Made by a program: the position numbers and the translations under genes
Origin: a virus
Taxonomy: Duplodnaviria; Caudoviricetes
Direction: 5' to 3' (one strand)
IMG/VR virus record: IMGVR_UViG_3300042567_001420
Length of the DNA stretch: 64,000 nt
Shown here: piece after piece, positions 1 through 64,000 of the stretch
How positions within the stretch are numbered: the stretch's first letter is position 1
Layout of the letters: every line of letters starts with the position of its first letter
Notes under the pieces: generated by a model
Database searches by the model: none
Told to the model about the DNA's origin: nothing
What the model saw: the letters and a program-made list of their open reading frames with translations, nothing else

Positions 1-373
1 CTGCAATACCAAAGAAGTCTTTTTCAATCAGTTCTTTGTATGCCTTGTAAAAAGCAGAACGAAGACCAGGGTATCGAGATTTAATAGCTTTCTCGATACG
101 TGCATCTTCGATCACATTAAGATATGATTTAAAACCTTTTGGATGTGATGTGACGGCTGTGTGCCAGCCTTCGGCGGGGGTTTCCCATGCATGACCTACT
201 TCATGACCTACAAGCAAGTCATAAAGTTCAGTGGACATTTCTTTCCAGATGGGGAGAACAAGAACTCTGTTCTTGGGATCAAAATAAGCAGTGCTTACAT
301 TGCGGTGCTCAACCGAAAGATTTTCTTGAGCTAGAAGTTTGGCAAGCGTTGACTTTGAATTTGCTAGTGTCAT
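1..373 (-). CDS. HExxH metallopeptidase (CobT-like peptidase of T4-like aquatic phages), N-terminal part, truncated by the window edge
   Basis: Not in the ORF track. Hand translation from ATG at 373: MTLANSKSTLAKLLAQENLSVEH...LYDLLVGHEVGHAWETP...LNVIEDARIEK. HEVGH motif; GGAG RBS upstream. Confidence 0.75.
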   Translation of the reverse strand, partial: MTLANSKSTLAKLLAQENLSVEHRNVSTAYFDPKNRVLVLPIWKEMSTELYDLLVGHEVGHAWETPAEGWHTAVTSHPKGFKSYLNVIEDARIEKAIKSRYPGLRSAFYKAYKELIEKDFFGIA

Positions 374-395
374 AAGATCTCCTGTCTATAAGACT

Positions 396-424
396 ATTAT
401 AACATCTTTCGGGGTAGAAGTCAA
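396..424 (-). promoter_or_regulatory. sigma70-type early promoter
   Basis: TTGACT-N17-TATAAT directly upstream of the peptidase RBS. Confidence 0.85.
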
Positions 425-435
425 CAGAAATTTTG

Positions 436-849
436 CTAGTTTGGACGAGTAATCGAAAGTATTTTTTGGATTTGTGCTTCGATAATCGGAGTTCTATTAG
501 GCCATTTAATATAATCTTTATCCGGATTTTTTAATAAATTAGCTAATAATGGCAGTATTAATGCCTCAACCTTTTTAAGTTTCTCATTAGAATCTTTATC
601 AACCAAAACCTTATAACTATCAATATCAAAATTAGAACCAGCTCCCGCTTTGATTATCTCTTCCATTGAATCAATTTTATTATATACGGAATCTAATTTA
701 TCTTTTAATAATGTTAATTCAACAGATACAGAATCAACTATATCTTGAGTTTTAACTACTGGTTTTTCTACAATAGACTCTTCTGAATCTACAGCTGTAA
801 ATCCAAAATCAAAACCATTATCATATTCAGTCGGAATCTTTATTGACAT
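436..849 (-). CDS. hypothetical phage protein, coiled-coil
   Basis: 137-aa ORF in the operon, overlapping the def stop; no motif recognised. Confidence 0.7.
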   Translation of the reverse strand: MSIKIPTEYDNGFDFGFTAVDSEESIVEKPVVKTQDIVDSVSVELTLLKDKLDSVYNKIDSMEEIIKAGAGSNFDIDSYKVLVDKDSNEKLKKVEALILPLLANLLKNPDKDYIKWPNRTPIIEAQIQKILSITRPN

Positions 850-1402
850 TTAGTGCCTCTATCATTGTTTTAACTGCGTATTTTTTAATTATCTTTTTAC
901 GCTTATTTTCGAATTTCTTTTTAGCATAATCTAATTTAAATTTAGAAACTCGGTCGGTATAATCAGTACCATTCATATGGTCATATTCATGTTGGAATAT
1001 TCTAGCAGTTAATCCATTAAACTCTTGCTCAATTATCTGCCCCGTTTCATTCTGATATGTAGCTTTAATTTTAATTGGTCTTTTAATACCTAACACAATG
1101 CCAGGATAAGATAAACAACCTTCATTAAATAATTCTTCAATATCACTATATTCTATTATCTCGGGATTAAATACTGCAATTTTAGTTTCACCTAATCCCA
1201 TTACAAATACTCGCAGGTCTAACCCTACTTGATTTGCACTCAAACCTACACCACCTAGTTGTTTCATTCTTTCAAATAAAACAGTAGAAATGCCAGGCGC
1301 GCTTTCACCTTCATTGGTAAAATCATAAAGCGCAGGGGGAGCACGCATTACCTCATTATCGGGTTCAACTAAATTTAATTTGTCTTTTCTTAATATAATC
1401 AT
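827..1402 (-). CDS. def: peptide deformylase
   Basis: All three PDF motifs: GVGLSANQVG, EGCLS, HEYDH. Confidence 0.95.
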   Translation of the reverse strand: MIILRKDKLNLVEPDNEVMRAPPALYDFTNEGESAPGISTVLFERMKQLGGVGLSANQVGLDLRVFVMGLGETKIAVFNPEIIEYSDIEELFNEGCLSYPGIVLGIKRPIKIKATYQNETGQIIEQEFNGLTARIFQHEYDHMNGTDYTDRVSKFKLDYAKKKFENKRKKIIKKYAVKTMIEALNVNKDSD

Positions 1403-3111
1403 GATATTCTACTAAAATTTTGATACTTTTGAAACTTAATTACAGACTTAAATTTATCTAGTAGTTGATCGCCTTTATGCGAAATTACAAATACGTTTGT
1501 ATCTTCACCAATTGTATTTAATAAATTCATTACATAGTCTGTGCCATTTGTGTCTAATGAAGAATCAAATACTTCATCTAATAATAGTAAATTTGTACTT
1601 GCACTATTTTTCATCTTGGCAATTGTTCGCCAAGTAAACAATAACGCTAAATCTATTCTTTGTTTTTCGCCTTCACTAAATGAAGCATAACTAAACTCGT
1701 CTCTGTGTCTAGATTTAATTACTTCATTAAAAGATTCATCCAATTCAAAGTGAACAAAGAAATCCATTGCCGCCAGATACTTATTTACTAATTTATTTAT
1801 TGCAGGTAAGTATTGACGAATGATCTTTGTTTTAATGCCGGTATCTTTTAGCAATACACTTGCAATATCTAAATAATGCTTATCTTCTGATAATTTACTT
1901 TTTTCCCCTGCAAGTGCGACCACTTCCTTGGCCAAGTTTTTAAGTTTCCTCGTTTCATCTTCAATGTTTGCCGTATCATTATTGTTGACTGCCAGGTCCG
2001 CCTGTAGCTTTTGAATGTATGTTTGAGATGCGATGATCTTTGATTGGTATCGAATGATGTTGCTTGTATATTCAGAGATTTTCTTTTCGATCGCATCAAT
2101 CTCATTAAGTCTAGTTTCAACACCTTCAAGTTGCAAGCCAAGGGCTTCAATCGCAGATTGCACTTCTTCACGTTTATGTGTATGAAGTTCGATTGCGGAT
2201 CCTTTGAGATGTTCGTCAAGATCCTGGCTACACGTTGGACAAACATCGTGGTCGTGGTAAAATTGTATGCTTGTTTCTTGATTAGTAATTCTTTCGGAAA
2301 GCTTTCTAAGCAACGCTCCCATCTCCGTACGCTTGTTACGCTTCTCATCGGCGTCAGATATAGAGGATTTACAACTCGTTTCTTTTTCTTGCTCGACCAG
2401 CATTCCTGCATTAAGTTGTGATATCTCAGCATTCGATTCAAGTATGCGCTTTTGTACATCTTCAACTTTCTTTTGTTTGTCGTTTTCGAGGGTTGCAATA
2501 TATTGTTGATGCAACTTGACCTTATTTTTACCTAAGGTAATATCATTTTCAATCTCTGTTATACGAGCTTTTATTTCAGTTGTTTTATCTTTTAATACTG
2601 CATTCATAACTGTGAAAATTTGAATGTCTAAAATATCCTCAATAATTTCACGTCTCGATCCCAATGCTAATTGCATAAAGGGAGTAAATGATGCAGATCC
2701 TAATATAACAATCTGAGTGAATGATTTGTAATTTAATTTTAAAATACTTTCTTCAAGATACTTTTGATAGTCTCTTGCGGCAGCATCTTGATTCAATAAT
2801 ACGTCATTGCAATAGATTTCAAATATGCCAGGTTTCATTCCTCGCACAATTCTATAATCTTTGTTACCGATAGAAAATTCAACCTCAACAACAAGTAACT
2901 TGCCGTTGATAGTATTCATTAACTGCGGTTTGTTAATATTCCTAAATGGTTTATTAAAAAGTACAAAACAAATTGCATCTAAAATAGTGCTTTTGCCTGC
3001 ACCGTTTTCGCCCACAATTAAAGTAGATGAGGATTTAGTAAAATCTATTTCAGTAAATTGTCCGCCGGTTGATAAGAAGTTTTTCCAACGTATTTTCTTA
3101 AATTTTATCAT
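1399..3111 (-). CDS. gp46: recombination endonuclease ATPase subunit (Rad50/SbcC-like)
   Basis: Walker A GENGAGKS, coiled coil with CPTC zinc hook, signature FSEGE, Walker B LLLLDE. Confidence 0.97.
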   Translation of the reverse strand: MIKFKKIRWKNFLSTGGQFTEIDFTKSSSTLIVGENGAGKSTILDAICFVLFNKPFRNINKPQLMNTINGKLLVVEVEFSIGNKDYRIVRGMKPGIFEIYCNDVLLNQDAAARDYQKYLEESILKLNYKSFTQIVILGSASFTPFMQLALGSRREIIEDILDIQIFTVMNAVLKDKTTEIKARITEIENDITLGKNKVKLHQQYIATLENDKQKKVEDVQKRILESNAEISQLNAGMLVEQEKETSCKSSISDADEKRNKRTEMGALLRKLSERITNQETSIQFYHDHDVCPTCSQDLDEHLKGSAIELHTHKREEVQSAIEALGLQLEGVETRLNEIDAIEKKISEYTSNIIRYQSKIIASQTYIQKLQADLAVNNNDTANIEDETRKLKNLAKEVVALAGEKSKLSEDKHYLDIASVLLKDTGIKTKIIRQYLPAINKLVNKYLAAMDFFVHFELDESFNEVIKSRHRDEFSYASFSEGEKQRIDLALLFTWRTIAKMKNSASTNLLLLDEVFDSSLDTNGTDYVMNLLNTIGEDTNVFVISHKGDQLLDKFKSVIKFQKYQNFSRIS

Positions 3112-4163
3112 GCTTCATTATAATGTTGTGCTTCTACATATAAAGTCTTTAGCAAAGTCTTTAACCGCTCTTTGTCAGAATCTGTTTCAACGCTATCTAC
3201 ATAATCAGATAACAATGTCATAGTATCTTCTAGATCAATTGAATCATCCAATGCACTAGCTTCAAACTCTGAAAAGTCTTCTATAATTTTTAATTCTATA
3301 GGATTGTTTGTATAAATAGCTTCTACAAATTTATCGAATTTTAAAATATCTTTTTTGTTAACTACTACGAGTTTAACATACTTGTTAGTAAATATTGACT
3401 TGTCAATTAGATTAGGATCTGTCTTTTCATCGTCATAGTAATGTTTAATAAACATATTAAACGGATTCTGAATAAAATCAAACAAACCAGTATCAGTATC
3501 GAAGATGTAAAATCCTTTAGGATCGCCTTCATCGTTCCAAGCCAGTTCGTATGGAGTACCCAAATATACGATGTTATCTTCGTGCGACCTAGTATGATAA
3601 TGTCCACTGAAAACAGTATTATAGGTTTTCAGCATTGCTCGATCCATACCATCATGACTATCAATACCTTTCATCATTTGAAATCCTGATAGCTCAAAAT
3701 GACCGGCACAAAAATCGGATGCGGATTTAGTTATAAAGTCTGCAATGTCATTTTCATTTTCTTTACAGATCCAAGGAATAATGTCCATTTGAGCATTGTC
3801 AAATTTTAACGTTGTAGGTTCTTGAATGATAGTAATGTTATCGTAATCTTGTAATAACAAATCTGGAGAATTTACTTTTAGGCTTTCTTTCCAGAATATA
3901 TCGTGATTGCCAATTAAGGCAATTAGATCCATTTTCTTTTCAACTATCACATCAAAGAAATATCGTCGTGCCTCAGCAAGAGACATAAAGTTAATATATT
4001 TTCTTCTATCAAATAGATCACCTAGTTGCAATATAGTTTTTATATTGTTTTGTTCTAGATATGGAAAAAGAATCTCGCTATAAAATTTCTCATAATATGC
4101 ATGGAATGCTTTAGAATCATTCCTAACACCAAAATGAGTATCGCCCAATAAACAAAGTTTCAT
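3108..4163 (-). CDS. gp47: recombination endonuclease nuclease subunit (Mre11/SbcD-like)
   Basis: GDTHFG, GDLFD, GNHD and GHYH metallophosphoesterase motifs; adjacent to gp46. Confidence 0.97.
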   Translation of the reverse strand: MKLCLLGDTHFGVRNDSKAFHAYYEKFYSEILFPYLEQNNIKTILQLGDLFDRRKYINFMSLAEARRYFFDVIVEKKMDLIALIGNHDIFWKESLKVNSPDLLLQDYDNITIIQEPTTLKFDNAQMDIIPWICKENENDIADFITKSASDFCAGHFELSGFQMMKGIDSHDGMDRAMLKTYNTVFSGHYHTRSHEDNIVYLGTPYELAWNDEGDPKGFYIFDTDTGLFDFIQNPFNMFIKHYYDDEKTDPNLIDKSIFTNKYVKLVVVNKKDILKFDKFVEAIYTNNPIELKIIEDFSEFEASALDDSIDLEDTMTLLSDYVDSVETDSDKERLKTLLKTLYVEAQHYNEA

Positions 4164-4166
4164 GTA

Positions 4167-4649
4167 TTAATTAAATTCGTTGTCTTCTCTATGACCAGAA
4201 CGGCCTGCCATATTAGAATCAGTCTCGCGAACTTCTACTCGGCAGCACCAAACTCTTTTAGCTTCTTCGCTGCCGCAATTTGGCAAAAAGATTGTGTTAA
4301 TATATTCATATAAGAAGTCAGATAAACCTTCACACCCTGTACGCTCTACTTCTGTGATCTTAGCTAGTTTTAATCTACCCAATTCCAATAGATGTTCGCG
4401 CATTGGATCATCTTGTGCAACTAGCAGAGTGTGGTCAAACCATTCTTCTAGCTTGTCTTTAAGTGGTCGTAGCCCACCAAAATCAGTTACCCAATTACGA
4501 GCATCCAATGTATCTGCTTCAAATTCGAAATGAAAACTCATGGCATAACCATGAATCAAATTACAATGTGAATCTGCACGCCATTGCCGATATGCAACCG
4601 GACCTATTTGTCTATATGTTTTTGTTGAGAAGAATTTTTTATTTGCCAT
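4167..4649 (-). CDS. queD: 6-carboxytetrahydropterin synthase (QueD-like)
   Basis: SHCNLIHGY, VTDFGGL, FDHTLLV, GCEGLS, VRETDSN: PTPS/QueD T-fold motifs. Confidence 0.85.
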   Translation of the reverse strand: MANKKFFSTKTYRQIGPVAYRQWRADSHCNLIHGYAMSFHFEFEADTLDARNWVTDFGGLRPLKDKLEEWFDHTLLVAQDDPMREHLLELGRLKLAKITEVERTGCEGLSDFLYEYINTIFLPNCGSEEAKRVWCCRVEVRETDSNMAGRSGHREDNEFN

Positions 4650-4687
4650 CTCTTGCCTCTTTAAGTAAGTTTGACGACATGCAGAAT

Positions 4688-5710
4688 TTATAAAGCGGGA
4701 TGAATGTTCGGGTAAGACCGCTGGTTTGTTAAAGCCTCATATGTTTGAGAATTATACCATGTGTTTAAAGATGATAAAATATCAGACATATCATATACAG
4801 GTGTCCAATCTGCAAGACGTTTAAACATTGTACTATCAGCAACTAACGATGGAGGATCTCCATCGCGTCGTTTATTAATAAATGTTACAATTTCTTTATT
4901 GGTAATTTTTTCTACAAGCATTTGAATTTGTAGATTAGAATGCCCCTGAAGCATCCCTAAATTATATATGCCTTGAATAGAATTGTCAATAGCTTTTATG
5001 TGTGCAAGTGCAATATCTTGAACATGAATATAATCTCTAATACAAGTTCCGTCGGGCGTATCATAGTCTGCACCATTTAAAGTGAATGATGTATTATGTT
5101 TGACTGCTTCAAATAGTTTGGCAAAGATATGTGTTGCATTTGGTTCTTGCCCATGCTGACCTTTATCGTCAGCTCCGCATGCATTGAAATATCTAAATGC
5201 AGTGAAATTTAAGTTGTGGCATCGATGATACCATTCCAATAAATGTTCAACCATTAATTTAGATTGACCATAAGGAGAAATAGGATCGACCTTATCGTTT
5301 TCCCTCAATGGTGTTTTTGTTGTAGGAATGCCGTAAACAGATGCGCTACTACTAAAAATAATCTTAGTCTTTGGAATATGTTTAGCAACGAAATCTAAAA
5401 GCAAATTTGTTTTAGATACATTGTTGTGAAAGTAATGTCCTGGATTTTTCATACTAGGACCAACAAGGCTAGTGCCTGCACAATGAATAATTGCTACAGG
5501 ATAAACCTTTTTATATAGACTAAACGCATCCATGTCTGTAAAATCACATTGAAGAAACTCATCTTGAAATGCATCAAGATGATCGTTGTGTCTGTTATCA
5601 ATACCGATAACTTCGTAGCCTTGTTTCTTTAATTCGATGCAAGTCTGGCCGCCGATATAACCGGCAGAACCCGTAACAACGACTAATTTAGTACTTGGCT
5701 GCTGGGACAT
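4688..5710 (-). CDS. galE: NAD-dependent epimerase (UDP-glucose 4-epimerase-like)
   Basis: TGSAGYIG, FSSSASVYG, YGQSK, FRYFNACGA, GTCIRDYIHV. Start moved to MSQQ at 5710. Confidence 0.92.
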   Translation of the reverse strand: MSQQPSTKLVVVTGSAGYIGGQTCIELKKQGYEVIGIDNRHNDHLDAFQDEFLQCDFTDMDAFSLYKKVYPVAIIHCAGTSLVGPSMKNPGHYFHNNVSKTNLLLDFVAKHIPKTKIIFSSSASVYGIPTTKTPLRENDKVDPISPYGQSKLMVEHLLEWYHRCHNLNFTAFRYFNACGADDKGQHGQEPNATHIFAKLFEAVKHNTSFTLNGADYDTPDGTCIRDYIHVQDIALAHIKAIDNSIQGIYNLGMLQGHSNLQIQMLVEKITNKEIVTFINKRRDGDPPSLVADSTMFKRLADWTPVYDMSDILSSLNTWYNSQTYEALTNQRSYPNIHPAL

Positions 5711-6857
5711 GATCTCTATAATCCTTACCGCTACGATACCATTTAGCATTATCCTCAAACATAATATCCAAACAACGATCAATAGTACCAGATGTCCAGT
5801 CAGACAACTTGCCTAGATTTGCTCGCTCTTGAACCAGCAATGTATTTAATTTAAATACTGCGTCATCTTGTGACCATGGAATATAAAGACATTCGCGATC
5901 ATTAGCAAATGATTCTGGGAAAGATCTATAAGCAGGATACAAACAATTTGTACCTAATGCATCTGCCTCTGATGCAGTGTTGCTTACCCAATCCTGCAAT
6001 GCACAATTAAACAATACTCGAGAATCGCCCAACAATTCATAATACTCATTCTTTTTAAGATTTTCATAGATTTTAAAATTATGAGTCTTTTCCAATGCTC
6101 GCGCGCGAGTCAAATACTTTTCGTTATTACTACGCAAAGGTCCACCCGATAACACAGCAAATTCTACACCCGGGTTAACTGTATGATATCTTTCAATAAG
6201 ATCCATAAAGAAATCAGGTTGTTTCTCCTGATCAAATCTTGCAGCAAATACCACACGTTGTTTACGCTGATTAAATGGAATACGATTTGCTACACGACTA
6301 CGAACTTCATCTTTATCAAATGCAAGTCCGGAGATATTAAAGATTGGCGCTTCCCAACCTGCAATTTTCATATGAGCAACCATTTCTTCGTTAGATGCAA
6401 GTACACCTGTAACAAATTGATCTGTCATTTTCTCATAAAGACCCATCCACTTCTGCATATCCCATACGTGAACAAAATCATCGGGGTCAATAGATTGTGC
6501 AAGACAACGAACAAAAATTCTAGGTTGATATTCGTAGCTTACTTGATCCATAATATAAGGCAGCGCCTCAATACCGGGAGTAAACATATCTTCAAAAAAG
6601 ATTGTGTCTTCAAATGTTATTTCGCCAGCTTTCATCTTCTTAATAAGATTAGCCATTTGTGTCAGCGAATAATAACTACGCCCATGTGCATCAAGCACTT
6701 GACCGGTAACAATTGCTTTAGAGTCATCTAGAATATCACCATGAATTACTTCATAGTCAATACCTCTGCGTTTAAATGCAGCTTCGCTCCATTGTTGCAA
6801 TTGTAAAGTATAGCGACCTTCATAAGGTTCTAAACCCATATAATATAATTTACTCAC
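5688..6857 (-). CDS. GT-B fold glycosyltransferase
   Basis: C-terminal VVFAARFDQEKQP and QDWVSNTASEADALG...YPAYRSFPE resemble the GT4-type nucleotide-sugar binding region. Confidence 0.75.
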   Translation of the reverse strand: MSKLYYMGLEPYEGRYTLQLQQWSEAAFKRRGIDYEVIHGDILDDSKAIVTGQVLDAHGRSYYSLTQMANLIKKMKAGEITFEDTIFFEDMFTPGIEALPYIMDQVSYEYQPRIFVRCLAQSIDPDDFVHVWDMQKWMGLYEKMTDQFVTGVLASNEEMVAHMKIAGWEAPIFNISGLAFDKDEVRSRVANRIPFNQRKQRVVFAARFDQEKQPDFFMDLIERYHTVNPGVEFAVLSGGPLRSNNEKYLTRARALEKTHNFKIYENLKKNEYYELLGDSRVLFNCALQDWVSNTASEADALGTNCLYPAYRSFPESFANDRECLYIPWSQDDAVFKLNTLLVQERANLGKLSDWTSGTIDRCLDIMFEDNAKWYRSGKDYRDHVPAAKY

Positions 6858-7302
6858 CTGCTATCCTTTCAAAACTAATTCTGCAACCGTTTTCACCATC
6901 TTCTGATACTTCAATAGTATAATCCCTATCAGGCCATTGTGCCGCACATTTATCATAAAGCTCACATGCCATCATTTCGCATGACTTATAATCTAAATGT
7001 AGTGTGCCATCAGAATACCATCGTTCCATAATGCGTTTTGCCTGAATAAATTCTACATCTCGATCATCATGAAATACTTCCATCTCTACGCGGAAATGAA
7101 AAATATGTCTATGCGGTGTTCCTAAGAATGAAACATCCAGCCAATCGCCTGTTGCTAATTTAGGATCAGTTGCTGCTTGGGGATATTTATGAATACCCTC
7201 TTTACGAAAGGTAACCCAAATAGAACTTTTCTTTTTAATTAATTTACTGTGTATAATTGTATCTGTAAAAAATACTGGCTCGTTTGAAATAATATCGGTC
7301 AT
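6850..7302 (-). CDS. dpdL: QueD-paralog T-fold protein, DpdL-like (putative 7-carboxy-7-deazaguanine decarboxylase)
   Basis: LGTPHRHIF matches the LxxxHRHxF signature I recall for DpdL; also SCE and VSEDGENG T-fold motifs; adjacent to dpdA. Confidence 0.7.
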   Translation of the reverse strand: MTDIISNEPVFFTDTIIHSKLIKKKSSIWVTFRKEGIHKYPQAATDPKLATGDWLDVSFLGTPHRHIFHFRVEMEVFHDDRDVEFIQAKRIMERWYSDGTLHLDYKSCEMMACELYDKCAAQWPDRDYTIEVSEDGENGCRISFERIAGE

Positions 7303-8585
7303 GCAAATAAATCCTCAAGTGAAACTGGTGGTTGTGTGTTAACTGGTTCAGACTCCATATACTTTCCTACATTTCTTTCCCAATCTTCAAAATCAGAAAG
7401 ATTCTTAACATCAAACAATGTAGCGTATTCATTCTCACAGCCTTTTTCTCTACAGAACTTTAAGAACAATTCTTTCGATTCTGTTAAAGCATTGACATCG
7501 TGAGTAAAATTATGTACGTTTGTTAAAATAAAAGCAAGACGTGCTCGCATAATATCAACAAATTTTCCGCCTGCTTCTAAATGAACGCCGACCCCTCGGT
7601 TCATTAAGATATGGTATTCTTCAGGAGTATAATTTGTTCCACATACTGCATTAATTTCTGTAGTAACTGTTCTATAAATGTTAGAATACTCTCTGCCCAT
7701 TTTTACAGATGTGCCGCCATATGGGGAACCTGCTGCCTTTTTAGCGAATGAAAAATAAAACAATCCATTATCTAATGACATGGAATGTGTAGTAGAGTCA
7801 TATGAAATATCAATACCTTCATATAGACCAGATTGACTAAAACAAATATAAGGCAGAATGCGACGTAATGCACCTACACCCAATACGTGTAAATGAAATG
7901 GTCTAGTATACGGCATCTGTGTAACATAGAATGCTCGTTTAACGTCTTCTAATTGTCCCATACCCAGAGCAGCCGATCCCATAGCAAGACCACCGATACG
8001 ATGATGCAATGCCGGAGTAATTTCTTCGAGTACTAATTTTGCCCAGCGTGAATATGATTCTTGCGATGAACCCTGCATAATAACAAATGGTCTACATTTG
8101 CTACCCATCTTATCGAATGTTTCAATTTGCGATTTTACATTCCTGCCCGTTTGTCTTGCATAATCATCAAAATTATCCATGTCTGCATATCTACGCTTAG
8201 TATCAATCTTAGATGATACGCCACTTGTAGAAGTTGTCTTAACAGGAATCTCATCAAACGACATACCAATGTCTGCATATGCACCTTGATTCAAATAAAC
8301 TTTTTCTCTAACTTCTGGAGTATTTTTTAAACCGCGAGTAATAATCTGCAAACCTCCAGAGTCAGCATGAATATTATTAATTGAAGCACGAAACTTTTGT
8401 AACTTAGGTCCAAAGTTCTTTTCCGTAAATCCATTATACAATAATGAGAATGTGTGGTTGTTTTGTTTATGACATACTTTAGCAATCATGTCAAGCATCA
8501 TTTCTAATACATCGGGGTCATTACATTGTTCTGCACCCAGCCGCAAATATGCTGGGCCAGAAATTACGTATTCATATGTTCTCAT
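7299..8585 (-). CDS. dpdA: DNA 7-deazaguanine transglycosylase (TGT fold, DpdA-like)
   Basis: TGT-family motifs DSGGLQ, MSFDEIP, HLHVLGVG, SYDS; context of folE/queD/queE. Confidence 0.85.
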   Translation of the reverse strand: MRTYEYVISGPAYLRLGAEQCNDPDVLEMMLDMIAKVCHKQNNHTFSLLYNGFTEKNFGPKLQKFRASINNIHADSGGLQIITRGLKNTPEVREKVYLNQGAYADIGMSFDEIPVKTTSTSGVSSKIDTKRRYADMDNFDDYARQTGRNVKSQIETFDKMGSKCRPFVIMQGSSQESYSRWAKLVLEEITPALHHRIGGLAMGSAALGMGQLEDVKRAFYVTQMPYTRPFHLHVLGVGALRRILPYICFSQSGLYEGIDISYDSTTHSMSLDNGLFYFSFAKKAAGSPYGGTSVKMGREYSNIYRTVTTEINAVCGTNYTPEEYHILMNRGVGVHLEAGGKFVDIMRARLAFILTNVHNFTHDVNALTESKELFLKFCREKGCENEYATLFDVKNLSDFEDWERNVGKYMESEPVNTQPPVSLEDLFA

Positions 8586-9955
8586 GCAAACAGGCTTTCT
8601 AATGAAGAAGTGACTTCTTCTTTTGGTATAAAATTAGGATCTTTAGATAAGTATGTGTCGTTGTCTGTGTAAATTATATTATATTTAGACTTATTTGTCA
8701 ATATACTTTTGACATCATCTATAGCTAATTGTGATCTATTTAGGATTTTAATAAAGTCTGAATATTTGATTTCGGTATAATCATTAATTTTTGCAGAATC
8801 AGATCGTGACAAAGATGTTTGAGTGTAACTAGATAAGAATTTTTTCCATCTATCAGATGTTTGAAAATCCAAATGTTTGATATACTGCAACGCATCATGG
8901 TTGCGTTGTTTTCGATCAGCATTATATTCTACTTTTAATACTTCGGCAACTTCATTTAACGGTAACCGAATATAATATGCAGGATCAAAATTAGTTACCC
9001 ATTCAGATTTGTCAATAACAATACAAGGCATATGACCTAAACATTCAAAAAATGTGAACGGGTAATTTTCTCTTAGTGAAGGGTTAAAGTGAACCTTTGC
9101 AGATTTAATAAAGTCAACTTTTTCTTTACCAACAATACTAGCTTTAATCTCATAATCGGTAATACCAAGTTCTGCAAGACGAGCTTCAAACTTTTTCTTG
9201 CCGTTAGCATTCGTCATAATTTTTGCAGGCAATCCAGTCTCTTTAATTACTTTTAAAAATGCTTCTGGATTTTTACGATCTTCCCACCGACCAATATATA
9301 AGACGCCTTTTCTTTCTGAATAATCACTTGTGAGCAATTCTCTTTCAGACATAGGCATACTTAAATGTTCTACATCAACTCCGCCATTATTTTTAATTTC
9401 AGTTACATTACGTGCAGATTGTGTGCCAATATAACAACTTTCAAGATTCATTAAGTTGTTAAAAAATTCATTACAACTTTCTAAGAATACGCCTTTGAAT
9501 TTTCTAGTATCACGGAACACCATACTCTCTTCATGCGTGTAAAATACTACAGGAATGTAACTATTAAGATCAAAACTCAATACTGCGGGCATAGCCTCTA
9601 AAGAATTACATACTACCATATCATAGATATTAGTATGAAAAGCATTCATAACAGCATCACGGAAATTAATCATCTTTTCAAAGTTAATTGAATCAGTAAA
9701 TGCAAAAGTACCGGTATGATTTTTATATGACAAGGCATTTTTCGGAGCAATTAAATTTGCGCCCAATGATTCAACTAATTTTGCAAACTCATTTGTTGTG
9801 GGTTTGTCCGTAATAATATCAACCTTCCAGTCAATTTTATTTGCCATTTCAACAAATCCCTTTGCAAATTGTCCAATCCCACCATGCGGAACAAGGTGTT
9901 GATCGCTAATGCAAAACGCAACTCTCTTTTTATAAAGACGCATATTACTCACCAA
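8582..9955 (-). CDS. GT-B (GT4-like) glycosyltransferase with C-terminal extension
   Basis: N-terminal PHGGIGQF, LYIGRWEDRKNP, and FNPSLRENYPFTFFE. Confidence 0.85.
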   Translation of the reverse strand: MVSNMRLYKKRVAFCISDQHLVPHGGIGQFAKGFVEMANKIDWKVDIITDKPTTNEFAKLVESLGANLIAPKNALSYKNHTGTFAFTDSINFEKMINFRDAVMNAFHTNIYDMVVCNSLEAMPAVLSFDLNSYIPVVFYTHEESMVFRDTRKFKGVFLESCNEFFNNLMNLESCYIGTQSARNVTEIKNNGGVDVEHLSMPMSERELLTSDYSERKGVLYIGRWEDRKNPEAFLKVIKETGLPAKIMTNANGKKKFEARLAELGITDYEIKASIVGKEKVDFIKSAKVHFNPSLRENYPFTFFECLGHMPCIVIDKSEWVTNFDPAYYIRLPLNEVAEVLKVEYNADRKQRNHDALQYIKHLDFQTSDRWKKFLSSYTQTSLSRSDSAKINDYTEIKYSDFIKILNRSQLAIDDVKSILTNKSKYNIIYTDNDTYLSKDPNFIPKEEVTSSLESLFA

Positions 9956-10454
9956 GAATTTTAATTAAGTGTTTTGTTTGATGCATCGCATCATCTAAGG
10001 CATTATGATACGTACCTTCGCGTTTGTCTTCTGGAATCCAATTGAACATTGCTTTAGCAGTTCGGTAACAACGATCATCCCAGCATTTCCAAGGTGGTTC
10101 TCTGCCTGTAATGAAGTATGCATTACCTAAAATTGTGTTATCAAATACAGCACCGTTTCCCCAAATAGGTAAACTCTTAGGGCCAAACCATAACTCAAAT
10201 TTATCCAATGCTTCTTGCAATGATATATTATTCTTTGTTAATTCTCGCAAGGCTTCTTTATTTTGTTTAGACCACCATGCAACGGTATCTTTAGAAATAT
10301 GCATTCCAGCTTCTTTACAGCTAGCAAGATCAATGGTGCAATAAAATGTATCTACAATTTTACTACCTTCAAATTTTACTGCACCAATTGAACAAATTGC
10401 TGCGTGTGATCTTGTTGACATTGTTTCCAAGTCAACCATTACATTAATTGTCAT
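9945..10454 (-). CDS. DEDDh 3'-5' exonuclease
   Basis: VMVDLET, WGNGAVFD, HNALDDA motifs. Confidence 0.88.
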   Translation of the reverse strand: MTINVMVDLETMSTRSHAAICSIGAVKFEGSKIVDTFYCTIDLASCKEAGMHISKDTVAWWSKQNKEALRELTKNNISLQEALDKFELWFGPKSLPIWGNGAVFDNTILGNAYFITGREPPWKCWDDRCYRTAKAMFNWIPEDKREGTYHNALDDAMHQTKHLIKILGE

Positions 10455-11134
10455 TTACATCCTTGTCGGGCAATCTGATAAAACTCGTTTCTTACTGCTG
10501 GATCATTTTTAAATCCACCACCTAAACGAACTGTTACTGTAGAGCTACCTGTGTCTTCAACACCTCTAGATTTTACGCAATAATGTTGAGCATCAATCAA
10601 GACTGCAACATCTTCAGTATCAAGAATATACTGTAAAGTATGAAACACTTGCTCTGTTAAGCGTTCTTGAATCTGAGGGCGTTTGCTAAAATATTCTACA
10701 ATACGATTGATCTTAGATAGACCAAGAACCCTAGTCTTAGGTACATAAGCAACTGTTGCTAATCCATCGATAACAACAAAATGATGCTCGCAATTAGATT
10801 GCACATTTACATTGCGCTCACATACCATTTCGTTATACTGCATTTTATTATCTACAGTAGTGCATTTTGGAAATGCATCATAATCGAGACCCCAAAAGAT
10901 TTCATTAACATACATTTTAGCAACACGCTTAGGTGTTTCAATTAGACTATCATCTGTAAGATCAAGGCCAAGTGTTTCCATGATCTTGGCAAATAAAGGT
11001 TCGATAACTGCTATCTTATCTTTACGATCTGGAATTAATGATTTTTTTGTTGGGGTTTCAACACCCATTTTAACTAGGTGTTCGTGAACTCGTTGACCCA
11101 ATTCTGGATCGCATTTAGTTTTATTGAAACTCAT
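10451..11134 (-). CDS. folE: GTP cyclohydrolase I
   Basis: ETPKRVAKM, CEHHF, GLSKINR, PQIQERLT, HYCVKSRG. Confidence 0.97.
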   Translation of the reverse strand: MSFNKTKCDPELGQRVHEHLVKMGVETPTKKSLIPDRKDKIAVIEPLFAKIMETLGLDLTDDSLIETPKRVAKMYVNEIFWGLDYDAFPKCTTVDNKMQYNEMVCERNVNVQSNCEHHFVVIDGLATVAYVPKTRVLGLSKINRIVEYFSKRPQIQERLTEQVFHTLQYILDTEDVAVLIDAQHYCVKSRGVEDTGSSTVTVRLGGGFKNDPAVRNEFYQIARQGCK

Positions 11135-11195
11135 TTGATAACCTTCCTTTGTGATGGTTTATTTTTGACAGTATGTTACCGTTGCGTAACATAAG

Positions 11196-11203
11196 TATTT
11201 ATT
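11196..11203 (-). promoter_or_regulatory. possible late-promoter variant (AATAAATA) upstream of folE
   Basis: One mismatch to T4 TATAAATA; the same variant occurs upstream of gp8, gp25 and gp13. Confidence 0.4.
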
Positions 11204-11267
11204 ACTTTGATTTTGTTGTTGGATCACACCCGCATACGCCTTACTGACTTCTTACGGGTGACCATAA

Positions 11268-11462
11268 TTATGCCTTAGTTTTCGCTTCTGCTCTAGCTGC
11301 TTTTTCGGCAGTAATTTCATTGCGACGTGCTTTAACTGCTTTAGATAACTCTGCTAATGCTTTGCGTGTACGTGTACCTGCGGCTGCATTGCCTTTGTTA
11401 AATTTCTCATTCTCAGCATTATATGCTGCTAAACTTGTTTCGATGTCGTTATGTGCGCTCAT
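11268..11462 (-). CDS. histone H1-like (Hc1-family) small basic protein
   Basis: KGNAAAGTRTRKAL...KARR matches the bacterial Hc1-like pattern (KGNKAAGTRARK). Confidence 0.7.
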   Translation of the reverse strand: MSAHNDIETSLAAYNAENEKFNKGNAAAGTRTRKALAELSKAVKARRNEITAEKAARAEAKTKA

Positions 11463-11478
11463 ATTATTTTCCTTTTAG

Positions 11479-12348
11479 TTAAGTGCCCCATGCGTTTTTA
11501 AACAATGGGATTTGTAGTCGGTCGGAATATCTCCAACCTTTTTGCATTGCGTACTCTGCAACGCTGCGATTATTAAGAGAGTACAGCCGCTCAGTCCCAC
11601 CGAGAGGCATAAGATAAACAGGACCTGAGAAACCAGCTTTACGATATGCATTTACTGCCTCTTCTGCTTCTTCTGCATCTTCTTTAGATCCAATTACAAA
11701 TTTAAGATATGTATATCCTACCCATTCATACCCTGCTACAATTTCTGGGCAAATTGCATCTTCCCACTTTTCACCTGATACCGATAGTTTAGGTGAAACT
11801 GAAAATGTTAAAGCATCACAACCTCTTTTGCTTGTGCGACCTTTATTATTTAGTGTCCAATTTAAAAGATATTGTTTAAATTCATTAGACAAAGGTTGTG
11901 TTCCATTTGTCTCAAATGTCAATTCTTTTAATGCTATCATTTTTTCATTACCGAGTAATTCCGGATATTGTTTTTGCCAACCTAATAGAGGCTCACCTCC
12001 AGTAATAACTAGGTGTTCGTCTTGCCATTTTTTATACGGGAGTGTATCGACGATTGCTTCCACAACATCTTTAACATCGAGTACAGGGCTAAGATGCTTA
12101 AAACGAGGGTCCCAACTAGCATAGGAATCACAGCCAGTGTGTACGAGAGGCAAGTCATTATAATTTTTAAAGCTTTCGGCCTTAATCGAGATAACATTTC
12201 GTTCATCGCTTTTTTCGCCTTTTGGCATGCCGAACCCGTCGCAAGTAAAATTGCAACCAAATGTTCTTAAGAAGACAGAGGGCGCACCCATATAGCGGCC
12301 TTCACCCTGAATTGAATAAAATAGTTCTGAAATTTTAAGTTTAGCCAT
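11479..12348 (-). CDS. queE: 7-carboxy-7-deazaguanine synthase (radical SAM)
   Basis: ISELFYSIQGEG, FLRTFGCNFTC, VITGGEPLL, ETNGT, SVSPK, RLQ. Start moved to MAKLK at 12348 (GGAG RBS). Confidence 0.93.
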   Translation of the reverse strand: MAKLKISELFYSIQGEGRYMGAPSVFLRTFGCNFTCDGFGMPKGEKSDERNVISIKAESFKNYNDLPLVHTGCDSYASWDPRFKHLSPVLDVKDVVEAIVDTLPYKKWQDEHLVITGGEPLLGWQKQYPELLGNEKMIALKELTFETNGTQPLSNEFKQYLLNWTLNNKGRTSKRGCDALTFSVSPKLSVSGEKWEDAICPEIVAGYEWVGYTYLKFVIGSKEDAEEAEEAVNAYRKAGFSGPVYLMPLGGTERLYSLNNRSVAEYAMQKGWRYSDRLQIPLFKNAWGT

Positions 12349-12373
12349 AATGACTCCGTTCAACAATACTCAT

Positions 12374-12402
12374 ATTATATAGTGTTTAATCATCTAAGTC
12401 AA
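12374..12402 (-). promoter_or_regulatory. sigma70-type early promoter heading the modification cluster
   Basis: TTGACT-N17-TATAAT upstream of queE. Confidence 0.85.
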
Positions 12403-13021
12403 GTGGATTACTTGAATCGTCCGAAATTATTTTGTTCTTTTTAGGAGTTGAAATTACCCGTTTTTCAATATCAATAGTATCCATTTGCCGTTTTAAGTAA
12501 TCTAAGAACTGATTACCAAATTCGCCGTTGTCATGTTCTTGAAGAATTAATGAATCAATATCCATATTCTCAATCAATTTATACTTAGTAGCTTGTTGCT
12601 TCTTTTCTTTTTGGATACGTCTAATAAAAGCAAAGTATATAATTTGAGTATAATATGCGAAAGGATTTGATCCTTTAGATGGGTCAAATTTGACAACAGC
12701 AGTTAGACAATTTTCAATTCCATCTGAAATCATATCATCTTTAAATGTATAATTAATGAAATTAGATTTATAAGATAAATGTGTTGCAATTTTAATAAAG
12801 CATTCACCTATGTAGTTAGATACAATAGGTGGTTCTTTTCCTGCGGCCGCCGCATCAACTACACTTTGTCTATATTCAATAAGAGCTTGTAAAAACTTTT
12901 TATTGTCTACATAGTGAGACGAAGTAGGAATTTTTACTTCCTTAACTACTTCAGCTATTTCAGTGGAGAGTTCTTCCACGTCTTTTAGGGGGTTCTTTGT
13001 TTTCATTATGCTCTTCTTCAA
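12386..13021 (-). CDS. gp55: late transcription sigma factor
   Basis: HYVDNKKF, IGECFIKIATHL, NPFAYYTQIIYFAFIRRIQKEKKQ. Start uncertain. Confidence 0.95.
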   Translation of the reverse strand: MKKSIMKTKNPLKDVEELSTEIAEVVKEVKIPTSSHYVDNKKFLQALIEYRQSVVDAAAAGKEPPIVSNYIGECFIKIATHLSYKSNFINYTFKDDMISDGIENCLTAVVKFDPSKGSNPFAYYTQIIYFAFIRRIQKEKKQQATKYKLIENMDIDSLILQEHDNGEFGNQFLDYLKRQMDTIDIEKRVISTPKKNKIISDDSSNPLDLDD

Positions 13022-13400
13022 GTGTGTTTATAAATTTATCTACAATTTCTTGGATTTGTTCTTTTTCCAAATCCTTTTCCTCAACCTCAGAAATTTCAGG
13101 ATCTGCCCTGGAATCTATGAATTTTATATAATTATCTTTTAATGTTTCTTTTGTATCAACAGCAACTATAATATGATCTGTTGATATCTCAAAACTTTCT
13201 GTGTTTCCTAATGCTACCCAGGGGGATAAAATATATGATTCTACAATCATATCGCCCCTTGGCATTCTAATCTGATTTAATACTACAGGATCTGTAATTG
13301 ATATGTTACGCCCTTTAAGGTCTTTACATTCATCGAATGTTTTACATATTATATCTTCACCACTTGTTAATTTTAAAATTTTAACATTCGGATCGTTCAT
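12960..13400 (-). CDS. conserved hypothetical protein downstream of uvsW
   Basis: KILKLTSGEDII N-terminus typical of a small Sm-like phage family; ATGA overlap with uvsW. Confidence 0.65.
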   Translation of the reverse strand: MNDPNVKILKLTSGEDIICKTFDECKDLKGRNISITDPVVLNQIRMPRGDMIVESYILSPWVALGNTESFEISTDHIIVAVDTKETLKDNYIKFIDSRADPEISEVEEKDLEKEQIQEIVDKFINTLEEEHNENKEPPKRRGRTLH

Positions 13401-14884
13401 TGAATAGGTATCCTTAGTAGTTTGTAATCAAAATGCTCATCATTATAAATTTTAATTCTTTCAATCATGTGTAACAACGTATAATTCTTTTTAGACTTCC
13501 ATGTTAAATCATCACCTATATCATATAGATTGCAACTATCTTTTGTTTCACTTGTTCTCAATCCACGACCAATAGATTGTAAATTTCGAACACGGGATTT
13601 TGAGGGAGATGCAAAAATAATATTATGCAGGTTTTTAATATTTATCCCCGTAGAAAAAGTTCCGTATGAAGCCACTATTATAGCATCCTTTTCGGTTTCT
13701 GTCAATCGACGAATTTCCTCACGTTGTTCTGTATCAGTTCCACCATAAACAAAAAACACTTTTCGGTTTTCTGCTTTAGATTGGATCATCTCATGTAGCA
13801 TTTTGCCATGCTTCTCAACATATTGGAATAACACTAAACTATTGCCGGTTTGTTTGATTGCAAGATTTCGGATAAATTTATTACGAGGTTCATATCCAAC
13901 AATAAAGTCCATTTCTTCTTGGTATGTTTTTCCTTTAAGTGCTTTTTTTACTTCATCTGGATAATCCAAAACAAGATTATAAATTTGCAGATCAGCAAGC
14001 GTTTTACTTGTGATTAATTTTTTAGTTGTTGTAACTTTATAAACGGGACCAAACATTCCTTCAAGAACTAGCTTGTGCGTTTGAGTACCATCTAATGTAC
14101 CAGTAGTTCCAATTCTATAAGGAGTATCCGGCATTTTATTTAAAATACCTGTTAAAGATTTAGCTTTAAATAAATGCGCTTCATCTCCATACACTGCTTT
14201 AAAATCTGCAAAGAATTGTTTAGGCAATTTGTAAATAGATTGCCAAGTACTAATAATTACATCATACTCATTAGACTTTTCGTGACCACCATAAATGCGA
14301 TGACAATGCTCAGAAGTTTTCCAATTATTAATACTAGAATAATCTTGAAAATCGGAATACATCTGTTCAACAAGTGATGTAGTAGGAACAAGAATTAATT
14401 GCCGTCTTCCTCTTAGCTCATGCCAGCGAATTAAACAGTAAATAATATAAGATTTACCTGAACCGGTAGGAGACAACAATAAACGTCTGCCATCATTAAT
14501 AGCTTTATGTATTGCTTCAATCTGATAATCTCTAATTTCTAGAGGTGTACCTTTAGATGCAATATTTAAACTTTTAACAAATTCTGTTACTTCATCCAAC
14601 GTGCAACCATCTGCAGTTTTTTCATACTGCGAATCATCAAATATGTAATCGCGTTCTTTTGCAAATTGTTCTAAATAGTCTTTTAGACCAATATAAAGCT
14701 CTTTGGTAAACATAGAAAAAAGGCGAACGCGTCCATCCCACATACGAGATTTATACAGAGGATGAAACTTCGCTCCTGGAACTTCAAATGAAAAATGGTC
14801 ATTTAGTTCTTGTGCAATTGAAGGTTCAGTATCAACTTGCAGATACACTTCATTCTTTTTTCTTACGCTTATTTTGTCAGACAT
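13397..14884 (-). CDS. uvsW: UvsW RNA-DNA/DNA helicase
   Basis: SPTGSGKS, GDEAH, GTTGT, QSIGRGLR. Confidence 0.96.
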   Translation of the reverse strand: MSDKISVRKKNEVYLQVDTEPSIAQELNDHFSFEVPGAKFHPLYKSRMWDGRVRLFSMFTKELYIGLKDYLEQFAKERDYIFDDSQYEKTADGCTLDEVTEFVKSLNIASKGTPLEIRDYQIEAIHKAINDGRRLLLSPTGSGKSYIIYCLIRWHELRGRRQLILVPTTSLVEQMYSDFQDYSSINNWKTSEHCHRIYGGHEKSNEYDVIISTWQSIYKLPKQFFADFKAVYGDEAHLFKAKSLTGILNKMPDTPYRIGTTGTLDGTQTHKLVLEGMFGPVYKVTTTKKLITSKTLADLQIYNLVLDYPDEVKKALKGKTYQEEMDFIVGYEPRNKFIRNLAIKQTGNSLVLFQYVEKHGKMLHEMIQSKAENRKVFFVYGGTDTEQREEIRRLTETEKDAIIVASYGTFSTGINIKNLHNIIFASPSKSRVRNLQSIGRGLRTSETKDSCNLYDIGDDLTWKSKKNYTLLHMIERIKIYNDEHFDYKLLRIPIQ

Positions 14885-15324
14885 TACATCATACCGTTTG
14901 TGAACTTAGACCATTCAATACTATTCTTGATATCCCATGTTCTACTGTTTAAGGATCTTATAATTTGTTCTAATTGATACATAACAGTTTTAAAGTATTC
15001 TACTTTGTCTTGTAGTAAAATTAAATCTGCATCAACCTGCAAAAATTCGTCCATCTCATTTTTCAATGGTTTGTTACCTTGCCATTGAGTCCAACCTTCA
15101 TCTGATAATTCAAGCTGGGTCATTTCTCCCCTGTAATACTTGTATTTCTTTCTACGAAGGTTGAGATATTCAGACTCTGCTTTGCGTAGGTTAAGCCGAG
15201 TAGATGTTAAAAAATTCAAATACTTAGAATGTAATAAAGGTGTGCGAGCAGATTCATGTCCAAGATTAGTCTCATTAATCTTACAATCATCTGCCCACAT
15301 TTCCTGCAGGTCAGATAATTTCAT
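14884..15324 (-). CDS. uvsY: recombination mediator UvsY
   Basis: LHSKYL, RTWDIKNSIEW; adjacent to uvsW. Confidence 0.93.
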   Translation of the reverse strand: MKLSDLQEMWADDCKINETNLGHESARTPLLHSKYLNFLTSTRLNLRKAESEYLNLRRKKYKYYRGEMTQLELSDEGWTQWQGNKPLKNEMDEFLQVDADLILLQDKVEYFKTVMYQLEQIIRSLNSRTWDIKNSIEWSKFTNGMM

Positions 15325-16244
15325 TACTGAGGGCTAATCTGAATAATCTGAGCAGGGTTGCCCTGGAAATTAAATGAACCGTAGTGATTCAATGAGATTG
15401 TTGGATCAAGCCAAATGTCGCCACCGATATCTTGCCAACGTCTGCTGAATGTATAATCTTCTGACAAGTAACGTTTGTCTTTGGGATCAATCATTGTGTC
15501 GAAGAATGCATAGAAGAAGTCTTGCAAATCTGGCGGAGTATTCAAATCATTGTTATACTTTAACTCTGGATATGCAGCAATCATCTTGTCAATTGCTTCA
15601 CGCTTAATCATCATAAAGCCTGTAGCTCCGTCGTGCAATTTAATTACACCATTTTCAATAGCAATTTGTTTTGACTCACGATTAACAAACTTAAAGTTAA
15701 TCGCATAGTCGGAACCAGCGGCAGCAATATCTCTATCAGAAATATCTTGACCGGGTTTAGAATTAATGCTATCTTTAATACGTTGCCAGTTGACGCCCTT
15801 TTTAGGATATGCGCCTACACAAACTTCTTTGTTGTGAGCAATTAATTTAAGTACATCTTCAACTTGAAACTCAATATCAGCATCAATAAACAACAAACGA
15901 GTGTAATTGCTTTGAAGAAAATATGCAACCAACACATTGCGAGCACGAGTAACTAAAGACTCATTTGCAATAGTACCAAACGCCAATGGGATTTGATGTT
16001 GATTGAAGAATGTCAATGTGCGAACCATTGAACGGAAATATGCCTCTGTAAGCATACCACCATAACAAGGAGTTGCCACAAAGATTCTTTCTTTACGCAA
16101 ATCATCAATATTGATTTGCAATTGACCTGGTTGTGCGGCAGGGGGTGCCGCAGGGGGTGCCGCAGCTGCGACTGGGGGTTTGTTAAACTTAGGAACCGGA
16201 ATTTTTGGAATGTTCTTCAGTCCAGGTTTATTGTTGTTAGCCAT
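15324..16244 (-). CDS. GT-A fold glycosyltransferase-like protein with Pro/Ala-rich N-terminus
   Basis: IFVATPCYGG, ESLVTRARN, LFIDADI (DxD), YLSEDYTFSRRW. Confidence 0.75.
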   Translation of the reverse strand: MANNNKPGLKNIPKIPVPKFNKPPVAAAAPPAAPPAAQPGQLQINIDDLRKERIFVATPCYGGMLTEAYFRSMVRTLTFFNQHQIPLAFGTIANESLVTRARNVLVAYFLQSNYTRLLFIDADIEFQVEDVLKLIAHNKEVCVGAYPKKGVNWQRIKDSINSKPGQDISDRDIAAAGSDYAINFKFVNRESKQIAIENGVIKLHDGATGFMMIKREAIDKMIAAYPELKYNNDLNTPPDLQDFFYAFFDTMIDPKDKRYLSEDYTFSRRWQDIGGDIWLDPTISLNHYGSFNFQGNPAQIIQISPQ

Positions 16245-16260
16245 AAAATCTCCATATTAA

Positions 16261-16845
16261 TTAAAGTTGCTCCACTTCAAATAGCGTATATTTAAAAGAG
16301 GCAATTGCGGTAAAATATTCCACACCGGCAGATGCAATATCAAAATCCAATCCTTCTAATGAGATTGGGAATATATCCTTATATATTATATTTACTTTAG
16401 GCGTATTTGTCGAGTCTAAAATCGTTAAAGTTGCATCCGAGTATGCCAAAACTTCAGATTCGCCCCGTTGATTCACTTTAAACGGGAATCTACTAGGTCT
16501 ATTCTTTATTAACGCGTCAAACTGTGTATAATCTTTAGGAAAACCTAAAGCCACTAACCAATTGTATAATTCTAAATAATTGGACATATCTTCCGATATC
16601 AAAAATCTAATTGTAAACGAACCGAAGTCTAGTTTATCACCGATACGTGGAATGTCAGTAAACGGGGTAGGCTGTACGGCAAAACCTAATGCGAGTTGCG
16701 GCAAATTAGCTGATTGGCAAGTAAAAGACACATTGGGAATATCCTTAACAGAAAAGCGGAAAGCATTCGGTCTTAGATAATCATATGTCGTGGGTAATGA
16801 ATTTGCATAATTTTGCTTTGCTACATTTACATTTGCAGTATACAT
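16261..16845 (-). CDS. gp3: tail tube terminator/completion protein
   Basis: YLRPNAFRF, FTCQSANLP, FLISEDMSNYLELYNWL; downstream of gp23. Confidence 0.85.
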   Translation of the reverse strand: MYTANVNVAKQNYANSLPTTYDYLRPNAFRFSVKDIPNVSFTCQSANLPQLALGFAVQPTPFTDIPRIGDKLDFGSFTIRFLISEDMSNYLELYNWLVALGFPKDYTQFDALIKNRPSRFPFKVNQRGESEVLAYSDATLTILDSTNTPKVNIIYKDIFPISLEGLDFDIASAGVEYFTAIASFKYTLFEVEQL

Positions 16846-16863
16846 TTCTTTCCTCCGTTATTA

Positions 16864-16871
16864 TATTTATA
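16864..16871 (-). promoter_or_regulatory. T4 late promoter TATAAATA
   Basis: Exact consensus upstream of gp3. Confidence 0.8.
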
Positions 16872-16875
16872 AGGC

Positions 16876-16902
16876 AAAAAAGGGGAGCCTAAGCCCCCCT
16901 TT
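16876..16902 (-). terminator. rho-independent terminator after gp23
   Basis: AAAGGGGGCTTAGGCTCCCCT followed by a T tract. Confidence 0.85.
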
Positions 16903-16942
16903 AGAAGTACCGATCTTTGTCGGCTTACTCGATAATATCGAA

Positions 16943-18244
16943 TTACATCAAGTTCAACACTTGTGTACGACGATAATATTGGTTACGATTTGCTGTGAAT
17001 GATGCTGCATCTGCATCTGATACGCCATCGGCAGATGTAACGTATGGGTTAGCAATTAAACCATAACGTGTCTTGAAGCCAATTTTTGGCTGGAAGCTGT
17101 TAGGATCAACTGCGCGAACCATTTGTAAAGGAACATATGGGCAGTAGAACATACCTGCGTCATAAGGAGAAGAACCCTTATAACCAACCATGTAGAACTG
17201 GCTTGCTGAACCTAGGTTGCTGGAATACGGATCAATATAAACACGATAGCGTCCGTTTAGAACACCTGCGAATGTATTGCCTGTATCGTCAACATTTAGA
17301 CCTGTGCTCAAAGCTGGAGCGTAGTCTAGAACACCTGACATAGCTAATGCACTTGCAACGTCTGCAGAGCAAACGATGAAGTTACCTTTACCACGACGTG
17401 TGTCTTGTGCAATGTGGTTAGCATCGCGTTCAATGTTGAACAATAGACCTTTGAAACGCTCAACAGACCAACGTCCATTAGAGTCAACGTCTAAGTCAAA
17501 TGTACCAGCAGATGCTGTTGCAGGTGAACCTGGTTTAGCAACTTTGTAAATTGTACGAATAACTTCGCGATTAATTTCAAACATGAATTCTTGTGACAAG
17601 ATGTTTGATAATTCTGCTTCAGCGTCAAGACCGTGAATAGCTTTCAAGTCTTGTGCTAATTCAACAGTGTATTCAGCCTTTAAAGCACGTGATTTCGCAG
17701 TAACTGTTGTCTTATCAATGGAGAAAGACATTTCGTTGAATGCTTGACCACCAGTAGTGCCCATAGCTTCAGCAGTTGCTGTAGCAACGCCGGCACCTGT
17801 TGTGTAAGCGCCGCTAACAGGATTTGATCCTGCGTGAGTAGTTGCAGTACCTGCAAATGAGGTGTTAGCTTCATTGTACAATGCTTCAACGCGAGTTGAA
17901 GTATTGTTACGCTCTGTACCATATGTAGAACGCATTGCAAAGATCAAACCTGTTGGACCTGTCATTGGCTGAACGCCGCAGATGTCATAAGCCATTAGGT
18001 TAGGCATTGCACGACGTACTAAACCGATCATGATCGGATCATACTTGTCGATACCGCTTGTTGCGTTAATATTGTTTGCAGGAGCTGCCTCAAACATTGC
18101 GCTACGCTCTTCACGTAGTGAACGCTCTTGGTTCTCTAACAATACAGATGTAACTGCACGCTTGTAGGAATCCTTGATCGCTGGAAGATCAGGGTGCTCT
18201 AAAATGGCTTGCCATTTTTGTTGTAAGTTTTCAGATAAAAACAT
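16943..18244 (-). CDS. gp23: major capsid protein
   Basis: VQPMTGPTGLIFAMR, KSRALKAEYTVELAQDLKAIHGLDAEAEL, FQPKIGFKTRYG. Confidence 0.99.
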   Translation of the reverse strand: MFLSENLQQKWQAILEHPDLPAIKDSYKRAVTSVLLENQERSLREERSAMFEAAPANNINATSGIDKYDPIMIGLVRRAMPNLMAYDICGVQPMTGPTGLIFAMRSTYGTERNNTSTRVEALYNEANTSFAGTATTHAGSNPVSGAYTTGAGVATATAEAMGTTGGQAFNEMSFSIDKTTVTAKSRALKAEYTVELAQDLKAIHGLDAEAELSNILSQEFMFEINREVIRTIYKVAKPGSPATASAGTFDLDVDSNGRWSVERFKGLLFNIERDANHIAQDTRRGKGNFIVCSADVASALAMSGVLDYAPALSTGLNVDDTGNTFAGVLNGRYRVYIDPYSSNLGSASQFYMVGYKGSSPYDAGMFYCPYVPLQMVRAVDPNSFQPKIGFKTRYGLIANPYVTSADGVSDADAASFTANRNQYYRRTQVLNLM

Positions 18245-18274
18245 TTATTTTCTCCTTGATGGATAACGTATTAA

Positions 18275-19411
18275 TTACGCTCTTTTGATTGATCTTGAAA
18301 GCGCTTGCGCGTATGCGTTGACTACAGTGTCACCCGTATAATCAGGTGTACTGCCATTGTCTTCAATTAAAGTTTGTTGAACTTGTGAAGTCTGTTTAGA
18401 TTCAGTTAATTGCTTCTTAGGGAAATAATTTTCCTTAATAACAGAAACTTTCTCTCTATATAGATCTTCATTCTCAAAATCAACACCCTCTAAAAGCTTA
18501 CCTAATTTAGCTGCTTCTGTATCAGCTAGATCTTTGGACAGTTCTTCGACAACTGCAATTCGCTTTAAAGAAGTGACTTCTTTGTTAAGGTCTACATTGT
18601 GACCAATAGCTTCGTCTAGTTTTGCTTCTAGTTCTTCTGCCTTGGCTTGTAGTTCACCGATTACATCATATTTTTCTTCGGGTACTTCAATGTAGTGTTC
18701 CTTGAATAATACCTTTAGTCCTGCCATGAAGTCTTCTGCAATCTCTGTGCGAAGACCATTCTCAATGGCTAATTCGTTATCTCTAATGTAGTTTTCGACC
18801 ACATAGTTTAGATACGAGTCAATTTTCTCAACAATACCTTCTTTGTAGTCAGCTACATCAGCTGCATACTTTTCTTCTAGAGAAGAAGTTACTTTGTCCA
18901 TTTCCGAATTAACGCGAGCAATAACTGCTGCTTCGAAAATAGATGTGGCCTTCTCTTTAAATTCTTCTGAAAGATCATCGCCAAAGATTGGTGATAGATC
19001 GATTGCGGCAGGGGCTGCTACAACTTCATAGTCATCTTCAGCTACAACGTCTGCATCATCGGCTGTCTCATCTTCTTCGCGCATTCCTGCAGAAGTAGGT
19101 TGACCGACAACAGAAGTAGGATCTGCCGTAGTAGTGAAATTAGGAGCGGATCCTGGACCAGACTGTGTTAATGCGTTTTTCTTAACATTACCAGAAACTT
19201 TGGCACCCTGATTCTCTTCTTTCTCATCACGTACTTCGTAAGAAGCGTCTTGCGAGTCGCCCTGTTTTGGGTTTGTTGCATCGCCGCTATTCGCTGGCTT
19301 AATAGTGCTGTCTTTGTTGACGCCGGTTGCGCCCATCATATCAGCCTCTTCAAGACTTGCTTTAGCATCTACGCGCCCTAGCAATTCTTTAATTTTGCTT
19401 TCTACTGACAT
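18275..19411 (-). CDS. gp22: prohead core scaffold
   Basis: EFKEKATSIFEAAV, IDSYLNYVVENY, HYIEVPEEK. Confidence 0.95.
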   Translation of the reverse strand: MSVESKIKELLGRVDAKASLEEADMMGATGVNKDSTIKPANSGDATNPKQGDSQDASYEVRDEKEENQGAKVSGNVKKNALTQSGPGSAPNFTTTADPTSVVGQPTSAGMREEDETADDADVVAEDDYEVVAAPAAIDLSPIFGDDLSEEFKEKATSIFEAAVIARVNSEMDKVTSSLEEKYAADVADYKEGIVEKIDSYLNYVVENYIRDNELAIENGLRTEIAEDFMAGLKVLFKEHYIEVPEEKYDVIGELQAKAEELEAKLDEAIGHNVDLNKEVTSLKRIAVVEELSKDLADTEAAKLGKLLEGVDFENEDLYREKVSVIKENYFPKKQLTESKQTSQVQQTLIEDNGSTPDYTGDTVVNAYAQALSRSIKRA

Positions 19412-19440
19412 TAGTGTCTCCTAAATGGATTGTTCTTAAT

Positions 19441-19448
19441 TATTTATA
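19441..19448 (-). promoter_or_regulatory. T4 late promoter TATAAATA
   Basis: Exact consensus upstream of gp22. Confidence 0.8.
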
Positions 19449-19455
19449 AGTTTGG

Positions 19456-20106
19456 TTATCTAGATAATCTAGATATAAACTCTTCAAACATCTTTAATTT
19501 TGTCTCTTCGAGATTAGCTTTAGATGCCTTCTTTAATGTTTGTTGCGCTCGTTCGACGTCAATCGCTTTCCAAACTCCGTTTTCGCAAATCCATTCTGCA
19601 GACTCATAAATGCCTTGAACATAGGCATCATGTGCTGACGGATCCGCGACAATATCTACAGTCGCAAGATGAAAATCATCCTGTACTTCATTAACACCCT
19701 CTTTATTGAGTTTTAATGATCCTAACCCTCTAGATGAAACTCCCAACATTATTTCGTTCTCAATTAAATTGCGAGCAATGTTACCCATTGGGGTTTCTAA
19801 AATTTTTGCTTTACCAATTACATTTTTACCTTCAAAACGAAGGCTTGTAATTAGGTGAGATACTTTATCTAAATTAAGTGTTGGGTTAGAAGGATGCCCT
19901 AACTCTCCCAAAGAACGCTTCTCGTCAATTAATTTTTGATATCTAGCAACTTCTTTTTCCATAACAGCCATGGGATACATTCTACCATTTCTGTTAGGTT
20001 GTTCTGCCTGCATAAAAATGCCTTCAATGAAAACATTCTTACCGCCACCTTTTTTATCTTCTTCAAGATATTGTAGGTCTTGTACGACTTCTGTAATTAA
20101 ACGCAT
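19456..20106 (-). CDS. gp21: prohead protease
   Basis: NRNGRMYP, GELGHP, GVSSRGLGS, DIVADPSA. Confidence 0.97.
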   Translation of the reverse strand: MRLITEVVQDLQYLEEDKKGGGKNVFIEGIFMQAEQPNRNGRMYPMAVMEKEVARYQKLIDEKRSLGELGHPSNPTLNLDKVSHLITSLRFEGKNVIGKAKILETPMGNIARNLIENEIMLGVSSRGLGSLKLNKEGVNEVQDDFHLATVDIVADPSAHDAYVQGIYESAEWICENGVWKAIDVERAQQTLKKASKANLEETKLKMFEEFISRLSR

Positions 20107-20119
20107 TTTTATCTACCTA

Positions 20120-20524
20120 TTATACTTTAGTTTGTTGATCGGGTTCTTGATACCCGTTTTTCTTTGTCAATGTTAAATATAATGTTCCGCCAGCTGGTGG
20201 CAATAGAATATTTATATTTGAACTAGAATTTGAATTATCAGGAAATCCAAACATTTGTGTTAAGGACCAATTGTCATTGCCAAACAATATCAATGTATTT
20301 GCAGCTGCAGTATGTGGTCTTTTAATAACAATGGGGGATGCAACTGAATCGGATGCAGACCAAACCATGCCTGTAATTGTAACATTAGTATTAGCGTAAC
20401 CTAAAAAAGTTTCATCCGCTAAAGCCAAATCAGAATTTAAATCAACGTTGGCCTGACCGTCGCCGACAAATTTAACAACCGCCTGTTGTCTAACTTTTTT
20501 AATTACCGTTTTTGTGACAGCCAT
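20120..20524 (-). CDS. hypothetical virion/head-module protein
   Basis: 134-aa ORF with RBS between the head genes. Confidence 0.65.
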   Translation of the reverse strand: MAVTKTVIKKVRQQAVVKFVGDGQANVDLNSDLALADETFLGYANTNVTITGMVWSASDSVASPIVIKRPHTAAANTLILFGNDNWSLTQMFGFPDNSNSSSNINILLPPAGGTLYLTLTKKNGYQEPDQQTKV

Positions 20525-20533
20525 TTGTGCCTC

Positions 20534-22075
20534 TTAAAAGTTTCTAGATGCGGCAGACGCTAGTCTTGCAGCAAAATTTTGTTTACCAATAGCTTTAGTT
20601 ACGCCACCAATTGCTTTGATGCTTTTAGGTACACCTTTTTGTGTGTTACCACGCTTTGAAGCAACTTTGGGGTCTGTAACTTTATTCACATATGATTGAT
20701 ATGTAGATGATTTCAATTCGTCAATTTGATTTTCGTCATCTTGCTCAACGCTATCACCCATATAGCGACCTTTTTCATATCCTCTGCTATTGGGATCTGC
20801 TTTGGGAGCAGGTGCACTCGCAGGCTTTGGATATTGTTTTGCGCTGGCGGTTTTAATGCCTTTTTCCAATTTGGCTTTTTTAGCCATTGAATTTGCATCA
20901 GTGTTGTTTCGTATGCTGTCAAATTTCTTGTGGCCTGCTACTTTATAATTTTGTAAAGTATTTTTTGATAATTCATCTAAAGTGTTTTCGCCGTCTGGTT
21001 CAAATGATGCAACTTGCATTGCGCCTTTTGATTTCATCCATGCCTCATATTCAGACATATCGCGGAATTTTTTCCCTGTAATTTTTTGCTTCATCTGATC
21101 TTTATCATTAGTTGCAAAATATTTTTTCATATCTGCCAATTTAGCTGATACAGGAGCAGGTTTTTTATTCTGTGAACCAAAAGATAAATTCATCTCATCT
21201 ATTTCACTTGACATATAGTTTGAAACAGTTGAAATATAATCTTCTGCCAGTGTAATTTTAGATTGAACCCACTCAGGAAGATTATCATTGTCTTCTAGCA
21301 TATCATGCACTCTTTGAGCATTCATTATAATACTTCGTAATTGACCACGGGCCATATCGCCTTCGTAATCGTATTCACTTTTTTCTTTGGCTTCTTTAAC
21401 TTCCGAAGCATGATGCTTTGATAACTCAAATGTAAATTTACCAGCTTGTACAGGCATACCTGTATGAATAGCTTGATGCTTAACATTTGTACCGTGAATA
21501 GCATTGGCAACAGATAAATTAGCGTGAGTATGAATATTACCTTCTGAGTCTTTTGTAAGCACTAAAGGATCTTCATGAGTTGTAGTAACTTCTTCATTTC
21601 TTTGAATGTTACCTTTTAAAGTTTTAACATCTTGTTTGTTTGCTTTTCCTGTGCTAGTTACACGAGCAGGAGTTCTGTTTGCAAGTTTATCATAACTTCC
21701 AAGTGTATGGCCTGGTCTTGCATAGTGACTTTTGGCATCAGCGGCACCTTGAACGGCAGCTGCTGATTTTGCATCTTTAGTCTTTTTGGCATGGTCTGCA
21801 AATTTTTGAGGATCGTGTGACTTACCATAGTAGTAATCGGAATCAGGATCCGATGCTGACTTAGCAGCTTTAGCTAAAGTCTTTGTTGATATTTCATCAA
21901 GGTTTTCTTCAGCAACTCTTTTAGCGGCTGCTGTAGCAATAGCCATCTTTTTGCCCATGTCCATACCTGGATTCTCACGCTCCATGGCCATAGCAATTTC
22001 CTCTCGCTTTTTCTTTTCAGCGGGAGTAAGAGTTTTTTCTACTAAATCTAATCTTATTTGATTAAACTTCTTCAT
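20534..22075 (-). CDS. putative internal head/prohead core protein with repeated (L/I)DE modules
   Basis: Lies between gp20 and gp21; Lys/Ala-rich; repeats LDEIS, LDELS, IDELK. Confidence 0.6.
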   Translation of the reverse strand: MKKFNQIRLDLVEKTLTPAEKKKREEIAMAMERENPGMDMGKKMAIATAAAKRVAEENLDEISTKTLAKAAKSASDPDSDYYYGKSHDPQKFADHAKKTKDAKSAAAVQGAADAKSHYARPGHTLGSYDKLANRTPARVTSTGKANKQDVKTLKGNIQRNEEVTTTHEDPLVLTKDSEGNIHTHANLSVANAIHGTNVKHQAIHTGMPVQAGKFTFELSKHHASEVKEAKEKSEYDYEGDMARGQLRSIIMNAQRVHDMLEDNDNLPEWVQSKITLAEDYISTVSNYMSSEIDEMNLSFGSQNKKPAPVSAKLADMKKYFATNDKDQMKQKITGKKFRDMSEYEAWMKSKGAMQVASFEPDGENTLDELSKNTLQNYKVAGHKKFDSIRNNTDANSMAKKAKLEKGIKTASAKQYPKPASAPAPKADPNSRGYEKGRYMGDSVEQDDENQIDELKSSTYQSYVNKVTDPKVASKRGNTQKGVPKSIKAIGGVTKAIGKQNFAARLASAASRNF

Positions 22076-22244
22076 TTTCTTGTTCTTCTTTTTGTCCGAT
22101 TGAAGCTGCTATTTCTTGTTTCTTTGTATCTAATGCATTGGATAATTTAAATCCCATTGCTGCATTAAATTGATTAACTGCATCGTTTGAACGATCAGCT
22201 AAAATATCATCTACCATATTTCTAAGCGTTGCTGTAGTTTCCAT
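22062..22244 (-). CDS. small prohead core protein (gp67-like position)
   Basis: 60-aa ORF with an acidic C-terminus, immediately after the portal. Confidence 0.6.
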   Translation of the reverse strand: METTATLRNMVDDILADRSNDAVNQFNAAMGFKLSNALDTKKQEIAASIGQKEEQENEEV

Positions 22245-22252
22245 AATTTTCC

Positions 22253-23800
22253 TTACTGTTGATTATTTATAGCATCTAGAGGTTGTCCGCCAGCGCCCAA
22301 TGTAGGTGAAGGTTCAGATTCAATCTGTTCTTCCATCTGCCCAATTTCTTCATCAGTCATTCTTAACACATTTTTCATTATATATTGTTTACTAAAATAA
22401 GTCCCAACATATGGTTGCATCTGATTAATAATATCTACGCGGTTACGAAGATTTTCAGAATTTTTCATTTCCTCAAAATATTGATCTTGTGCAAACTTAT
22501 ATTGTATTTTTTCTTTAATATCATCCCAATCTTGGTCGGTTATAACACCTGTTAAGATTAGTTGTGTTTTAAGAACATCATTAAATAATTCACTAAACTT
22601 CTTACGCAGTCTGCCAACAAATTTAGCAAACTTTAATTCATCTCTAGTAATCTCTGTTGCTCTACCAAATGAAATACCTTGTTGAGGTTGCATTCTTGAT
22701 AAAGGAACATTCAATGCCTGATATAACTTATTCTGAAAATAAACTATGTCTTCAATTTGACCTAAGTTTTCACCGCCGGGCAAAGTAGTAATTTCAGTAC
22801 CTCTGCCGCCTTCTCTACGAGGCAACCAAAAGTCTTCCAACATTGACATAAATTTACGGTCATCTCTGATTTCGCCGGTAGCAGAATCATAAACAATCTT
22901 GTTTCTATAGCGAGCCATAATATCTTTTAAATATTGCTCAGCTTTCAATTTAGGTAAATTACCTACATCAATATAAAATATTCTTCGTTCTGGAGCACGA
23001 GCAAGTCTATAAATGACTAACGCGTCTTCCATCATTTTAAGTTGGTTAACCGGCTTAATAGCCTTATGTAAGTAACTTAAAACTACATTTTGTTCTGAAT
23101 CATTTAACCCAGAAGGAACATATGTTATAGAATCTACAGCAACTTTTAGTCCCTGATTTGTACCAGAAACTGAAGTTTGATAATTGGGATTATAGTTAAT
23201 CCCTTTTTCGCTATAGATAAAATATTCTTCAATTGACTTAATTAAATCAACACCCGTTTTTTGATCCTTATCCTTTTTAACTTCTCGGACTTTACGAATC
23301 TTTCTTGGGTCAATTTTTCTTAATTCTAAGATTCCCTTTTTAGGGGTCTTAGTATCAATAATTTTTTGATAATATATTCTTCCGTCAATATACCAACTGC
23401 GGAATATATCAAAGCCCTTCATATTAAAATCCAACAATCGCACAACAGTATTAAACTGTTCCGTAATTGCGGTTTTAATGTTGTCAGGTAAATCTAATCC
23501 ATCAATATTAATCTGTACTGCAGCTTCATCTTCAACCGCTGCAATTGCTTCAGTTACAATTTCATCAATTGCACTGGAACAATCAGCATACATAGATGCT
23601 TCTCTGTATCGAGTAATTAACTCAGATTCAGACTTTGCGGTAGCATCCATATTAAGATAGGTGCCAAAATAGCCACCACCTTGTACGGTTGCTGTTCCAT
23701 CATCAGTAACAGGTGGCACGAAAGATTGATTCCGCGCCACCTTGTTAATATCATTTACATCGTCACGACTAATTGTATAGCCAAACAAATTAATTGCCAT
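22253..23800 (-). CDS. gp20: portal protein
   Basis: LKMMEDALVIYRLARAPERRIFYIDVGNLP, EDFWLPRREGGRGTEITTLPGG. Confidence 0.99.
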   Translation of the reverse strand: MAINLFGYTISRDDVNDINKVARNQSFVPPVTDDGTATVQGGGYFGTYLNMDATAKSESELITRYREASMYADCSSAIDEIVTEAIAAVEDEAAVQINIDGLDLPDNIKTAITEQFNTVVRLLDFNMKGFDIFRSWYIDGRIYYQKIIDTKTPKKGILELRKIDPRKIRKVREVKKDKDQKTGVDLIKSIEEYFIYSEKGINYNPNYQTSVSGTNQGLKVAVDSITYVPSGLNDSEQNVVLSYLHKAIKPVNQLKMMEDALVIYRLARAPERRIFYIDVGNLPKLKAEQYLKDIMARYRNKIVYDSATGEIRDDRKFMSMLEDFWLPRREGGRGTEITTLPGGENLGQIEDIVYFQNKLYQALNVPLSRMQPQQGISFGRATEITRDELKFAKFVGRLRKKFSELFNDVLKTQLILTGVITDQDWDDIKEKIQYKFAQDQYFEEMKNSENLRNRVDIINQMQPYVGTYFSKQYIMKNVLRMTDEEIGQMEEQIESEPSPTLGAGGQPLDAINNQQ

Positions 23801-23818
23801 TATTTAAATTCCAAAAAA

Positions 23819-24412
23819 TTAAACACTTAATCCAAGCACTGCACCTGCTATTAGTGTGGAAGCCGCTACACTATCAGCTGCTCTTAGACCATACTCAAAA
23901 TGCTGGTATTGGAATGAAACTGTAAATGTAGATAATTGATCATTTGCGCTAAAGTCTAATCCAACAGGAGAAATATCCACTGGAAATGCACCTAGCATTT
24001 TATATGATCTTAAAGTTGCACCATTTCTATCCAATTGCATAACATCAATGATTGACTGATATGCAGTAGGATTAGTAAAACCAGTTTTTAGTCCCATGTT
24101 TTCAATTCCATTCATCCACTCTTCTATACCATTTCTTAGTTTAAAATCTGTGTCGTTTAAAATTGTGCATTGGAAAGGTGCGAATACTTTATCGCCAGCC
24201 AGTTTAACTTCCCTACCTCTATAAAATACCGGAGTGGTACCTATAGTCTGGCCTGGAAGTTCTGCTACTGTAACTAAGAAACTACTAGATTCTAATAGTT
24301 GTCTGTCGTTTTGAACATACGCCGGAAACCCAATTCTAACTTGGAATTGATTAGGACGAGCACCGCCGCCCTTTAGTTGCGTTTTAAATTGATCTATTCT
24401 AAAATTGCTCAT
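23819..24412 (-). CDS. gp19: tail tube protein
   Basis: GGGARPNQF, YRGREVKLAGD, TILNDTDF. Confidence 0.96.
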   Translation of the reverse strand: MSNFRIDQFKTQLKGGGARPNQFQVRIGFPAYVQNDRQLLESSSFLVTVAELPGQTIGTTPVFYRGREVKLAGDKVFAPFQCTILNDTDFKLRNGIEEWMNGIENMGLKTGFTNPTAYQSIIDVMQLDRNGATLRSYKMLGAFPVDISPVGLDFSANDQLSTFTVSFQYQHFEYGLRAADSVAASTLIAGAVLGLSV

Positions 24413-24427
24413 TTATTTTCTCCGGTA

Positions 24428-26149
24428 TTAAGCGCCGAGCTCTTCAAAAGAAATACTCGATCTAGTGGCAACAAATGTCAATGTTATAAAGTTAATAGAA
24501 CGAGCAGGCTTAACAAAAATGTCAGCTCTAAATTCATTTCTATCAATCACGTCGCCAGTATTGTTTGTTTCGTCACAAACAACTTTGAAGTCTGTAATAC
24601 CGCGACGACCCTGAACATCTCTTAAGAATGGTTCAACTAAATTTCTAAATTGAGCACGTGTGAATTGATCGTTAAATTCAAACAACTGGAATTTTGCGGC
24701 TGTAGCAACTGCTTTTTCCAACACGATAAACAATCTACGAACATTGATTCTATCAAATGCGCTTGGTTTAGCTTGCATTGTTTTGTCGCCAAACAATATA
24801 GTACCTTGTCCAGGGAATGTTACCACAGGATTGATACCTGCTTTGTATAACGTATCTCTGTCAGCTTTACCTGGGCTATATGCTAATTTAACAACATTTC
24901 TAATTTGTCCGCGATTGTAACCACTAGGGCTGAACCATGGATCTGCTACAAAATCTGTTCTTGCGCATAAACCAGCAACGTCGCCATTTAATGGGACCCA
25001 ACGATATTTGTCATTGTAACGGTCATACTGATATTTCCATCCGGAATCTATTTCAGCATAGCTAGAATTTACAGAGATTTGATTATTTCTATAATCTACA
25101 ACATTAATTGGTTGCTGAGCAGGAGTAACGCCTACCACATCTGATAACTCAGGTGATAAGAATACCATACAATCTTTTCTGTCTTCTGCAAGGGCTACTA
25201 AACTACTAACAACTGCGGCGTTACTCCATGGACCTGCAGGAATTAAACTAACGTCGAACTCTTCGTCATTGGAGAATAAATCAAATCCGGCAATAACATT
25301 GCCATTACTTAGGGCAGTCTCTGCAGAAACACCTAGCGATAAGGATGCTGCTACACCTGTAGATAAAGAAGTAAATGCCTTCCCCGCTATTGCTGCAGTT
25401 CCCCACGCGTTTGCGCCAGAGGTCATTCCTGTTGGATGATCTATAGACCAAACATATTCCGAAGATAAATTAATTACATCTTTATAGTAATTGGAAGAAC
25501 CGTTAGTATTTCTAGCATCTGATGCTTTTGACAAAAATGCGAATTTTTCTAATACGGAGTTGCGTGCACCGCCAGACCATGCTCCGTCTTCGTCAATCAC
25601 AAGAACGTGAACTTCATCATTGGTTGCGCCAACTGAAGTTGCGTATGTTGACGTTCCTGGAGAACTATCAAATTGTCCCGTAATATTAGGAGTAACTGCG
25701 GTAGTTGCAAATGTGTTTGCGTCTACTAAAACAACTTTTAAAGAGTTACCTAGATTTCCTGGGTATTTTGCAGCAAATTCGCCGAGGCCTAAGCCACCTG
25801 CCGAATATATACCATTTAAAAAGTCATCTTCATTTTTAATTAAAATTGCGGTTGCGCTTGCGTTTGCAATTGCGTTTTTCGCGGTTCCTTCGTTAACAAC
25901 ACGAACTAGTTGTAAATTATTACCGTATGATAAAAAGTTAGCTGCAGTATAAAATGATGTATAAGTTTCGTCAGTAGGCCCGCCGAAAAACTTAACCAAA
26001 TTATTCTCAGAATCGACGGTGGTAACTTGCCCAACAGGTCCCCATTGGAAGGCGCCAGCGAATGCGCCAGCGGAAGTAGCAACAGCCGGCACTATCGAAG
26101 ATAGATCCTTTTCTTGTACTAGTACGCCAGGTGAAAGCTGAAATGCCAT
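24428..26149 (-). CDS. gp18: tail sheath protein
   Basis: SPGVLVQEKDL, PWFSPSG, RINVRRLF, IFVKPARSINFI. Confidence 0.98.
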   Translation of the reverse strand: MAFQLSPGVLVQEKDLSSIVPAVATSAGAFAGAFQWGPVGQVTTVDSENNLVKFFGGPTDETYTSFYTAANFLSYGNNLQLVRVVNEGTAKNAIANASATAILIKNEDDFLNGIYSAGGLGLGEFAAKYPGNLGNSLKVVLVDANTFATTAVTPNITGQFDSSPGTSTYATSVGATNDEVHVLVIDEDGAWSGGARNSVLEKFAFLSKASDARNTNGSSNYYKDVINLSSEYVWSIDHPTGMTSGANAWGTAAIAGKAFTSLSTGVAASLSLGVSAETALSNGNVIAGFDLFSNDEEFDVSLIPAGPWSNAAVVSSLVALAEDRKDCMVFLSPELSDVVGVTPAQQPINVVDYRNNQISVNSSYAEIDSGWKYQYDRYNDKYRWVPLNGDVAGLCARTDFVADPWFSPSGYNRGQIRNVVKLAYSPGKADRDTLYKAGINPVVTFPGQGTILFGDKTMQAKPSAFDRINVRRLFIVLEKAVATAAKFQLFEFNDQFTRAQFRNLVEPFLRDVQGRRGITDFKVVCDETNNTGDVIDRNEFRADIFVKPARSINFITLTFVATRSSISFEELGA

Positions 26150-26202
26150 CTTATTCTCCTTAAGATTTTATAGATAGTCCAATATAACTATTGATTACTA
26201 TT

Positions 26203-26210
26203 TATTTATA
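26203..26210 (-). promoter_or_regulatory. T4 late promoter TATAAATA
   Basis: Exact consensus upstream of gp18. Confidence 0.8.
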
Positions 26211-26221
26211 AGTATCTCTTT

Positions 26222-27925
26222 TTAGACATTTTCCAACCAATTTCTTTTCATTTTTTTCATCTCTGCTTCAGGGTCTTGATTCCACCATAAATCCGAGTCA
26301 ATAACTTCTGGCTGCGATTTTTCCGGTAGCCCGTCATTTACTATTCCAAACGGTGTAAGATTTTCCTCAATCTGTTTAAATTGATCTTCGTATAATACTT
26401 TTCTAAGATTTGTGTCTGTCAAATCTTTAAAGAATGGTTCGTTTGTTGCCCATGAGAATAAAACCAAACACATGACCAAATCGTCATGGTATCCTTCATC
26501 TGCTTTATGGGTTCCTCGAACTTCAATAAATGTAGATATTTCCTCAATAATTTCTGCATCATGTATTAATAGTTTCGTGGCTTCTACCAAACTCTTAAAT
26601 GACGTGCATCCTAATCGTTTAACTTGTTTCGTAGTTCTAACTCCAAGAGTCGCCCCATGGGTAAATCCACCGGACAAGTATTGTCCTGTTTTGCTATTAC
26701 TTCCCACAAAGAATACATTTTCGTATTCTAAATCCATATACAACGAATCTGCTACTTGCTGTCCGTTATCGTTAATCTCAACTAAACAGTAAGCTTTATT
26801 ATAATCTTTTGCTACTTTATATATTACATTGGGAAACATCAACGGACTGATTCTGTTACTTCTATACTTTGCAACCACTTTGTATGGATATGCGGTAATA
26901 TCTATAACTGCAAATGCTGAGTAATCTCCCCCAACGCCTCGCGATGTGTCCGCGACAAGCATATAGATATGATCTTGTCCTTCGTACGTTCCATCGTCTT
27001 TTTTGGTTGCTCTAATTGGTTCTTCTAAAACATCCAGTCCGTCTTTTGTATAAACGAATTGACGAGTAGACATCTGAGAAATTGTGTCGGGATTAATAAG
27101 AGTATTGGATGAACCTAAGAATCTGCATAAAACCTCTTGGTTAAACTTTAGTTCGCCAAGCATAGATTTTTGTTCTGCTGCCCATTTCTCATCTCTACCA
27201 GGAATTTTGCTATATGGAATGAACATTGGAACAAATCCATTCAATCCTTGTTCTGCCTCATTCCAGAATTTCCAGAAGTGGTTATATCCCAATGGTGTAG
27301 ATGTAAGAAGAATCTTTGTTGTTTGTCCCGCAGAAATTGTTGGGTAAACAGATGTGAAAAATTGTTCTGCAACATTATTTGGAATAATTGCTGCTTCGTC
27401 AATATACAACCAGTTTACAGATTTACCTCGAATACCAGATGAGCTTGTAGCTGACGTAAATACTTTAGATCCATTTTCAAGTTCAATATCACCCTTGTTG
27501 AATGTCTTGACACCTTGCTGCATCCACATAGGAAGCATCTCATACATTAGTTCGTATCGGGAAAGAACCTCTCGAGCTGCCGATGATTTATTTGCGAGAA
27601 TAGCAACGGTTTTGTTTTCTTGAAATAACGTATACCAAAGAATACATGCTGCAGCTGTGATGGTCTTTCCCTGTTGGCGACCTTCCATCAAAATAACTTT
27701 ACGGTTATTGAGTATTACGTGCACTTTTTCTTTTTGACAATCATATAATTTAAATGGTACAAGTCCGTAATCAAGAGAAACAATCTTACAGTAGTTCTCA
27801 ATAAAATAGATAGGATCCTGCATACAACGCATAAGTTCTTTAACTTGTTCTGCGCTGTAAGATTCAACAATTCCTATCGGTTTAAGATTTGGATTGCCGT
27901 TATATGATATTTGTTTATTGCTCAA
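26222..27925 (-). CDS. gp17: terminase large subunit
   Basis: YNGNPNLK, RQQGKT, YIDEAA, STPLG, HDDLVM. Confidence 0.98.
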   Translation of the reverse strand: MSNKQISYNGNPNLKPIGIVESYSAEQVKELMRCMQDPIYFIENYCKIVSLDYGLVPFKLYDCQKEKVHVILNNRKVILMEGRQQGKTITAAACILWYTLFQENKTVAILANKSSAAREVLSRYELMYEMLPMWMQQGVKTFNKGDIELENGSKVFTSATSSSGIRGKSVNWLYIDEAAIIPNNVAEQFFTSVYPTISAGQTTKILLTSTPLGYNHFWKFWNEAEQGLNGFVPMFIPYSKIPGRDEKWAAEQKSMLGELKFNQEVLCRFLGSSNTLINPDTISQMSTRQFVYTKDGLDVLEEPIRATKKDDGTYEGQDHIYMLVADTSRGVGGDYSAFAVIDITAYPYKVVAKYRSNRISPLMFPNVIYKVAKDYNKAYCLVEINDNGQQVADSLYMDLEYENVFFVGSNSKTGQYLSGGFTHGATLGVRTTKQVKRLGCTSFKSLVEATKLLIHDAEIIEEISTFIEVRGTHKADEGYHDDLVMCLVLFSWATNEPFFKDLTDTNLRKVLYEDQFKQIEENLTPFGIVNDGLPEKSQPEVIDSDLWWNQDPEAEMKKMKRNWLENV

Positions 27926-28337
27926 TTGTTTTGCCGTCGTCTTTGTTCTTTAGCATTTTAAATAACTCAGCGGTTGAACCTGCGAATACTACGTTATTAT
28001 TTGTAACATTCTTTGCAGATACAGAGTCGCCGTCTTTTAAATCTTTAACTTTTTTCTGTAATTCAATTAAATCTTTAGCAACATCTGATACGGTTTTTAT
28101 TAATTGGCCAGCAACCTCATATGTTCTGGGATGCTCAGAATTTTTAGCAAGTTCAATCATGTCATCCAAAGTATTTTCACTTTTATATATTAGATTGCGT
28201 AATGTACTTCTTGCCAATTGGTAATCATCTTCTTGATCTAAGTTTTTGCTTGTTTCTGGCGCAATTACAGGCAAATTTTCCGCAGGGGCCTGAGATTCAA
28301 TGTCAAAAATCTTATCAAGTTCTGGTATATGTTTCAT
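27915..28337 (-). CDS. gp16: terminase small subunit
   Basis: DYQLARSTL, EHPRTYEV, VFAGSTAEL. Confidence 0.93.
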   Translation of the reverse strand: MKHIPELDKIFDIESQAPAENLPVIAPETSKNLDQEDDYQLARSTLRNLIYKSENTLDDMIELAKNSEHPRTYEVAGQLIKTVSDVAKDLIELQKKVKDLKDGDSVSAKNVTNNNVVFAGSTAELFKMLKNKDDGKTIEQ

Positions 28338-29089
28338 TAAAAATCTTCAAAGGTTTCAATAAAGCCAATGTCATCTCCAGGTTTAGCTGTCAATGGATTT
28401 GGTTGTATAGTAATAGATGATTGCTTTTCAGTTAAATTTTCATTACTATAAGTGTTAGCAATAACTTTCTTAATAACACCCTGTCTACTAATTGGGCCAT
28501 AATAATTTAATTTCATTGTAAAATTTAATGTCCAAATGATAGACCGTCTATCTGAAAAATCGCCCTCATAGGTATCGTCGAAAGATATACTATTTAGTAG
28601 AATTGGTAAATCATTTTTAATACCCATCTGCGGTATTGTTTTCATCGTTAAATTATAATCAGGATTAAAGTATGGTATAATTTGTTCTATTATCTGTAAA
28701 CCATCATCTTGATTCTTAGCATATACGTATAATGCAACTTGTATATTATACGGAGTAGGTGCATACTGAGTATCTAAAGTATTAATTGTAGAATTAATTG
28801 CTCTATTTTGTTGAAGCGGACTTATTTTTCGATTAACATCATATTCCAACGACAACATCTCAAAAGACATTCTTGGCAATACTACTTGAACTGGCCGCTC
28901 ATCCACATTGGGTTGCTGTTGTATTCTAGTTAAGAACTTTGTTTTAGGCGCATATGATAACGGTATTCTTAATGTTTCCTCACTATTTCCATCCGCATCT
29001 TTACGATCAATGGTAATTGAATTAAACATATTACCAAAAGCAACAATTGCTTTTCTAGTTGTTCCCCAGTAAAATCTTTGATCTAACAT
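28337..29089 (-). CDS. gp15: tail sheath stabiliser/completion protein
   Basis: IVAFGNMFN, LPRMSFE, QIIEQIIPYFNP. Confidence 0.95.
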   Translation of the reverse strand: MLDQRFYWGTTRKAIVAFGNMFNSITIDRKDADGNSEETLRIPLSYAPKTKFLTRIQQQPNVDERPVQVVLPRMSFEMLSLEYDVNRKISPLQQNRAINSTINTLDTQYAPTPYNIQVALYVYAKNQDDGLQIIEQIIPYFNPDYNLTMKTIPQMGIKNDLPILLNSISFDDTYEGDFSDRRSIIWTLNFTMKLNYYGPISRQGVIKKVIANTYSNENLTEKQSSITIQPNPLTAKPGDDIGFIETFEDF

Positions 29090-29838
29090 TATTTAAATAC
29101 CTCACCAAATGGATTTCTTTCTGTGAAATCTAATATGTCAGTAATGCCGGTATCAAAGTCGTCGTTTCTAGCGCCAGCATCAACTGTTGTTATTTTGTAA
29201 CTTTCTAGAATCATCGGTGTTTCTGTGTTAAATTCTAATAATAATGACCCGTCTGATTCTATCAATAATTCAAAGTTGTTGAGATTTTGATCTATCGAAT
29301 CTGCATAAGTATCAATCTCATCAATACCCGTATTAAAGTTCTCGCTAGAGAATTGCATTAGCTCACATTGCATTCTAAATATGTAGAGTTTGCCAAGCTG
29401 ATAGAATGGGGTATCACCTTCTACTTTGCGTATTTCAAAATAGGATTTTGTTAGTGGAAAATATAATACGTCACCTTCAGCGGGTCTGTTAGCCAAAACT
29501 GTTTGACCTTTACTGCCAACTTCTTTATCCCATCTACGTCTGGATACTACAAAGGATGCGCTGTCGCGAAGTTCGACTCCAAATCTTGTTAGCAGGTCTC
29601 CCTCACCTTCAAACCCATTTGTGTTTTCCAAATACATCTCAATTGGATACGCATTCTCATAATAGTTTAACGGATCCTCAACCAAAATACGATCCTCATT
29701 AAAAGATGTTCTTGGGATATAATAGACTTCGAAACCATAGATTTGTAGGCATTCGATTATTAGATCTTCGTAGAGATTCTGCTCCGAGGCTCTGCCCATC
29801 GGAATGCCAGATTGAAAATAATGGTTAACTGTTGCCAT
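29089..29838 (-). CDS. gp14: neck protein
   Basis: EQNLYEDL, YPIEMY, GDLLTRFG, NPFGE. Confidence 0.95.
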   Translation of the reverse strand: MATVNHYFQSGIPMGRASEQNLYEDLIIECLQIYGFEVYYIPRTSFNEDRILVEDPLNYYENAYPIEMYLENTNGFEGEGDLLTRFGVELRDSASFVVSRRRWDKEVGSKGQTVLANRPAEGDVLYFPLTKSYFEIRKVEGDTPFYQLGKLYIFRMQCELMQFSSENFNTGIDEIDTYADSIDQNLNNFELLIESDGSLLLEFNTETPMILESYKITTVDAGARNDDFDTGITDILDFTERNPFGEVFK

Positions 29839-29902
29839 AATTCTATAGACTTCTATTGACTTCGGTGTTAGTATATGCTATGAGGTTAGGTGATATTAAG
29901 TA

Positions 29903-30646
29903 TCAGCCTGTAAAGAAATCTACTGGTAGTTCAAATCTAGATTGTATTTCAGCTTCAATTTTTAGCAATTCATCCTCTGCTTCATCATATATTTTACCAC
30001 CATTTAAAACAACTCCTCCAGGAAGTTGCACTCCGTCAAATTTTTTCATATTTGTTCCCCATTGCCGCTTAATTAAAGCTGTCGCATATCTTTTCAAGAA
30101 CATATCGTTGTAAACATCCGTGTATGTGTCCGGATCTAATATTCTCCAGGCTTCAACAACGATATTACTTCCTACATCAACATCCGCTGCCCAGTCCATA
30201 TCTATGTATAGACGATTCATATGGCGATTGAATCTAACAGGCTTTACGCCTACTAATGTTTGATTAATCAATTCTAATTGTTGTCTAACTTGCGTGTAAT
30301 AAATTAAATCAGTAGACATTAAAGAATACAGATCATTAATTAAAATTTGATACCTAATGTCGAAAATATTTATCCCCGTAGATTTATTACTAAAAGGCAA
30401 AACTCGTTCGACTCCAACAACCGCATCGGGAATAGGTATGTACAAATTAGTTAGGTCTTGTTCGGTTATCAAATGCTTTAGGTAAACTTTTTCTACAGCA
30501 TCATAATGATACTCTCTGTAGAATTGAAATGCATCATCAATACGATCTTCAAGCTGATCTTCATCTACATTGATTTCAATAACAGGAGCACCTAGTCGGC
30601 GTAGGCAATATTCCTTCAATTGTTCTCTAGATGTTATTGACGCCAT
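29903..30646 (-). CDS. gp13: neck protein
   Basis: YCLRRLGAPVIEINV, QWGTNMKKFDGVQLPGGV. Confidence 0.96.
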   Translation of the reverse strand: MASITSREQLKEYCLRRLGAPVIEINVDEDQLEDRIDDAFQFYREYHYDAVEKVYLKHLITEQDLTNLYIPIPDAVVGVERVLPFSNKSTGINIFDIRYQILINDLYSLMSTDLIYYTQVRQQLELINQTLVGVKPVRFNRHMNRLYIDMDWAADVDVGSNIVVEAWRILDPDTYTDVYNDMFLKRYATALIKRQWGTNMKKFDGVQLPGGVVLNGGKIYDEAEDELLKIEAEIQSRFELPVDFFTG

Positions 30647-30671
30647 GTGATATCCTTTATATTTATTTTTA

Positions 30672-32273
30672 TTATGTATTTATTGTAATATTATTCATTA
30701 CAACACCAGGAGTAACATTAAAATTTGTTGCAGCGTTAAACGGTTGAAACGCATAAGAATTTCGGCTACCGTGTAGGGTGTACAGTACACTATAATCGTC
30801 AGTTAATCCAGTATCAAACAAAACATTGGATGCGCTATCATTAACTATCCTATCTTTGATTTGTGCTGGAGTATACGATGGGTATGCCTGTAACAATTGC
30901 GCACACATACCTGCAACTTGAGGTGAGGCCATTGAAGTTCCAGATAAAGTTCCTATCAAAAAAGAATTGTTATTAGGATACTGCGTATTACAACTAAATG
31001 CATTTGTAGTTGACATTGTACTTATAATAAATGTGCCAGGAGCATAAATATCGACTCTTGGGCCAGACTCACTGGATGCTGCCTTTTGTTCGGCAAATCC
31101 TATGGAAGGATCTCCTATCCATATATTTCCCACAGTAATTACACCTGAAGCTGCGGTTGGGCTACCGCCTTGCATATAATAAACCTGCCCATATACGCTG
31201 CTATTATAGTAATTATTAAAATTTATTCCAGTAGGAGTATCTATTGTTTGATAATTATTTCCAGCAGCGCCACATATAACAATGCCAGCTGCTATCATTT
31301 CGCTAATGTCTATATCTACAGAACTTATTCTAACACCGTGAGTATTGGTGTCGCTTCCAATCATACCGTACGCAGCTTGTTTGGTTGTTCCAGTCCACGC
31401 ATTGCCTTGATAATTTCCGCCAGTTATATTTTGAAATGTAGCGGTATACCCCCAACTCATATTGACAACGGTAGGGCGTTTAAATCCTGTTGTAGGATCT
31501 ATTGGTTTGTTATTGTGCCAACCTTTAATTACGTCAAACACATCACTAATAGGCATGCCCTGTGAATTTGCACCGTTTAATCCGTCAACTGTAATAGAAT
31601 AAATGTTGGAGTTTTTTGCTCTGCCATAAGTTTTTCCAGCAGCAATTCCTGCAACATGAGTTCCGTGTCCGTCGGTATCAATATAGAAAAGATTGTCAGC
31701 TGGTTGTGTGCCAGGTAATCCACTAGCAGAATACCAATTTATTTTTTGAACTCTGGTTTCTCCTTTGGAATTTTCAAATTCTGGATGATCGCATTGTAAT
31801 CCTCCATCTTGAATTACTATATCGACGCCTGTTCCATCTAACGGATAGTTATACAATAAATTTCCAGATGCTCCTATGGTATTATTTGTATTGCTGTTTA
31901 GTCTGAATAATCCCCAATTCACACCCAATGCATTGTTGGGATTTCTGCCTGTATTTGGAAATTTATAATAAATCCCAGATTGGCTTGCAAAAGATTTAAT
32001 TTTAATATCTGTTCGCTGATCTGCGGGAATTTCAACACATTGTACTCTGGAATCTTGTCTTAATGCAATCGCCTCTAAGTCAGTTAATGCGTAATGGCAA
32101 CACCGTGTACTTAAAGGTCTCTCATTAATAATTTCTACTGGGCGACTTGGAACATATTCAGTTTCGAGAATTTCATTTTCATTTTCAATTTCATACCAAA
32201 AAGTATTATAATCTACGTTCTCTTTCAACCCCACAATATATTCTTTAAATTCTGTCTGCATCATGTATACCAC
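30672..32273 (-). CDS. subtilisin-like S8 serine protease
   Basis: Catalytic triad motifs DIVIQDGG, HGTHVAG, GTSMASP; oxyanion AAGN; propeptide-like N-terminus. Confidence 0.92.
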   Translation of the reverse strand: MVYMMQTEFKEYIVGLKENVDYNTFWYEIENENEILETEYVPSRPVEIINERPLSTRCCHYALTDLEAIALRQDSRVQCVEIPADQRTDIKIKSFASQSGIYYKFPNTGRNPNNALGVNWGLFRLNSNTNNTIGASGNLLYNYPLDGTGVDIVIQDGGLQCDHPEFENSKGETRVQKINWYSASGLPGTQPADNLFYIDTDGHGTHVAGIAAGKTYGRAKNSNIYSITVDGLNGANSQGMPISDVFDVIKGWHNNKPIDPTTGFKRPTVVNMSWGYTATFQNITGGNYQGNAWTGTTKQAAYGMIGSDTNTHGVRISSVDIDISEMIAAGIVICGAAGNNYQTIDTPTGINFNNYYNSSVYGQVYYMQGGSPTAASGVITVGNIWIGDPSIGFAEQKAASSESGPRVDIYAPGTFIISTMSTTNAFSCNTQYPNNNSFLIGTLSGTSMASPQVAGMCAQLLQAYPSYTPAQIKDRIVNDSASNVLFDTGLTDDYSVLYTLHGSRNSYAFQPFNAATNFNVTPGVVMNNITINT

Positions 32274-33370
32274 TGTGTGTAACTTGCAGAAATTAAACGC
32301 AGAGTATTGCTGTTACTTGTTAGTACATATGCGGTATTGGCAGATGCCCCATCGATTTGTGCATTTAATTGTGGGTATACTGATATATCATTGCCAGTTG
32401 CATTTTTAATAAAAATTACAATGCCAGGATTCACATTTGGCAAAATAACACCAGATCCATTTATACCGGTATTTACAATGTTAATTGTATTACCTAATAG
32501 TGTAGCAGAATTTTGCGTAGTCCCAGCTGCAGAAATATTAGTTTGTATTGAATTTATTAAATAATTTCTTGTGAGTAAATTTGAACTTGTTATATCACCA
32601 ATTGCTGTTAAAGTTCCACTGCCTAATATCCTAACAGCAATGGTAGGTATTAAATCTAAATTGGTTACTGAAGATATAGCGGGAGTGCCTGCCCCCGATC
32701 CTACAAAATTTGAAGCAGTTATATTTCCCGACGCAACGATATTATTGCCGGTTAACGTTCCTGCTATTGTTAATGCGGTTAAAGTGCCAACACTAATAAT
32801 ATTTGTTTGTATGGGATTTGTTACAATATTTGATGCAGGTACTGTCCCTACAACATTTGATCCAATTATACCAGTTAAGAATGATCCGTTACCTGTAAAA
32901 TAATCAGCTTTAATATTTGTTGTATTATTTGGCAATAAACTTATGACATTTGCATATACTCTTGCATTCGTAAAATATAAGTTAGTACCTTCAGATATAT
33001 CCGAAGTATTTTTACCATTTATTAAAATTGATCCGGTTGCTATTCCAGAAACTCCGGGATATACAGTTATAATTCCTTCAACGATTCGTATAACGGTGTT
33101 TCCTTGCAAGGCTTCAACATCGTAAACATATCTTCCATGCGGTAAATTTGAAGTCTGAGTTGCCGACAACGATAATGATATGTTTCCATATGCCGCATTT
33201 ATAACAGTTGCTGCAATTGAGGCGGAGTTTGCGCTTTTATAAGATTTGCGTAATTGGCTTCTAACAGTATATCCTGTTAAATCTACAGGAATTTTACTAT
33301 TTGTAACGTATTGTAGATTGGCAGTAAATGTACTACCTTGGTCTATTACTAAATTTTTAGTTATTGCCAT
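32261..33370 (-). CDS. virion structural/fibre-associated protein (BppU-like N-terminus)
   Basis: IDQGSTF...GRYVYDVE...RIVEGIITV N-terminal domain; ISEGTNLYFT motif. Confidence 0.65.
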   Translation of the reverse strand: MAITKNLVIDQGSTFTANLQYVTNSKIPVDLTGYTVRSQLRKSYKSANSASIAATVINAAYGNISLSLSATQTSNLPHGRYVYDVEALQGNTVIRIVEGIITVYPGVSGIATGSILINGKNTSDISEGTNLYFTNARVYANVISLLPNNTTNIKADYFTGNGSFLTGIIGSNVVGTVPASNIVTNPIQTNIISVGTLTALTIAGTLTGNNIVASGNITASNFVGSGAGTPAISSVTNLDLIPTIAVRILGSGTLTAIGDITSSNLLTRNYLINSIQTNISAAGTTQNSATLLGNTINIVNTGINGSGVILPNVNPGIVIFIKNATGNDISVYPQLNAQIDGASANTAYVLTSNSNTLRLISASYTQWYT

Positions 33371-33373
33371 TTA

Positions 33374-36300
33374 TTATCCGCAATGGTATGAGCAAACAAT
33401 TTGCTTAACTTCTGTGGGTGATGAGAATGTAACATTTTCTCTTGCCTTTGCTACAGTATAATTATGTAATAAATCATCATCTTGTTTCATACCTTTACCT
33501 GGCATTGATGATGTTGTAATAAAATCTCCTATTTCAATATCACCATTTTCTCCGCATACATTAACTAAGCCTTCGCCTATGCTATTGATGTATACAAATT
33601 TATGCGTATCTATTATAGATTGATAAATTGGATTTAATCTTTCATCCTTTACAATAGTAGGTGCAACTTCAATGTTAGCGGTATCTCCTATCGAAATATT
33701 CTCTATAATTTTTTCATATTCTTCAGCTAATGTATATGGGATATATTTCTCATATGTATATTCTCGCATAATGCCAAATACTGATTTTTGATTTATTTGT
33801 GTTGATTTTGTAACAATACCTACAGCATCACTTATATTTTTTGAAGCAACTATACTTACATCAACTAAAATATCTCCTATCTCTACAGCTTCATTTAGTT
33901 CTATAAGTCCGTCGTGCGATCCTGTAAATGATACAACTATGCCTGCTCCTGTAACTATAGTACCTCTAACTACTTTTATAGCATTACCCGTTGCTTCTGC
34001 AAGCCTTACTGCTGCAACCTGAGTTCCATTGAAATCGTTTTGAACTGCAGAAACTGCAACATCCCCATAGTTTCCAAGGAATGCTGAACTGTTTACTGAT
34101 CCGTTAGGATTATAAGCACCAAAAACACCCGCATTGACTGTCCCACCTATGAAACCGTGCGTGTTAAAATTTTGGGGGCCAGCAGAATACGAACCGTAAC
34201 GCATATTATAGAATGCCCCTGCCGTACCGGATCCTCTATTCGCCATGACCAGCCCAGGTTCGGTTGTTGCGCTTGCAGCAATTACCCCAAATTTACCGGC
34301 TGAAGTTACTTCAAATGCACCAACTGCACCAAAACCTGCAACATTTGTTCCTGCGCCAAAGCCAAATGTACCTGATCCTGCAATCGCTGCAGAACTTGCT
34401 GTAATTTTATCTGCAGTAATTGCACCTGCTTGAATTTTGTCTGCAGTAATTGCACCTACTGCTATCTTGCCTGCAGTAATTTGTAATGCATCAATTTTAT
34501 CTGTAGTAATTGCGCCAGTTGCAATTTTATCTGCAATCACTGTTCCGTTTACCAGTATCGACCCATTAAATTGAGCTACAACAGATGTCCATGCCGATCC
34601 CGTATATACTTTGGTTTCTGAATAATTTCCTGAATGTAAAGTAACCTCATCTGTTCTAATAGGCGATCCTCCTCCTGCAACTGCTATTGCGTTATTTGCA
34701 ATAACATCGCTCCATGAACTGGCTGCTGCAGATGTTCTAATACTTCCTCTTGTACCAGGTGCACCATTTGTGCCATTTGTTCCAGGATTTCCCTGTGGGC
34801 CTTGTTTTGCCTTAGATAATTTATATATTCTTGTTAAATTAGAATATCCTGATCTTGATCCAACAATAGTTACTGTTGCGGTATCTGCAGACATTGCAGT
34901 AACTGTTATTGTTCTATTGCCGACTCCTGACCGTGTAATGGTACACCCACTTGCAGTAGACGCAAATGTCCAATTATTAGTATCTTCTACTAATCCTAGA
35001 TATACCGCTGCTGTAGTATTAACTCCCGAGAAAGAAGCAACTGTACCTGAACTATCTGCAGGTAAAGTTCTATTTTCATCGGTTAAATACATTAACGGAG
35101 TAGTACTACCGTCATATACTTTATATAAACTAACAACATCTTCGAACGTTGTTGATCCGTCAACAATTGACGCAGTAATTGTTACTGAGTCAGACAACAT
35201 ATTTGCAAATGTTAATTTTCTAGCATTGGCAGTGGCGCCAGCTGTCAAAGCAGCTGTTCCAGCTGTAACAGCGAATGTAACCGTACCTGACAATCCAGTT
35301 AAGTCTGCAGTTAATGTTATTTCTGGAGTATTAGTAAATGTACCAGTTCCACTCACTCCAAACCCTGGATGATCATTTCTCAAAGTTAAGAATTGTGCTG
35401 TAGCATTGGATGCAAGAGCTTCAAGAGTTGTTGTGCCACCTCCTACAATTGCTACTGGTATATTCCCAGAAATAAATCCCGCAGAAACTAAAATATTCCC
35501 ATTAGCGTCTCTAATAGTTAATCCTCTAGAATCAATTTTATCCGCAGTTATTGCATTGGCCGCGACTGATACCGCTGTAATTGCATTTGCTGCAATTTGA
35601 TTTGCTGTAATGCAATTTGCGACCAAGTGATATGTAAACACAGAATTTGCTGCAATTTCTACAGCAGTAACCGCATTTGCTGCAATTTGATTTGCCGTAA
35701 TACAATTTGCCTGAATTGCGTCTGCATAAACAGAATTTGCTGCCAATTGAACTGCTGTAATTGCATTAGCAGCAATTTGAGCAGCCGTGATAGAATTTGT
35801 TTGGATTGCATTTGCATAAACGGCATTGGCTGCCAATTGAACTGCTGTAATGGAATTTGCTGCAATTTTATTTGCTGTAATTACGTTTGCCTGTAATGCC
35901 TCAGCATATATAGAATTTGCTGCAATTTGAGTTGCGGTAATTGCATTTGCTGCAATTTCTACTGCGGTAATTACTCCTGCGCCAATTTTACCCGCAATAA
36001 TTGCATTAGATGCAATTAAACTTGCAGTTATTGCGTTTGCCTGAATTTCTGCGGCACTAATAGCAGCCGCGCCAATTTTTCCAGCAGTAATAGCTCCAGC
36101 TACAATCATTGACGATGTTATAATATTTGCACTTAAAACAACATTGCCTGTGCCAGCAATGTAAGTATCATATGAATTCCATCCACCACTTATAAAGATG
36201 TATAATTTGTTGTTATAAAATCCTTGGCGACCTTCAAAATCTCTACCATCTCCTGGTCCGGTAGCTAGAGAAAAAGTTGTGAATATTTCAACACCGCTAA

Positions 36301-36880
36301 TAGAATTAGCAGTAGGGGTAAAGGCCGCGCCAGGACTTATCCAAGAGTTCCCTCCCCAAATATACAACCCACCATCTGTAACATTATATACCGCTTGACC
36401 ATTTGCAGTACCATTTGCGGTTAAATTAGATACCAACCCCACAGCAACATTTGATGCTGTAGCGTTCGATGTTAATGTATTAAATGCGTTTGTAAAATTA
36501 GATAAAGATGTATAATTAACAGTTGCCAAAGCATTATTAAGTGCTCCCAAATTAACCGGCGCAACATTAGCTAATGCATTTGCAAGAGCTCCTAAATTTG
36601 TAGGGCCAATATTTGCTAATTTGCTTGAAAGAATTGCCAAATTAGTTGTTGAAATATTTGGCCAGCCTTCAAAGTCGCCTCCGCCATAAAAATTAGTAAC
36701 GTTTGTTACATTACCCCCTCCGCCGCCACCTAAACCATTATAATATGCTAAATTGGCATACGCATATACGTTTGCAAAATTTTGATTTACTTTTACAAAC
36801 GCGGTCCGTAGAGGATCACCTTGCCCGTCATTTGCAACGGTGCCTATATTTACGTTACTTACAGAATATGTGTTTGACAT
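33374..36880 (-). CDS. long tail fibre with 10-aa repeats and a C-terminal chaperone-like domain
   Basis: NIGTVANDGQGDPLRTAF attachment N-terminus; ITAxxIAAN repeats; collagen-like GPQGNPGTNG; C-terminal FTGSH...GEGLVNVCGENGDI. Confidence 0.8.
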   Translation of the reverse strand: MSNTYSVSNVNIGTVANDGQGDPLRTAFVKVNQNFANVYAYANLAYYNGLGGGGGGNVTNVTNFYGGGDFEGWPNISTTNLAILSSKLANIGPTNLGALANALANVAPVNLGALNNALATVNYTSLSNFTNAFNTLTSNATASNVAVGLVSNLTANGTANGQAVYNVTDGGLYIWGGNSWISPGAAFTPTANSISGVEIFTTFSLATGPGDGRDFEGRQGFYNNKLYIFISGGWNSYDTYIAGTGNVVLSANIITSSMIVAGAITAGKIGAAAISAAEIQANAITASLIASNAIIAGKIGAGVITAVEIAANAITATQIAANSIYAEALQANVITANKIAANSITAVQLAANAVYANAIQTNSITAAQIAANAITAVQLAANSVYADAIQANCITANQIAANAVTAVEIAANSVFTYHLVANCITANQIAANAITAVSVAANAITADKIDSRGLTIRDANGNILVSAGFISGNIPVAIVGGGTTTLEALASNATAQFLTLRNDHPGFGVSGTGTFTNTPEITLTADLTGLSGTVTFAVTAGTAALTAGATANARKLTFANMLSDSVTITASIVDGSTTFEDVVSLYKVYDGSTTPLMYLTDENRTLPADSSGTVASFSGVNTTAAVYLGLVEDTNNWTFASTASGCTITRSGVGNRTITVTAMSADTATVTIVGSRSGYSNLTRIYKLSKAKQGPQGNPGTNGTNGAPGTRGSIRTSAAASSWSDVIANNAIAVAGGGSPIRTDEVTLHSGNYSETKVYTGSAWTSVVAQFNGSILVNGTVIADKIATGAITTDKIDALQITAGKIAVGAITADKIQAGAITADKITASSAAIAGSGTFGFGAGTNVAGFGAVGAFEVTSAGKFGVIAASATTEPGLVMANRGSGTAGAFYNMRYGSYSAGPQNFNTHGFIGGTVNAGVFGAYNPNGSVNSSAFLGNYGDVAVSAVQNDFNGTQVAAVRLAEATGNAIKVVRGTIVTGAGIVVSFTGSHDGLIELNEAVEIGDILVDVSIVASKNISDAVGIVTKSTQINQKSVFGIMREYTYEKYIPYTLAEEYEKIIENISIGDTANIEVAPTIVKDERLNPIYQSIIDTHKFVYINSIGEGLVNVCGENGDIEIGDFITTSSMPGKGMKQDDDLLHNYTVAKARENVTFSSPTEVKQIVCSYHCG
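35520..36130 (-). repeat. degenerate 30-bp (10-aa) tandem coding repeat
   Basis: About 20 copies of (I/V)TA(xx)(I/L)AAN(A/S); a shorter run (ITADKI.AGA) at about 34380-34540. Confidence 0.85.
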
Positions 36881-37102
36881 TTATTTTCCCGACTGAGAAT
36901 TATTTACCAATTGTTGAAGCAATGATTTTATCTCGTTAATTTCCGATTTCATATTATTTATTTCATCTGAGATGTGTATCATTTTGGTAGTTGTTTCTTT
37001 TTTATTTCTATACTCTTTTAACCCAGCAATATCTTGATTAATTAATGCAAGATTTTCTATGTTTTTTACAAAACTGTTTTCATTTTCTAATTTTACAAAC
37101 AT
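36881..37102 (-). CDS. small coiled-coil protein
   Basis: 73 aa, EINNMKSEINEIKSLL; usual position after DUF4815-type genes. Confidence 0.65.
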   Translation of the reverse strand: MFVKLENENSFVKNIENLALINQDIAGLKEYRNKKETTTKMIHISDEINNMKSEINEIKSLLQQLVNNSQSGK

Positions 37103-37103
37103 T

Positions 37104-38813
37104 TTAAATAACCGCAGTTGCTATTAGATTTTTAATTTTTGGCACAATTGTAGTATTTTCTGCATAAAATACAACCTTGACTTGAAACTTGTTAAAGGAT
37201 GTAAATGTTGTAGCTGCTCCCGCCCCAACATTTGAAGTATATGATAAATTAGGAGTACCCGTGGTTACTAAAGAATCTCCTTCTAAAATTTTATAAATTT
37301 CAGGAAGAAAATCTGTTTCGGATGAACCTACATATTTTTTACCAATACTTCCGGTAATACTACTCTCATTAATTACATTTGCAGTTTGATTAAACAACGG
37401 CATTAATCTCCAATTTTTCTTTTCTATTGAAGAATCTATACCAATATCAGCTGAACTAATTACCCTACAAAAAACATCTATATCTGTACCTGTTTTCCTA
37501 TTTACATCCAGTTTGACTTCCAACCCAGTAGAATCAAACCCATTTTCCAAAGTAACAATTTTACTAATATATTTAGATTGCGCAACTCCGTTACTATATT
37601 GTAGTTCAGAGTTTCTTGTATCTATTTCAAAGGGGTCAATTAAATTTTTAAATGAGTACAGTTTAGTTCTTGCTTTATCTATTGCGGGAGATACATCGGT
37701 TGAATTATTTGTAAAGGTAACCTGCACTTTACAATCACCTACATTTTCTGTTACGAATCTATTAATTAATCTAAACGGCGTTTTTTCTTTAAAAGCCAAA
37801 TAAGATTGTTGAACATTGTCTGACGAACGAGTACCTTTAATTTCATAATCTATTTTTGTTAAAGCGCCAAAATTATATTGAGCAGTATCTAAAAATATAT
37901 TATCAAATTCTGTTCTTGGAATTGCCGCAGTTTGTAATTCAAAACTCTTTTCTCCTGTTACAAATTTTGCCTTATTAATTTTAAAACACAGGTCAGTATT
38001 TGTTTCCTCCAACCATTGATTTGTATTTTGCGATTTAAATAATCTTCCAGTATATGGTTCTTTACTTACAGTTACACTACTACCTAAAATAGTTTCTCCT
38101 AATTTTCCAGCATATAGCGTATAATTTGGGGAATTCGACACTACGGAAAACGCATATTCTCCAGGAGTTAAATATACCGGGGAAAATGAAAATTTCGTAG
38201 ATGGCCCGATGCCAGAATTAGGATCATTTGGAACATTTACTTCTGAAGAATTTTTAACAACTGTGGAGTCTTTTATAACTTCTCCTGCGGACGGTAATCC
38301 ATTTATAAGTCGTCTTAGTTCTATAGAAACAGGTAATTCGGAATCTTTTGTTGCAAAAAATAGTTCAAGAGAAGTAATAACAATACCTTGAGTATATCTT
38401 TCAGGTACAAAAAATGTTTGAGTAACTGGACTTAGTGTGTTTGTTGCTTCTTGTATGCCTGAGCTATTTGTAGGAGATACTGCCCTTCCTCCACTTGTTA
38501 ATTTATTATCAGACCTGGAAGACAAATTAGCAATAGCATAAATAGGGGGATCAAACCCATCGCGTGTTGTCTCTGAGCTACCAAACGTAATTTGTATATC
38601 GCCGGAATATGAAGAAAACCATTTATTTAAAATAAGTTTACCTTTTAATCTGCCCGTACCATCTGAGATTAATGGTTCAACAATACCAGAGTTATTTACA
38701 CACATAAGAGTATGATCTACTCCTGCAACCATCACAGCAATATTTGTATAAGGTGGCAAATTGAATACATCAAAATTAACAACAGAAGAGGATAAACGTG
38801 TTACATTGTTCAT
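37104..38813 (-). CDS. baseplate/fibre structural protein (C-terminal part of a DUF4815/VrlC-like family)
   Basis: PVTQTFFV, SLELFFATKD, PVYLTPGEYAF, DLCFKINKAKF, PKIKNLIATA. Confidence 0.65.
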   Translation of the reverse strand: MNNVTRLSSSVVNFDVFNLPPYTNIAVMVAGVDHTLMCVNNSGIVEPLISDGTGRLKGKLILNKWFSSYSGDIQITFGSSETTRDGFDPPIYAIANLSSRSDNKLTSGGRAVSPTNSSGIQEATNTLSPVTQTFFVPERYTQGIVITSLELFFATKDSELPVSIELRRLINGLPSAGEVIKDSTVVKNSSEVNVPNDPNSGIGPSTKFSFSPVYLTPGEYAFSVVSNSPNYTLYAGKLGETILGSSVTVSKEPYTGRLFKSQNTNQWLEETNTDLCFKINKAKFVTGEKSFELQTAAIPRTEFDNIFLDTAQYNFGALTKIDYEIKGTRSSDNVQQSYLAFKEKTPFRLINRFVTENVGDCKVQVTFTNNSTDVSPAIDKARTKLYSFKNLIDPFEIDTRNSELQYSNGVAQSKYISKIVTLENGFDSTGLEVKLDVNRKTGTDIDVFCRVISSADIGIDSSIEKKNWRLMPLFNQTANVINESSITGSIGKKYVGSSETDFLPEIYKILEGDSLVTTGTPNLSYTSNVGAGAATTFTSFNKFQVKVVFYAENTTIVPKIKNLIATAVI

Positions 38814-38818
38814 TTTTT

Positions 38819-39490
38819 TTAGTTTAAAAAGTTGTTAGTTAAAAATGCAGTTTTCAATTTTGCTATATTTTCTTCTGCTAAATCTTGCACGCCTTGCAGG
38901 TGTGGGGATAAATCTAAATCGTTTACAGCTACTCCCGTATAATTATTTAAGTATCCGTTGTTTATTGTGTAGTCTGAAGATGTTGTTATATTAGACGTGA
39001 CATAAACATTATTTGTATTTAATGTAGTATTAACAAAAGAATCTAGAGCGGCTATGTTTGCAGAAAATCCAGTAATATTACTATAGAATTTTTTCTCAGG
39101 AATCATTACTTGAAAACTATTTGCAACAATTCCATTTGCGGTATTAAAATTTGTAGGAATACTTCTAGTAGTATTTTCAATTGCAATTTGATTTACAACA
39201 TTTCCCGAACTTTTATTAGTAATTGTATCTGCAATTGCTCTGCCAGTTGCAGTTTCATTTATTTTTAAATCTCTTATAGCATCTGCAGTAGCTATAACAT
39301 TTATATTTTGCACAGTTAATAATAATCCGTTTGTATTTGAACTGTTGGTGTTATTCTCATCGTTAAGAATAAGTTTTGCTAAATCTATAGCAGCATCTTT
39401 AGATGCTCCTAATCCGGTCACCAGTGAAACTGCAGTGGCAGCCGCGTTTATGTTTAAAGGTTTAACTAATTGTTTGAAAAAATTTGCCAT
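38819..39490 (-). CDS. hypothetical structural protein
   Basis: Start moved to MANFFKQ (TAAGGT RBS); Asn/Thr-rich. Confidence 0.6.
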   Translation of the reverse strand: MANFFKQLVKPLNINAAATAVSLVTGLGASKDAAIDLAKLILNDENNTNSSNTNGLLLTVQNINVIATADAIRDLKINETATGRAIADTITNKSSGNVVNQIAIENTTRSIPTNFNTANGIVANSFQVMIPEKKFYSNITGFSANIAALDSFVNTTLNTNNVYVTSNITTSSDYTINNGYLNNYTGVAVNDLDLSPHLQGVQDLAEENIAKLKTAFLTNNFLN

Positions 39491-39542
39491 TTTTACCTTA
39501 AAATAATTTATTAAAATTGCGTGCAAGTATCTTTATCATCTC

Positions 39543-42500
39543 TTACTCGCTTCCACCTGCTGACGCATTGTCAGCATAAAAATCACGATTTGAATATGAA
39601 ACAGTAGTGACCGTGCCTTTTTCACCAGTAATTGTAGATGTTGCTCCCGTTACCCCTGATTTTTGATCTTCGTTATTAGATTGTGTTTGTCCTGTTAATT
39701 GATTTTCCGGTATAACATTTTCATAAATTAACGATGCAAGATCTCCGCCACCTGTAATTACTGAAGGATATATAACTGCTCTAGCATTATCCCCAACTAC
39801 TCCGTCTGGATTAGGATTTGAATTTTTATTACTTGCAATAGTTTGACTAATAAATTCTTCTTCAGTATAATTCATATAGACCAAATCATTTAAGATTGAC
39901 ACGTCTGGATCTGTAACATAAAACAAATTATGTTCTATTGCTGAAAACGCAGGTCGACATTCTTGTCTAGAAGTATCTATAGCTGCGGTAAAGTCCGGAC
40001 TTCTTACATACCCGGGACCATACCCTGAAAAATTGTCTACAAGTATTCCTGTTTTATATAATATATTTCCCGTAGATCCATTTCTATCAAAAACTATATT
40101 GTTTAACGCAATAATATCTAAACCTTGTTTTTTAACACGTTTTTCTAATAATGTCAATTTTTGATCAATTATAGAGATATCTTTCATAGTATAACGCGGG
40201 GCATCATTGTATTCTATTAATATATCTTGATAGCTTGCGGTATAAGGCTCAACGTATAAAGTAGCAATTAATTGTTTAGTACTATCCGTAAAATCTTTAG
40301 GAGAAGTTGGATTTAAACTAGGTACACCGGAATCAATACTAAACTTATTTTGAATTTTCTTTACACTTGCATCTCTATTATTTAGATATAATCTATCAAT
40401 TCTACCTAGATAAAATTCAACATCTGCTTCTGTACCCGGAACTTCGGATGGATTTGGTTTAATATGAGCATCAAAATAAAATATATTTGATAATCTTCCA
40501 TCATACCCAGGTTGAACACTAAGAGGAGTGTCATCTTGTCTGCGAATTCTATAATCTAAACAATCTCTTAAATTAAATTCTGTAGCATCTATTACAGATC
40601 TATAAGTAGGGATTTTAGAATATAGATTTGCCGGATAAGATTCTACATCTAATGCGCCTGTTCCCGAATGTGTAAAATAATCAAAAGTAATTAATACATT
40701 GCCGGGTATACTATCTTGTGTCCCTAAAAATCTAACGGATCCGTGATCGTACCAATTATCAGTTTGTCCAGTATTTAAACTATAAGACAATAATGATTCT
40801 TTTTTGACCTTTTCCCAATATGCAATATTTGTTAATGATTGTCCTGTACTTGAGGTATTTGCTCTGTAAATTAAACCATTATATTGAACTAGATTGTTTG
40901 TATTATATGCGGTAGAAGAATTATAATTTCCAACATAGGAATTACTACCTATTTTAAAAATTCCTTTATACGAATAAACATCTGATTTTAATACTGAATA
41001 ATCTACTTGAGGAACTTGTATGTTGGCATTAAATGTTTGATTTTCAACTAAAGTTTTAGTTCTTCTTGTTAAAGTGTCATTTTCCAAAGTTGCTATTATA
41101 TCAACAGTGCCAGATAATATAATATTATTAAAATTTATAGTTAATTGTGTACCGGTTCCATTTAATGTCATTGAAGTATTTTCAAGAGGAACAAAAATAT
41201 TACCAGAATATCCTCCAGAATATGAGTCTCTGACCACCATAGTATAGTATTCTCTTTTTATTGAGGACGGCAATGAGGAACTAAGGGGCCCAACAAATTT
41301 ATTAGGAGAACTAGTATTTAATGTTATAATTCCAGAAGTACCTAAAACATTAGGAAATAATTGAGAATAAACAACTTTATTTTTTGATACTTTTTTAATA
41401 TTATTTTTTGGTATTTTAAAAACATTTCTGTTTTCTCCTACCTCATAATATCTTAGTCTATTATCAACTAATCCATATGTTGGATGTATATTTGCAAAAA
41501 ATGTTGGATGATTATATGTACCATTGTTGCCATAATTTATTGTGAATGGATTTTGAACCCCGATAACAGATCTAATATTATCTGGGGTTAAAGTAGTAGA
41601 TGCTTGTTCATAATAGTACCAATAAAATCTAAAAGACGAACCTGTTCCAATTCCAGTTTCATATTGTATGTGTTTTGGGACAACATACCCCACCAGGGTA
41701 GAAGCATTCATTGCAGATCTATTAGTTGTATTATGACATTCGTAAAAATTCTCACCAGCTAAATCTGCTATTTGCGGCAATCCAAAAGTTGGTGCCTCAA
41801 TTACAACATAAGTTCCAAAAAAGGTATTTATATTTAACGCTTCTAAGGTATCAGTTGTTAATGCCTTAGGAATTGAAATTTCAGTTTTCCCGTAAGTTGC
41901 AATATCATATCCTCCTACAAATGCTCTGCCGGGGCTAATAAAAAAGTTCTCACTTAATCCATCTGTAGATGGGCCAGTAGTTTGTAAATTAAAAGGAGAT
42001 ACTAAATAATTTCCAGATTCAGCATATGTTCTTGATGCTAGAGTTTTTGCAAGTTCAGCATATTTAGAATCCCCTGTAGATTCAATTAAATCTAAATTAC
42101 CATTTTTATATCTACCTATTTCTATAAATGTTCCAGATATATCAGGTTTATTATCAGATGTTAAGTCCACCCCATCTAAAATTAATTGCATTTTTAATCT
42201 ATCAGCACCTGGTGCTAAATAATTTGAACTACCAAATGATGGATCTAACAAACTGCTATCATCATTATAATCAATTATAGTTTCGTTGTACCTTAAAATA
42301 ATAGATTTTGTAGGATATGCTGTATATTTTTGAGGTACAATTTTTTGTTTAATAGTTTCTATAAAAAATCCATTTTTATAATAGGTTCCTGAACTAGTTC
42401 CAAATATCAATGTGGGGCTGGTATTTCTTCGTTTAAATTGTATACTAACATTGGTATCGGTAATTCCTATAATTTGATTAACTTTTATACTTGTATTTGT

Positions 42501-43142
42501 AATAACTTCAACCACATATAAATCTGAACTTAAACTTGGACCTATTATTTGATCTCCTACTTTAATTATACCTGTGGTTGTAGTTAATGTGATTGTATCA
42601 GAATATTCATTTAAATTTGCAGTTCCTGTAATAAATGAATCAGAAGCTGCCGATACTGTTAATGATGTTGCACTTTTTGAATTTGCATCTGTAATTGTAT
42701 TATAGAACTTTAAAGTTTCTTCAGACTTAAATTCGCTTGTACCTTCTGTTCTAATTAAAGACATTACAAAAGTTGGAGGATCTCCCACATCTGGATTATC
42801 TGCATCAAATACAAAATCTACTTTACCAATAATATTTGAAGTAGTTCCGGTAACATACTTATTTAAATATACTTGTAAGTTTGCAGTATTTGCGTCTGGT
42901 TGCAATTTAACAGCACGGCCATTATCATTAATAGTAACTGCTACAGGATCGTCACTTAATATTCTGCTTCCATCTACAAAAATATGATTTGCAAATTTCT
43001 TTATCTGATCCTGTAGGATACTTTGAATTTGCGTAAGTTCTCTTGCCTGTACGGGCGTACCTGGCTTAAAAAGAATTCTATAAAAATTCTTAGTACTATC
43101 AAAATCGTCATAATATGGGTTTGTTGTTAAATTTACAGCCAT
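39543..43142 (-). CDS. large baseplate-associated protein (DUF4815/VrlC-like N-terminal part)
   Basis: PYYDDFDSTKNFYRILFKPGTPVQARELTQIQSILQDQI, APGADRLK, KTGILVDNF. Confidence 0.8.
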   Translation of the reverse strand: MAVNLTTNPYYDDFDSTKNFYRILFKPGTPVQARELTQIQSILQDQIKKFANHIFVDGSRILSDDPVAVTINDNGRAVKLQPDANTANLQVYLNKYVTGTTSNIIGKVDFVFDADNPDVGDPPTFVMSLIRTEGTSEFKSEETLKFYNTITDANSKSATSLTVSAASDSFITGTANLNEYSDTITLTTTTGIIKVGDQIIGPSLSSDLYVVEVITNTSIKVNQIIGITDTNVSIQFKRRNTSPTLIFGTSSGTYYKNGFFIETIKQKIVPQKYTAYPTKSIILRYNETIIDYNDDSSLLDPSFGSSNYLAPGADRLKMQLILDGVDLTSDNKPDISGTFIEIGRYKNGNLDLIESTGDSKYAELAKTLASRTYAESGNYLVSPFNLQTTGPSTDGLSENFFISPGRAFVGGYDIATYGKTEISIPKALTTDTLEALNINTFFGTYVVIEAPTFGLPQIADLAGENFYECHNTTNRSAMNASTLVGYVVPKHIQYETGIGTGSSFRFYWYYYEQASTTLTPDNIRSVIGVQNPFTINYGNNGTYNHPTFFANIHPTYGLVDNRLRYYEVGENRNVFKIPKNNIKKVSKNKVVYSQLFPNVLGTSGIITLNTSSPNKFVGPLSSSLPSSIKREYYTMVVRDSYSGGYSGNIFVPLENTSMTLNGTGTQLTINFNNIILSGTVDIIATLENDTLTRRTKTLVENQTFNANIQVPQVDYSVLKSDVYSYKGIFKIGSNSYVGNYNSSTAYNTNNLVQYNGLIYRANTSSTGQSLTNIAYWEKVKKESLLSYSLNTGQTDNWYDHGSVRFLGTQDSIPGNVLITFDYFTHSGTGALDVESYPANLYSKIPTYRSVIDATEFNLRDCLDYRIRRQDDTPLSVQPGYDGRLSNIFYFDAHIKPNPSEVPGTEADVEFYLGRIDRLYLNNRDASVKKIQNKFSIDSGVPSLNPTSPKDFTDSTKQLIATLYVEPYTASYQDILIEYNDAPRYTMKDISIIDQKLTLLEKRVKKQGLDIIALNNIVFDRNGSTGNILYKTGILVDNFSGYGPGYVRSPDFTAAIDTSRQECRPAFSAIEHNLFYVTDPDVSILNDLVYMNYTEEEFISQTIASNKNSNPNPDGVVGDNARAVIYPSVITGGGDLASLIYENVIPENQLTGQTQSNNEDQKSGVTGATSTITGEKGTVTTVSYSNRDFYADNASAGGSE

Positions 43143-43154
43143 TTTTATTTTACC

Positions 43155-44459
43155 TTAGAATTCTATAACTATATGAATATTTTCTGCTTGGTCTAAAGCT
43201 CTTGTAATTTTAGCGCGGTTTTCCACATATAAAATTTGACCAGTATTTTTATTTACTTCAGCAGGTGTTATTACACTAATAGTTCCTACTGCCAATGAAT
43301 TTGCTCCACGAATTGTTTCCCCGGTTGAAAATATAATATTTCCCGAAAATAATTCAATCGGAGTAATATATCTAATAGTAACATTCCCGGCCGCCACATT
43401 CGCATTTGCGCTAACTATAAATGCGTTTGAGTTGGTATTATCTCCACTAATATATTCATCTAATGCAAATGTGCCAGTAACGTTTGAAACATTTAATGTA
43501 ATTGTTGCATCAAGCGTTGTTTCAGTTGCTATTGTAGATGTTATGTTTGAAATTGGATTTTTAATTATTCCAATTCTTCTATAATCATTTACTACAGGAA
43601 AATCACCACCACCTTCTGCATAATTAAGCCTTGTATTAATCATTACATATCTAGCACCCAATTCAGTCAACACATCTGATCCATGACCATTTACGGGAGA
43701 AATAATTGCTCTAGCAGTTGCATTTGCTCCTCCTCCTCCTGTAATTACTAGATTTGCATAATTATAATTAGATCCTGGGGTACTTAATATAATACGACTA
43801 ATTGTATTTGCGCTAGTAATAATACTTCCTACGGCAGCCCCGCTACCGTCTCCCAATATACTAACAGTAATATTTGAATTTGTTGTATAAGAATTGCCGG
43901 CATTAACTACAATTGCATTATCTATAGTGCCTTTAATTGCAGTTGAAGTAACATCATAATTTAAATTAACCGGCATAAAATTACTTGTTAAAAATTTTAA
44001 TAAATCGGTATCTGACAATGAATACAAATATTTCCATCTATATCCGTCAGAGGTTGTTATAACACTCATGGATGTTCCGGTGGGTTTACTGGATGAAGCT
44101 GCCCCAAAATTATTAGATATACATTTGTAAACATTATTATCTTGTGTTAGTACATAAAAATTAGATCCATAAAAATTTTGATTTTCATTATCATATTGGG
44201 AATATACAACACCCGAAGACCAATTGTTACGTAAGACAACTTGTTTGAAATCATTTGGCACAATTCTTTTTAATGCGACAGTATCCGTCCAATAAAGTGT
44301 ATCTTGATATGGAACGTTTACTGGTGTGGGTGCCGTTGGTTCATTATCCCAACTTTGGGGTCTACCTATAAAAAGATACAGGTTATTAGTATCAACAACA
44401 TACTCTATAAAACGAGTAGCATTAAATACTCTAAAATTTTCTGTAATGATTTGAGCCAT
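43155..44459 (-). CDS. gp8: baseplate wedge subunit
   Basis: YLFIGRPQSW, NVYKCISN, DGYRWKYLY, GQILYVENR. Confidence 0.9.
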   Translation of the reverse strand: MAQIITENFRVFNATRFIEYVVDTNNLYLFIGRPQSWDNEPTAPTPVNVPYQDTLYWTDTVALKRIVPNDFKQVVLRNNWSSGVVYSQYDNENQNFYGSNFYVLTQDNNVYKCISNNFGAASSSKPTGTSMSVITTSDGYRWKYLYSLSDTDLLKFLTSNFMPVNLNYDVTSTAIKGTIDNAIVVNAGNSYTTNSNITVSILGDGSGAAVGSIITSANTISRIILSTPGSNYNYANLVITGGGGANATARAIISPVNGHGSDVLTELGARYVMINTRLNYAEGGGDFPVVNDYRRIGIIKNPISNITSTIATETTLDATITLNVSNVTGTFALDEYISGDNTNSNAFIVSANANVAAGNVTIRYITPIELFSGNIIFSTGETIRGANSLAVGTISVITPAEVNKNTGQILYVENRAKITRALDQAENIHIVIEF

Positions 44460-44487
44460 TATAATTCCATTAATTTTTAATTATTTA

Positions 44488-46272
44488 TTACAGTATATTG
44501 AATATATAATATACATGATCTGTAGATATAGGTAAATTTTGTACTCTGCTATTTGAATAAGAAGTCATGCTTGCATCAAATGGGGGAATATTCATATCTG
44601 CAGTTATACCCAAATAATCCCAAATCTCATTATCAACCGTTGTTTCAACATTTGCTGAAATCTGATTAGTAATAAAAACTTCACCAAAAACTTCCATGCC
44701 CGCCGGATGAACTGTGGATTTGACAATATCTTTCCATTTATCAATAGATTCTCCGCTTCTTACCACATATGAATATTGTTGATAAAATATTTTAGATTTA
44801 TCTACAGAATCAACTGCAGGACCTTGGATATAAATTAATTCAGATAATTTACCTTTGTTGTTTAACCAATACCCCTCACTTTCTTGAACTGCTCCAATAT
44901 TACTAAATAAGTTTGCTGTTCTTGTATATTTTAAATTTGCAAAAATAGCAGTTGAATCCAACCCGGTCATTGTAAATCTAAACCGGGTATCATCTAAAAT
45001 TGTGGTGACGGTAATTACATTTTCCGCGCCATTAATATAACTATTAGAATTTCCGTAAAAAATTAAATTGGCATTTTTTCCTCTAGATAAACCATGAGGA
45101 ACTGTACCGGTAAATGTGCCTATTGTATTACTAAGTCGAACATTTCCTTGCACTACATTTACCGGATCTTCTATAGATGCATTAACAAAAAATCCTACCG
45201 GTAGTGCACCATTTATCGGAGTAAGGCCTGCAAATACTCCAGGATTAACTACTTTAATTGTTCGAATTCCGCCGGTATCTGTTAAAGATGTTATTCGTAC
45301 ATTTGCATCTCGTACTAAAATTTTAGTATTTGCAGTATATCCATTTTCTCCGTCAATGATGTCAAGTTTAATTAACTGCGGAATTATGCTTGCATTTATA
45401 ATTTCTCTAGTATTTGTGGTAGAATTTGTTAATTTACTAGCAGTTATATTTTCAATTAAAAAATTACCTTTAATTTTTTCAAGAGTTAATTCATATACAG
45501 TAATTGTGTATCCTACATCAGGATTAATTTTAACAACATTATTTACTACGGCAGATGCTCCAGATACATCCCCTACAATTTTAGTATTAATAAAATTGAA
45601 TATATTGGAATTATCTATAGATATAACTCTTAAATTATAATCTTTTTTCCAAACTCCGTCAGATGCCTTTAAAACTACAGTATCCGGATAAAAGAAACTA
45701 GCTTCATCGTTAAAAATTATTCTAAATAATAATTTGTAAGCTTCTTCAGTTCCTTTTGTTTTATGTATATCTTTAAAGTGTTTAATAAAAGTGCGTTTAT
45801 CTGTAATGATGTTACGCGGAATATCATTGCCATAATTTATAAAGAAATTCTCAATTAATGAATCAATTGTAGTTTCACTATCAGCGTATTGTCTTGCATT
45901 TTGTAATAGTTCTTGTGGGCTTTGATCTTGTTCTAAAAATTTGTAATATGCCTCTAAAAATTTTATAAAATTAGAACTAGTATCCGTTTTAACAAAACTT
46001 AATTGTACAGAAGTAAGTGTTGCTGGTGCAACTGCACTAATTTGAATTTTAGTATTTGATAATATACTTATAACATAGAGTGAACTAGTAATTTGTGCAT
46101 GTGATAGTTTATCACCTGCCATAATATCTACACTATTATTTACAGTTACAATATCAGATCCAGCAACAGTAGAACCAATTGCATAAGATACTGCTTCAGA
46201 TTCTCCTACACGCAAAAACTCAGGTATTTGATGTGTAAATATTTTTGATATTTTTTCTGTTATTCGGCTCAT
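44488..46272 (-). CDS. gp7: baseplate wedge protein (gp7-like)
   Basis: FLEAYYKFLE, KTKGTEEAYKLLFRI, YQQYSYV, VHPAGMEVFG. Confidence 0.75.
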   Translation of the reverse strand: MSRITEKISKIFTHQIPEFLRVGESEAVSYAIGSTVAGSDIVTVNNSVDIMAGDKLSHAQITSSLYVISILSNTKIQISAVAPATLTSVQLSFVKTDTSSNFIKFLEAYYKFLEQDQSPQELLQNARQYADSETTIDSLIENFFINYGNDIPRNIITDKRTFIKHFKDIHKTKGTEEAYKLLFRIIFNDEASFFYPDTVVLKASDGVWKKDYNLRVISIDNSNIFNFINTKIVGDVSGASAVVNNVVKINPDVGYTITVYELTLEKIKGNFLIENITASKLTNSTTNTREIINASIIPQLIKLDIIDGENGYTANTKILVRDANVRITSLTDTGGIRTIKVVNPGVFAGLTPINGALPVGFFVNASIEDPVNVVQGNVRLSNTIGTFTGTVPHGLSRGKNANLIFYGNSNSYINGAENVITVTTILDDTRFRFTMTGLDSTAIFANLKYTRTANLFSNIGAVQESEGYWLNNKGKLSELIYIQGPAVDSVDKSKIFYQQYSYVVRSGESIDKWKDIVKSTVHPAGMEVFGEVFITNQISANVETTVDNEIWDYLGITADMNIPPFDASMTSYSNSRVQNLPISTDHVYYIFNIL

Positions 46273-48143
46273 TCAGTTACAACTGCGATTGTATTAACAG
46301 TTAATCCTTGTAGTCTATTTGCAGCACCATTAAAAGTACTGTCATCTAATAGTAAAATTTCATTTTTACTAACCATAATATCTAAATATGAATCTTGCAC
46401 GGTTGTTGATAATCTAATATCTGTAGTATCTTCCGTGTATCCTGTAGGATATAAAGAGTCTATTGAAATTATACCGTTGTTATAATCAATAGTTCCATAG
46501 TTTGATGTAATAATTTCGGATGTATCTGCATTAACTAACTTAAGTGTGCCAAATCCTAATCTATTTGGGACAATATCATTAGGAAAATCTTTAATTCTGG
46601 CTTCAACGGAATTGCCGTTTTGCGAAACAACAAATCTGGTAGTCTCTAAACTACCGGGTTCAATTCCATTTTTAAAGTTAATTGTGTTACCTATAGTATA
46701 AGAATTATCAAAATTTAATATTGGTGTTATTCTTTTCTGCAATTTAACAGTCATTAAATTACCTATAACAGAATTATCTACTGCATCAATTGTTCTTGAT
46801 AATTTAGAATAAACAAAATCTTTATCAAATTTTTGCAAATCATTATTAAAATATGTTCGTATCGTTGATATTACTAAATTTTTAATTTGTGTTGCAGATA
46901 CTGTAGAAATTTTAGAATTGTACTTCACATTCACTGCTAAATTAATATAAAAATATTCTGGTTCAATAAATTCTGGTATAATAGATAATACTTGTTTACT
47001 TTGTAGAACTAAATTTGAAATATCATCTTTAGTTTGTTGTGTTATCTCGTATCCATCATATGGGTTTAATGAAATAATAACTTTGCCATATTTCGGAGGA
47101 TTATTATCTTCTCCGCCCCATACTGAGATAGATTCAACTAAAGGATAATTTTTAGAAATTAATACTTTATAATCTTCAGCAGTAACTGCTCTATTTTGAG
47201 AAGATCCAAATTTTGGAGCATTAAATCTAATACTTTCAATCGTTTCTCTAGAAGTTCCGCCTCTTGAATTTGAAGTGGGTGTGATTATACCGGTAACCGA
47301 ACCGCCGCCAATTTGCGAGCCGCAAAAAAATTCTTGAGAAATATTACCAGAAACATTACCTAGCGTGCCATTACTAATTAAATAGGTAACTTTAACAAGA
47401 TTGCCTCTATTTAATTTTTTACCTAAAATACCATCGCCAAAATGTATTTGATATCTATCGGCTGTATTTTCTTCTAAGAAATAAACATTAGACGTTCCGT
47501 CAATATTTAAAGTATCTTCTGCTAAGGAGTATACTGTAGTTGTTGTATCTGATAATGAATTTTGCACAATAACTTGAATAGATGAAATGTCGCAATTTTC
47601 ATTAGGTATTATATATTTTTCTGCTGGACCAGGAACATCTGCAGTAAATATATATTCTAATGGAATTCCCTCTACAACTTCTACATCAGTAAATGTATAT
47701 GTTCCAACATTGGGTTGTATCGTTACAGAATTTAAATTAACAAATGTTAGAGAATTTTCATTTATAGTAGTTGTAAATGGAGTAAATCTTTCAAGTGTCA
47801 AAAAGTTTGGATTATTCGTAGGGGAGTCAACTTCGAATGATAATAGCGCTCTTGCACCTTGTGTAGAAAATGGTGTATATCCCAGATGTTTTGCAATAGA
47901 AACTGCCGACGCTCTTTTAACGGCCGAGTCTAAAAACATCTCATTAACTACCATGTTTGCTAAATAAGCATTGTAGTGAGTATTGTAAGATAACACATCC
48001 AACAGAATAGATAGCCCAGATCCTTCATAATCAAAGTCTGTGAAGTATGGTGCACCATCGTCATCAACGTAATTTTTTAAAAAGTCTTTTAGATTTGATT
48101 TTATTGTATCAAAATCTAATTCCGCTATTCTTAGATTGGACAT
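46269..48143 (-). CDS. gp6: baseplate wedge subunit
   Basis: ELDFDTIKSNL, DYEGSGLSILLDVLSYNTHYNA, QNRAVTAEDY. Confidence 0.96.
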   Translation of the reverse strand: MSNLRIAELDFDTIKSNLKDFLKNYVDDDGAPYFTDFDYEGSGLSILLDVLSYNTHYNAYLANMVVNEMFLDSAVKRASAVSIAKHLGYTPFSTQGARALLSFEVDSPTNNPNFLTLERFTPFTTTINENSLTFVNLNSVTIQPNVGTYTFTDVEVVEGIPLEYIFTADVPGPAEKYIIPNENCDISSIQVIVQNSLSDTTTTVYSLAEDTLNIDGTSNVYFLEENTADRYQIHFGDGILGKKLNRGNLVKVTYLISNGTLGNVSGNISQEFFCGSQIGGGSVTGIITPTSNSRGGTSRETIESIRFNAPKFGSSQNRAVTAEDYKVLISKNYPLVESISVWGGEDNNPPKYGKVIISLNPYDGYEITQQTKDDISNLVLQSKQVLSIIPEFIEPEYFYINLAVNVKYNSKISTVSATQIKNLVISTIRTYFNNDLQKFDKDFVYSKLSRTIDAVDNSVIGNLMTVKLQKRITPILNFDNSYTIGNTINFKNGIEPGSLETTRFVVSQNGNSVEARIKDFPNDIVPNRLGFGTLKLVNADTSEIITSNYGTIDYNNGIISIDSLYPTGYTEDTTDIRLSTTVQDSYLDIMVSKNEILLLDDSTFNGAANRLQGLTVNTIAVVTE

Positions 48144-48544
48144 TATCTTGCTCTGCTAATAGTTGTTGCTACGGTTATAGGTTCTTCGGTATTACTAAGT
48201 GCGAATGTTACTTCTATATCAATTGCATTTTTATCAGAATTATCAATAATCTGAATATCTATAATTCTTGCCCTTGGCTCAAATTTTCGTATAGTGGTTT
48301 CAATTGATTTTTCTAATGCAGTAATTGTAGATGGTATAAAATTTTCAAAAATCAACGCACTAATTTGACTACCTATTTCCGGGTGAAATGGTCTCTCATA
48401 ATTTTTTGTCAGAATTAAATTCTGAATAGCAGTTTTTACTGCGTCAGCATTTGTTCTAGTTAAAACATCTTTTGAATAAGGATGCGGCTTAAATAACAGA
48501 TTTAAATCTGTATATCTTCGTACAATTCGATTTACGGTTGCCAT
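48143..48544 (-). CDS. gp25: baseplate wedge subunit
   Basis: YTDLNL, NYERPFHPEIGS, EPRA. Confidence 0.95.
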   Translation of the reverse strand: MATVNRIVRRYTDLNLLFKPHPYSKDVLTRTNADAVKTAIQNLILTKNYERPFHPEIGSQISALIFENFIPSTITALEKSIETTIRKFEPRARIIDIQIIDNSDKNAIDIEVTFALSNTEEPITVATTISRAR

Positions 48545-48601
48545 TTTTATATTTATTGTTTTTGGTAAGAGGCTAGAACATTATTATTTATGTAGTAATT
48601 T

Positions 48602-50668
48602 TTATCCATAATTTACAAACGAATTGCGAGCCCCAGGAGCATTGGCACTGTGATTTACCAGTGTACCTATAGGCATTGCAGATTTTGATCCGTTGCTAGC
48701 TGCCGCAACGTGTATCCAAGCAACTATTTTTCCATTTGGTTTTTTAGCATATTCTAGCAATACTTGTTTATATGGAGTATTTGCCTCAATCCATTTTGCA
48801 ATATCATAATAATCATCGTTTGACCTGCCTGTAAATTGTATATCTACTGCCTGTCCTTTATCATGATCCGATCCTTCATTTTTACTTCTAAACCCGCTGG
48901 TTATAATCATATCAGGATATTGTTCTTTTATTTTATCTAATACGTTTACGGATAAGTGTTTTAGATTTCCTACAATCTGAGCAGAGGTTAGTCCACCTTG
49001 ATCCCTGACTGCGTACGATGAAGCAGCGGCTCTGGTTGAAAGATCTCCTAATGTAAAATATTTTGATAACTTCATAGAATCTGGGAAAGTCTTCAATCCT
49101 GCAAATTCTGATACATCTACCGGTGTTGGTTGAACGCCTCCGGTTATCGATGAAGATTTTTCTGTATTAGTATCTCTAGATAATGTTGTTAGATCTTCTA
49201 CGTTTGTAGTAATTTCATTATTTTTAATCCTTGCTGCAGTATAAGTTTCTGCGCTTTTATCTAAAGAATCTCCTAAGAATATACTTTCCGGGCTATCGGG
49301 TCTTACAGAATCTTTAATAATTACAGGTGTAGGTGATTTAACTTCAGGAGGTGTTGGCACAGGAAGCGTAGTAGTGGATACTTGTATGGACCCCATTTTT
49401 GTTTTTACGGTTGCCGCATCTAATAACAATTCTAATCCGCCCTTTACACTTGCGGTTGTGCCTGCTTGCAATGCAACTTCTTTTGCAGCTTTTGCAGCAA
49501 ATGCGCCGGTTTTTGCATTTAGTGTGATACTACTACCTTGTATGTTAACAGGCCCGTCACTTGTAATTTGTACACTAGATTTGCCGGATACTTTAATATC
49601 ATCTCCAACTATTTGAACTGTTTGCGCCGCTTGCACTAAAGCAGATCTATGTGTTAAAATACTGGCTTCGCCGTCTACTTCAATGTCTGCATCATTTTGT
49701 ACGAGTATTTTTGTAGTGCCACCTACTGTTAAATTATATGCACCTTTAACATATACATAACCATTTTTATCAGTTAATTCATAACTATCACCTACAGTCT
49801 TTTTAACAGATGAACCATTTACATCTATTTCAATATAGGATCCTTTTTTATGATATATGTGAATTCTTTCAGCATTTGGACTAGAATCTAATTCAATGAC
49901 ATGCCCTGCTTCAGTTTCAATAACTTGGTTGTACGGATACAAGGCGTTATATGCCGATTCCGGTTCATCCCATGTTCCCGTTGATTGCGCTTTGGATATA
50001 CTTGTTTTTCTATTTTTAGTTTTTAACGCAAAATACTTATGTGATTTATCCTCTGCTGCTAATTTATTAGTGTCGGGTTTTTCTGAATACTCGATCTTAG
50101 GATACACTCCATTTGGATCTTTGAATGCTTTGGCCTTTACATCCGATGGATTGTTTAAAGGACCTGAAGATTTAGCTTTTGGATTATTTGGATGATTTAA
50201 AAATGATGAATTTTGATCATAATTAGAATCTGCAACATCTGTTCCAGTTTGTATTGGGTTACCTGAAATATCGGTTACTGGATTGCCTGAAGAAGTTGTT
50301 AATAAATTGTTCGCAGCTAATTGATCTTGCGCAATTTTCTTATCAGCGTTTGGATGTTTTTCATTTTTGCCTGCAAGAGTACCCATCATTACAGGCTGTT
50401 GTCCTTCTTCATTATCTAAGAACCAACCAAATACCCAAGTGCCTTCAACTGGGCCAACAGGTGCAATACCGATACCAGATGTAGCGGCAGATGTTATTGG
50501 CTGCATGGGAATAGCCCATGGCAAATCTGCTTTAGGCAACACGGTCAAATCATCTATATGATATCCAAATATTCTTACTTTACATCTACCTAATTTTTCG
50601 GGATCTTGTCTATCTTCAACTACCCCTACCCACCAGGTAAAATTTTGTCCGCCATACAGGTTATTCAT
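48602..50668 (-). CDS. gp5: baseplate hub spike protein with C-terminal M15 peptidase domain
   Basis: OB fold GVVEDRQDPEKLGRCKVRIFGYH; YPYNQVIETEAGH beta-helix; C-terminal LSKYFTL...ITSGFR...SDH..GQAVDI...WIHV. Confidence 0.9.
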   Translation of the reverse strand: MNNLYGGQNFTWWVGVVEDRQDPEKLGRCKVRIFGYHIDDLTVLPKADLPWAIPMQPITSAATSGIGIAPVGPVEGTWVFGWFLDNEEGQQPVMMGTLAGKNEKHPNADKKIAQDQLAANNLLTTSSGNPVTDISGNPIQTGTDVADSNYDQNSSFLNHPNNPKAKSSGPLNNPSDVKAKAFKDPNGVYPKIEYSEKPDTNKLAAEDKSHKYFALKTKNRKTSISKAQSTGTWDEPESAYNALYPYNQVIETEAGHVIELDSSPNAERIHIYHKKGSYIEIDVNGSSVKKTVGDSYELTDKNGYVYVKGAYNLTVGGTTKILVQNDADIEVDGEASILTHRSALVQAAQTVQIVGDDIKVSGKSSVQITSDGPVNIQGSSITLNAKTGAFAAKAAKEVALQAGTTASVKGGLELLLDAATVKTKMGSIQVSTTTLPVPTPPEVKSPTPVIIKDSVRPDSPESIFLGDSLDKSAETYTAARIKNNEITTNVEDLTTLSRDTNTEKSSSITGGVQPTPVDVSEFAGLKTFPDSMKLSKYFTLGDLSTRAAASSYAVRDQGGLTSAQIVGNLKHLSVNVLDKIKEQYPDMIITSGFRSKNEGSDHDKGQAVDIQFTGRSNDDYYDIAKWIEANTPYKQVLLEYAKKPNGKIVAWIHVAAASNGSKSAMPIGTLVNHSANAPGARNSFVNYG

Positions 50669-50677
50669 AATTATCTT

Positions 50678-52015
50678 TCAAAACGCAGTAGTTGATACAT
50701 TTGTGGCATCTATTAAAGTTGCGGCAGCAGGATCAAACGAATCTTTTATTATTTCCATAGATATACTATGAGTTAATATATTAATTTTGTGGTTGATTGC
50801 AGTTATTAAATATCTTCCAGAATACTTAGGATCAATTTTATCTTTGGCAATATCAGCTTCGCTAGGAGGATCCATATCAGGAAATTTTACATTCATAAAT
50901 TGCCCAGCTTCTATATCTGTTCGGCCATGTATTATTATGTTTAATTTTAAATTGCTCAACTCTTTTATATTTGATAATCTATTGCCATAAATTTCACCCA
51001 TGCGTTCATTATAATTCTTTTTAACTCCGGTGTGCAGATTAGGATATTTAGGATAAACACGCACATGAGAATTTACATTTCGGGTAATCGCATTCGTTGA
51101 AAATAAAGGAGAAGGATTATATTGTGTCGAGTGTTTATATTTTGAGTATTGCTCAACGTGATCGTATTCTGTAACTTCTTGTTTTTTATTGTATAAATTT
51201 AATGAAATTAATTTACTTGCAAAATACCCAGAATCTAATCCTACAACATAGTCAAGTCCATTTTGTACAGATAACTCTGTGATTAAAGTCATCTTTTCTT
51301 CTATATCGTCAGTGCCAACAGATACACCGGTTGCTGCATATCTGTAATCACCTATAGAATTTCCATTTTGAAATAAAGTTTCTAAACTACCAAAATAGAA
51401 TGATTTAGTTGATTCCCAGAATAAAAAATTGCAGGCTTTTCCGTCGCTGGGAATAGTTTTCTTTGCTAACCAATTTATACATTTAAAGGGACTCCACCCA
51501 TTACTTAGAAATTTCACATTGTTATCTGCACCGGTAAAAACAATTAAGTCTTTACCCATTTTTAAATTATTGTTAAATAAATCTTGTACTATTTTTGTTA
51601 TATTTCCTTTAAATGGGGAATATAACATTGAATATGAATCTACAATTGCCTCAGGAGAAATTAACTTTAGTTTATAAATTTGAGTATTTTGATCTCTTGC
51701 CAAGACTCTATCTTCAACTGTAAAAACTCTAAATATTTTTTCAATTTTATATTTGTTATCATTATTAAATCCAGGTGTTTTTAAACGCACGCTTAAATAT
51801 TCTTCTCCGGTAATTGGAAAATGTCTTATTAAATTTGCACTATCTGATAATATTATTTCTCCGCTTATAACATTACTAAATATGCTTTCATATAAATTTA
51901 ATTCTATAAGATAATCTATTAGAGAGATAGATTTTCCGTTAGTAGATATCAGAGATAATTCTTCGATTGATACTTCGCCTGGGGTTTGTAACCCATCTTG
52001 AACCGTGTTACTCAT
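50678..52015 (-). CDS. baseplate hub protein (gp27-like)
   Basis: Lies between gp53 and gp5; YESIF..SG, FLFWES, YSGRYLITAINH. Confidence 0.65.
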   Translation of the reverse strand: MSNTVQDGLQTPGEVSIEELSLISTNGKSISLIDYLIELNLYESIFSNVISGEIILSDSANLIRHFPITGEEYLSVRLKTPGFNNDNKYKIEKIFRVFTVEDRVLARDQNTQIYKLKLISPEAIVDSYSMLYSPFKGNITKIVQDLFNNNLKMGKDLIVFTGADNNVKFLSNGWSPFKCINWLAKKTIPSDGKACNFLFWESTKSFYFGSLETLFQNGNSIGDYRYAATGVSVGTDDIEEKMTLITELSVQNGLDYVVGLDSGYFASKLISLNLYNKKQEVTEYDHVEQYSKYKHSTQYNPSPLFSTNAITRNVNSHVRVYPKYPNLHTGVKKNYNERMGEIYGNRLSNIKELSNLKLNIIIHGRTDIEAGQFMNVKFPDMDPPSEADIAKDKIDPKYSGRYLITAINHKINILTHSISMEIIKDSFDPAAATLIDATNVSTTAF

Positions 52016-52605
52016 TCTTTTATGATCTTATTAAAATCGGAATCTATTCCCGATACTAATTCGGGTTTTAAAATACTAATACGCCTTCTTTTTTCATTTA
52101 GTGAATCCTCATACATAAAGTTTGTAATTGGAAATAAATTATTTGTAGGAGCATTCTGAGATACTATTGGAGAAGAAAATGTTCCGGAACTTTGCACAAC
52201 TAAAGAAATGGGATTATTAAATGTCGATCCGGGTTGTAACATTCTATAACCATTGATAATATATTCCGCTTGATTAGCATAATGATGTATATGATATACT
52301 TGATTCTTACCATATTTACCACTGCAATATTCGTTCAACATATTGAAATCCATGGGCCAATCAAATCTAGGATCAATAATGTCATTTGCCATTAATATAA
52401 TCCAATGAAAAGTTGAGTCACCATAAAATTTATCTGCTAAAATTTCAGGAGTTTCTCCGTCACGAATATCATACTTATCAAAAAACGCATCATTGTTTTT
52501 TAACTGATCTGAGAATTTTACTCGTCGTAAAATATCAGGCACAAGTTGATATGTACTTGTGTTATCAAGCGTATACGCAAGTAGAGGAAATTTACTAAAA
52601 AACAT
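52012..52605 (-). CDS. gp53: baseplate wedge subunit
   Basis: FFSKFP, GETPEILADKFYGD, HWIILMAN, NEKRRRI. Confidence 0.93.
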   Translation of the reverse strand: MFFSKFPLLAYTLDNTSTYQLVPDILRRVKFSDQLKNNDAFFDKYDIRDGETPEILADKFYGDSTFHWIILMANDIIDPRFDWPMDFNMLNEYCSGKYGKNQVYHIHHYANQAEYIINGYRMLQPGSTFNNPISLVVQSSGTFSSPIVSQNAPTNNLFPITNFMYEDSLNEKRRRISILKPELVSGIDSDFNKIIKE

Positions 52606-53706
52606 TTAATATCCTTGTCGAATAGAATCTTTAGTTAACAATTCTAATTCTCTAAAACTTAATGTGATGTTAATTTCTGTAGGTGACCCATCTGAAAATG
52701 CTGCAAATTGTTCGCCGCCGTAATCTACAGACATATCAGTTAAAGCACATTGAGAAATTCTATTAAAGTATGGGTTTTCTTTATTTTTATAATAATAAAC
52801 AATCTCAAACTCCGAAGGGTAAATGTAAAAATATCCTCCCTTAGATAATTCAGGGTGCATATGTTCTTTAAATGTTTGAATAATGTTGTATACTGCTTGA
52901 GACTCTGTTCTGTCTTTCGGCATAAATCTATATCTAAAATTAAATTGTCTATAATCAACACCTTCAAAAAATACCTCTCTAAACGGATTTGTTCTAACCT
53001 TTGCACTTAATTGCGCAATATCTCCCAAACCTGCTGACCCAAACCCCGGCAACATTGATGGGATTTTAGCTAACTGTAATGCAAATGCTGATCCAAGTTC
53101 TCCGCCACTATTTTTAAAAGATTCGGTTATTGATGAATTATCGGTTAAAAATCCTCCCAATATACCCATATCTTTGTCTTGATAATTTATGCCATATTTT
53201 ACACTAGGTCTTTCTTCAAGATGTAATGTTATAACATCTTTTAATCTTGATTTATTATCAGGCCTTAATGTATCACCCAATGTAGCTGCAGCTACAACCG
53301 CCCCAGCGGTTCCTGCTGTTACCAGAGCAGTTTTTATACCTACCGCGCCTGCTCTACTAGGATCATCTATTGCTGTTTGTAATGCTGCAGCAACGCCTGT
53401 TGCCGCAGATAAGGCTCCTATTTTAGTAACAGTTCCTGTACCGGAGGCTGTTAAATCATAATTATCTGATCTTCTATTTCTTACATTAACATCGGCTTTT
53501 TGATAAGATTCAAAAAATTTAGATTTACCTCGAATATTAACAAAGAATGCTACGTAGTGTTGTAAATCCGGAGATTTGCCCACACCGCTAGGATATGTAT
53601 ACTGGTTAACATTATACTTGTTAGATTCTGGGAAACTAAAGGGAGCGTCGTATTTCTTAGCTCTATTTTCCGTATATTCTCGTATGTCTTTTGGGATATC
53701 TGCCAT
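52606..53706 (-). CDS. gp48: baseplate tail tube cap
   Basis: NPFREVFFEGVDYRQFNF, CALTDMSVDY, LSFRELELLTK. Confidence 0.9.
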   Translation of the reverse strand: MADIPKDIREYTENRAKKYDAPFSFPESNKYNVNQYTYPSGVGKSPDLQHYVAFFVNIRGKSKFFESYQKADVNVRNRRSDNYDLTASGTGTVTKIGALSAATGVAAALQTAIDDPSRAGAVGIKTALVTAGTAGAVVAAATLGDTLRPDNKSRLKDVITLHLEERPSVKYGINYQDKDMGILGGFLTDNSSITESFKNSGGELGSAFALQLAKIPSMLPGFGSAGLGDIAQLSAKVRTNPFREVFFEGVDYRQFNFRYRFMPKDRTESQAVYNIIQTFKEHMHPELSKGGYFYIYPSEFEIVYYYKNKENPYFNRISQCALTDMSVDYGGEQFAAFSDGSPTEINITLSFRELELLTKDSIRQGY

Positions 53707-53714
53707 ATTTTGCC

Positions 53715-53744
53715 TATAAATATTATAGTTATTAATTATTTATA
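53715..53744. promoter_or_regulatory. opposed pair of T4 late promoters
   Basis: TATAAATA on + at 53715-53722 (gp4 operon) and on - at 53737-53744 (gp48 operon). Confidence 0.8.
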
Positions 53745-53750
53745 TGAGTT

Positions 53751-54200
53751 ATGTACACCAAAACCTACAAAGGCCGATTTAGGGTATTGAATCCTGCAAA
53801 ATATAAAGGCGACATTACTACGGTAATCTATAGGTCTCTATGGGAACTTAGATTTATGAAATGGTGCGATCAGAGCCCCTCAATTATAGAATGGGGATCT
53901 GAGACCGTTATAATACCCTACGTGTCCCCGGTTGATAAAAAGGTGCACAGATATTTTGTAGATTTTTATATAAAAGTTAAATCTAAGAACAATACGACTG
54001 AGAAGTTCCTCATAGAAATAAAACCCGAAAAATTTACTAAACCGCCAGAAATCCCTAAAAAGAAAACAAAACGGTTTATTGACGAAGTTTTCCAGTACGG
54101 CGTAAATGAAGCTAAATGGAAAGCAGCTTTTGAATTTTGTACTGATCGAAATATGAAATTTATAGTATTAACCGAAAAAGATTTAGGATTATCCAAGTAA
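53751..54200 (+). CDS. gp4: head completion nuclease
   Basis: YKG, YRSLWE, WGSE, HRYFVDF, EIKP, NEAKW. Confidence 0.92.
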   Translation: MYTKTYKGRFRVLNPAKYKGDITTVIYRSLWELRFMKWCDQSPSIIEWGSETVIIPYVSPVDKKVHRYFVDFYIKVKSKNNTTEKFLIEIKPEKFTKPPEIPKKKTKRFIDEVFQYGVNEAKWKAAFEFCTDRNMKFIVLTEKDLGLSK

Positions 54201-54760
54201 TGGCCACCAACGCGTTTGAAACAATTAGGCTAAATGCCGCCGGAGAAGAAAAGTCATACCAATGGTATAGGCAGCAAATTGCATCTTTGGGCAAACTAAC
54301 AAATACTAATCAGATATTAAGAGATACAAAAATTGCTACTAGACTTATTCCTGGCGAAATGTACTTGTTTTATTATGACCCTAAGTACAAAGATACTTTG
54401 CCTTACTATGATAGATTGCCGCTAGTATTACCTTTTAGAAAAGTACCAGATGGCTTTTATGGAATAAACCTACATTATTTACCATATATGATGAGATTCA
54501 GAATATTAGGGCTTTTATCAGACTACTCCACGGGTAAAGATGAAGATACTAGAATTCAATTATCTTGGAGACTATTAAATGCCTCTTCAAGATTACATCC
54601 GGCAAAATTCGCAGTAAAACACTATTTAAATTCACACGTCAAATCTCGTCTTTATAAAATACCCTATACCGATTGGGTAACTGCTTCTCAATTACCTGTT
54701 GAAAAATTTGTCGGTGCACAGAAAACTAAAGTCTGGCAAGACTTTAACAGAACACTATAA
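54200..54760 (+). CDS. gp2: DNA end protector protein
   Basis: YDPKYKDTLPYYDRLPLV, GINLHYLP, VKHYL. Confidence 0.92.
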   Translation: MATNAFETIRLNAAGEEKSYQWYRQQIASLGKLTNTNQILRDTKIATRLIPGEMYLFYYDPKYKDTLPYYDRLPLVLPFRKVPDGFYGINLHYLPYMMRFRILGLLSDYSTGKDEDTRIQLSWRLLNASSRLHPAKFAVKHYLNSHVKSRLYKIPYTDWVTASQLPVEKFVGAQKTKVWQDFNRTL

Positions 54761-54768
54761 AGGACATA

Positions 54769-55392
54769 ATGTCAAACTTTAGTATATCAAATTTTATTTC
54801 GGAAGTAAATATTAGAGGTTTAGCTAGACCCAATAGATTTGAAGTATTTATTCTCCCGCCTTCCGGATTGGGGGCTTTCACTGGTAGCGGAAGACTTGTT
54901 AGTTTATTGTGCGAGTCTGCTAGTTTACCTGCAATGAGCGTATCTACAAAGCCTTTTAGAATCTACGGAGCAAGTTATCAAAGACCAGTATCTTCAGAAT
55001 TTAATGGAGATGGAATAACTTTATCTTTCTATATAGATAACAAAATGGAAGTTAAATCTTTCTTTGACGCTTGGATGTTCAAAGTTGTCAATCCAAATTC
55101 TTTTAATGTTAGCTATCAGCAGGAATATGTGTCGCAAATTAAAATAGCGCAATTAGATGAACAGAATAATGAAAGTTATTCAGTATATCTAGAAGATGCA
55201 TTTCCCAGAGCAGTTAATATGTTAGATTTAAATATGGGGTCGACAAATCAAGTACACAAATTAAATGTTACATTTGCGTACAGAAGATGGTTTCCCGAAA
55301 GCGAATTATTAAACAGAATAAATTTTAACCCCAACTTATCTGATTTTGCAGCTGGGGCAGCATCCGGGGCAGTACTCGGACAATCTTTTTAA
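54769..55392 (+). CDS. gp54: baseplate-tail tube initiator (gp54/gp19-like)
   Basis: GLARPNRFEV, LCESASLP, LEDAFP, VTFAYRRW. Confidence 0.75.
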   Translation: MSNFSISNFISEVNIRGLARPNRFEVFILPPSGLGAFTGSGRLVSLLCESASLPAMSVSTKPFRIYGASYQRPVSSEFNGDGITLSFYIDNKMEVKSFFDAWMFKVVNPNSFNVSYQQEYVSQIKIAQLDEQNNESYSVYLEDAFPRAVNMLDLNMGSTNQVHKLNVTFAYRRWFPESELLNRINFNPNLSDFAAGAASGAVLGQSF

Positions 55393-55406
55393 CATAGGAA
55401 ATTATT

Positions 55407-56102
55407 ATGCCTTTACCAATATTAGAAACGCCAAACTATGAATTGATGTTACCATCAACCGGCAAAAAAATTAAATATAGACCATTTCTAGTTAAAGAAT
55501 ATAAAATTCTATTAACAACAATGGAAGCAGAAAGCAAAGAGATATCTAGAATAGTTACAGAACTTGTAGATAATTGTACATTTAAAAAATTAGATATTGA
55601 TAAATTAGCAAGCTTTGATATAGAATATTTATTCTTAAACATACGAGCAAGGTCTATAAGCGAAACTACTGATATCATTATTAATTGTGACTGCGGAGAA
55701 AAAATAGACTACAGTATGGATTTAACAAAGATTGAAGTCGATAAGCCAACTGGTATAGAAAACAAAATTATGTTGACTGATGATATCGGGGTCGTTATGC
55801 GATATCCTAGATTTGACGAAATATTAGATATATACGAAAACTCAAATTCCGATAAAATTTTATCATTAGTTGGAAATTGTATAGATGCCGTTTATACGAA
55901 GACGGAATACTTTGATAAGGATACTTATTCTGAAAAAGAATTAGATGATTTTGTTAGTTCTTTCTCAAAGAATCAATTTGACCTATTGGAAAAATTCTTT
56001 GAGAAATTGCCAAGAATTGTGCATCATATTGAAGCCGATTGCCCGGCATGTGGTAAGAAAAATACAGTGGATTTAGAGGGCCTGCAAAATTTTTTCGTCT
56101 AA
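55407..56102 (+). CDS. gp26: baseplate hub assembly protein
   Basis: MPLP, IKYRPFLVKEYKILL, DIEYLFLNIRARS, CDC and CPAC, LEGLQNFF. Confidence 0.9.
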   Translation: MPLPILETPNYELMLPSTGKKIKYRPFLVKEYKILLTTMEAESKEISRIVTELVDNCTFKKLDIDKLASFDIEYLFLNIRARSISETTDIIINCDCGEKIDYSMDLTKIEVDKPTGIENKIMLTDDIGVVMRYPRFDEILDIYENSNSDKILSLVGNCIDAVYTKTEYFDKDTYSEKELDDFVSSFSKNQFDLLEKFFEKLPRIVHHIEADCPACGKKNTVDLEGLQNFFV

Positions 56103-56284
56103 CTCTTTCTCATGATAGTTTAGTGAATTATTATCAATTGAATTTCTCGTTAATGCAGCACCATAAATACTCATTAACAGAAATTGAAAATATGATTCCA
56201 TGGGAAAGAGAAATTTATGTGTCTATGTTGATTAATTATATTGGTGAGGAAAATCGTAAAATACAAACTAAGAAACAGGGGTAA
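56102..56284 (+). CDS. gp51: gp51-like baseplate hub assembly peptide, probably reached by -1 frameshift from gp26
   Basis: Not in the ORF track. -1 frame reads TLSHDSLVNYYQLNFSLMQHHKYSLTEIENMIPWEREIY...; first ATG only at 56153. Confidence 0.8.
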   Translation, partial: TLSHDSLVNYYQLNFSLMQHHKYSLTEIENMIPWEREIYVSMLINYIGEENRKIQTKKQG

Positions 56285-56289
56285 TTAAT

Positions 56290-56847
56290 ATGTTAGGTAA
56301 TAATAAAACTGAAGAAGTTATAGAAGAAAAGAAAAAACCAGATGAAGACTGGATGACAAAAAAATGGCGTCCTATGATGGCAATGATGTATATGTCTTGC
56401 TGTTTGTTTGATTTTGCTCTATTTCCAATCATGTTCACAATTGTGCAGTTCTGGGAAGTCCAAGCTGCTAATGACGCATTTAGACAATGGGTACCTATTA
56501 CCCTACAAGGTGGTGGATTATTTCACGTAGCGATGGGTGCGGTATTGGGTGTTTCTGCGTATGGTAGAACACAGGAAAAAGTTGCAGGCGCATCAAATGT
56601 CTCAACCAGCTTTTCATCAGGTGGGGTACCAACGCCTAACCTATCTTCGGCAGTACCGTCATTCTCTGGCGGAGGATTTAACTCCCAAACACAATCAACC
56701 GGCTTTGGACCTCAGACTCAATCATTCGGATCTTCTCAGTCATTTAATACTACAGAAACAACAACTGAATTTAGCATGAGTCCCGCTTCGGTCGATAATA
56801 GTTTTGGAAACGCACCGTCCAAACCAATAGTTAGAAGACCTGTATAA
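56290..56847 (+). CDS. 3TM holin-like membrane protein with low-complexity tail
   Basis: WMTKKWRP...hydrophobic helices...LGVSAYGRTQEK resembles the GTA-type 3TM holin family. Confidence 0.65.
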   Translation: MLGNNKTEEVIEEKKKPDEDWMTKKWRPMMAMMYMSCCLFDFALFPIMFTIVQFWEVQAANDAFRQWVPITLQGGGLFHVAMGAVLGVSAYGRTQEKVAGASNVSTSFSSGGVPTPNLSSAVPSFSGGGFNSQTQSTGFGPQTQSFGSSQSFNTTETTTEFSMSPASVDNSFGNAPSKPIVRRPV

Positions 56848-58394
56848 TGGCAACTAAACAACCAGTTAATTCTTCGGGTATTATGACTTCATTAATGCAG
56901 TCCTTTACCGCAACAGCTAAAGATAAAGATATTGAAGCATTAAAAAAATCAATAGATAATTTATCTAAGATTTTAGAACGACGAGTAGGTAAAGTTAAAA
57001 AATCTTCTGAGTCTGCCGAGGATAAGGAAGATAAACAAAGAACACTGGTTGGTGATATTAAAGATTTTGGTAAAGGATTTATAACCCCATTTGCCGAAAC
57101 AAAAAAATACATATTAGGGGGTAAGAATACAATGCCACCTAATATGAATTTAAAACCGGCAGAAGGTGAAGAAAAATCTGAAAATAAAGTATTAACATTA
57201 TCGCAATTTAAAAATGAATTGCTAAAGATGAAAAATACAGAATTGGAAAAGAATATACTTGCGGAAGTGGTTGTAATACGAAAAATTGTTGCGCAAAAAG
57301 CTGGCTATGGTGATAATAAAAGTACAATACCTGCATTATCGGGTTCAGGGTTAGAACCTAACACCGAAGAAGATAAACAAAGAGATAGAGAACTTTTGGC
57401 AGAAGCAATTGCAAAAAAATTAAAGGGTTTAGCAGACAATAATAAAGGTGGTGGGATAATTTCTAGTATACTTGAAGCCCTAGGATTAAAAGGATTGTTA
57501 GATGGCGGCCCAGGCAAAGGCAGAGGCAAAGGCAGAGGCAAAGGTGGCAAAGTGCCACCGGCAGGCGGAAAAGTTCCAGGAAAAATGGGGTTGGGTGGAA
57601 GATTATTAGGTCCGGCTAGTCTTGCATTGGGTGCGTATGAAGCAAGTGAATTTTTAGGTGAAACTGAGTATGGCAACAATATGTCAAAAGGTGCAGGCAA
57701 GGCTGCAGAGACGGCATTTAGAGAAAATGTTGCCCCCACTATCGATCCTGTTAAAACGGGCATGACTCCTGAACAAGCAAGAAATGCTTTAGGGGGAAGC
57801 AATCGAGATATAGAAAAATTAGGTGGAAGAGAAGCTCTATTAAAAATAGCTAATACTGATTTTGAAAGTTCCAGTTCTTCTAAAGATTTAAAAGAACAAA
57901 TTAGAATAAAAGAACAAAGTCTTAAGACATCTGGGCCGATGCTTAATGCAGAATATAGAGATAAGTTGCAAACAGATATAGACACGTTGAACAAACGTAT
58001 TCCTACTGCAGATATGCCAGACCAAATGGCGGCAGAGACCGCAAGATTAAATCGTTATTCCAATATTGAAACAAAACAATCATCTGCAACTGCAGAAAAT
58101 GTTGTGCCAAAACAAGATCAATCGTTAGAATCAACTCTTGCCAATAGTTTTAAAAATGAAACTCTTAAACAATTAAAAGCTGCTACAACCGGCGACCAAA
58201 AAATAGATTTATTAAACCAATTAGAAAATGTAAATATGGATCTAAAAGATTCTATGGGATCTATGTCGCAAATACTTGCACCTATGATATCGAATAGAAC
58301 TGTAGATAACAGTACCCAACAATTTGTAACATCTCCTCCAAGACCATATCCAAATTCAAACGGAGTTGATCGTTGGCAAGATAAGCGGTACTAA
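56847..58394 (+). CDS. putative tape measure/baseplate hub protein (gp29-like)
   Basis: 515 aa, helical and charged with a Gly-rich central segment; follows gp54-gp26-gp51. Confidence 0.5.
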   Translation: MATKQPVNSSGIMTSLMQSFTATAKDKDIEALKKSIDNLSKILERRVGKVKKSSESAEDKEDKQRTLVGDIKDFGKGFITPFAETKKYILGGKNTMPPNMNLKPAEGEEKSENKVLTLSQFKNELLKMKNTELEKNILAEVVVIRKIVAQKAGYGDNKSTIPALSGSGLEPNTEEDKQRDRELLAEAIAKKLKGLADNNKGGGIISSILEALGLKGLLDGGPGKGRGKGRGKGGKVPPAGGKVPGKMGLGGRLLGPASLALGAYEASEFLGETEYGNNMSKGAGKAAETAFRENVAPTIDPVKTGMTPEQARNALGGSNRDIEKLGGREALLKIANTDFESSSSSKDLKEQIRIKEQSLKTSGPMLNAEYRDKLQTDIDTLNKRIPTADMPDQMAAETARLNRYSNIETKQSSATAENVVPKQDQSLESTLANSFKNETLKQLKAATTGDQKIDLLNQLENVNMDLKDSMGSMSQILAPMISNRTVDNSTQQFVTSPPRPYPNSNGVDRWQDKRY

Positions 58395-58411
58395 CCTACA
58401 TATGCTGCCAC

Positions 58412-58445
58412 AAAAAAGCCCAGAATTAACTGGGCTTTTCTTTTT
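58412..58445. terminator. bidirectional rho-independent terminator
   Basis: AAAAAAGCCCAG-aattaa-CTGGGCTTTTCTTTTT between convergent genes. Confidence 0.88.
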
Positions 58446-58689
58446 ACTTCTTAGCTTTTTCGGCAGCTAACTCTTCAGGTCGTTTAACAGTTGGCTTTGG
58501 AAGTTTCTCTTCTTTGGCCGCCCCTTCCTTTTTCTCTATTTTAATAACACCCGGTGTTGCTGTAGGTGTCGGTGCTGCAGGCTTTGCCTTTACAGCCTTT
58601 GCTGGCTCTTTTTTCTTTTCTGCAGGCTCTGCTGCAAAACCTGAATGAGCCATAGCCATTGCGGCTAGAAATACAATAAGGGATTTCAT
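58444..58689 (-). CDS. small secreted Lys/Ala/Pro-rich protein
   Basis: Signal peptide MKSLIVFLAAMAMAHSGFA; GGAG RBS; start moved to 58689. Confidence 0.7.
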   Translation of the reverse strand: MKSLIVFLAAMAMAHSGFAAEPAEKKKEPAKAVKAKPAAPTPTATPGVIKIEKKEGAAKEEKLPKPTVKRPEELAAEKAKK

Positions 58690-58720
58690 GTTATCTTCTC
58701 CAAAAAGAATAGTCGCAAGC

Positions 58721-59653
58721 TTAGTCATCGCTCGCTAGTTTTGAGAAATATGACAATGATTCATCATCGTCATCAAAGTCAACTTCCTTTGTAGGAGCTG
58801 CCTTTGGCGCGGCTGCTGGGCGTGCTGCAGATGTTGCAGGTTGCACATAATTTGCATCTTCACCCAATGTAACTTCTTCTGCCTTCTTAATTGCAGATGT
58901 ACCTCCAGAAAGAACCATGTCTAGTTTTTTCTTAAGATCGTCATATGACTTGAAGTTTTTAGGGTCAAGAAACGCTGTAAGAGAATGTTGCTTATTCCAA
59001 ATATTCTCGATAATAGAATCATCCTCGGAAATTGGGCTTGGTGTATCAAACTCTGATTTATCGTAATTGCGATATCCTTCCACATTACGAATTTTTAATT
59101 TAAAGTTTGCACCTTCCCAAAAGTCGAACGGATTAAGTGGCTTTTCGTCCTCGAACTGTGGCTCAGCAACATCCTTAATTTTGTCGAAAATCTTTTTACC
59201 AAACTTAAACAAAAATACTTTGCCTTCATTTTCAGGGTGCTTAGAATCCTGAACGATAAGAATATTTGTGTAGTAAGTTAGTTTACGCTTTTGTTTTCGA
59301 GCAACTTCTTTATTGGCCTCTGAGCCAGAATTCCATAACTCAGTATTAAACTCAGATACAGGATCAGTCTTGCCAATAGTTGTTAGTGAATTTTCAATGT
59401 ACCATTTCCCTGTTGGGCCTTGGAAACCGTGATTCCAAACTCTAACCCATGGAAGTTCTTCGCCCTTAGGAGGAGCTAAGAAGCGAATGACAGCGTAGCC
59501 GTTACCCGCTTTGTCAACCTCAGGTTGCCAGAAACGGTCGTCATTTCTATTGTTAGATTCGGATTGTGGATTTGCGATCTTTTCAACTTCTTTCATTAAA
59601 GAATCGAAGCCGCCTCGTGATTTGCGGAGATCTGCTAGTGATGTGAATGCCAT
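58721..59653 (-). CDS. gp32: single-stranded DNA-binding protein
   Basis: DDRFW, GNGYAVIRFL, WYIENSLTT, GANFKLK, acidic tail. Confidence 0.98.
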   Translation of the reverse strand: MAFTSLADLRKSRGGFDSLMKEVEKIANPQSESNNRNDDRFWQPEVDKAGNGYAVIRFLAPPKGEELPWVRVWNHGFQGPTGKWYIENSLTTIGKTDPVSEFNTELWNSGSEANKEVARKQKRKLTYYTNILIVQDSKHPENEGKVFLFKFGKKIFDKIKDVAEPQFEDEKPLNPFDFWEGANFKLKIRNVEGYRNYDKSEFDTPSPISEDDSIIENIWNKQHSLTAFLDPKNFKSYDDLKKKLDMVLSGGTSAIKKAEEVTLGEDANYVQPATSAARPAAAPKAAPTKEVDFDDDDESLSYFSKLASDD

Positions 59654-59698
59654 AGTATGTCCTTTCGTATTAACGGTGTATGGTTTTTCGTTTTAGTA

Positions 59699-59887
59699 TT
59701 AACGTTTTTTAAATTTTTGATTAGCGTATGCATAATCTAGGTACTCATCAAACGCATCGTCGTCTTTATTGAACGATGCTACATTATATATAATCTTTCG
59801 ATGCTTGTCAATCTTCTGTGTGCCCTTTTCAACTCGGCGCATTTTCTTCTCACGATCATTATAATCGTTCTTCTTAAACTTTTCCAT
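59699..59887 (-). CDS. hypothetical basic protein
   Basis: 62-aa ORF in the operon. Confidence 0.6.
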   Translation of the reverse strand: MEKFKKNDYNDREKKMRRVEKGTQKIDKHRKIIYNVASFNKDDDAFDEYLDYAYANQKFKKR

Positions 59888-59916
59888 TTTAAAAAATCAA
59901 GGCTCCTACCTTAAAG

Positions 59917-60138
59917 TTAAACATCTTCTTTACCCTTAGCTTTAACCTTTAGGAAAGGCCAAGCTGTCATTCTTTTATTTAATTCCATTTGACTGTGCGC
60001 CAACTTAATTAAGTATCTTTGAGTTTCTTTCAAAGATTCCTGAGTCGTAAAAAGCGATTCTTGTAACATTAAAATATCTTGTTCTAAACGCTTAATCTTT
60101 TGCGTTTTTAGTTCCAACTCGTCTTCTAAAGATTGCAT
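59917..60138 (-). CDS. hypothetical coiled-coil protein
   Basis: 73-aa ORF. Confidence 0.55.
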   Translation of the reverse strand: MQSLEDELELKTQKIKRLEQDILMLQESLFTTQESLKETQRYLIKLAHSQMELNKRMTAWPFLKVKAKGKEDV

Positions 60139-60712
60139 CGTATTTTTCCATGTCGATTAAAAGAAAAGGTTTGTACTTTTTAATAAGTCTAGAAACATCA
60201 GGCCACACTACGGTGTCACTAATCTCTCGATCAAACCTCTCGGTAAATTTATTTAGTCTTTCCAATATCACTAAAGTTTCTATACTAATTGTGTTTCGTA
60301 AGAATGCTTTAATTATATATGGATGCTGACCTTTTGACACCGCAAAAATATCCTCAATTTTTAGATTGGATTCTTCCAAATCATTAATAATATTATCCAA
60401 TTCTTGTTCGAAATTATAGGATAAACTCTCGACTCGCTTTTTCCATTCTTTATATCGTTGACCTGCTTCTAAATCAAACATTCCGCCCCAGCGATCACCT
60501 GACACAAAATTTGCTACTAAAAAATTTGCAACTTCTTCATCTGAATAGCTTTTTGCAATTTTTCTAATTGAGAACAAATCTTTACGCTTAGCATATGCTT
60601 GACGACTTGCCCTCACTCTGCCCTTTTGTTGAATTACATCATAATTGTCTGTTGTGAAATGTAATCGCAAAGCTAAGTACATTTTATAAACTGAATATTC
60701 ATCCATTATCAT
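60092..60712 (-). CDS. gp59: helicase loader
   Basis: YKMYLALRLHF, ISIETLVIL, KYKPFL. Confidence 0.92.
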   Translation of the reverse strand: MIMDEYSVYKMYLALRLHFTTDNYDVIQQKGRVRASRQAYAKRKDLFSIRKIAKSYSDEEVANFLVANFVSGDRWGGMFDLEAGQRYKEWKKRVESLSYNFEQELDNIINDLEESNLKIEDIFAVSKGQHPYIIKAFLRNTISIETLVILERLNKFTERFDREISDTVVWPDVSRLIKKYKPFLLIDMEKYDAIFRRRVGTKNAKD

Positions 60713-60978
60713 AGGGGTAATTTACCACGCGGCCTCATATAGTTTTGCTCTTCTGCCTCATTTTGAATCTTATCTTTTAGTGATTGATTAATTAGATTGG
60801 CAACGGCCGCAACATCAATATCAATTTCATTGCAGTATTGTATTACTGCATCCATATATCCTATACTTTCAGATAAGACCTTTTCTTCAATATACAAAGA
60901 GAATTCATTTTGTGATCTGAATCTTTTGGTAATAATTAAACTGTCGGTCAATACTTCATTTAAATTAAGTTCTGTCAT
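60709..60978 (-). CDS. gp33: late promoter co-activator
   Basis: YMDAVIQYC, SLKDKIQNEAE; adjacent to gp59. Confidence 0.9.
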   Translation of the reverse strand: MTELNLNEVLTDSLIITKRFRSQNEFSLYIEEKVLSESIGYMDAVIQYCNEIDIDVAAVANLINQSLKDKIQNEAEEQNYMRPRGKLPL

Positions 60979-61649
60979 TCGATCTCTGGAAATAAAATTT
61001 CATCCATAAAGGTTCTAAACACAGTTTGATCTATGCCAAGGGTAGTCATCATTGCTGGGGTGTGGGGATTCATCTTTTGAAATTTACAATAGTTGTTGTA
61101 TCTCTCTTTATATGACTCTCCGGTTTTTTCTACTTGTCCTACATTATAAAGGTAAACGTGCAAGCTTTCAATAGCTAGATCGGACAATTTGTCCAATTCT
61201 TCTTCTTCGGATATATTGCCCGCCGCAATCATTCCGGGACTAAAAATTTGAGTTGCCCACTCAGGCAATATTCTTGGTTTATTCCATTCTAATTTAGATG
61301 AACGATCAATAAACCAAGTATACAAATCACAATTTCCGTTTTTAGAAAAATCATGGAATGCACCTGTAATTTTGCTAGCTCCGCACACTACATCAAATCC
61401 AAAGATTGGAGTAGGATCATCAAACTCTGGAAAAATTGTCATGTGCATAACCCAGATCTTTTTTGCTTCGCGCGCATCAACAATTTCCACATGGGCTCTG
61501 CGATAATTCTTCGAAGTAAAAATATAATTTTCCCAAAGATATCCTTTTCCTTGTTCTGCGGTATATTTTAATTCATCATCTGTTGTTTGTTCCAATGTCT
61601 CAAGAATATTTTGAGACAACGGAATCATTTTATCCCATACTAAAGACAT
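60975..61649 (-). CDS. ferredoxin-dependent bilin reductase (PcyA/PcyX-like)
   Basis: YRRAHVE, VMHMTIFP, PIFGFD, FHDFS, LPEWA.IFS, QKMNPHT; next to heme oxygenase. Confidence 0.85.
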   Translation of the reverse strand: MSLVWDKMIPLSQNILETLEQTTDDELKYTAEQGKGYLWENYIFTSKNYRRAHVEIVDAREAKKIWVMHMTIFPEFDDPTPIFGFDVVCGASKITGAFHDFSKNGNCDLYTWFIDRSSKLEWNKPRILPEWATQIFSPGMIAAGNISEEEELDKLSDLAIESLHVYLYNVGQVEKTGESYKERYNNYCKFQKMNPHTPAMMTTLGIDQTVFRTFMDEILFPEIE

Positions 61650-62176
61650 TAGTTAAATTCCTTAACAATTTGTATGTTATAATCAAATCCTACACAGGCT
61701 TCTTTGCCCATATCGTCTTTTAATTTAGCTCGGAACTTTTCTGTTAATTCTTCTTTATTTTCAAACTGAAACATTTTGCCTGAACCAGGAACAAGCTTAG
61801 CAAAAATTTGGCCGCCATTTAAATCACCTAAGTATCTTACATACATATGTGCAATTAAATCATCATGCTTAGTAATGTCCATGATATACTGAATATACTT
61901 TAATGTAGATTCTTTAATCGTATATGTTTTATCTGGTACAGCTAATTCCTGAAAATCTTCAAAGATTGCTTTAGATCTATAAAGGCCAGGGATACCTTCA
62001 TACGCACCTAATTTTGGACCTGCAATGTTTTCCATTGCATGATATACTAAGTATAGTTGATAGAGGTATTCCGCATACTTATTTTTATCAACTCTCTTCT
62101 GAAAGATTTCTTTAATAAATGATTGCGTTTCCGCTTCTTTATGTTTTTCGTGTGTTTGTTCTTTTAATGTAGACAT
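61649..62176 (-). CDS. hemO: heme oxygenase
   Basis: LKEQTHEKHKEAE, HMYVRYLGDLNGGQ, EACVGFDYN. Start moved to MSTL. Confidence 0.92.
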   Translation of the reverse strand: MSTLKEQTHEKHKEAETQSFIKEIFQKRVDKNKYAEYLYQLYLVYHAMENIAGPKLGAYEGIPGLYRSKAIFEDFQELAVPDKTYTIKESTLKYIQYIMDITKHDDLIAHMYVRYLGDLNGGQIFAKLVPGSGKMFQFENKEELTEKFRAKLKDDMGKEACVGFDYNIQIVKEFN

Positions 62177-62180
62177 AATT

Positions 62181-62492
62181 TTATTTAAATAATATAAGTG
62201 CAAGTAGAGTTGAGTGAATAATAAAACCTGCACCGATTGTTACAACGTGAAGAATATCTTTAAGTATTACTGCTCTAACAAACAGCATAGATAATCCCGC
62301 CCAAATAAACAAAATAAGATCAACCGGTGGCATCTTATCTGATAGTCCAGACATTACGGAAATCATTGTTGGCACAGTTGCGGCATGAATAAGAACAATT
62401 CCAATCCATGAAATCGTTTCTGCAGTAGCAACCGTTAATGTTGTTTTGCAATAATTAATAACATCTTGTAGTGTGGGGTATTTAAAGTTCAT
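62181..62492 (-). CDS. small integral membrane protein
   Basis: Three hydrophobic segments. Confidence 0.65.
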   Translation of the reverse strand: MNFKYPTLQDVINYCKTTLTVATAETISWIGIVLIHAATVPTMISVMSGLSDKMPPVDLILFIWAGLSMLFVRAVILKDILHVVTIGAGFIIHSTLLALILFK

Positions 62493-62495
62493 AAT

Positions 62496-63026
62496 TTATT
62501 TGTAAAAAATGTGATTGCCAATTTGTGCGATTTGTTGTCGTTTCCATCCAGGTGAAACGTATGTTGCGTGATAATAAAGTGCTTCAGTTAGACCAGCTAA
62601 TCGGAATCCCTCAAGTAATACTTTCTTAGCTACCTCATATGATTCTCTATATGCGGATTGGTGAATAGGTCTTGTCTTTGTAGAAGTTTCGCAGTACCAA
62701 CTAAACTGACAAATAACTTTTTCATACACTACGTTCTTTTGATATACAACTTTACATATATCGTTTGGAAATCCAGCATTTGCTGCTCTATTCATTGTTA
62801 CTTGAGCCACTGCGACTTTACCTTCGAATGGTTCACTTCTTGCTTCGTGGTAAATATTTTTTGCCAAACAATCCAATTGCTGTTCTCTAACTGCAACCGT
62901 TGCTTTAGTATCGTTAAAATTTAGTTGTTTTAAATTTTGTAGTTTCGATGTTGTTACTTGTGTTAGTATTGATACCAACAATACTGCAGATACTGCTACT
63001 AAAAATGTTTGTGTATATGTTTTCAT
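62496..63026 (-). CDS. SleB-like cell wall hydrolase
   Basis: CLAKNIYHEARSE, AVAQVTMNR, ICKVVYQ, QFSW, YYHATY, IGNHIFY; N-terminal signal/anchor. Confidence 0.9.
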   Translation of the reverse strand: MKTYTQTFLVAVSAVLLVSILTQVTTSKLQNLKQLNFNDTKATVAVREQQLDCLAKNIYHEARSEPFEGKVAVAQVTMNRAANAGFPNDICKVVYQKNVVYEKVICQFSWYCETSTKTRPIHQSAYRESYEVAKKVLLEGFRLAGLTEALYYHATYVSPGWKRQQIAQIGNHIFYK

Positions 63027-63063
63027 TTATCTATGCAAGGGGATTTCTCCCCCTGCCTTCAGA

Positions 63064-63336
63064 TTACTTTTTACTAATAGTCTTTATATTATCTTGAGGA
63101 ATGTTAGAAACAAAGCCATTCAATACATGAGCCTTTGCAATAATATCAGTTTCTGAGGGGTAGGCTGGAAAGCCTGGGTGATCCGGAGGTGTTTGGCCAG
63201 CATGTTTAGCTGTCTCTACCTTAGTAGACCAATCGTTAGATATTACTTCACGTTTACCGTAGTAATCGTCACCAAGCATATCTTTGGCCATTTTTAAAAG
63301 TTCTAATCTAATTTCGAACGGTGTCATATTACTCAT
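63064..63336 (-). CDS. conserved hypothetical phage protein
   Basis: TPFEIRLELLKMAK...YPSETDII..A..LNGFV; GGAG RBS. Confidence 0.7.
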   Translation of the reverse strand: MSNMTPFEIRLELLKMAKDMLGDDYYGKREVISNDWSTKVETAKHAGQTPPDHPGFPAYPSETDIIAKAHVLNGFVSNIPQDNIKTISKK

Positions 63337-63369
63337 TTTAATCTCCTTGTGTGTATGAGTGTTTGTAAA

Positions 63370-63718
63370 ATGGTTAGTTATTCTGTTACGAGGAAACTAA
63401 CCGAAACCCTAGCTACCTTATTTAGGCGGCAATGCGAAACTGTGAGTCGTTTGCGTTTACTTTGTTTTAGTTTTAACATCTACTCTGATGTGCTGTCCAC
63501 TCTGGTACTCTTTACCCTGTCGAATCTATTTCAGGCCCATCATAAAGACTTTTCCAACGATTGTGTGCTTCGAAATAACTAATCCAAACACACCCTTCGC
63601 ATCCTTTACCGCAACAAGAATTTGGCTTTTGCGGTTCGGGCGGTAAATCTTTATGGTGGACCTGGCGGGATTCGCACCCGCGTCCAGAATCTGTTTCTCT
63701 TTGCTTCATACAGCAATA
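63370..63718 (-). ncRNA. ssrA: circularly permuted (two-piece) tmRNA
   Basis: Acceptor piece GGAC-GCGGG-TGCGAAT-CCCGC-CAGGTCC-A-CCA (CCA ends at 63654), then a 115-nt intervening segment, then coding piece GGGCCTG-AAATAGATTCGAC (G1 at 63538). 7-bp acceptor stem with G3.U70. Tag ANDSQFRIAA* at 63454-63422. Outer ends approximate. Confidence 0.93.
63512..63709 (-). CDS. small CCxxGCxxCVW (oxidoreductase-like N-terminal domain) protein overlapping the tmRNA
   Basis: LPPEPQKPNSCCGKGCEGCVWISYFEAHNRW encoded by the intervening segment. Confidence 0.5.
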   Translation of the reverse strand: MKQRETDSGRGCESRQVHHKDLPPEPQKPNSCCGKGCEGCVWISYFEAHNRWKSLYDGPEIDSTG

Positions 63719-63723
63719 ACTCT

Positions 63724-63752
63724 ATTATAACGCCTTTTGTTTAAGAAGTCAA
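63724..63752 (-). promoter_or_regulatory. sigma70-type promoter for the tmRNA precursor
   Basis: TTGACT-N17-TATAAT. Confidence 0.88.
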
Positions 63753-64000
63753 AAGTTGTTTGTCCTTTTCGTATAAATCTCTATACTCTAATAATTTGGT
63801 TACCCAATTATCTCGTTTTTCGACAAATACTTGCGGATCATCGTTTTCAACTGCCATAATAATAACTAATTTACTTACAGGTACCCCTGTTCGTTCTTCA
63901 TACATAACTGCATATGCAGCACATTGCATAAAGTAATTATGAATGTGATCTTTATCTTTTCGTCTACTAGACGTTTTATAATCTATAATTGCTAAGCGAC
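63741..64000 (-). CDS. PD-(D/E)XK Cas4-like exonuclease, C-terminal part, truncated by the window edge
   Basis: The frame continues to the window edge: RLAIIDYKTSS...NYFMQCAAYAVMYEERTG. Confidence 0.85.
   Translation of the reverse strand, partial: RLAIIDYKTSSRRKDKDHIHNYFMQCAAYAVMYEERTGVPVSKLVIIMAVENDDPQVFVEKRDNWVTKLLEYRDLYEKDKQLLTS

Follow-up and report, generated by a model that had tools for sequence, protein, structure and literature searches.

The dDG system of the Cellulophaga phage phiST (Cui, Hutinet et al., NAR 2023, PMC10516641) is among the closest described relatives of the operon analysed here: FolE, QueD, QueE and DpdL are common to both, QueC is found in neither, and the two resemble each other in the LxxxHRHxF signature of DpdL, in a transglycosylase of the TGT family and in a presumable anti-restriction purpose. 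However, phiST has neither a glycosyltransferase (GT) nor GalE and its DNA contains plain dDG, and its DpdA3 has 259 aa and no clamp-type tail, whereas the operon encodes a DpdA2-like protein of 428 aa. The T4-like Vibrio phages VH7D and nt-1 share a homologous DpdA2 and the T4-like background, but they carry QueC and QueF (preQ0, preQ1 and derivatives), have 0.01-0.1% of G modified and lack DpdL as well as GT2, and the DpdA2 of VH7D is without the LF tail. The alpha- and beta-glucosyltransferases of T4, which act on 5-hydroxymethylcytosine DNA, are likewise two GT-B enzymes that work after replication, one of them bound to the clamp (PMC13216743). T4 differs in its acceptor, a hydroxyl on a pyrimidine that is made before replication, and no Pfam match at E ≤ 0.01 links GT1 or GT2 of the operon, which are both GT4-like, to the AGT or T4 beta-GT families. 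In animal tRNA, QTMAN (GTDC1) and QTGAL reportedly put mannose or galactose on queuosine; there, too, a glycosyltransferase sugars a 7-deazaguanine derivative in nucleic acid, but the sugar sits on the cyclopentenediol hydroxyl of queuosine and the nucleic acid is RNA. None of 47 GT2-family members matches QTMAN_N, and the 30 best Swiss-Prot fold matches of GT2 do not include GTDC1.

The operon lies in a window of 64,000 nucleotides, which is the whole stretch of DNA that was analysed, and the phage that carries it is T4-like. Since deazaguanine genes are combined with two apparently intact glycosyltransferases, one of which bears the clamp tail of the DNA polymerase, a sugar-bearing purine in DNA seems probable, and we put the chance at about 50% that this is a DNA-hypermodification operon through which the virion DNA comes to hold a sugar-bearing 7-deazaguanine. 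Such a DNA base is not described in the literature searched, and it would be expected to block restriction enzymes.

The operon and its genomic setting

The genes follow one another on the minus strand, as do all features given below, in the order queE, Hc1, folE, 3'-5' exonuclease, GT1, dpdA, dpdL, GT2, galE and queD, and Pfam, PHROG and NCBIfam profile matches confirm this order and the identities proposed in a first-pass annotation. The description as a tightly overlapping operon has to be restricted to the core from folE through galE, with junctions of -4, +1, -4, -4, -8 and -23 nt, because gaps of 16 nt after queE, 133 nt after Hc1 and 38 nt before queD occur elsewhere. The gene queE (11479..12348; phrog_2076, E 8e-51, with weak NCBIfam QueE matches) encodes a radical-SAM 7-carboxy-7-deazaguanine (CDG) synthase and has its true start at the ATG at 12348, which is preceded by GGAG; folE (10451..11134; PF01227, 1.8e-60; phrog_2197) encodes GTP cyclohydrolase I and queD (4167..4649; phrog_2389, 3.8e-41; PF01242, 56.4 bits) a 6-carboxytetrahydropterin synthase with a CxxxHGY motif. 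DpdL (6850..7302; phrog_17812, 5e-31) is a paralogue of QueD that lacks the catalytic Cys; its LGTPHRHIF stretch matches the signature published in PMC10516641, it is 34.5% identical to phiST DpdL (tblastn), and by this analogy it is proposed to decarboxylate CDG to 7-deazaguanine. The dpdA gene (7299..8585; phrog_10773, 3e-99; DSGGLQ motif) indeed belongs to the DNA guanine transglycosylase family, yet it has to be assigned more narrowly as DpdA2-like: the product shares 35% identity with VH7D DpdA2, a tested enzyme (tblastn, 2e-40, 67% of the length), shows no BLASTP similarity to phiST DpdA3 and reaches 28.6 bits with TIGR00449, which is under the cut-off. Two further genes lie among them. 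The Hc1-type histone H1-like DNA-binding protein (11268..11462; PF07432, 45.6 bits against a cut-off of 23.5) is found in some related loci only and is thus a variable passenger of the operon, and the Rv2179c-like DEDD 3'-5' exonuclease (9945..10454; PF16473, 4.7e-46) occurs at the same place in many lineage-A loci and also in phage BUCT-ZZ01, but is missing from L041-L051.

The operon is flanked upstream by a gene for a T4-type, gene 55-like late sigma factor (12386..13021; PF04542 region 2, 22.6 bits) and downstream by a gp47/gp46-like recombination nuclease pair (1399..4163; Metallophos and SMC_N/AAA_23 matches), and the synteny uvsW-55-operon-47-46 is found in the window and in related loci. 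T4-like phages carry varied cargo between genes 55 and 47, and the T4 alpha-gt gene lies there as well. This variability favours the view that the GTs glycosylate something else and sit in the operon only because an early transcribed unit in a variable part of the genome is a convenient place for them; their target could be a host glycan, a protein of the replisome or virion, or a different DNA base for which the genes lie beyond the window. The versatility of GT4 enzymes and the occurrence of GT1-family genes elsewhere without dpdA point in the same direction, and still we consider this view improbable. A relative of 222 kb, rated 100% complete, was searched for another acceptor route, and neither PF00303 (ThyA-type hydroxymethylase) nor QueC nor Tet_JBP was found, the last in a search without a positive control; the missing hydroxymethylase and TET genes, whose lack had also been noted for the window, speak against another target of the GTs. 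The operon, which was scanned for the late motif TATAAATA, contains none, and this absence likewise speaks against a target other than the deazaguanine. A sigma-70-like promoter candidate (TTGACT-17-TATAAT, 12402-12374, 11/12 matches) lies in the gap that separates gene 55 from queE. The sigma70 promoter claimed earlier has a candidate site, but as a class such promoter-like sites are not commoner than in shuffles (39 observed against 38.8), and two perfect 12/12 sites are found within GT1 and galE, one in each. Based on the upstream site and the absent late promoter we propose that the operon is expressed early.

GT2, GalE and their linkage to DpdL

GT2 (5688..6857) is a GT4-like GT-B glycosyltransferase with a model pLDDT of 92.9. 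Its Foldseek matches are glycogen synthase, SenB, BshA, MshA and PimA at E values of about 1e-12, and its R207, K212 and E297 align with the GRLxPFKGP and EAQASG donor-site blocks of MshA. The Pfam GT scores of the two window enzymes themselves are 24.6 and 17.4 bits, which is under the curated cut-offs and weighs against the glycosylation reading; the GT-B assignment therefore rests on folds and conserved motifs, and PF00534 is matched by 31 of the 47 GT2-family members. Judged from confident GT-B models with retaining GT4 enzymes as the nearest folds, both GTs are intact and look active. The adjacent galE (4688..5710, with the likely start ATG at 5710) encodes a UDP-glucose 4-epimerase (TIGR01179, 278 bits against an equivalog cut-off of 262.3; PF01370, 8.6e-50).

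In the best 80 viral contigs DpdL adjoins GT2 in 74 of 74 loci, GalE follows GT2 directly in 72 of 73, and DpdA is located within 3.5 kb upstream of GT2 in 64 of 66. The linkage also holds in five independent metagenomic relatives with 31-41% identity (L087-L091), all of which have DpdL within three genes of GT2, and the three with sufficient flank (L087, L088 and L091) carry QueD, QueE, FolE or DpdA in addition. Among cultured phages, a GT2-family profile finds a match at E ≤ 1e-37 within 3 kb of DpdL in BUCT-ZZ01, ACP17, X1, PA5oct, Phosso and BCSR5, and no match in pf16 (QueC and QueF), Mendera (QueC-like) or VH7D. GT2 is bound to DpdL and deazaguanine genes in all loci examined, and not to genes for pyrimidine modification or surface glycans, as the first-pass annotation had expected of its GTs if they act on the deazaguanine. 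That this linkage persists at such low identity, in several genome contexts and with three DpdA types (the 428-aa phrog_10773 protein, a 520-aa DSGGFQ protein and phrog_887) further argues against an unrelated glycosylation target.

GT2 is, however, missing within 8 kb in 6 of 12 cultured DpdL lineages, which counts against the glycosylation reading and places the sugar step outside the core pathway. As GT2 is always accompanied by DpdL, but missing from QueC/QueF phages and from half of the DpdL phages, it seems to be an accessory enzyme with a place downstream of DpdL. Alternatively, GT2 could be a helper that attaches a sugar for a time only, for instance to CDG as a glycosyl ester or to a pterin or base; DpdL or DpdA would process this intermediate, so that the final base in DNA would be plain dDG or dCDG, with GT1 perhaps acting on DNA all the same. 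It is to DpdL, and not to DpdA, that GT2 is tied; the enzyme has no clamp tail at its C-terminus, and its structural neighbours are mostly small-molecule enzymes (BshA, MshA, SenB, LmbT, tetrahydrobiopterin glucosyltransferase), which also weighs against a sugar on DNA. Furthermore, E. coli with dpdL and dpdA of ACP17 alone did not form dDG, for which the authors suspected missing enzymes, and the ACP17 genome has a GT2-family gene between the two. We also count this missing dDG in favour of glycosylation. Nevertheless, we regard a helper function as unlikely: phiST attains full dDG replacement without any GT, the six DpdL lineages without a nearby GT2 indicate that it is dispensable for the DpdL route, and a dedicated GalE beside GT2 better suits a stoichiometric use of sugar.

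The same fold matches bring up a third possibility, namely that a pterin glycoside unrelated to DNA is the product of FolE, the PTPS-like DpdL, GT2 and GalE, in analogy to the biopterin glucoside of cyanobacteria. Both GTs have tetrahydrobiopterin glucosyltransferases among their fold matches (5ze7 at rank 18 for GT2, 9v0l for GT1), DpdL belongs to the pterin-binding T-fold, and the window contains cyanophage-type auxiliary genes. Yet the pterin transferases rank no higher than many other GT4 enzymes, DpdL is constant beside GT2, QueE and DpdA are present wherever the contig extends enough, the operon shows no sepiapterin-reductase-like gene, and GT2-family members occur in phages of Pseudomonas, Burkholderia, Sinorhizobium, Acidovorax and Xanthomonas as well, which makes a pterin glycoside very improbable.

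GT1 and the clamp-type tails

The second GT-B glycosyltransferase, GT1 (8582..9943; model pLDDT 84.3), is GT4-like as well and carries both an additional C-terminal domain and a tail of the clamp type. Its top Foldseek matches are WlaC, HepE and MshA (E about 1e-11), and with the invariant GRWExRKNP and E296-x7-E304 the R-x4-K and E-x7-E residues are kept. GT1 has 1913 homologues and is present in 31 of 65 loci, and thus the two glycosyltransferases of the first-pass annotation are both real, but differ in standing, as GT2 is the conserved one and GT1 an optional second enzyme.

GT1 ends in SLESLFA (8585..8605) and DpdA in SLEDLFA (7302..7322), both of which are conserved in related loci and proposed to be epitopes for the gp45 sliding clamp. 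A [ST]L[ED]xLF end behind a variable linker is common to DpdA and GT1 orthologues, and in 23 GT1 homologues its L and F are invariant. The gp43 DNA polymerase of lineage relatives has the C-terminus TLEGLFG/S, and the gp43 and DpdA tails form the pairs SLDDLFE/TLDELFE in ACP17, SLEDLFG/SLDDLFG in Mendera and SLESLFG/SLEELFG in X1. In T4, similar C-termini of gp43, gp55 and gp33 bind gp45 (PMC2988020), and alpha-GT co-purifies with gp45 while beta-GT does not (PMC13216743). From this resemblance the tail appears to hold DpdA at the replication fork via the clamp. When the gp45 trimer was modelled together with the GT1 tail, the complex reached a score of 0.55, compared with 0.01 for the best control, with at least 94% of contacts in agreement between runs and a partner pLDDT of at least 57. 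This hints at clamp binding of GT1, although solved structures of clamp-peptide complexes may be reflected in the prediction.

The L020-L024 sublineage carries, in place of GT1, an unrelated DxD protein of 300 aa, in which a DND motif is invariant and which has SLESLFL as its tail. By language-model features this protein is placed near TAGT clusters (PF20691; TET-associated/beta-glucosyl-HMC alpha-glucosyltransferase) with 0.96, a placement that found no confirmation from HMMER against Pfam or from a profile search of the PDB; the protein belongs to the sister lineage and is absent from the window. A clamp-tailed GT1 and such a replacement would be pointless unless DNA offered an acceptor for sugar, which stands against a mere helper function of GT2, and the GT1 tail implies DNA rather than a protein or glycan target. 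Some observations weigh against the glycosylation reading: the gene 55 protein of the window ends in LDLDD without an LF motif; GT1-like genes that are away from dpdA and lack the tail occur as well, for example in X1, and GT1-like genes are also present in Erwinia jumbo phages.

A proposed route to a sugar-bearing 7-deazaguanine

In the reading that we prefer, glycosylation of the deazaguanine, GTP would be converted to CDG by FolE, QueD and QueE, as expected from these known families, and DpdL would turn CDG into C7-unsubstituted 7-deazaguanine, as can be assumed from phiST, whose DNA holds dDG. The DpdA2-like enzyme, probably bound to the clamp via its gp43-style tail, would exchange guanine in DNA for this base. 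GT2 would then attach a first sugar, a hexose from UDP-Gal or UDP-Glc, to the DpdL product, whether this is still a free base or already part of DNA, and the clamp-tailed GT1 would add a sugar on DNA, probably the second one, so that the pair would parallel the clamp-bound alpha-GT and the free beta-GT of T4. The dependence of GT2 on DpdL, and its absence from preQ0, preQ1 or ADG routes, suggests the free C7 as the attachment position, which is a guess. At C7, the base that DpdL presumably makes, 7-deazaguanine, bears neither a hydroxyl nor an amine, so that an obvious O or N atom to accept a sugar is missing there, and no retaining GT4 enzyme, the class of the nearest folds of both GTs, is known to make C-glycosides; both points count against a sugar at this base. 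In favour of the preferred reading, PA5oct, a cultured phage with a set of DpdL, GT2-family and epimerase-like genes, contains a modified G of unknown identity (PMC12191111).

Gene content and setting of the operon

Gene calling on the window gives a ten-gene co-oriented run on the minus strand (4167-12402) in the order queE, hc1, folE, exonuclease, GT1, dpdA, dpdL, GT2, galE, and queD, in which the true start of queE is the ATG at 12348 and the core gene junctions measure -4, +1, -4, -4, -8, and -23 nt. A TTGACT-17-TATAAT site is located between the gene 55 homolog and queE, and no late TATAAATA motif is found within the operon. Two perfect sigma-70 consensus sites (TTGACA-17-TATAAT, 12/12) lie in coding sequence, one near the 3' terminus of GT1, shortly before dpdA (8673-8701, minus strand), and one inside galE upstream of queD (4961-4989, minus strand), and both may be internal promoters. 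The operon lies between uvsW, uvsY, and gene 55 at one end and gp47, gp46, and peptide deformylase at the other, which makes the phage T4-like. The window also contains genes for bilin reductase and heme oxygenase; the ferredoxin-dependent bilin reductase, the heme oxygenase, and the peptide deformylase (60975-62233 and 827-1402, both minus strand) are auxiliary genes of the kind usual in cyanophage-like relatives of T4. Among cultured phages, the freshwater Synechococcus phage BUCT-ZZ01 is the operon's best relative, and no phage record matched the operon by megablast. Adjoining uvsY, a 306-aa protein (15324-16244, minus strand; phrog_1574) with weak GT8/Anp1-like matches may represent an additional glycosyltransferase-like gene among the early genes. 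A gene with a TnsA-like endonuclease domain (53751-54200, plus strand) is located where the minus-strand late block switches to a plus-strand block.

The products include QueE (phrog_2076, 8e-51), FolE (1.8e-60), QueD (phrog_2389, 3.8e-41), an Rv2179c-like DEDD exonuclease (4.7e-46), and GalE, which matches the TIGR01179 equivalog with 278 bits against a trusted cut-off of 262.3. At 11268-11462 (minus strand) lies hc1, a chlamydial/Bacteroidota-type histone H1-like gene amid a DNA-modification operon; its Hc1 histone-like product scores above the PF07432 cut-off, and only some of the related loci have the gene. The 150-aa protein encoded after dpdA carries the sequence LGTPHRHIF, which agrees with the signature LxxxHRHxF, in place of CxxxHGH, by which DpdL, the proposed decarboxylase of 7-carboxy-7-deazaguanine (CDG), is defined (Cui et al., PMC10516641). 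It shares 34.5% identity with DpdL of phage phiST (tblastn) and is accompanied by FolE, QueD, QueE, and DpdA; heterologous tests of DpdL failed (PMC10516641). The 428-aa DpdA-like protein matches phrog_10773 (3e-99), has a DSGGLQ motif, and is 35% identical (tblastn, E 2e-40) to the DpdA2 locus of Vibrio phage VH7D, which was shown to be active (PMC10516641). TIGR00449 scores 28.6 bits on it against a cut-off of 47.6, and at E <= 0.01 neither the Pfam TGT family nor any other Pfam family matches. An identity as DpdA3 was rejected, as BLASTP to CGPG_00065 of phiST gave a best E of 1.7 and the protein is nearer to DpdA2.

Two predicted glycosyltransferases of the GT-B type

The two glycosyltransferases of the operon, GT1 (8582-9943, minus strand) and GT2 (5688-6857, minus strand), reach 17.4 and 24.6 bits with Glycos_transf_1, and because these scores are below the curated cut-off of 26.4 both proteins were folded. 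The AlphaFold models have a pLDDT of 84.3 for GT1 and 92.9 for GT2, and each has at least 500 PDB fold matches at E <= 0.001, led by GT4/GT5 enzymes. The best PDB and Swiss-Prot fold matches of GT2 are the retaining GT4/GT5 enzymes glycogen synthase, SenB, BshA, GlgM, MshA, and PimA, those of GT1 are WlaC, HepE, and MshA, and GT1 has an additional C-terminal domain. GRWExRKNP, R223, K228, and E296-x7-E304 are invariant among 23 GT1 homologs; among 47 GT2 homologs, the most distant at 29% identity, R207 and K212 do not vary and D289 and E297 hardly do, and a profile search aligned these conserved residues to the GRLxPFKGP and EAQASG donor-site blocks of MshA. Since folds and conserved donor-site residues agree, and since 31 of the 47 GT2-family members match Glycos_transf_1 at E <= 0.01 (best 4.5e-10), both enzymes look catalytically intact. 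The GT-B assignment made in the first-pass annotation is upheld by GT-B folds in which the R-x4-K and E-x7-E (or D/E) donor motifs are kept.

Neither GT1 nor GT2 matches the T4 α-glucosyltransferase (PF11440) or β-glucosyltransferase (PF09198), as Pfam at E <= 0.01 returns GT4-type families only. The pair would work in a similar way to the T4 α-GT and β-GT but is built from other enzyme families, and its likely acceptor is a purine analog. The isoelectric points of both proteins are near neutral or acidic and uninformative on DNA binding. A QTMAN-like identity of GT2 found no support: QTMAN_N (PF12038) occurs in none of the 47 family members and GTDC1 is absent from the best 30 Swiss-Prot fold matches.

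In the published cases known to us, DNA glycosylation always has a modified pyrimidine as its acceptor. Acceptors other than deazaguanine were also considered. Thymidylate-synthase-family, QueC, and Tet_JBP genes were not found among the scanned window ORFs, in line with the earlier statement that the window holds no hydroxymethylase or TET-like gene. For genome-wide absence tests a 222-kb relative (CheckV 100% complete, GT2 81% identical) stood in, and the same three gene types were not found there either, the Tet search being one without a positive control. We consider a different acceptor distinctly improbable, and deazaguanine remains the preferred acceptor in what follows.

Linkage of GT2 to DpdL

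Clustered at 90%, the relatives of GT2 number at least 8000; clustering at 50% leaves 826 clusters. They include 304 viral-contig loci, the best 80 of which were used for linkage counts. Among these best 80 loci DpdL adjoins GT2 in 74 of the 74 with enough flank, GalE follows GT2 in 72 of 73, and DpdA lies at most 3.5 kb upstream of GT2 in 64 of 66. They fall into two lineages: lineage A has the same arrangement as the window in the slot between gene 55 and gene 47, and in lineage B the DNA polymerase is directly followed by a different, 520-aa TGT-like protein (ILGDSGGFQI), DpdL, GT2, GalE, a cytidylyltransferase-like gene, FolE, and a phosphoribosyltransferase. Because the best 80 loci come from related phages, distant GT2 representatives (31-41% identity) were examined as well, and DpdL was found within three genes in all five independent contigs. 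The three with enough flank (L087, L088, and L091) also have QueD, QueE, FolE, or a DpdA, and a third DpdA type (phrog_887) occurs among the distant loci.

When the neighborhood of DpdL in cultured phages was scanned with a GT2-family profile, GT2 was found beside DpdL in BUCT-ZZ01, ACP17, X1, PA5oct, Phosso, and BCSR5, and no GT2 was found within 8 kb of DpdL in phiST, RHph_I1_18, Bakedbeans, D479, Ahp1, and MA9V-3. The DpdA2-type phages pf16, Mendera, and VH7D, in which QueC/QueF or a QueC-like gene takes the place of DpdL, gave no GT2. The dependence is one-way: GT2 implies DpdL, and DpdL does not imply GT2. Such a pattern is expected of a tailoring enzyme that acts on the DpdL product, not of a core step or an unrelated passenger. 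The co-occurrence of the glycosyltransferases with dpdA and dpdL, proposed in the first-pass annotation as a check, is borne out for GT2 by its linkage to DpdL in the best loci, in the distant contigs, and in six cultured phages. The idea that the glycosyltransferases belong to a late glycan gene set was rejected, since the operon has no late promoter and GT2 keeps to DpdL in phages without such a set in the flanks read.

Several of these loci deserve a separate description. In Rhizobium phage RHph_I1_18 (484-8339 of its contig) the backbone order is that of the window (uvsW, gene 55, gp47, gp46, peptide deformylase), then come QueD, FolE, and DpdL, and a macro-domain (Appr-1-p processing) gene follows DpdL. 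The distant contig L088 combines GT2, DpdL, and QueE with a DSGG-type DpdA beside a resolvase and a RES-domain gene (1111-7858), so that the module may also be carried by non-phage mobile elements. A search of prokaryote genomes with one distant GT2 (P0322) returned nothing. PA5oct has DpdL and GT2-family genes, then an 86-aa gene, and then an epimerase-like gene. At 7630-8594 of this locus, one small gene past DpdL, a 172-aa ORF that matches an epimerase N-terminal region precedes a 144-aa ORF, and together they could be a GalE-like gene that has been split or frameshifted. The DNA of PA5oct contains a modified G (PMC12191111). The GT2 family is large and present in cultured phages, among them this well-studied Pseudomonas jumbo phage.

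Polymerase-type tails and the proposed modification

DpdA and GT1 orthologs share a variable linker followed by a constant C-terminal [ST]L[ED]xLF plus one residue, and such a tail was not seen on GT2, DpdL, GalE, or the exonuclease. The window itself contains no gp43 (DNA polymerase), and the gp43 of relatives was used for comparison: it ends with TLEGLFG or TLEGLFS in four lineage-A relatives. A SL[DE]xLF-type tail is common to DpdA and its own gp43 in three cultured T4-like genera, namely ACP17 (gp43 SLDDLFE, DpdA TLDELFE), Mendera (SLEDLFG, SLDDLFG), and X1 (SLESLFG, SLEELFG). In BUCT-ZZ01 DpdA ends with SLDSFFD and GT1 with SLEDFFND. DpdA2 of VH7D, which modifies very little G, has no LF tail. 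The tail is not common to every expected clamp partner here, since the LF motif is not at the end of the gene 55 protein of the window. Similar hydrophobic-acidic C-termini of T4 gp43, gp55, and gp33 are interchangeable epitopes for the sliding clamp gp45 (PMC2988020), and gp45 co-purifies with the T4 α-glucosyltransferase and not with the β-glucosyltransferase (PMC13216743). When the gp45 trimer of a relative was modeled together with GT1 residues 396-457, the predicted complex had a score of 0.55, the best control one of 0.01, with at least 94% contact agreement between runs and a partner pLDDT of at least 57. Of 78 solved complexes 51 reach the score mark, as do 2 of 108 mismatches, and scores of 0.60 or under include only 5 of the 78 solved complexes and all 4 passing mismatches; the prediction is rated as weak support for a contact between the GT1 tail and gp45.

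In one sublineage (L020-L024), whose GT2 is 93% identical, the GT1 slot is taken by an unrelated 300-aa protein with an invariant DND motif and the C-terminal end SLESLFL. Language-model features place this protein near TAGT clusters, an identity that was unconfirmed by HMMER/Pfam and PDB profile search; the searches gave weak GT2-family matches at 0.04-0.14 and a dianthin match that is probably spurious. That two unrelated proteins occupy one slot and both carry a polymerase-type tail speaks for a DNA-directed enzyme at this place. The tails suggest that DpdA and one glycosyltransferase are tethered to the sliding clamp, and a DpdA held there could account for high levels of replacement. If true, this would provide a mechanism for the very high replacement by some DpdA enzymes and recast a "post-replicative" modification as fork-coupled. 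No description of a clamp-bound DpdA was found in the searchable literature.

Taken together, CDG would be made by FolE, QueD, and QueE, as judged from their known families, and DpdL would convert it to 7-deazaguanine, as judged from phiST. DpdA, presumably held on the clamp by its tail, would insert the base, GT2 would put a hexose supplied through GalE on the DpdL product, and the clamp-tailed GT1 would add sugar on DNA. We give this scheme as a whole a probability of about one half. The closest known system is the 7-deazaguanine (dDG) pathway of phiST, to which the window locus adds GT2, GalE, GT1, and the clamp tails; phiST has DpdL but no glycosyltransferase, and its DNA contains plain dDG with full replacement (PMC10516641). 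The sugar could also sit on a transient intermediate, and the finished base would then be plain dDG here too; we regard this as fairly unlikely. That the product is a pterin glycoside is hardly credible to us.

For a sugar on deazaguanine itself, the point of attachment matters. 7-Deazaguanine has neither a hydroxyl nor an amine at C7, and we know of no C-glycoside formation by retaining GT4 enzymes. The occurrence of GT2 strictly with DpdL, and never with the preQ0, preQ1, or ADG routes, hints at a role of the free C7, and a C-glycoside at this position would explain the restriction of GT2 to DpdL. Virion DNA would then contain 7-deazaguanine that bears one hexose C-linked at the free C7, or this and a second hexose, with base and sugars installed during replication by a clamp-riding transglycosylase and glycosyltransferase, a detailed reading that is decidedly unlikely to hold in full. 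Other possibilities are an ester of the CDG carboxyl, a link through N or O at another site of the base, and a DpdL product other than 7-deazaguanine. All phage deazaguanine DNA bases published to our knowledge are sugar-free, and neither glycosylated deazaguanine in DNA nor C-glycosylation of deazaguanine was found described in the full-text literature. A sugar-bearing deazaguanine, if true, would be a new chemical class of DNA base with relevance for restriction enzymes, Type IV systems, glycosylase defenses, CRISPR evasion, nanopore base-calling, and enzymatic DNA labeling. If the C7-glycoside is real, no glycosylated purine in DNA would precede it, and its enzyme would be the first nucleic-acid C-glycosyltransferase.

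Deazaguanine clusters of relatives contain further genes. Purine phosphoribosyltransferase genes lie within those of BUCT-ZZ01 (5742-6203) and of locus L055 (12189-12689), and their products might recycle DpdA-released guanine to GTP, the pathway's own substrate. In Stenotrophomonas phage Mendera, a myo-inositol-1-phosphate synthase and a QueC-like protein are encoded beside the clamp-tailed DpdA, with a cytidylyltransferase nearby (5505-7989 and 16133-16633), and this set may represent a distinct, inositol-linked route of deazaguanine tailoring.

Follow-up and report, generated by a model that had tools for sequence, protein, structure and literature searches.

A phage that modifies its DNA has to locate its guanines and exchange them fast enough, ahead of host nucleases and packaging, and this problem is posed here by a modification cassette in which a base-exchange enzyme and the neighbouring glycosyltransferase (GT) end in closely similar heptapeptides. 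The window, the whole stretch of 64,000 nt that was analysed, comes from a T4-like marine phage. The initial annotation read both tails as epitopes for the sliding clamp gp45 that tether the two enzymes to the clamp. The features concerned are the following:

7299–8585, minus strand: DpdA2-like DNA guanine transglycosylase with TGT fold, 428 aa (phrog_10773, AlphaFold/Foldseek)
7302–7322, minus strand: SLEDLFA, C-terminal heptapeptide of DpdA, putative gp45 epitope (homolog conservation, model helix)
7323–7364, minus strand: DpdA linker, residues about 408–421 (entropy, coil in the model)
8582–9955, minus strand: tailed GT-B (GT4-like) glycosyltransferase, 457 aa from TTG (model and Foldseek)
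8585–8605, minus strand: SLESLFA, C-terminal heptapeptide of the GT, putative gp45 epitope (homolog tails, model helix)
8606–8644, minus strand: GT linker, residues about 438–450 (coil in the model, sequence variable among homologs)
5688–6857, minus strand: second GT of the cassette, without the tail, ending in HVPAAKY (PF00534, E 2e-5)
12386–13021, minus strand: gp55 late sigma factor (phrog_234, E 3e-57)

Both tails are as first described: DpdA ends in NTQPPVSLEDLFA (PPVSLEDLFA; stop codon at 7299–7301) and the GT in EEVTSSLESLFA (TSSLESLFA; stop codon at 8582–8584), and no further ORF among the 77 non-overlapping ORFs of the window has such an end. The flexible linker proposed ahead of each tail is likewise seen in the AlphaFold models as a low-confidence coil followed by a five-residue helix on the motif. 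In DpdA the coil spans residues 406–422, with pLDDT falling from 80 to 57, and the helix residues 423–427; in the GT the coil spans 438–451 (pLDDT from 70 to 51) and the helix 452–456. The gp55 of the window, a known clamp client in T4, carries only a degenerate acidic-hydrophobic end (SSNPLDLDD), so that the exact motif is not common to all expected clamp clients.

Pfam searches matched neither DpdA nor the tailed GT, and PDB sequence-profile searches gave no match for DpdA and only a weak one for the GT (6eji, E 0.066); fold searches were therefore required to place both proteins. The DpdA ORF matches phrog_10773 with an E of 3e-99 and is 35% identical to the KVP40/VH7D-type protein over residues 5–290 (tblastn), and the DpdA2 of VH7D has been validated experimentally (PMC10516641). 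Its AlphaFold model (pLDDT 91.5) resembles Z. mobilis TGT in a Foldseek search of the PDB (E 1.6e-9, TM 0.5–0.6, probability 1.00), and the best 50 matches listed are tRNA-guanine transglycosylases throughout, in agreement with a TGT (beta/alpha)8 fold, with weak matches to Pfam TGT across the homologs (6 of 41 members, best E 1.5e-4). Invariant in 41 homologs are D75-S76-G77-G78, D111 and Y262-D263-S264-T265, whose aspartates probably correspond to the catalytic Asp102 and Asp280 of TGT. The surrounding cassette holds FolE, QueD and QueE, a context of deazaguanine synthesis, and a megablast search of the phage collection with this region returned no match. On sequence and model, ORF 7299–8585 is a DpdA2-like enzyme, predicted to exchange guanine for 7-deazaguanine on DNA.

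The model of the tailed GT (pLDDT 84.8) shows the two Rossmann domains of the GT-B fold and resembles WlaC (6eji), MshA, BshA, HepE and WaaG in Foldseek (E 1e-12 to 1e-10), and its homologs match PF00534/PF13692 weakly. Its start is probably the ATG at 9943, giving 453 aa, because the homologs are 453 aa long. The clamp-type tail together with the position in the dpdA cassette suggests DNA as the acceptor, and the tail can reasonably be taken as a separate line of evidence for DNA as the substrate of this GT. The motif is missing from the second GT and also from its homologs in BUCT-ZZ01 and the contigs G011, G006, G007 and G009.

If the tails are clamp epitopes, the DNA polymerase of the same phage might be expected to end alike, and comparison with the gp43 C-terminus had been set beforehand as a test. 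The window encodes neither a polymerase nor a clamp (judging from gene order in the relative G003, both genes would lie about 21–36 kb outside its left end), and the comparison was made in IMG/VR relatives, where it was positive. The close relative contig G003 (80–90% nucleotide identity, overlapping window positions 1–19015) encodes gp45 and a gp43 polymerase ending in ATLEGLFA, next to VSLEDLFA and SSLESLFA in the window. The polymerase end ATLEGLF[AGSE] was found in 17 of 17 clade contigs carrying a polymerase, and all 16 further clade contigs with both genes combine polymerase ATLEGLF[GASE] with DpdA [ST]LE[DE]LF[AGT] and GT [STNG]LExLF[AVK]. The tails thus share the hydrophobic-acidic consensus of the polymerases of the relatives, which also fits T4 SLDFLF. 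A gp45-type clamp is present in the relatives as PF09116 (G003, G004, G005 and BUCT-ZZ01) or as gp45 (G011 and G012).

Within genomes the motif is confined almost entirely to these proteins. In the proteome of G012, a complete clade genome of 202.7 kb with 287 ORFs and 66,455 residues, the motif core, written as [ST]L[DE]x[LFMI][FYW], is found at three places in all, the C-terminal ends of polymerase, DpdA and GT, where about 0.05 C-terminal matches were expected. The strict C-terminal regex likewise hit 3 of its 287 ORFs, and it found polymerase, DpdA and GT only among the 97 ORFs of G003 and the 285 ORFs of BUCT-ZZ01, and polymerase and DpdA only in ACP17, X1 and Ps15. One extra match in G011 was the sole exception among the complete genomes scanned.

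The proposal also depended on conservation of the motif in homologs, which we observed for both enzymes. In 109 of 120 DpdA homologs (38–94% identity) it is kept behind a hypervariable linker and, as in the window and the clade GT homologs, lies 0–3 residues from the stop codon. In a set of 41 homologs, the most distant of them 41% identical, L423 is invariant, F427 and P420 are each kept in 95%, E424 in 88% and L426 in 85%, with a column entropy of 0–0.9 bits in the motif versus 2.2–3.0 bits at linker positions 413–419 and 421. Codons of the DpdA tail vary synonymously at Leu, Phe and Ser, which argues for selection at the protein level. The strict regex matched 49 of 120 GT homologs, and about ten more, from the clade of at least 65% identity, differ at the first position only (N/G for S/T), this clade ending in [STNG]LExLFx; the rest form a clade of 52–59% identity with a different tail. 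In the homolog P0112 an internal STLEGF has decayed and is followed by a C-terminal extension with a new terminal SLDSFF.

Two types of tail could be distinguished between lineages. The LF type is found in the window clade, in ACP17 (polymerase PSLDDLFE, DpdA TTLDELFE), in Xanthomonas phage X1 (SSLESLFG, QSLEELFG) and in Stenotrophomonas phage Ps15 (SSLEDLFGW, NSLDDLFG). The FF type is found in BUCT-ZZ01 (polymerase STLDDFFS, DpdA ASLDSFFD, GT GSLEDFFND) and contig L338 (DTLESFFS, HSLDSFFGDS, SYLEEFFSEH). From clade to clade the motif of DpdA and GT therefore switches together with that of the polymerase, a co-variation that spans few independent clades, the DpdAs of L338 and BUCT being 50% identical. 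A parallel co-variation of the terminal residue (A/G/E) between polymerase and DpdA was seen across isolates and fails within the clade (polymerase G, DpdA A); because of this mismatch, and because the last codon is held to NNA by the ATGA overlap, we dropped it. KVP40-type DpdA2 has no tail, although KVP40 has gp45 and the polymerase tail TLESFFG, and the DpdA tail of pf16 is degenerate (VTLDLMCA), so that tethering is not obligatory for DpdA function. A DpdA profile search of the jumbo-phage fragments G006, G007 and G009 (each 20–29% complete) found none.

That such a tail would bind gp45 is suggested by the biochemistry of T4 and RB69. In T4, gp43, gp55 and gp33 bind gp45 through C-terminal epitopes that sit on variable linkers and can stand in for one another, and a crystal structure shows the RB69 clamp with the C-terminal 11-mer of the polymerase (PMC2988020). 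The T4 motifs cited in the initial annotation proved essentially right when the sequences were read directly (gp43 ends in ASLDFLFG, gp55 in SLDFLYEAND). Since the T4 epitopes are interchangeable, clamp tethering is the best reading of the window tails, and since the tail is shared with the polymerase, which most likely holds the clamp by it, both enzymes are probably on the replication clamp. Co-folding of the gp45 trimer with DpdA residues 379–428 weakly supported an interaction, with an ipSAE of 0.45 compared with 0.18 for the best control, with at least 51% of contacts shared between runs and a partner pLDDT of at least 40. Of 78 solved complexes 51 attained the mark set for such co-folds, as did 2 of 108 mismatches; at scores of 0.60 or below, just 5 of 78 solved complexes reached it, and all four passing mismatches also lay in this range. 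The score may moreover mirror likeness to a known structure, because a clamp-peptide complex has already been solved. Considering the polymerase tails of the relatives, the conservation in homologs and the joint change between clades, the tethering proposal is supported, and the tails of DpdA and GT are probably T4-type gp45 epitopes that would tie base exchange and glycosylation to the clamp.

A different replisome partner, such as the clamp loader gp44/62, gp32, the helicase loader or the host beta clamp, could in principle bind the tail, given that the evidence consists of identity with the polymerase tail, from which the partner is deduced, and that the gp45 co-fold is weak. Bacterial beta-clamp motifs (QLxLF) are likewise short, hydrophobic and often C-terminal, but the S-L-[DE]-x-L-F spacing fits T4 SLDFLF and not Q-L-x-L-F. 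Every lineage with the tail encodes its own gp45, and in T4 and RB69 it is specifically gp45 that the very end of gp43 binds (PMC2988020), so we consider another partner unlikely. That the tail is instead a C-terminal degron, or a turnover or localisation signal of three early enzymes, for example for a host AAA+ protease, is more improbable still. A hydrophobic C-terminus ending in LFA, as in the window, is superficially ssrA-like, but the last position accepts any of A, G, T, S, E, V, D or K, one to three extra residues are tolerated (FFND, FFGDS, LFGW), and conservation falls on the internal L, L/F and F. It is the ATGA overlap into the following gene, and not the peptide, that fixes the final codon as NNA, and a degron would be implausible on a replicative polymerase.

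The same overlap could suggest that the likeness is a nucleotide by-product of translational coupling, combining a Shine-Dalgarno sequence with ATGA (CTT GAG GAT TTA TTT GCA TGA). Indeed, both window genes end in ATGA overlapping the start that follows, dpdA has GAGGA 9 nt ahead of the next ATG, GAG outnumbers GAA (30 to 5) and NNA is the last codon without exception. However, four codons from two families encode Leu at position −5, and Phe and Ser are likewise written with synonymous codons, although the residues themselves do not change; the motif is kept where the next gene is 35–71 nt away (Ps15, X1 and BUCT-ZZ01), and the polymerase carries it in another genomic context. On the codon evidence we rejected coupling as the cause, and we give this explanation very little weight. 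Chance likeness of two peptides of just seven residues has a negligible probability, as about 0.05–0.10 matches are expected per genome versus three observed and the motif recurs across several genera and in over 100 homologs from metagenomes; this conservation refutes it.

As putative gp45 epitopes, the tails resemble those of T4/RB69 gp43, gp55 and gp33 in their position at the extreme C-terminus, their consensus [ST]-L-[DE]-x-[LF]-[FY] (in T4, SLDFLFG of gp43 and SLDFLY of gp55) and the divergent flexible linker ahead. They differ in that motif position 4 is acidic or small instead of Phe, that clamp binding is predicted from sequence, and that the clients are a base-exchange enzyme and a glycosyltransferase rather than a polymerase and transcription factors. 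PCNA uses PIP-boxes to recruit clients that modify DNA behind the fork, such as DNMT1 and UNG2, and clients of the bacterial beta clamp use QLxLF. In these systems, too, a short linear motif brings DNA-modifying or repair enzymes to a sliding clamp and couples them to replication, whereas clamp family and motif are different here and the chemistry would be whole-base exchange plus glycosylation in a virus.

The catalytic core of the window DpdA, its TGT fold and the FolE/QueD/QueE cassette correspond to phage DpdA2 of the Vibrio phages VH7D and nt-1 (Hutinet et al. 2019, 2023), while proteins of the KVP40/VH7D type differ in their C-terminal region and lack the clamp motif. Base insertion by DpdA2 is regarded as post-replicative in PMC10516641, a paper in which the word 'clamp' does not occur, and in the paper library that was searched, no relevant paper was found that pairs DpdA or deazaguanine with a clamp. 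For T4 alpha-glucosyltransferase, an interaction with gp45 had been reported in vitro (ref. 20 of bioRxiv 10.64898/2025.12.06.692756) and failed to reproduce in this 2025 preprint. The T4 idea, one phage DNA GT on the clamp during replication and a second acting later, has a parallel in the window, where one GT is tailed and the GT at 5688–6857 is not. T4 a-gt and b-gt carry no SLDFLF-like tail, whereas the enzymes here bear an explicit polymerase-like epitope, and the tailed GT is GT-B/GT4-like and has no sequence relationship with the a-gt and b-gt families of T4.

Mechanistically, once the trimeric clamp is loaded on phage DNA, each tail, hanging on a flexible, fast-evolving linker, would dock in its hydrophobic patch, expected on the C face as for the RB69 peptide, or between two of its subunits. 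Base-exchange enzyme and sugar transferase would then be confined to one-dimensional travel along newly replicated DNA, on a clamp either shared with the polymerase in toolbelt fashion or left behind the fork, and we infer that tethering would raise the speed or completeness of modification. More tentatively, and with more doubt than confidence, we propose a clamp assembly line, in which the gp45 trimer carries polymerase, DpdA and GT on its three sites, or the enzymes ride clamps behind the fork, and exchange followed by glycosylation would be co-replicative and processive.

A polymerase-type clamp epitope on DpdA and GT thus offers a concrete mechanism for finding guanines, one-dimensional scanning on the replication clamp, which is open to test in the cultivable phages ACP17, Menderavirus, Xanthomonas X1 and BUCT-ZZ01. 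It also revives the disputed T4 notion of clamp-coupled DNA glycosylation, now with an explicit motif. The tail lends support to a role of the GT in DNA glycosylation, and the clade would hence carry a sugar-bearing DNA modification. More broadly, searching T4-like genomes for the tail may be an inexpensive way to find DNA-acting enzymes. If the assembly-line reading is true, the tail would be a portable tag that flags otherwise unrecognisable phage enzymes as DNA-acting, an idea that fits the jumbo-phage GT homologs, which end in SLFEGL beside adjoining polymerases ending in STFDDLFSFG.

The coordinates that the initial annotation gave for the C-terminal tails of DpdA (SLEDLFA) and the adjacent glycosyltransferase (GT; SLESLFA) proved correct on re-reading both ORFs, and 0 of the 75 remaining non-overlapping ORFs of the window carried such an ending. 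The source is a T4-like marine myophage (window GC, 35%); for gp46, identity is 51% to the Methylophilales phage Melnitz protein and 49% to the cyanomyophage versions.

827-1402, minus strand: peptide deformylase (phrog_2890), adjoining gp46
6850-7302, minus strand: QueD-like paralog (phrog_17812), directly after dpdA
7299-8585, minus strand: DpdA, 428 aa, C-terminal end ...NTQPPVSLEDLFA
8582-9955, minus strand: GT, 457 aa from TTG, C-terminal end ...EEVTSSLESLFA
12386-13021, minus strand: gp55 late sigma factor, ending ...SSNPLDLDD, a degenerate acidic-hydrophobic end without an aromatic residue

Neither the 428-aa DpdA nor the 457-aa GT gave a Pfam match. DpdA belongs to phrog_10773, and its residues 5-290 are 35% identical to a KVP40/VH7D-type protein, the VH7D member of which is DpdA2, a DNA transglycosylase validated by experiment (PMC10516641). 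Its AlphaFold model (41 homologs as input, pLDDT 91.5) matched tRNA-guanine transglycosylases in the PDB (E 1.6e-9, TM 0.5-0.6), and there is no variation in D75-S76-G77-G78 or Y262-D263-S264-T265. The GT model (pLDDT 84.8) showed a GT-B/GT4-type glycosyltransferase fold, with WlaC, MshA, BshA, HepE, and WaaG as best structural matches. In both models, the tail forms a 5-residue helix at the end of a coil with falling confidence. The listed GT start is the TTG at 9955; because close homologs are nearly all 453 aa, the ATG at 9943, which overlaps the exonuclease gene upstream of it (9945-10454) at its 3' end, is likely the true start. The surrounding cassette lies between gp55 and gp47/gp46 and comprises FolE, QueE, QueD, the QueD-like paralog, a second GT, an epimerase, and the exonuclease. 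QueC did not turn up in the window ORFs that were searched. In the same cassette of the related metagenomic contig L338, a 606-aa ORF (3926-5746) with intein domains PF14890 and PF07591 lies between QueD and FolE and may be a QueE carrying an intein.

The 64-kb window holds neither polymerase nor clamp gene, and polymerase tails were read from relatives, not from the window phage itself. IMG/VR contig G003 (64.5 kb, 80-90% nucleotide identity) overlaps window positions 1-19015, runs on past the window's left end, and encodes a 218-aa gp45 and a gp43 ending in ...AKPQATLEGLFA. In 16 further clade contigs, each with polymerase and DpdA genes, the polymerase ends in ATLEGLF[GASE], DpdA in [ST]LE[DE]LF[AGT], and the GT in [STNG]LExLF[AVK]. 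The comparison with the gp43 C-terminus that the initial annotation had called for thus revealed a matching tail in these relatives. A strict pattern for C-termini ([ST]L[DE]x[LFMI][FYW] plus 0-3 residues) matched only polymerase, DpdA, and GT in G003 (97 ORFs), Synechococcus phage BUCT-ZZ01 (285 ORFs), and the complete clade genome G012 (202.7 kb, 287 ORFs), only polymerase and DpdA in ACP17, X1, and Ps15, and the three proteins plus one extra 1,467-aa protein in G011. Across the G012 proteome (66,455 residues), the core motif occurred three times, all at the polymerase, DpdA, and GT C-termini, versus 0.05 expected.

Clamp clients with short C-terminal epitopes are a textbook concept. The T4 tails of gp43 (...ASLDFLFG) and gp55 (...SLDFLYEAND) essentially fit the form given in the initial annotation and, together with gp33, are described as highly similar, hydrophobic-acidic, and interchangeable sliding-clamp-binding epitopes behind a divergent, change-tolerant linker; the RB69 clamp crystal structure includes the polymerase's C-terminal 11-mer (PMC2988020). 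Neither T4 a-gt nor b-gt has such a tail at its C-terminus, and an earlier in-vitro report of an a-GT/gp45 interaction was not reproduced by a 2025 preprint (10.64898/2025.12.06.692756). Our literature search found no paper linking DpdA or 7-deazaguanine modification to the clamp, and the word 'clamp' is absent from PMC10516641. From their likeness to T4-type epitopes, we infer gp45 binding for the tails of DpdA and GT, and class both enzymes as putative new, unexpected clients of this epitope. Co-folding the G003 gp45 trimer with DpdA residues 379-428 gave an ipSAE of 0.45 versus 0.18 for the best control, with at least 51% of contacts shared between runs and partner pLDDT of at least 40, an outcome that the method rates as weak support. 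In calibration, solved complexes reached the mark in 51 of 78 cases and mismatched pairs in 2 of 108, passes at or below 0.60 being unreliable; because a like complex is solved, the result may reflect likeness to that known structure. As gp55 has a degenerate end in the window phage (relatives: G012, NPLDMDD; G011, SFIDMID), DpdA and GT are far closer to the polymerase tail than this classical transcription client, and clamp coupling of late transcription in this clade may be weaker or different.

Tails fall into LF and FF types, and those of polymerase and DpdA change type together between clades.

C-terminal tails by lineage
LF, window clade: polymerase ATLEGLFA; DpdA VSLEDLFA; GT SSLESLFA
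LF, ACP17: polymerase PSLDDLFE; DpdA TTLDELFE; GT none seen
LF, X1: polymerase SSLESLFG; DpdA QSLEELFG; GT a distant homolog elsewhere in the genome, without motif
LF, Ps15: polymerase SSLEDLFGW; DpdA NSLDDLFG; GT none seen
FF, BUCT-ZZ01: polymerase STLDDFFS; DpdA ASLDSFFD; GT GSLEDFFND
FF, contig L338: polymerase DTLESFFS; DpdA HSLDSFFGDS; GT SYLEEFFSEH

Both FF lineages are related (DpdA identity 50%), so independent LF/FF events are few. The L338 DpdA (P0112, 8125-9459) carries STLEGF internally in decayed form; after an insertion of ~30 residues comes a new motif at the very end, HSLDSFFGDS, an arrangement that fits a need for the epitope at a free C-terminus. Exceptions are the degenerate DpdA tail of pf16 (VTLDLMCA) and KVP40-type DpdA2, whose differing C-terminal region lacks the motif.

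Conservation in homologs was borne out, with the strict motif kept in 109 of 120 DpdA homologs (38-94% identity); the other 11 comprise two fragments and a remainder of mostly near variants. An alignment of 41 sequences shows L423 unchanged throughout and conservation of 95% for F427 and P420, 88% for E424, and 85% for L426, while linker positions 413-419 and 421 have entropies of 2.2-3.0 bits. Chance likeness of the tails is argued against by their replication across genera, and binding to another common partner, the host beta clamp included, by the T4-type spacing. The likeness could also be a by-product of translational coupling, as both genes end in NNA-TGA and have an ATGA overlap with the start codon of the following gene (7299-7304; 8582-8587). 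The codon data count against this: among 35 distinct tail DNAs, Leu is encoded by CTT/TTA/CTA/TTG, Phe by TTT/TTC, and Ser by TCA/TCT/TCG, and this synonymous variation indicates selection on the peptide. The last codon is NNA in every case (GCA, ACA, GGA, or TTA) because of the ATGA overlap; the terminal residue is therefore free, set by the overlap and not by the motif, which argues against a degron.

Similar ends were seen elsewhere. The gp26-like baseplate hub protein (phrog_150; 55407-56102, plus strand) ends in ...DLEGLQNFFV, a C-terminus resembling the clamp motif, here on a structural protein and with Gly in place of the clamp clients' Ser/Thr. Its homologs end in GL[EDQ]xFF[VAHLG] in every lineage scanned (BUCT, GLETFFA; ACP17, GLDDFFV; pf16, GLQDFFH; X1, GLDDFFL; Ps15, GLEDFFG; G011/G012, GLQNFFV). 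Contigs G006, G007, and G009 (loci L203-L216), fragments of apparently ~350-kb phage genomes (size inferred from CheckV completeness of 20-29%), encode GT homologs (52-57% identity) ending in SLFEGL, SLFEFV, or LFDGL, as well as FolE, QueD, QueE, the QueD-like paralog, and the second GT; the fragments, 20-29% complete, yielded no DpdA homolog. Their polymerases end in STFDDLFSFG or SMFDELFTFG, which resembles the RB69 gp43 C-terminus.

Through these tails, base exchange and one glycosylation step would be tied to clamps on phage DNA under replication. DpdA and GT would sit either on the polymerase's own ring or on clamps that remain after the fork has passed, and in both cases the search for substrate would become one-dimensional. 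The second GT (5688-6857, minus strand; 64% identity to its BUCT-ZZ01 homolog) lacks the tail in all lineages, and only one of the cassette's two GTs is thus predicted to be clamp-tethered. This suggests a division of labour between the tailed and tail-less GTs, similar to an earlier proposal for a-gt and b-gt of T4.

Follow-up and report, generated by a model that had tools for sequence, protein, structure and literature searches.

A circularly permuted two-piece tmRNA gene lies on the minus strand (about 63717-63366) within the final 700 bases of the window, as we call the whole 64,000-nucleotide stretch of phage DNA analyzed here, and a 65-codon reading frame runs from its acceptor piece through the entire intervening segment into its coding piece. 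We think it likely that this is a working phage tmRNA gene in which a small protein gene has taken over the intervening segment and is read from an AUG of the tmRNA itself. Judged by comparison with related loci, the precursor is very probably both a messenger and a pre-tmRNA, as a preliminary description of the locus had proposed, and this proposal is now supported by a domain match, by the conservation of the frame and its AUG, and by a bias toward synonymous change. What appears to be new here is a known protein domain with a start codon borrowed from tmRNA.

The tmRNA locus and the frame that crosses it

The source is an uncultured T4-like myophage from a lake. Among the products of the window are a major head protein of the gp23 type, tail sheath and baseplate proteins, gp32, gp59, a heme oxygenase and a bilin reductase. 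The genes for the heme oxygenase and the ferredoxin-dependent bilin reductase adjoin those for gp59 and gp32 (60975-62233, minus strand), and no photosynthesis genes are in view in this phage.

ARAGORN places a permuted tmRNA with the tag ANDSQFRIAA at 63331-63746 on the minus strand, to which all window features described below belong. The locus exceeds both Rfam thresholds, matching RF04321 (tmRNA_permuted) with 108.3 bits (gathering score 47) and RF01850 (beta_tmRNA) with 100.3 bits (gathering score 84), the latter alignment also taking in the promoter region. The sigma-70-type promoter (63724-63752; TTGACT-17 nt-TATAAT) agrees with the consensus at 11 of 12 positions, and transcription is predicted to start near 63717. 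According to the Rfam alignments and ARAGORN, the acceptor piece precedes the coding piece, which is the permuted order, and comprises the 5' strand of helix P2, the T-arm, the 3' strand of the acceptor stem and an encoded CCA (63654-63717, with the CCA at 63656-63654). It is followed by an intervening segment of 115 nt (63539-63653), bounded by the end of the CCA and the start of GGGCCUG in the Rfam alignment, which is predicted to be removed as the two tmRNA pieces mature. The coding piece (63366-63538) contains the 5' acceptor strand GGGCCUG, the tag frame ANDSQFRIAA with its stop (63422-63454, from ARAGORN) and a terminator-like 3' hairpin (63403-63367). Pairing of GGGCCUG with CAGGUCC results in a tRNA-Ala-like acceptor stem with a G3-U pair. 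The order of the pieces, the T-arm, the G3:U pair, the encoded CCA and the upstream promoter are as in the permuted two-piece tmRNAs of RF01850 and RF04321, and the tag frame likewise begins with GCA and ends with AA. A phage copy of a permuted tmRNA of the betaproteobacterial type is known from the OM43 phage Melnitz (PMC9004378). The tags of the relatives read ANDSQFALAA, ANDSKFALAA or ANDEKYALAA. Compared with ANDSQFALAA in the closest relatives, the window tag shows a compensated frameshift: one base was inserted and another lost close by, so that Ala-Leu became Arg-Ile and the terminal AA was retained. Directly 3' of the tmRNA terminator lies a 90-residue ORF (63064-63336) that has a strong AAGGAG Shine-Dalgarno (SD) sequence and no Pfam match, and whose position is conserved in two of the three groups of relatives introduced below (A and C).

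The frame itself (P0001; 63512-63709, 65 codons and a TAA in the list of ORFs and their translations) follows the course given in the preliminary description, through the T-arm and the CCA, across the 115-nt segment and into the coding piece. Its codons 1-19 coincide with the acceptor piece (T-arm, acceptor strand and CCA) and codons 19-58 with the intervening segment, while codons 58-65 overlap the beginning of the coding piece, as does the stop, which is situated 24-26 nt into it. About 80 nt or ~27 codons of the frame, including the start codon, are therefore located within mature tmRNA sequence. The ATG lies 14 nt from the end of the -10 box and is the first possible start, because an in-frame TAG (63724-63722) occurs five codons 5' of it; the gene upstream reads in another frame. 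No SD sequence precedes this ATG, whereas the neighboring genes have AAGGAG, and the spacer of the window is free of ATG, GTG, TTG and stop codons in the P0001 frame. Residues 22-54 (63548-63646; motif CCGKGCEGCVW) had been assigned to an oxidoreductase-like domain in the preliminary description, and the HMM search indeed returned Pfam PF09791 (Oxidored-like) with 41.7 bits (cutoff 24; E=9.4e-11) over profile positions 7-39 of 46. The protein has C32, C33, C37 and C40, which are invariant in an alignment of 78 homologues, as well as G34, G36, V41 and W42, which are conserved in at least 90% of them.

Selection on the protein and on the RNA

In IMG/VR we found 46 related loci with 24 distinct spacer-embedded copies of the gene, which together with the window give 25 distinct Oxidored-type sequences. 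The embedded copies form a window-like group A, a group B with 65-74% amino acid identity, and a group C with 66-72% identity and a two-codon deletion. The frame is retained in all 24 of them, throughout the three groups, and indels occur in multiples of three only (spacers of 115 vs. 109 nt). Stops are absent from the P0001 frame in the 25 sequences, whereas the two remaining forward frames contain 30 and 90. Parsimony changes at the three codon positions amount to 18/24/69 in the core (codons 4-32). Pairwise pS is 0.5-0.9, near saturation between groups, against a pN of 0.1-0.25. On a tree restricted to the embedded copies, 63 synonymous and 50 nonsynonymous changes were counted with 19.6% of the sites being synonymous (binomial p=2e-17), and omega was about 0.2. 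These substitution counts show purifying selection at the protein level on the spacer frame while it is embedded, and by the same counts a constraint at the RNA level cannot yield the observed synonymous bias. Conservation of the frame and a bias toward synonymous changes in the intervening segment were among the checks named in the preliminary description, and both came out in its favor, with an open frame and an in-frame AUG in all of the diverged relatives.

The tmRNA has likewise been maintained. Its T-stem exists in six versions among the ORF-bearing tmRNA genes (GCGGG/CCCGC in the window), each of them Watson-Crick paired by way of compensatory changes, and relatives with a spacer ORF have typical tags and Rfam scores of 78-124 bits. 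The combination of synonymous bias and compensatory T-stem changes thus indicates that selection acts on the protein as well as on the tmRNA. Moreover, the compensatory changes in the T-stem freely alter the N-terminal residues of the protein, and in the AlphaFold model the pLDDT is 82-90 over about residues 21-50 and below 50 for residues 1-13, so the sequence of the N-terminal tail appears to be set by the needs of the RNA, and that of the domain by those of the protein. A few copies look degenerate: in L030 and L031 the family-invariant Cys33 is replaced by Tyr, and in L034 (3054-3111) an in-frame deletion removes all four cysteines.

The intervening segment is closed by the 11-bp inverted repeat that had been noticed before, with one G-U among the 11 pairs. 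Its 5' arm (63645-63655), which also encodes His-Lys-Asp-Leu, extends the acceptor stem in the minimum-free-energy fold (z = -5.0), and its 3' arm (63541-63551), which also encodes Lys-Ser-Leu-Tyr-Asp, is supported by the fold and by covariation. Across 124 distinct spacers of the tmRNA clade this closing helix covaries. In 123 of the distinct spacers, positions 2-9 can be scored as paired with the tail in 85-100% of cases and position 1 in 78%; many pair types are used, and shifted pairing registers mostly give 24-67%.

With regard to the wider distribution of the gene, blastn and tblastn searches of GenBank phages found no relative of the spacer or the peptide, and a scan of bacterial species genomes for the peptide pattern gave no match. 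When a 16-nt acceptor/CCA pattern was used on bacterial genomes, the matches listed were mostly chance matches and included one permuted-tmRNA-like locus (MAG contig L222). A word-indexed protein search returned just eight proteins, every one of them from tmRNA loci.

Spacer genes and free-standing copies

Altogether 124 distinct spacers of the tmRNA clade were gathered, 25 of the Oxidored type and 99 others. Among the non-Oxidored spacers, 67 are at least 82 nt long, and 35 of these contain an SD-led ORF that has 20 or more codons and starts no more than 30 nt from the CCA. These ORFs have their own AUG and an SD sequence that is usually UAAGGA right behind the CCA, and the shortest of their products are membrane peptides of 23 residues, the longest a protein of 133 residues. 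To judge by these ORFs, the spacer of this clade of phage tmRNAs is a slot for genes in general, and the pre-tmRNA would serve as a messenger elsewhere in the clade too. The earlier statement that no described example is known needs to be qualified: our literature search brought up no article about protein-coding genes within the intervening segments of tmRNAs, but 35 spacers of the same clade carry SD-led ORFs. In a tmRNA database paper from 2025, a tRNA-Ala gene and a repeat element are the only elements reported within intervening segments (PMC11915505). The Oxidored-type spacers resemble the SD-led ones in that a small protein under selection occupies a stem-closed slot between the CCA and the coding piece. 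However, SD-led genes bring their own SD and AUG and often a stop, so that their spacer could still act as a messenger after excision, whereas the Oxidored-type frame takes its AUG from the acceptor piece and its stop from the coding piece.

Several of the other spacers deserve mention. Those of L040 (2176-2577), L159 and L130 are 342-415 nt long and encode proteins of 101-133 residues with a common N-terminus MRI-x-E-x-TES; about 2 kb upstream of its tmRNA, the phage contig L040 also carries an Rfam COG2908 RNA motif (159-203, 70.9 bits). A cysteine-rich ORF of 86-87 residues is found in the 284-nt spacers of L077 and L136, that is, in two diverged tmRNAs, with many synonymous differences. 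The membrane-peptide spacer of L072 has the same first 13 nt and the same tail (encoding ...SLFDGPDLDSTGQQVN) as the Oxidored spacers of group B (L008/L097), which suggests that cassettes can be exchanged between the conserved arms of the closing helix.

In related phages the Oxidored-like gene also occurs with its own AUG, mostly right at the 5' end of the tmRNA. In L047 and L048 the stop of the gene is located within GCUGUAUGAAG at the start of the acceptor piece, and in L051, a 559-nt contig without an Rfam tmRNA, within the equivalent CUGUAUGAAG ahead of a T-arm-like sequence. The gene of L033 reads into the T-arm in another frame, that of L052 reads into a decayed acceptor piece, those of L049 and L050 end about 50 nt 5' of the tmRNA, and the free-standing copies of L053 and L054 have no adjoining tmRNA. 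Free-standing versions possess just 1-8 residues ahead of the P-x-P motif. In L047 the gene overlaps the stop of a thioredoxin gene (ATGA), and the gene order from a PD-(D/E)XK nuclease to the tmRNA is the same as in the window. The L047 gene and the embedded L015 copy share 93% nucleotide identity (pS 0.29, pN 0.01) and are closer to each other than the embedded groups are mutually, which indicates that the gene moved between free-standing and embedded positions within the lineage. L033 (3172-3330; 2995-3183) combines the upstream Oxidored-like gene with a 38-codon hydrophobic ORF in the spacer (3213-3329) and thus has two small genes around one tmRNA. In addition, TAAATA, which resembles the core of a T4 late promoter, is situated exactly 4 nt before the SD-less AUG of two free-standing copies (L033:2979-2997; L049, just upstream of 527), and with this spacing leaderless transcripts would result.

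Start codon, fate of the precursor and known systems

None of the 24 distinct Oxidored-type spacers contains an in-frame ATG, GTG or TTG, and no near-cognate in-frame codon is common to groups A, B and C. On the other hand, the AUG at position -56 and a frame open to the CCA are present in 25 of 25 Oxidored-type sequences and in all nine distinct acceptor variants. Of the other tmRNAs of the clade, just 30 out of 99 share these features, corresponding to 23 out of 71 variants of the acceptor piece (Fisher p=3e-11, not corrected for kinship), and in 21 a stop stands at codon 3 or 4. One acceptor variant found with an Oxidored spacer also accompanies other spacers. In L297, L298 and L299, which represent two distinct versions, the position of the AUG is taken by ACG, and an in-frame AUG, likewise without an SD, is located 21 stop-free codons upstream. 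This extension of the ORF (L297:1501-1758, L298:1428-1691, L299:236-499) crosses an insert of ~150 nt with a GGAGA/TCTCC hairpin. The degenerate copy of L034, in which the cysteine motif is deleted and ACG replaces ATG, was considered as a correlated loss of domain and start and rejected, as ACG is common to the intact-domain lineage that has the upstream AUG.

In each of the three groups, most copies have a -10-like element that ends 12-15 nt 5' of the AUG (L015 is without a clear one), and a leader of less than 10 nt is therefore predicted; group C has in addition an extended -10 promoter ~45 nt upstream, which would give a longer, structured leader. Because the spacers are startless, the AUG and its frame are kept, the ACG lineage has an upstream AUG, and the -10 elements are suitably spaced, we favor initiation at the 5'-proximal AUG of the precursor. 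A leader of 8 nt is not truly leaderless and may allow only poor initiation. Contigs from RNA libraries show a summed depth that is far higher on the two tmRNA pieces than on the spacer, although these libraries represent mixed organisms with possible DNA carry-over. The only RNA-library record that bridges the junction between spacer and coding piece (X2 record 9) is from a relative with 93% identity and may be DNA, and another (X1 record 6) covers the full spacer with fewer than 31 letters per flank and so does not bridge; expression is not evident from these contigs.

We envisage that the primary transcript would arise from the strong promoter, probably starting ~8 nt ahead of the AUG, and that ribosomes would initiate at this 5'-proximal, SD-less codon. 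Translation via the T-arm, the 3' acceptor strand and the CCA would yield ~20 codons of a disordered tail fixed by RNA constraints; the ribosome would next cross the spacer, which holds the complete four-cysteine domain, and end ~24 nt into the coding piece. On this path the T-arm, the acceptor stem and the closing helix must be unwound, and translation would most plausibly be co-transcriptional, the nascent 5' end being loaded before the coding piece is made and the helices are closed. The messenger function would end, and the tmRNA would result, once RNase P had cut at 63538/63539 and the 3' end had been trimmed to the CCA, and a ribosome trapped on the cut precursor would constitute a non-stop complex. 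Since the excised spacer is without start and stop, the protein would be made only from the unprocessed precursor, and cleavage of the precursor would act as a switch between messenger and tmRNA.

Among other explanations, it seems unlikely that the domain is translated from elsewhere, be it from a non-canonical codon early in the spacer, through coupling to an upstream reading frame or re-initiation after it, or from a processed form. The missing SD at the tmRNA AUG would fit such a start, as would the SD-like UAAGG right behind the CCA of group C, with an in-frame AUA 11 nt further on, the AAGGA at the head of the L097 spacer, and the 1-8 residues with which free-standing versions manage ahead of the P-x-P motif. 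However, groups A, B and C have no near-cognate codon in common, the excised spacer has no stop codon, and such a start would leave unexplained why 25 of 25 sequences keep the AUG and the open frame and why the ACG lineage has a replacement upstream. Coupling and re-initiation are at odds with the different frame of the upstream gene and with the TAG that closes the frame five codons before the AUG. Less probable still is that the act of translation matters more than its product, ribosome passage timing or chaperoning the folding and processing of the tmRNA and the peptide being a by-product. The ORF does span both strands of the acceptor stem and of the closing helix, so that ribosomes would delay their pairing, and many unrelated ORFs occupy the same slot; yet the conservation of amino acids goes beyond an open frame, the four Cys, G, G, V and W match a family found across cellular life, omega is about 0.2, and related phages keep the gene free-standing.

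Finally, the segment could be a captured fragment that is no longer translated and owes its conservation to RNA constraint or recent descent, a reading that we regard as largely refuted and very improbable. The well-folding spacer (z = -5.0) and the few damaged copies (L030/31, L034) agree with it, but the concentration of changes at third positions, the excess of synonymous changes (p=2e-17), the retention of the protein between groups whose synonymous sites are near saturation, and the absence of in-frame stops against 30 and 90 in the other frames all contradict it. We return to the preferred reading, a working tmRNA gene with a protein frame read from its own AUG. With respect to its consequences we can put forward, quite tentatively and with considerable doubt, that the messenger and tmRNA fates are mutually exclusive and the protein is made only before cleavage, that the tmRNA of the locus rescues and tags ribosomes on its own cleaved precursor and the output is thus self-limited, and that the pairing of Oxidored-like gene and tmRNA reflects a functional link to ribosome rescue or redox control rather than mere shared transcription. 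This pairing is seen with the gene upstream in at least five arrangements and embedded in three groups.

The segments of tmRNA precursors are usually seen as throw-away material and the genes annotated as non-coding. In contrast to described permuted tmRNAs, whose segments are discarded spacers, the window segment encodes a domain in frame with the flanking mature tmRNA, which here doubles as codons, and gene callers and RNA annotators each miss some of the coding capacity of phages. Dual-function RNAs such as SgrS/SgrT, RNAIII/hld and SR1/SR1P combine a non-coding function with a protein from one transcript. In these RNAs both parts coexist in the mature molecule, whereas maturation at the window locus would destroy the messenger. 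The nearest published analogue is the S23p ORF in the stem-closed intervening sequences of 23S rRNA in Coxiella and Leptospira (PMC4990558), where a protein ORF is likewise nested in a stem-closed segment cut from the precursor of a stable RNA. The S23p ORF is confined to the element that is cut out, and doubt is reported as to whether its product is made in vivo (PMC4990558), while the ORF of the window overlaps the mature RNA and has strong comparative evidence for selection on the protein. If translation occurs as proposed, the locus would be a clear example from nature of a messenger that is lost when a stable RNA matures, and a simple system in which to study how ribosomes compete with RNA-processing enzymes while the transcript is still nascent.

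As to the protein, which the preliminary description took for a small Fe-S or Zn protein, our guess is a small redox or metal-binding module, possibly with a thioredoxin or a flavoprotein/Fe-S partner. A redox role is suggested by the thioredoxin gene that neighbors the free-standing copy in L047; the genes around two bacterial Oxidored-like proteins offered no clue to function, and a Foldseek comparison of the AlphaFold model with the PDB gave no match. The domain has the pattern P-x-P...CC-x-x-GC-x-x-CVW...Y...W with all invariant residues of the PF09791 family, which includes human OXLD1 and chain o of PDB entry 7ZM7, but unlike other members it is a minimal domain of 33 residues between tails that appear to be dictated by RNA. 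This compactness, together with the thioredoxin neighbor in one relative, offers a handle on the function of a widespread family. One solved structure contains the domain, in chain o of 7ZM7 (7zm7_o; Chaetomium thermophilum complex I), for which phmmer gives E=1e-6, and this chain probably corresponds to the subunit that PMC9699679 describes at the NDUFV3 site.
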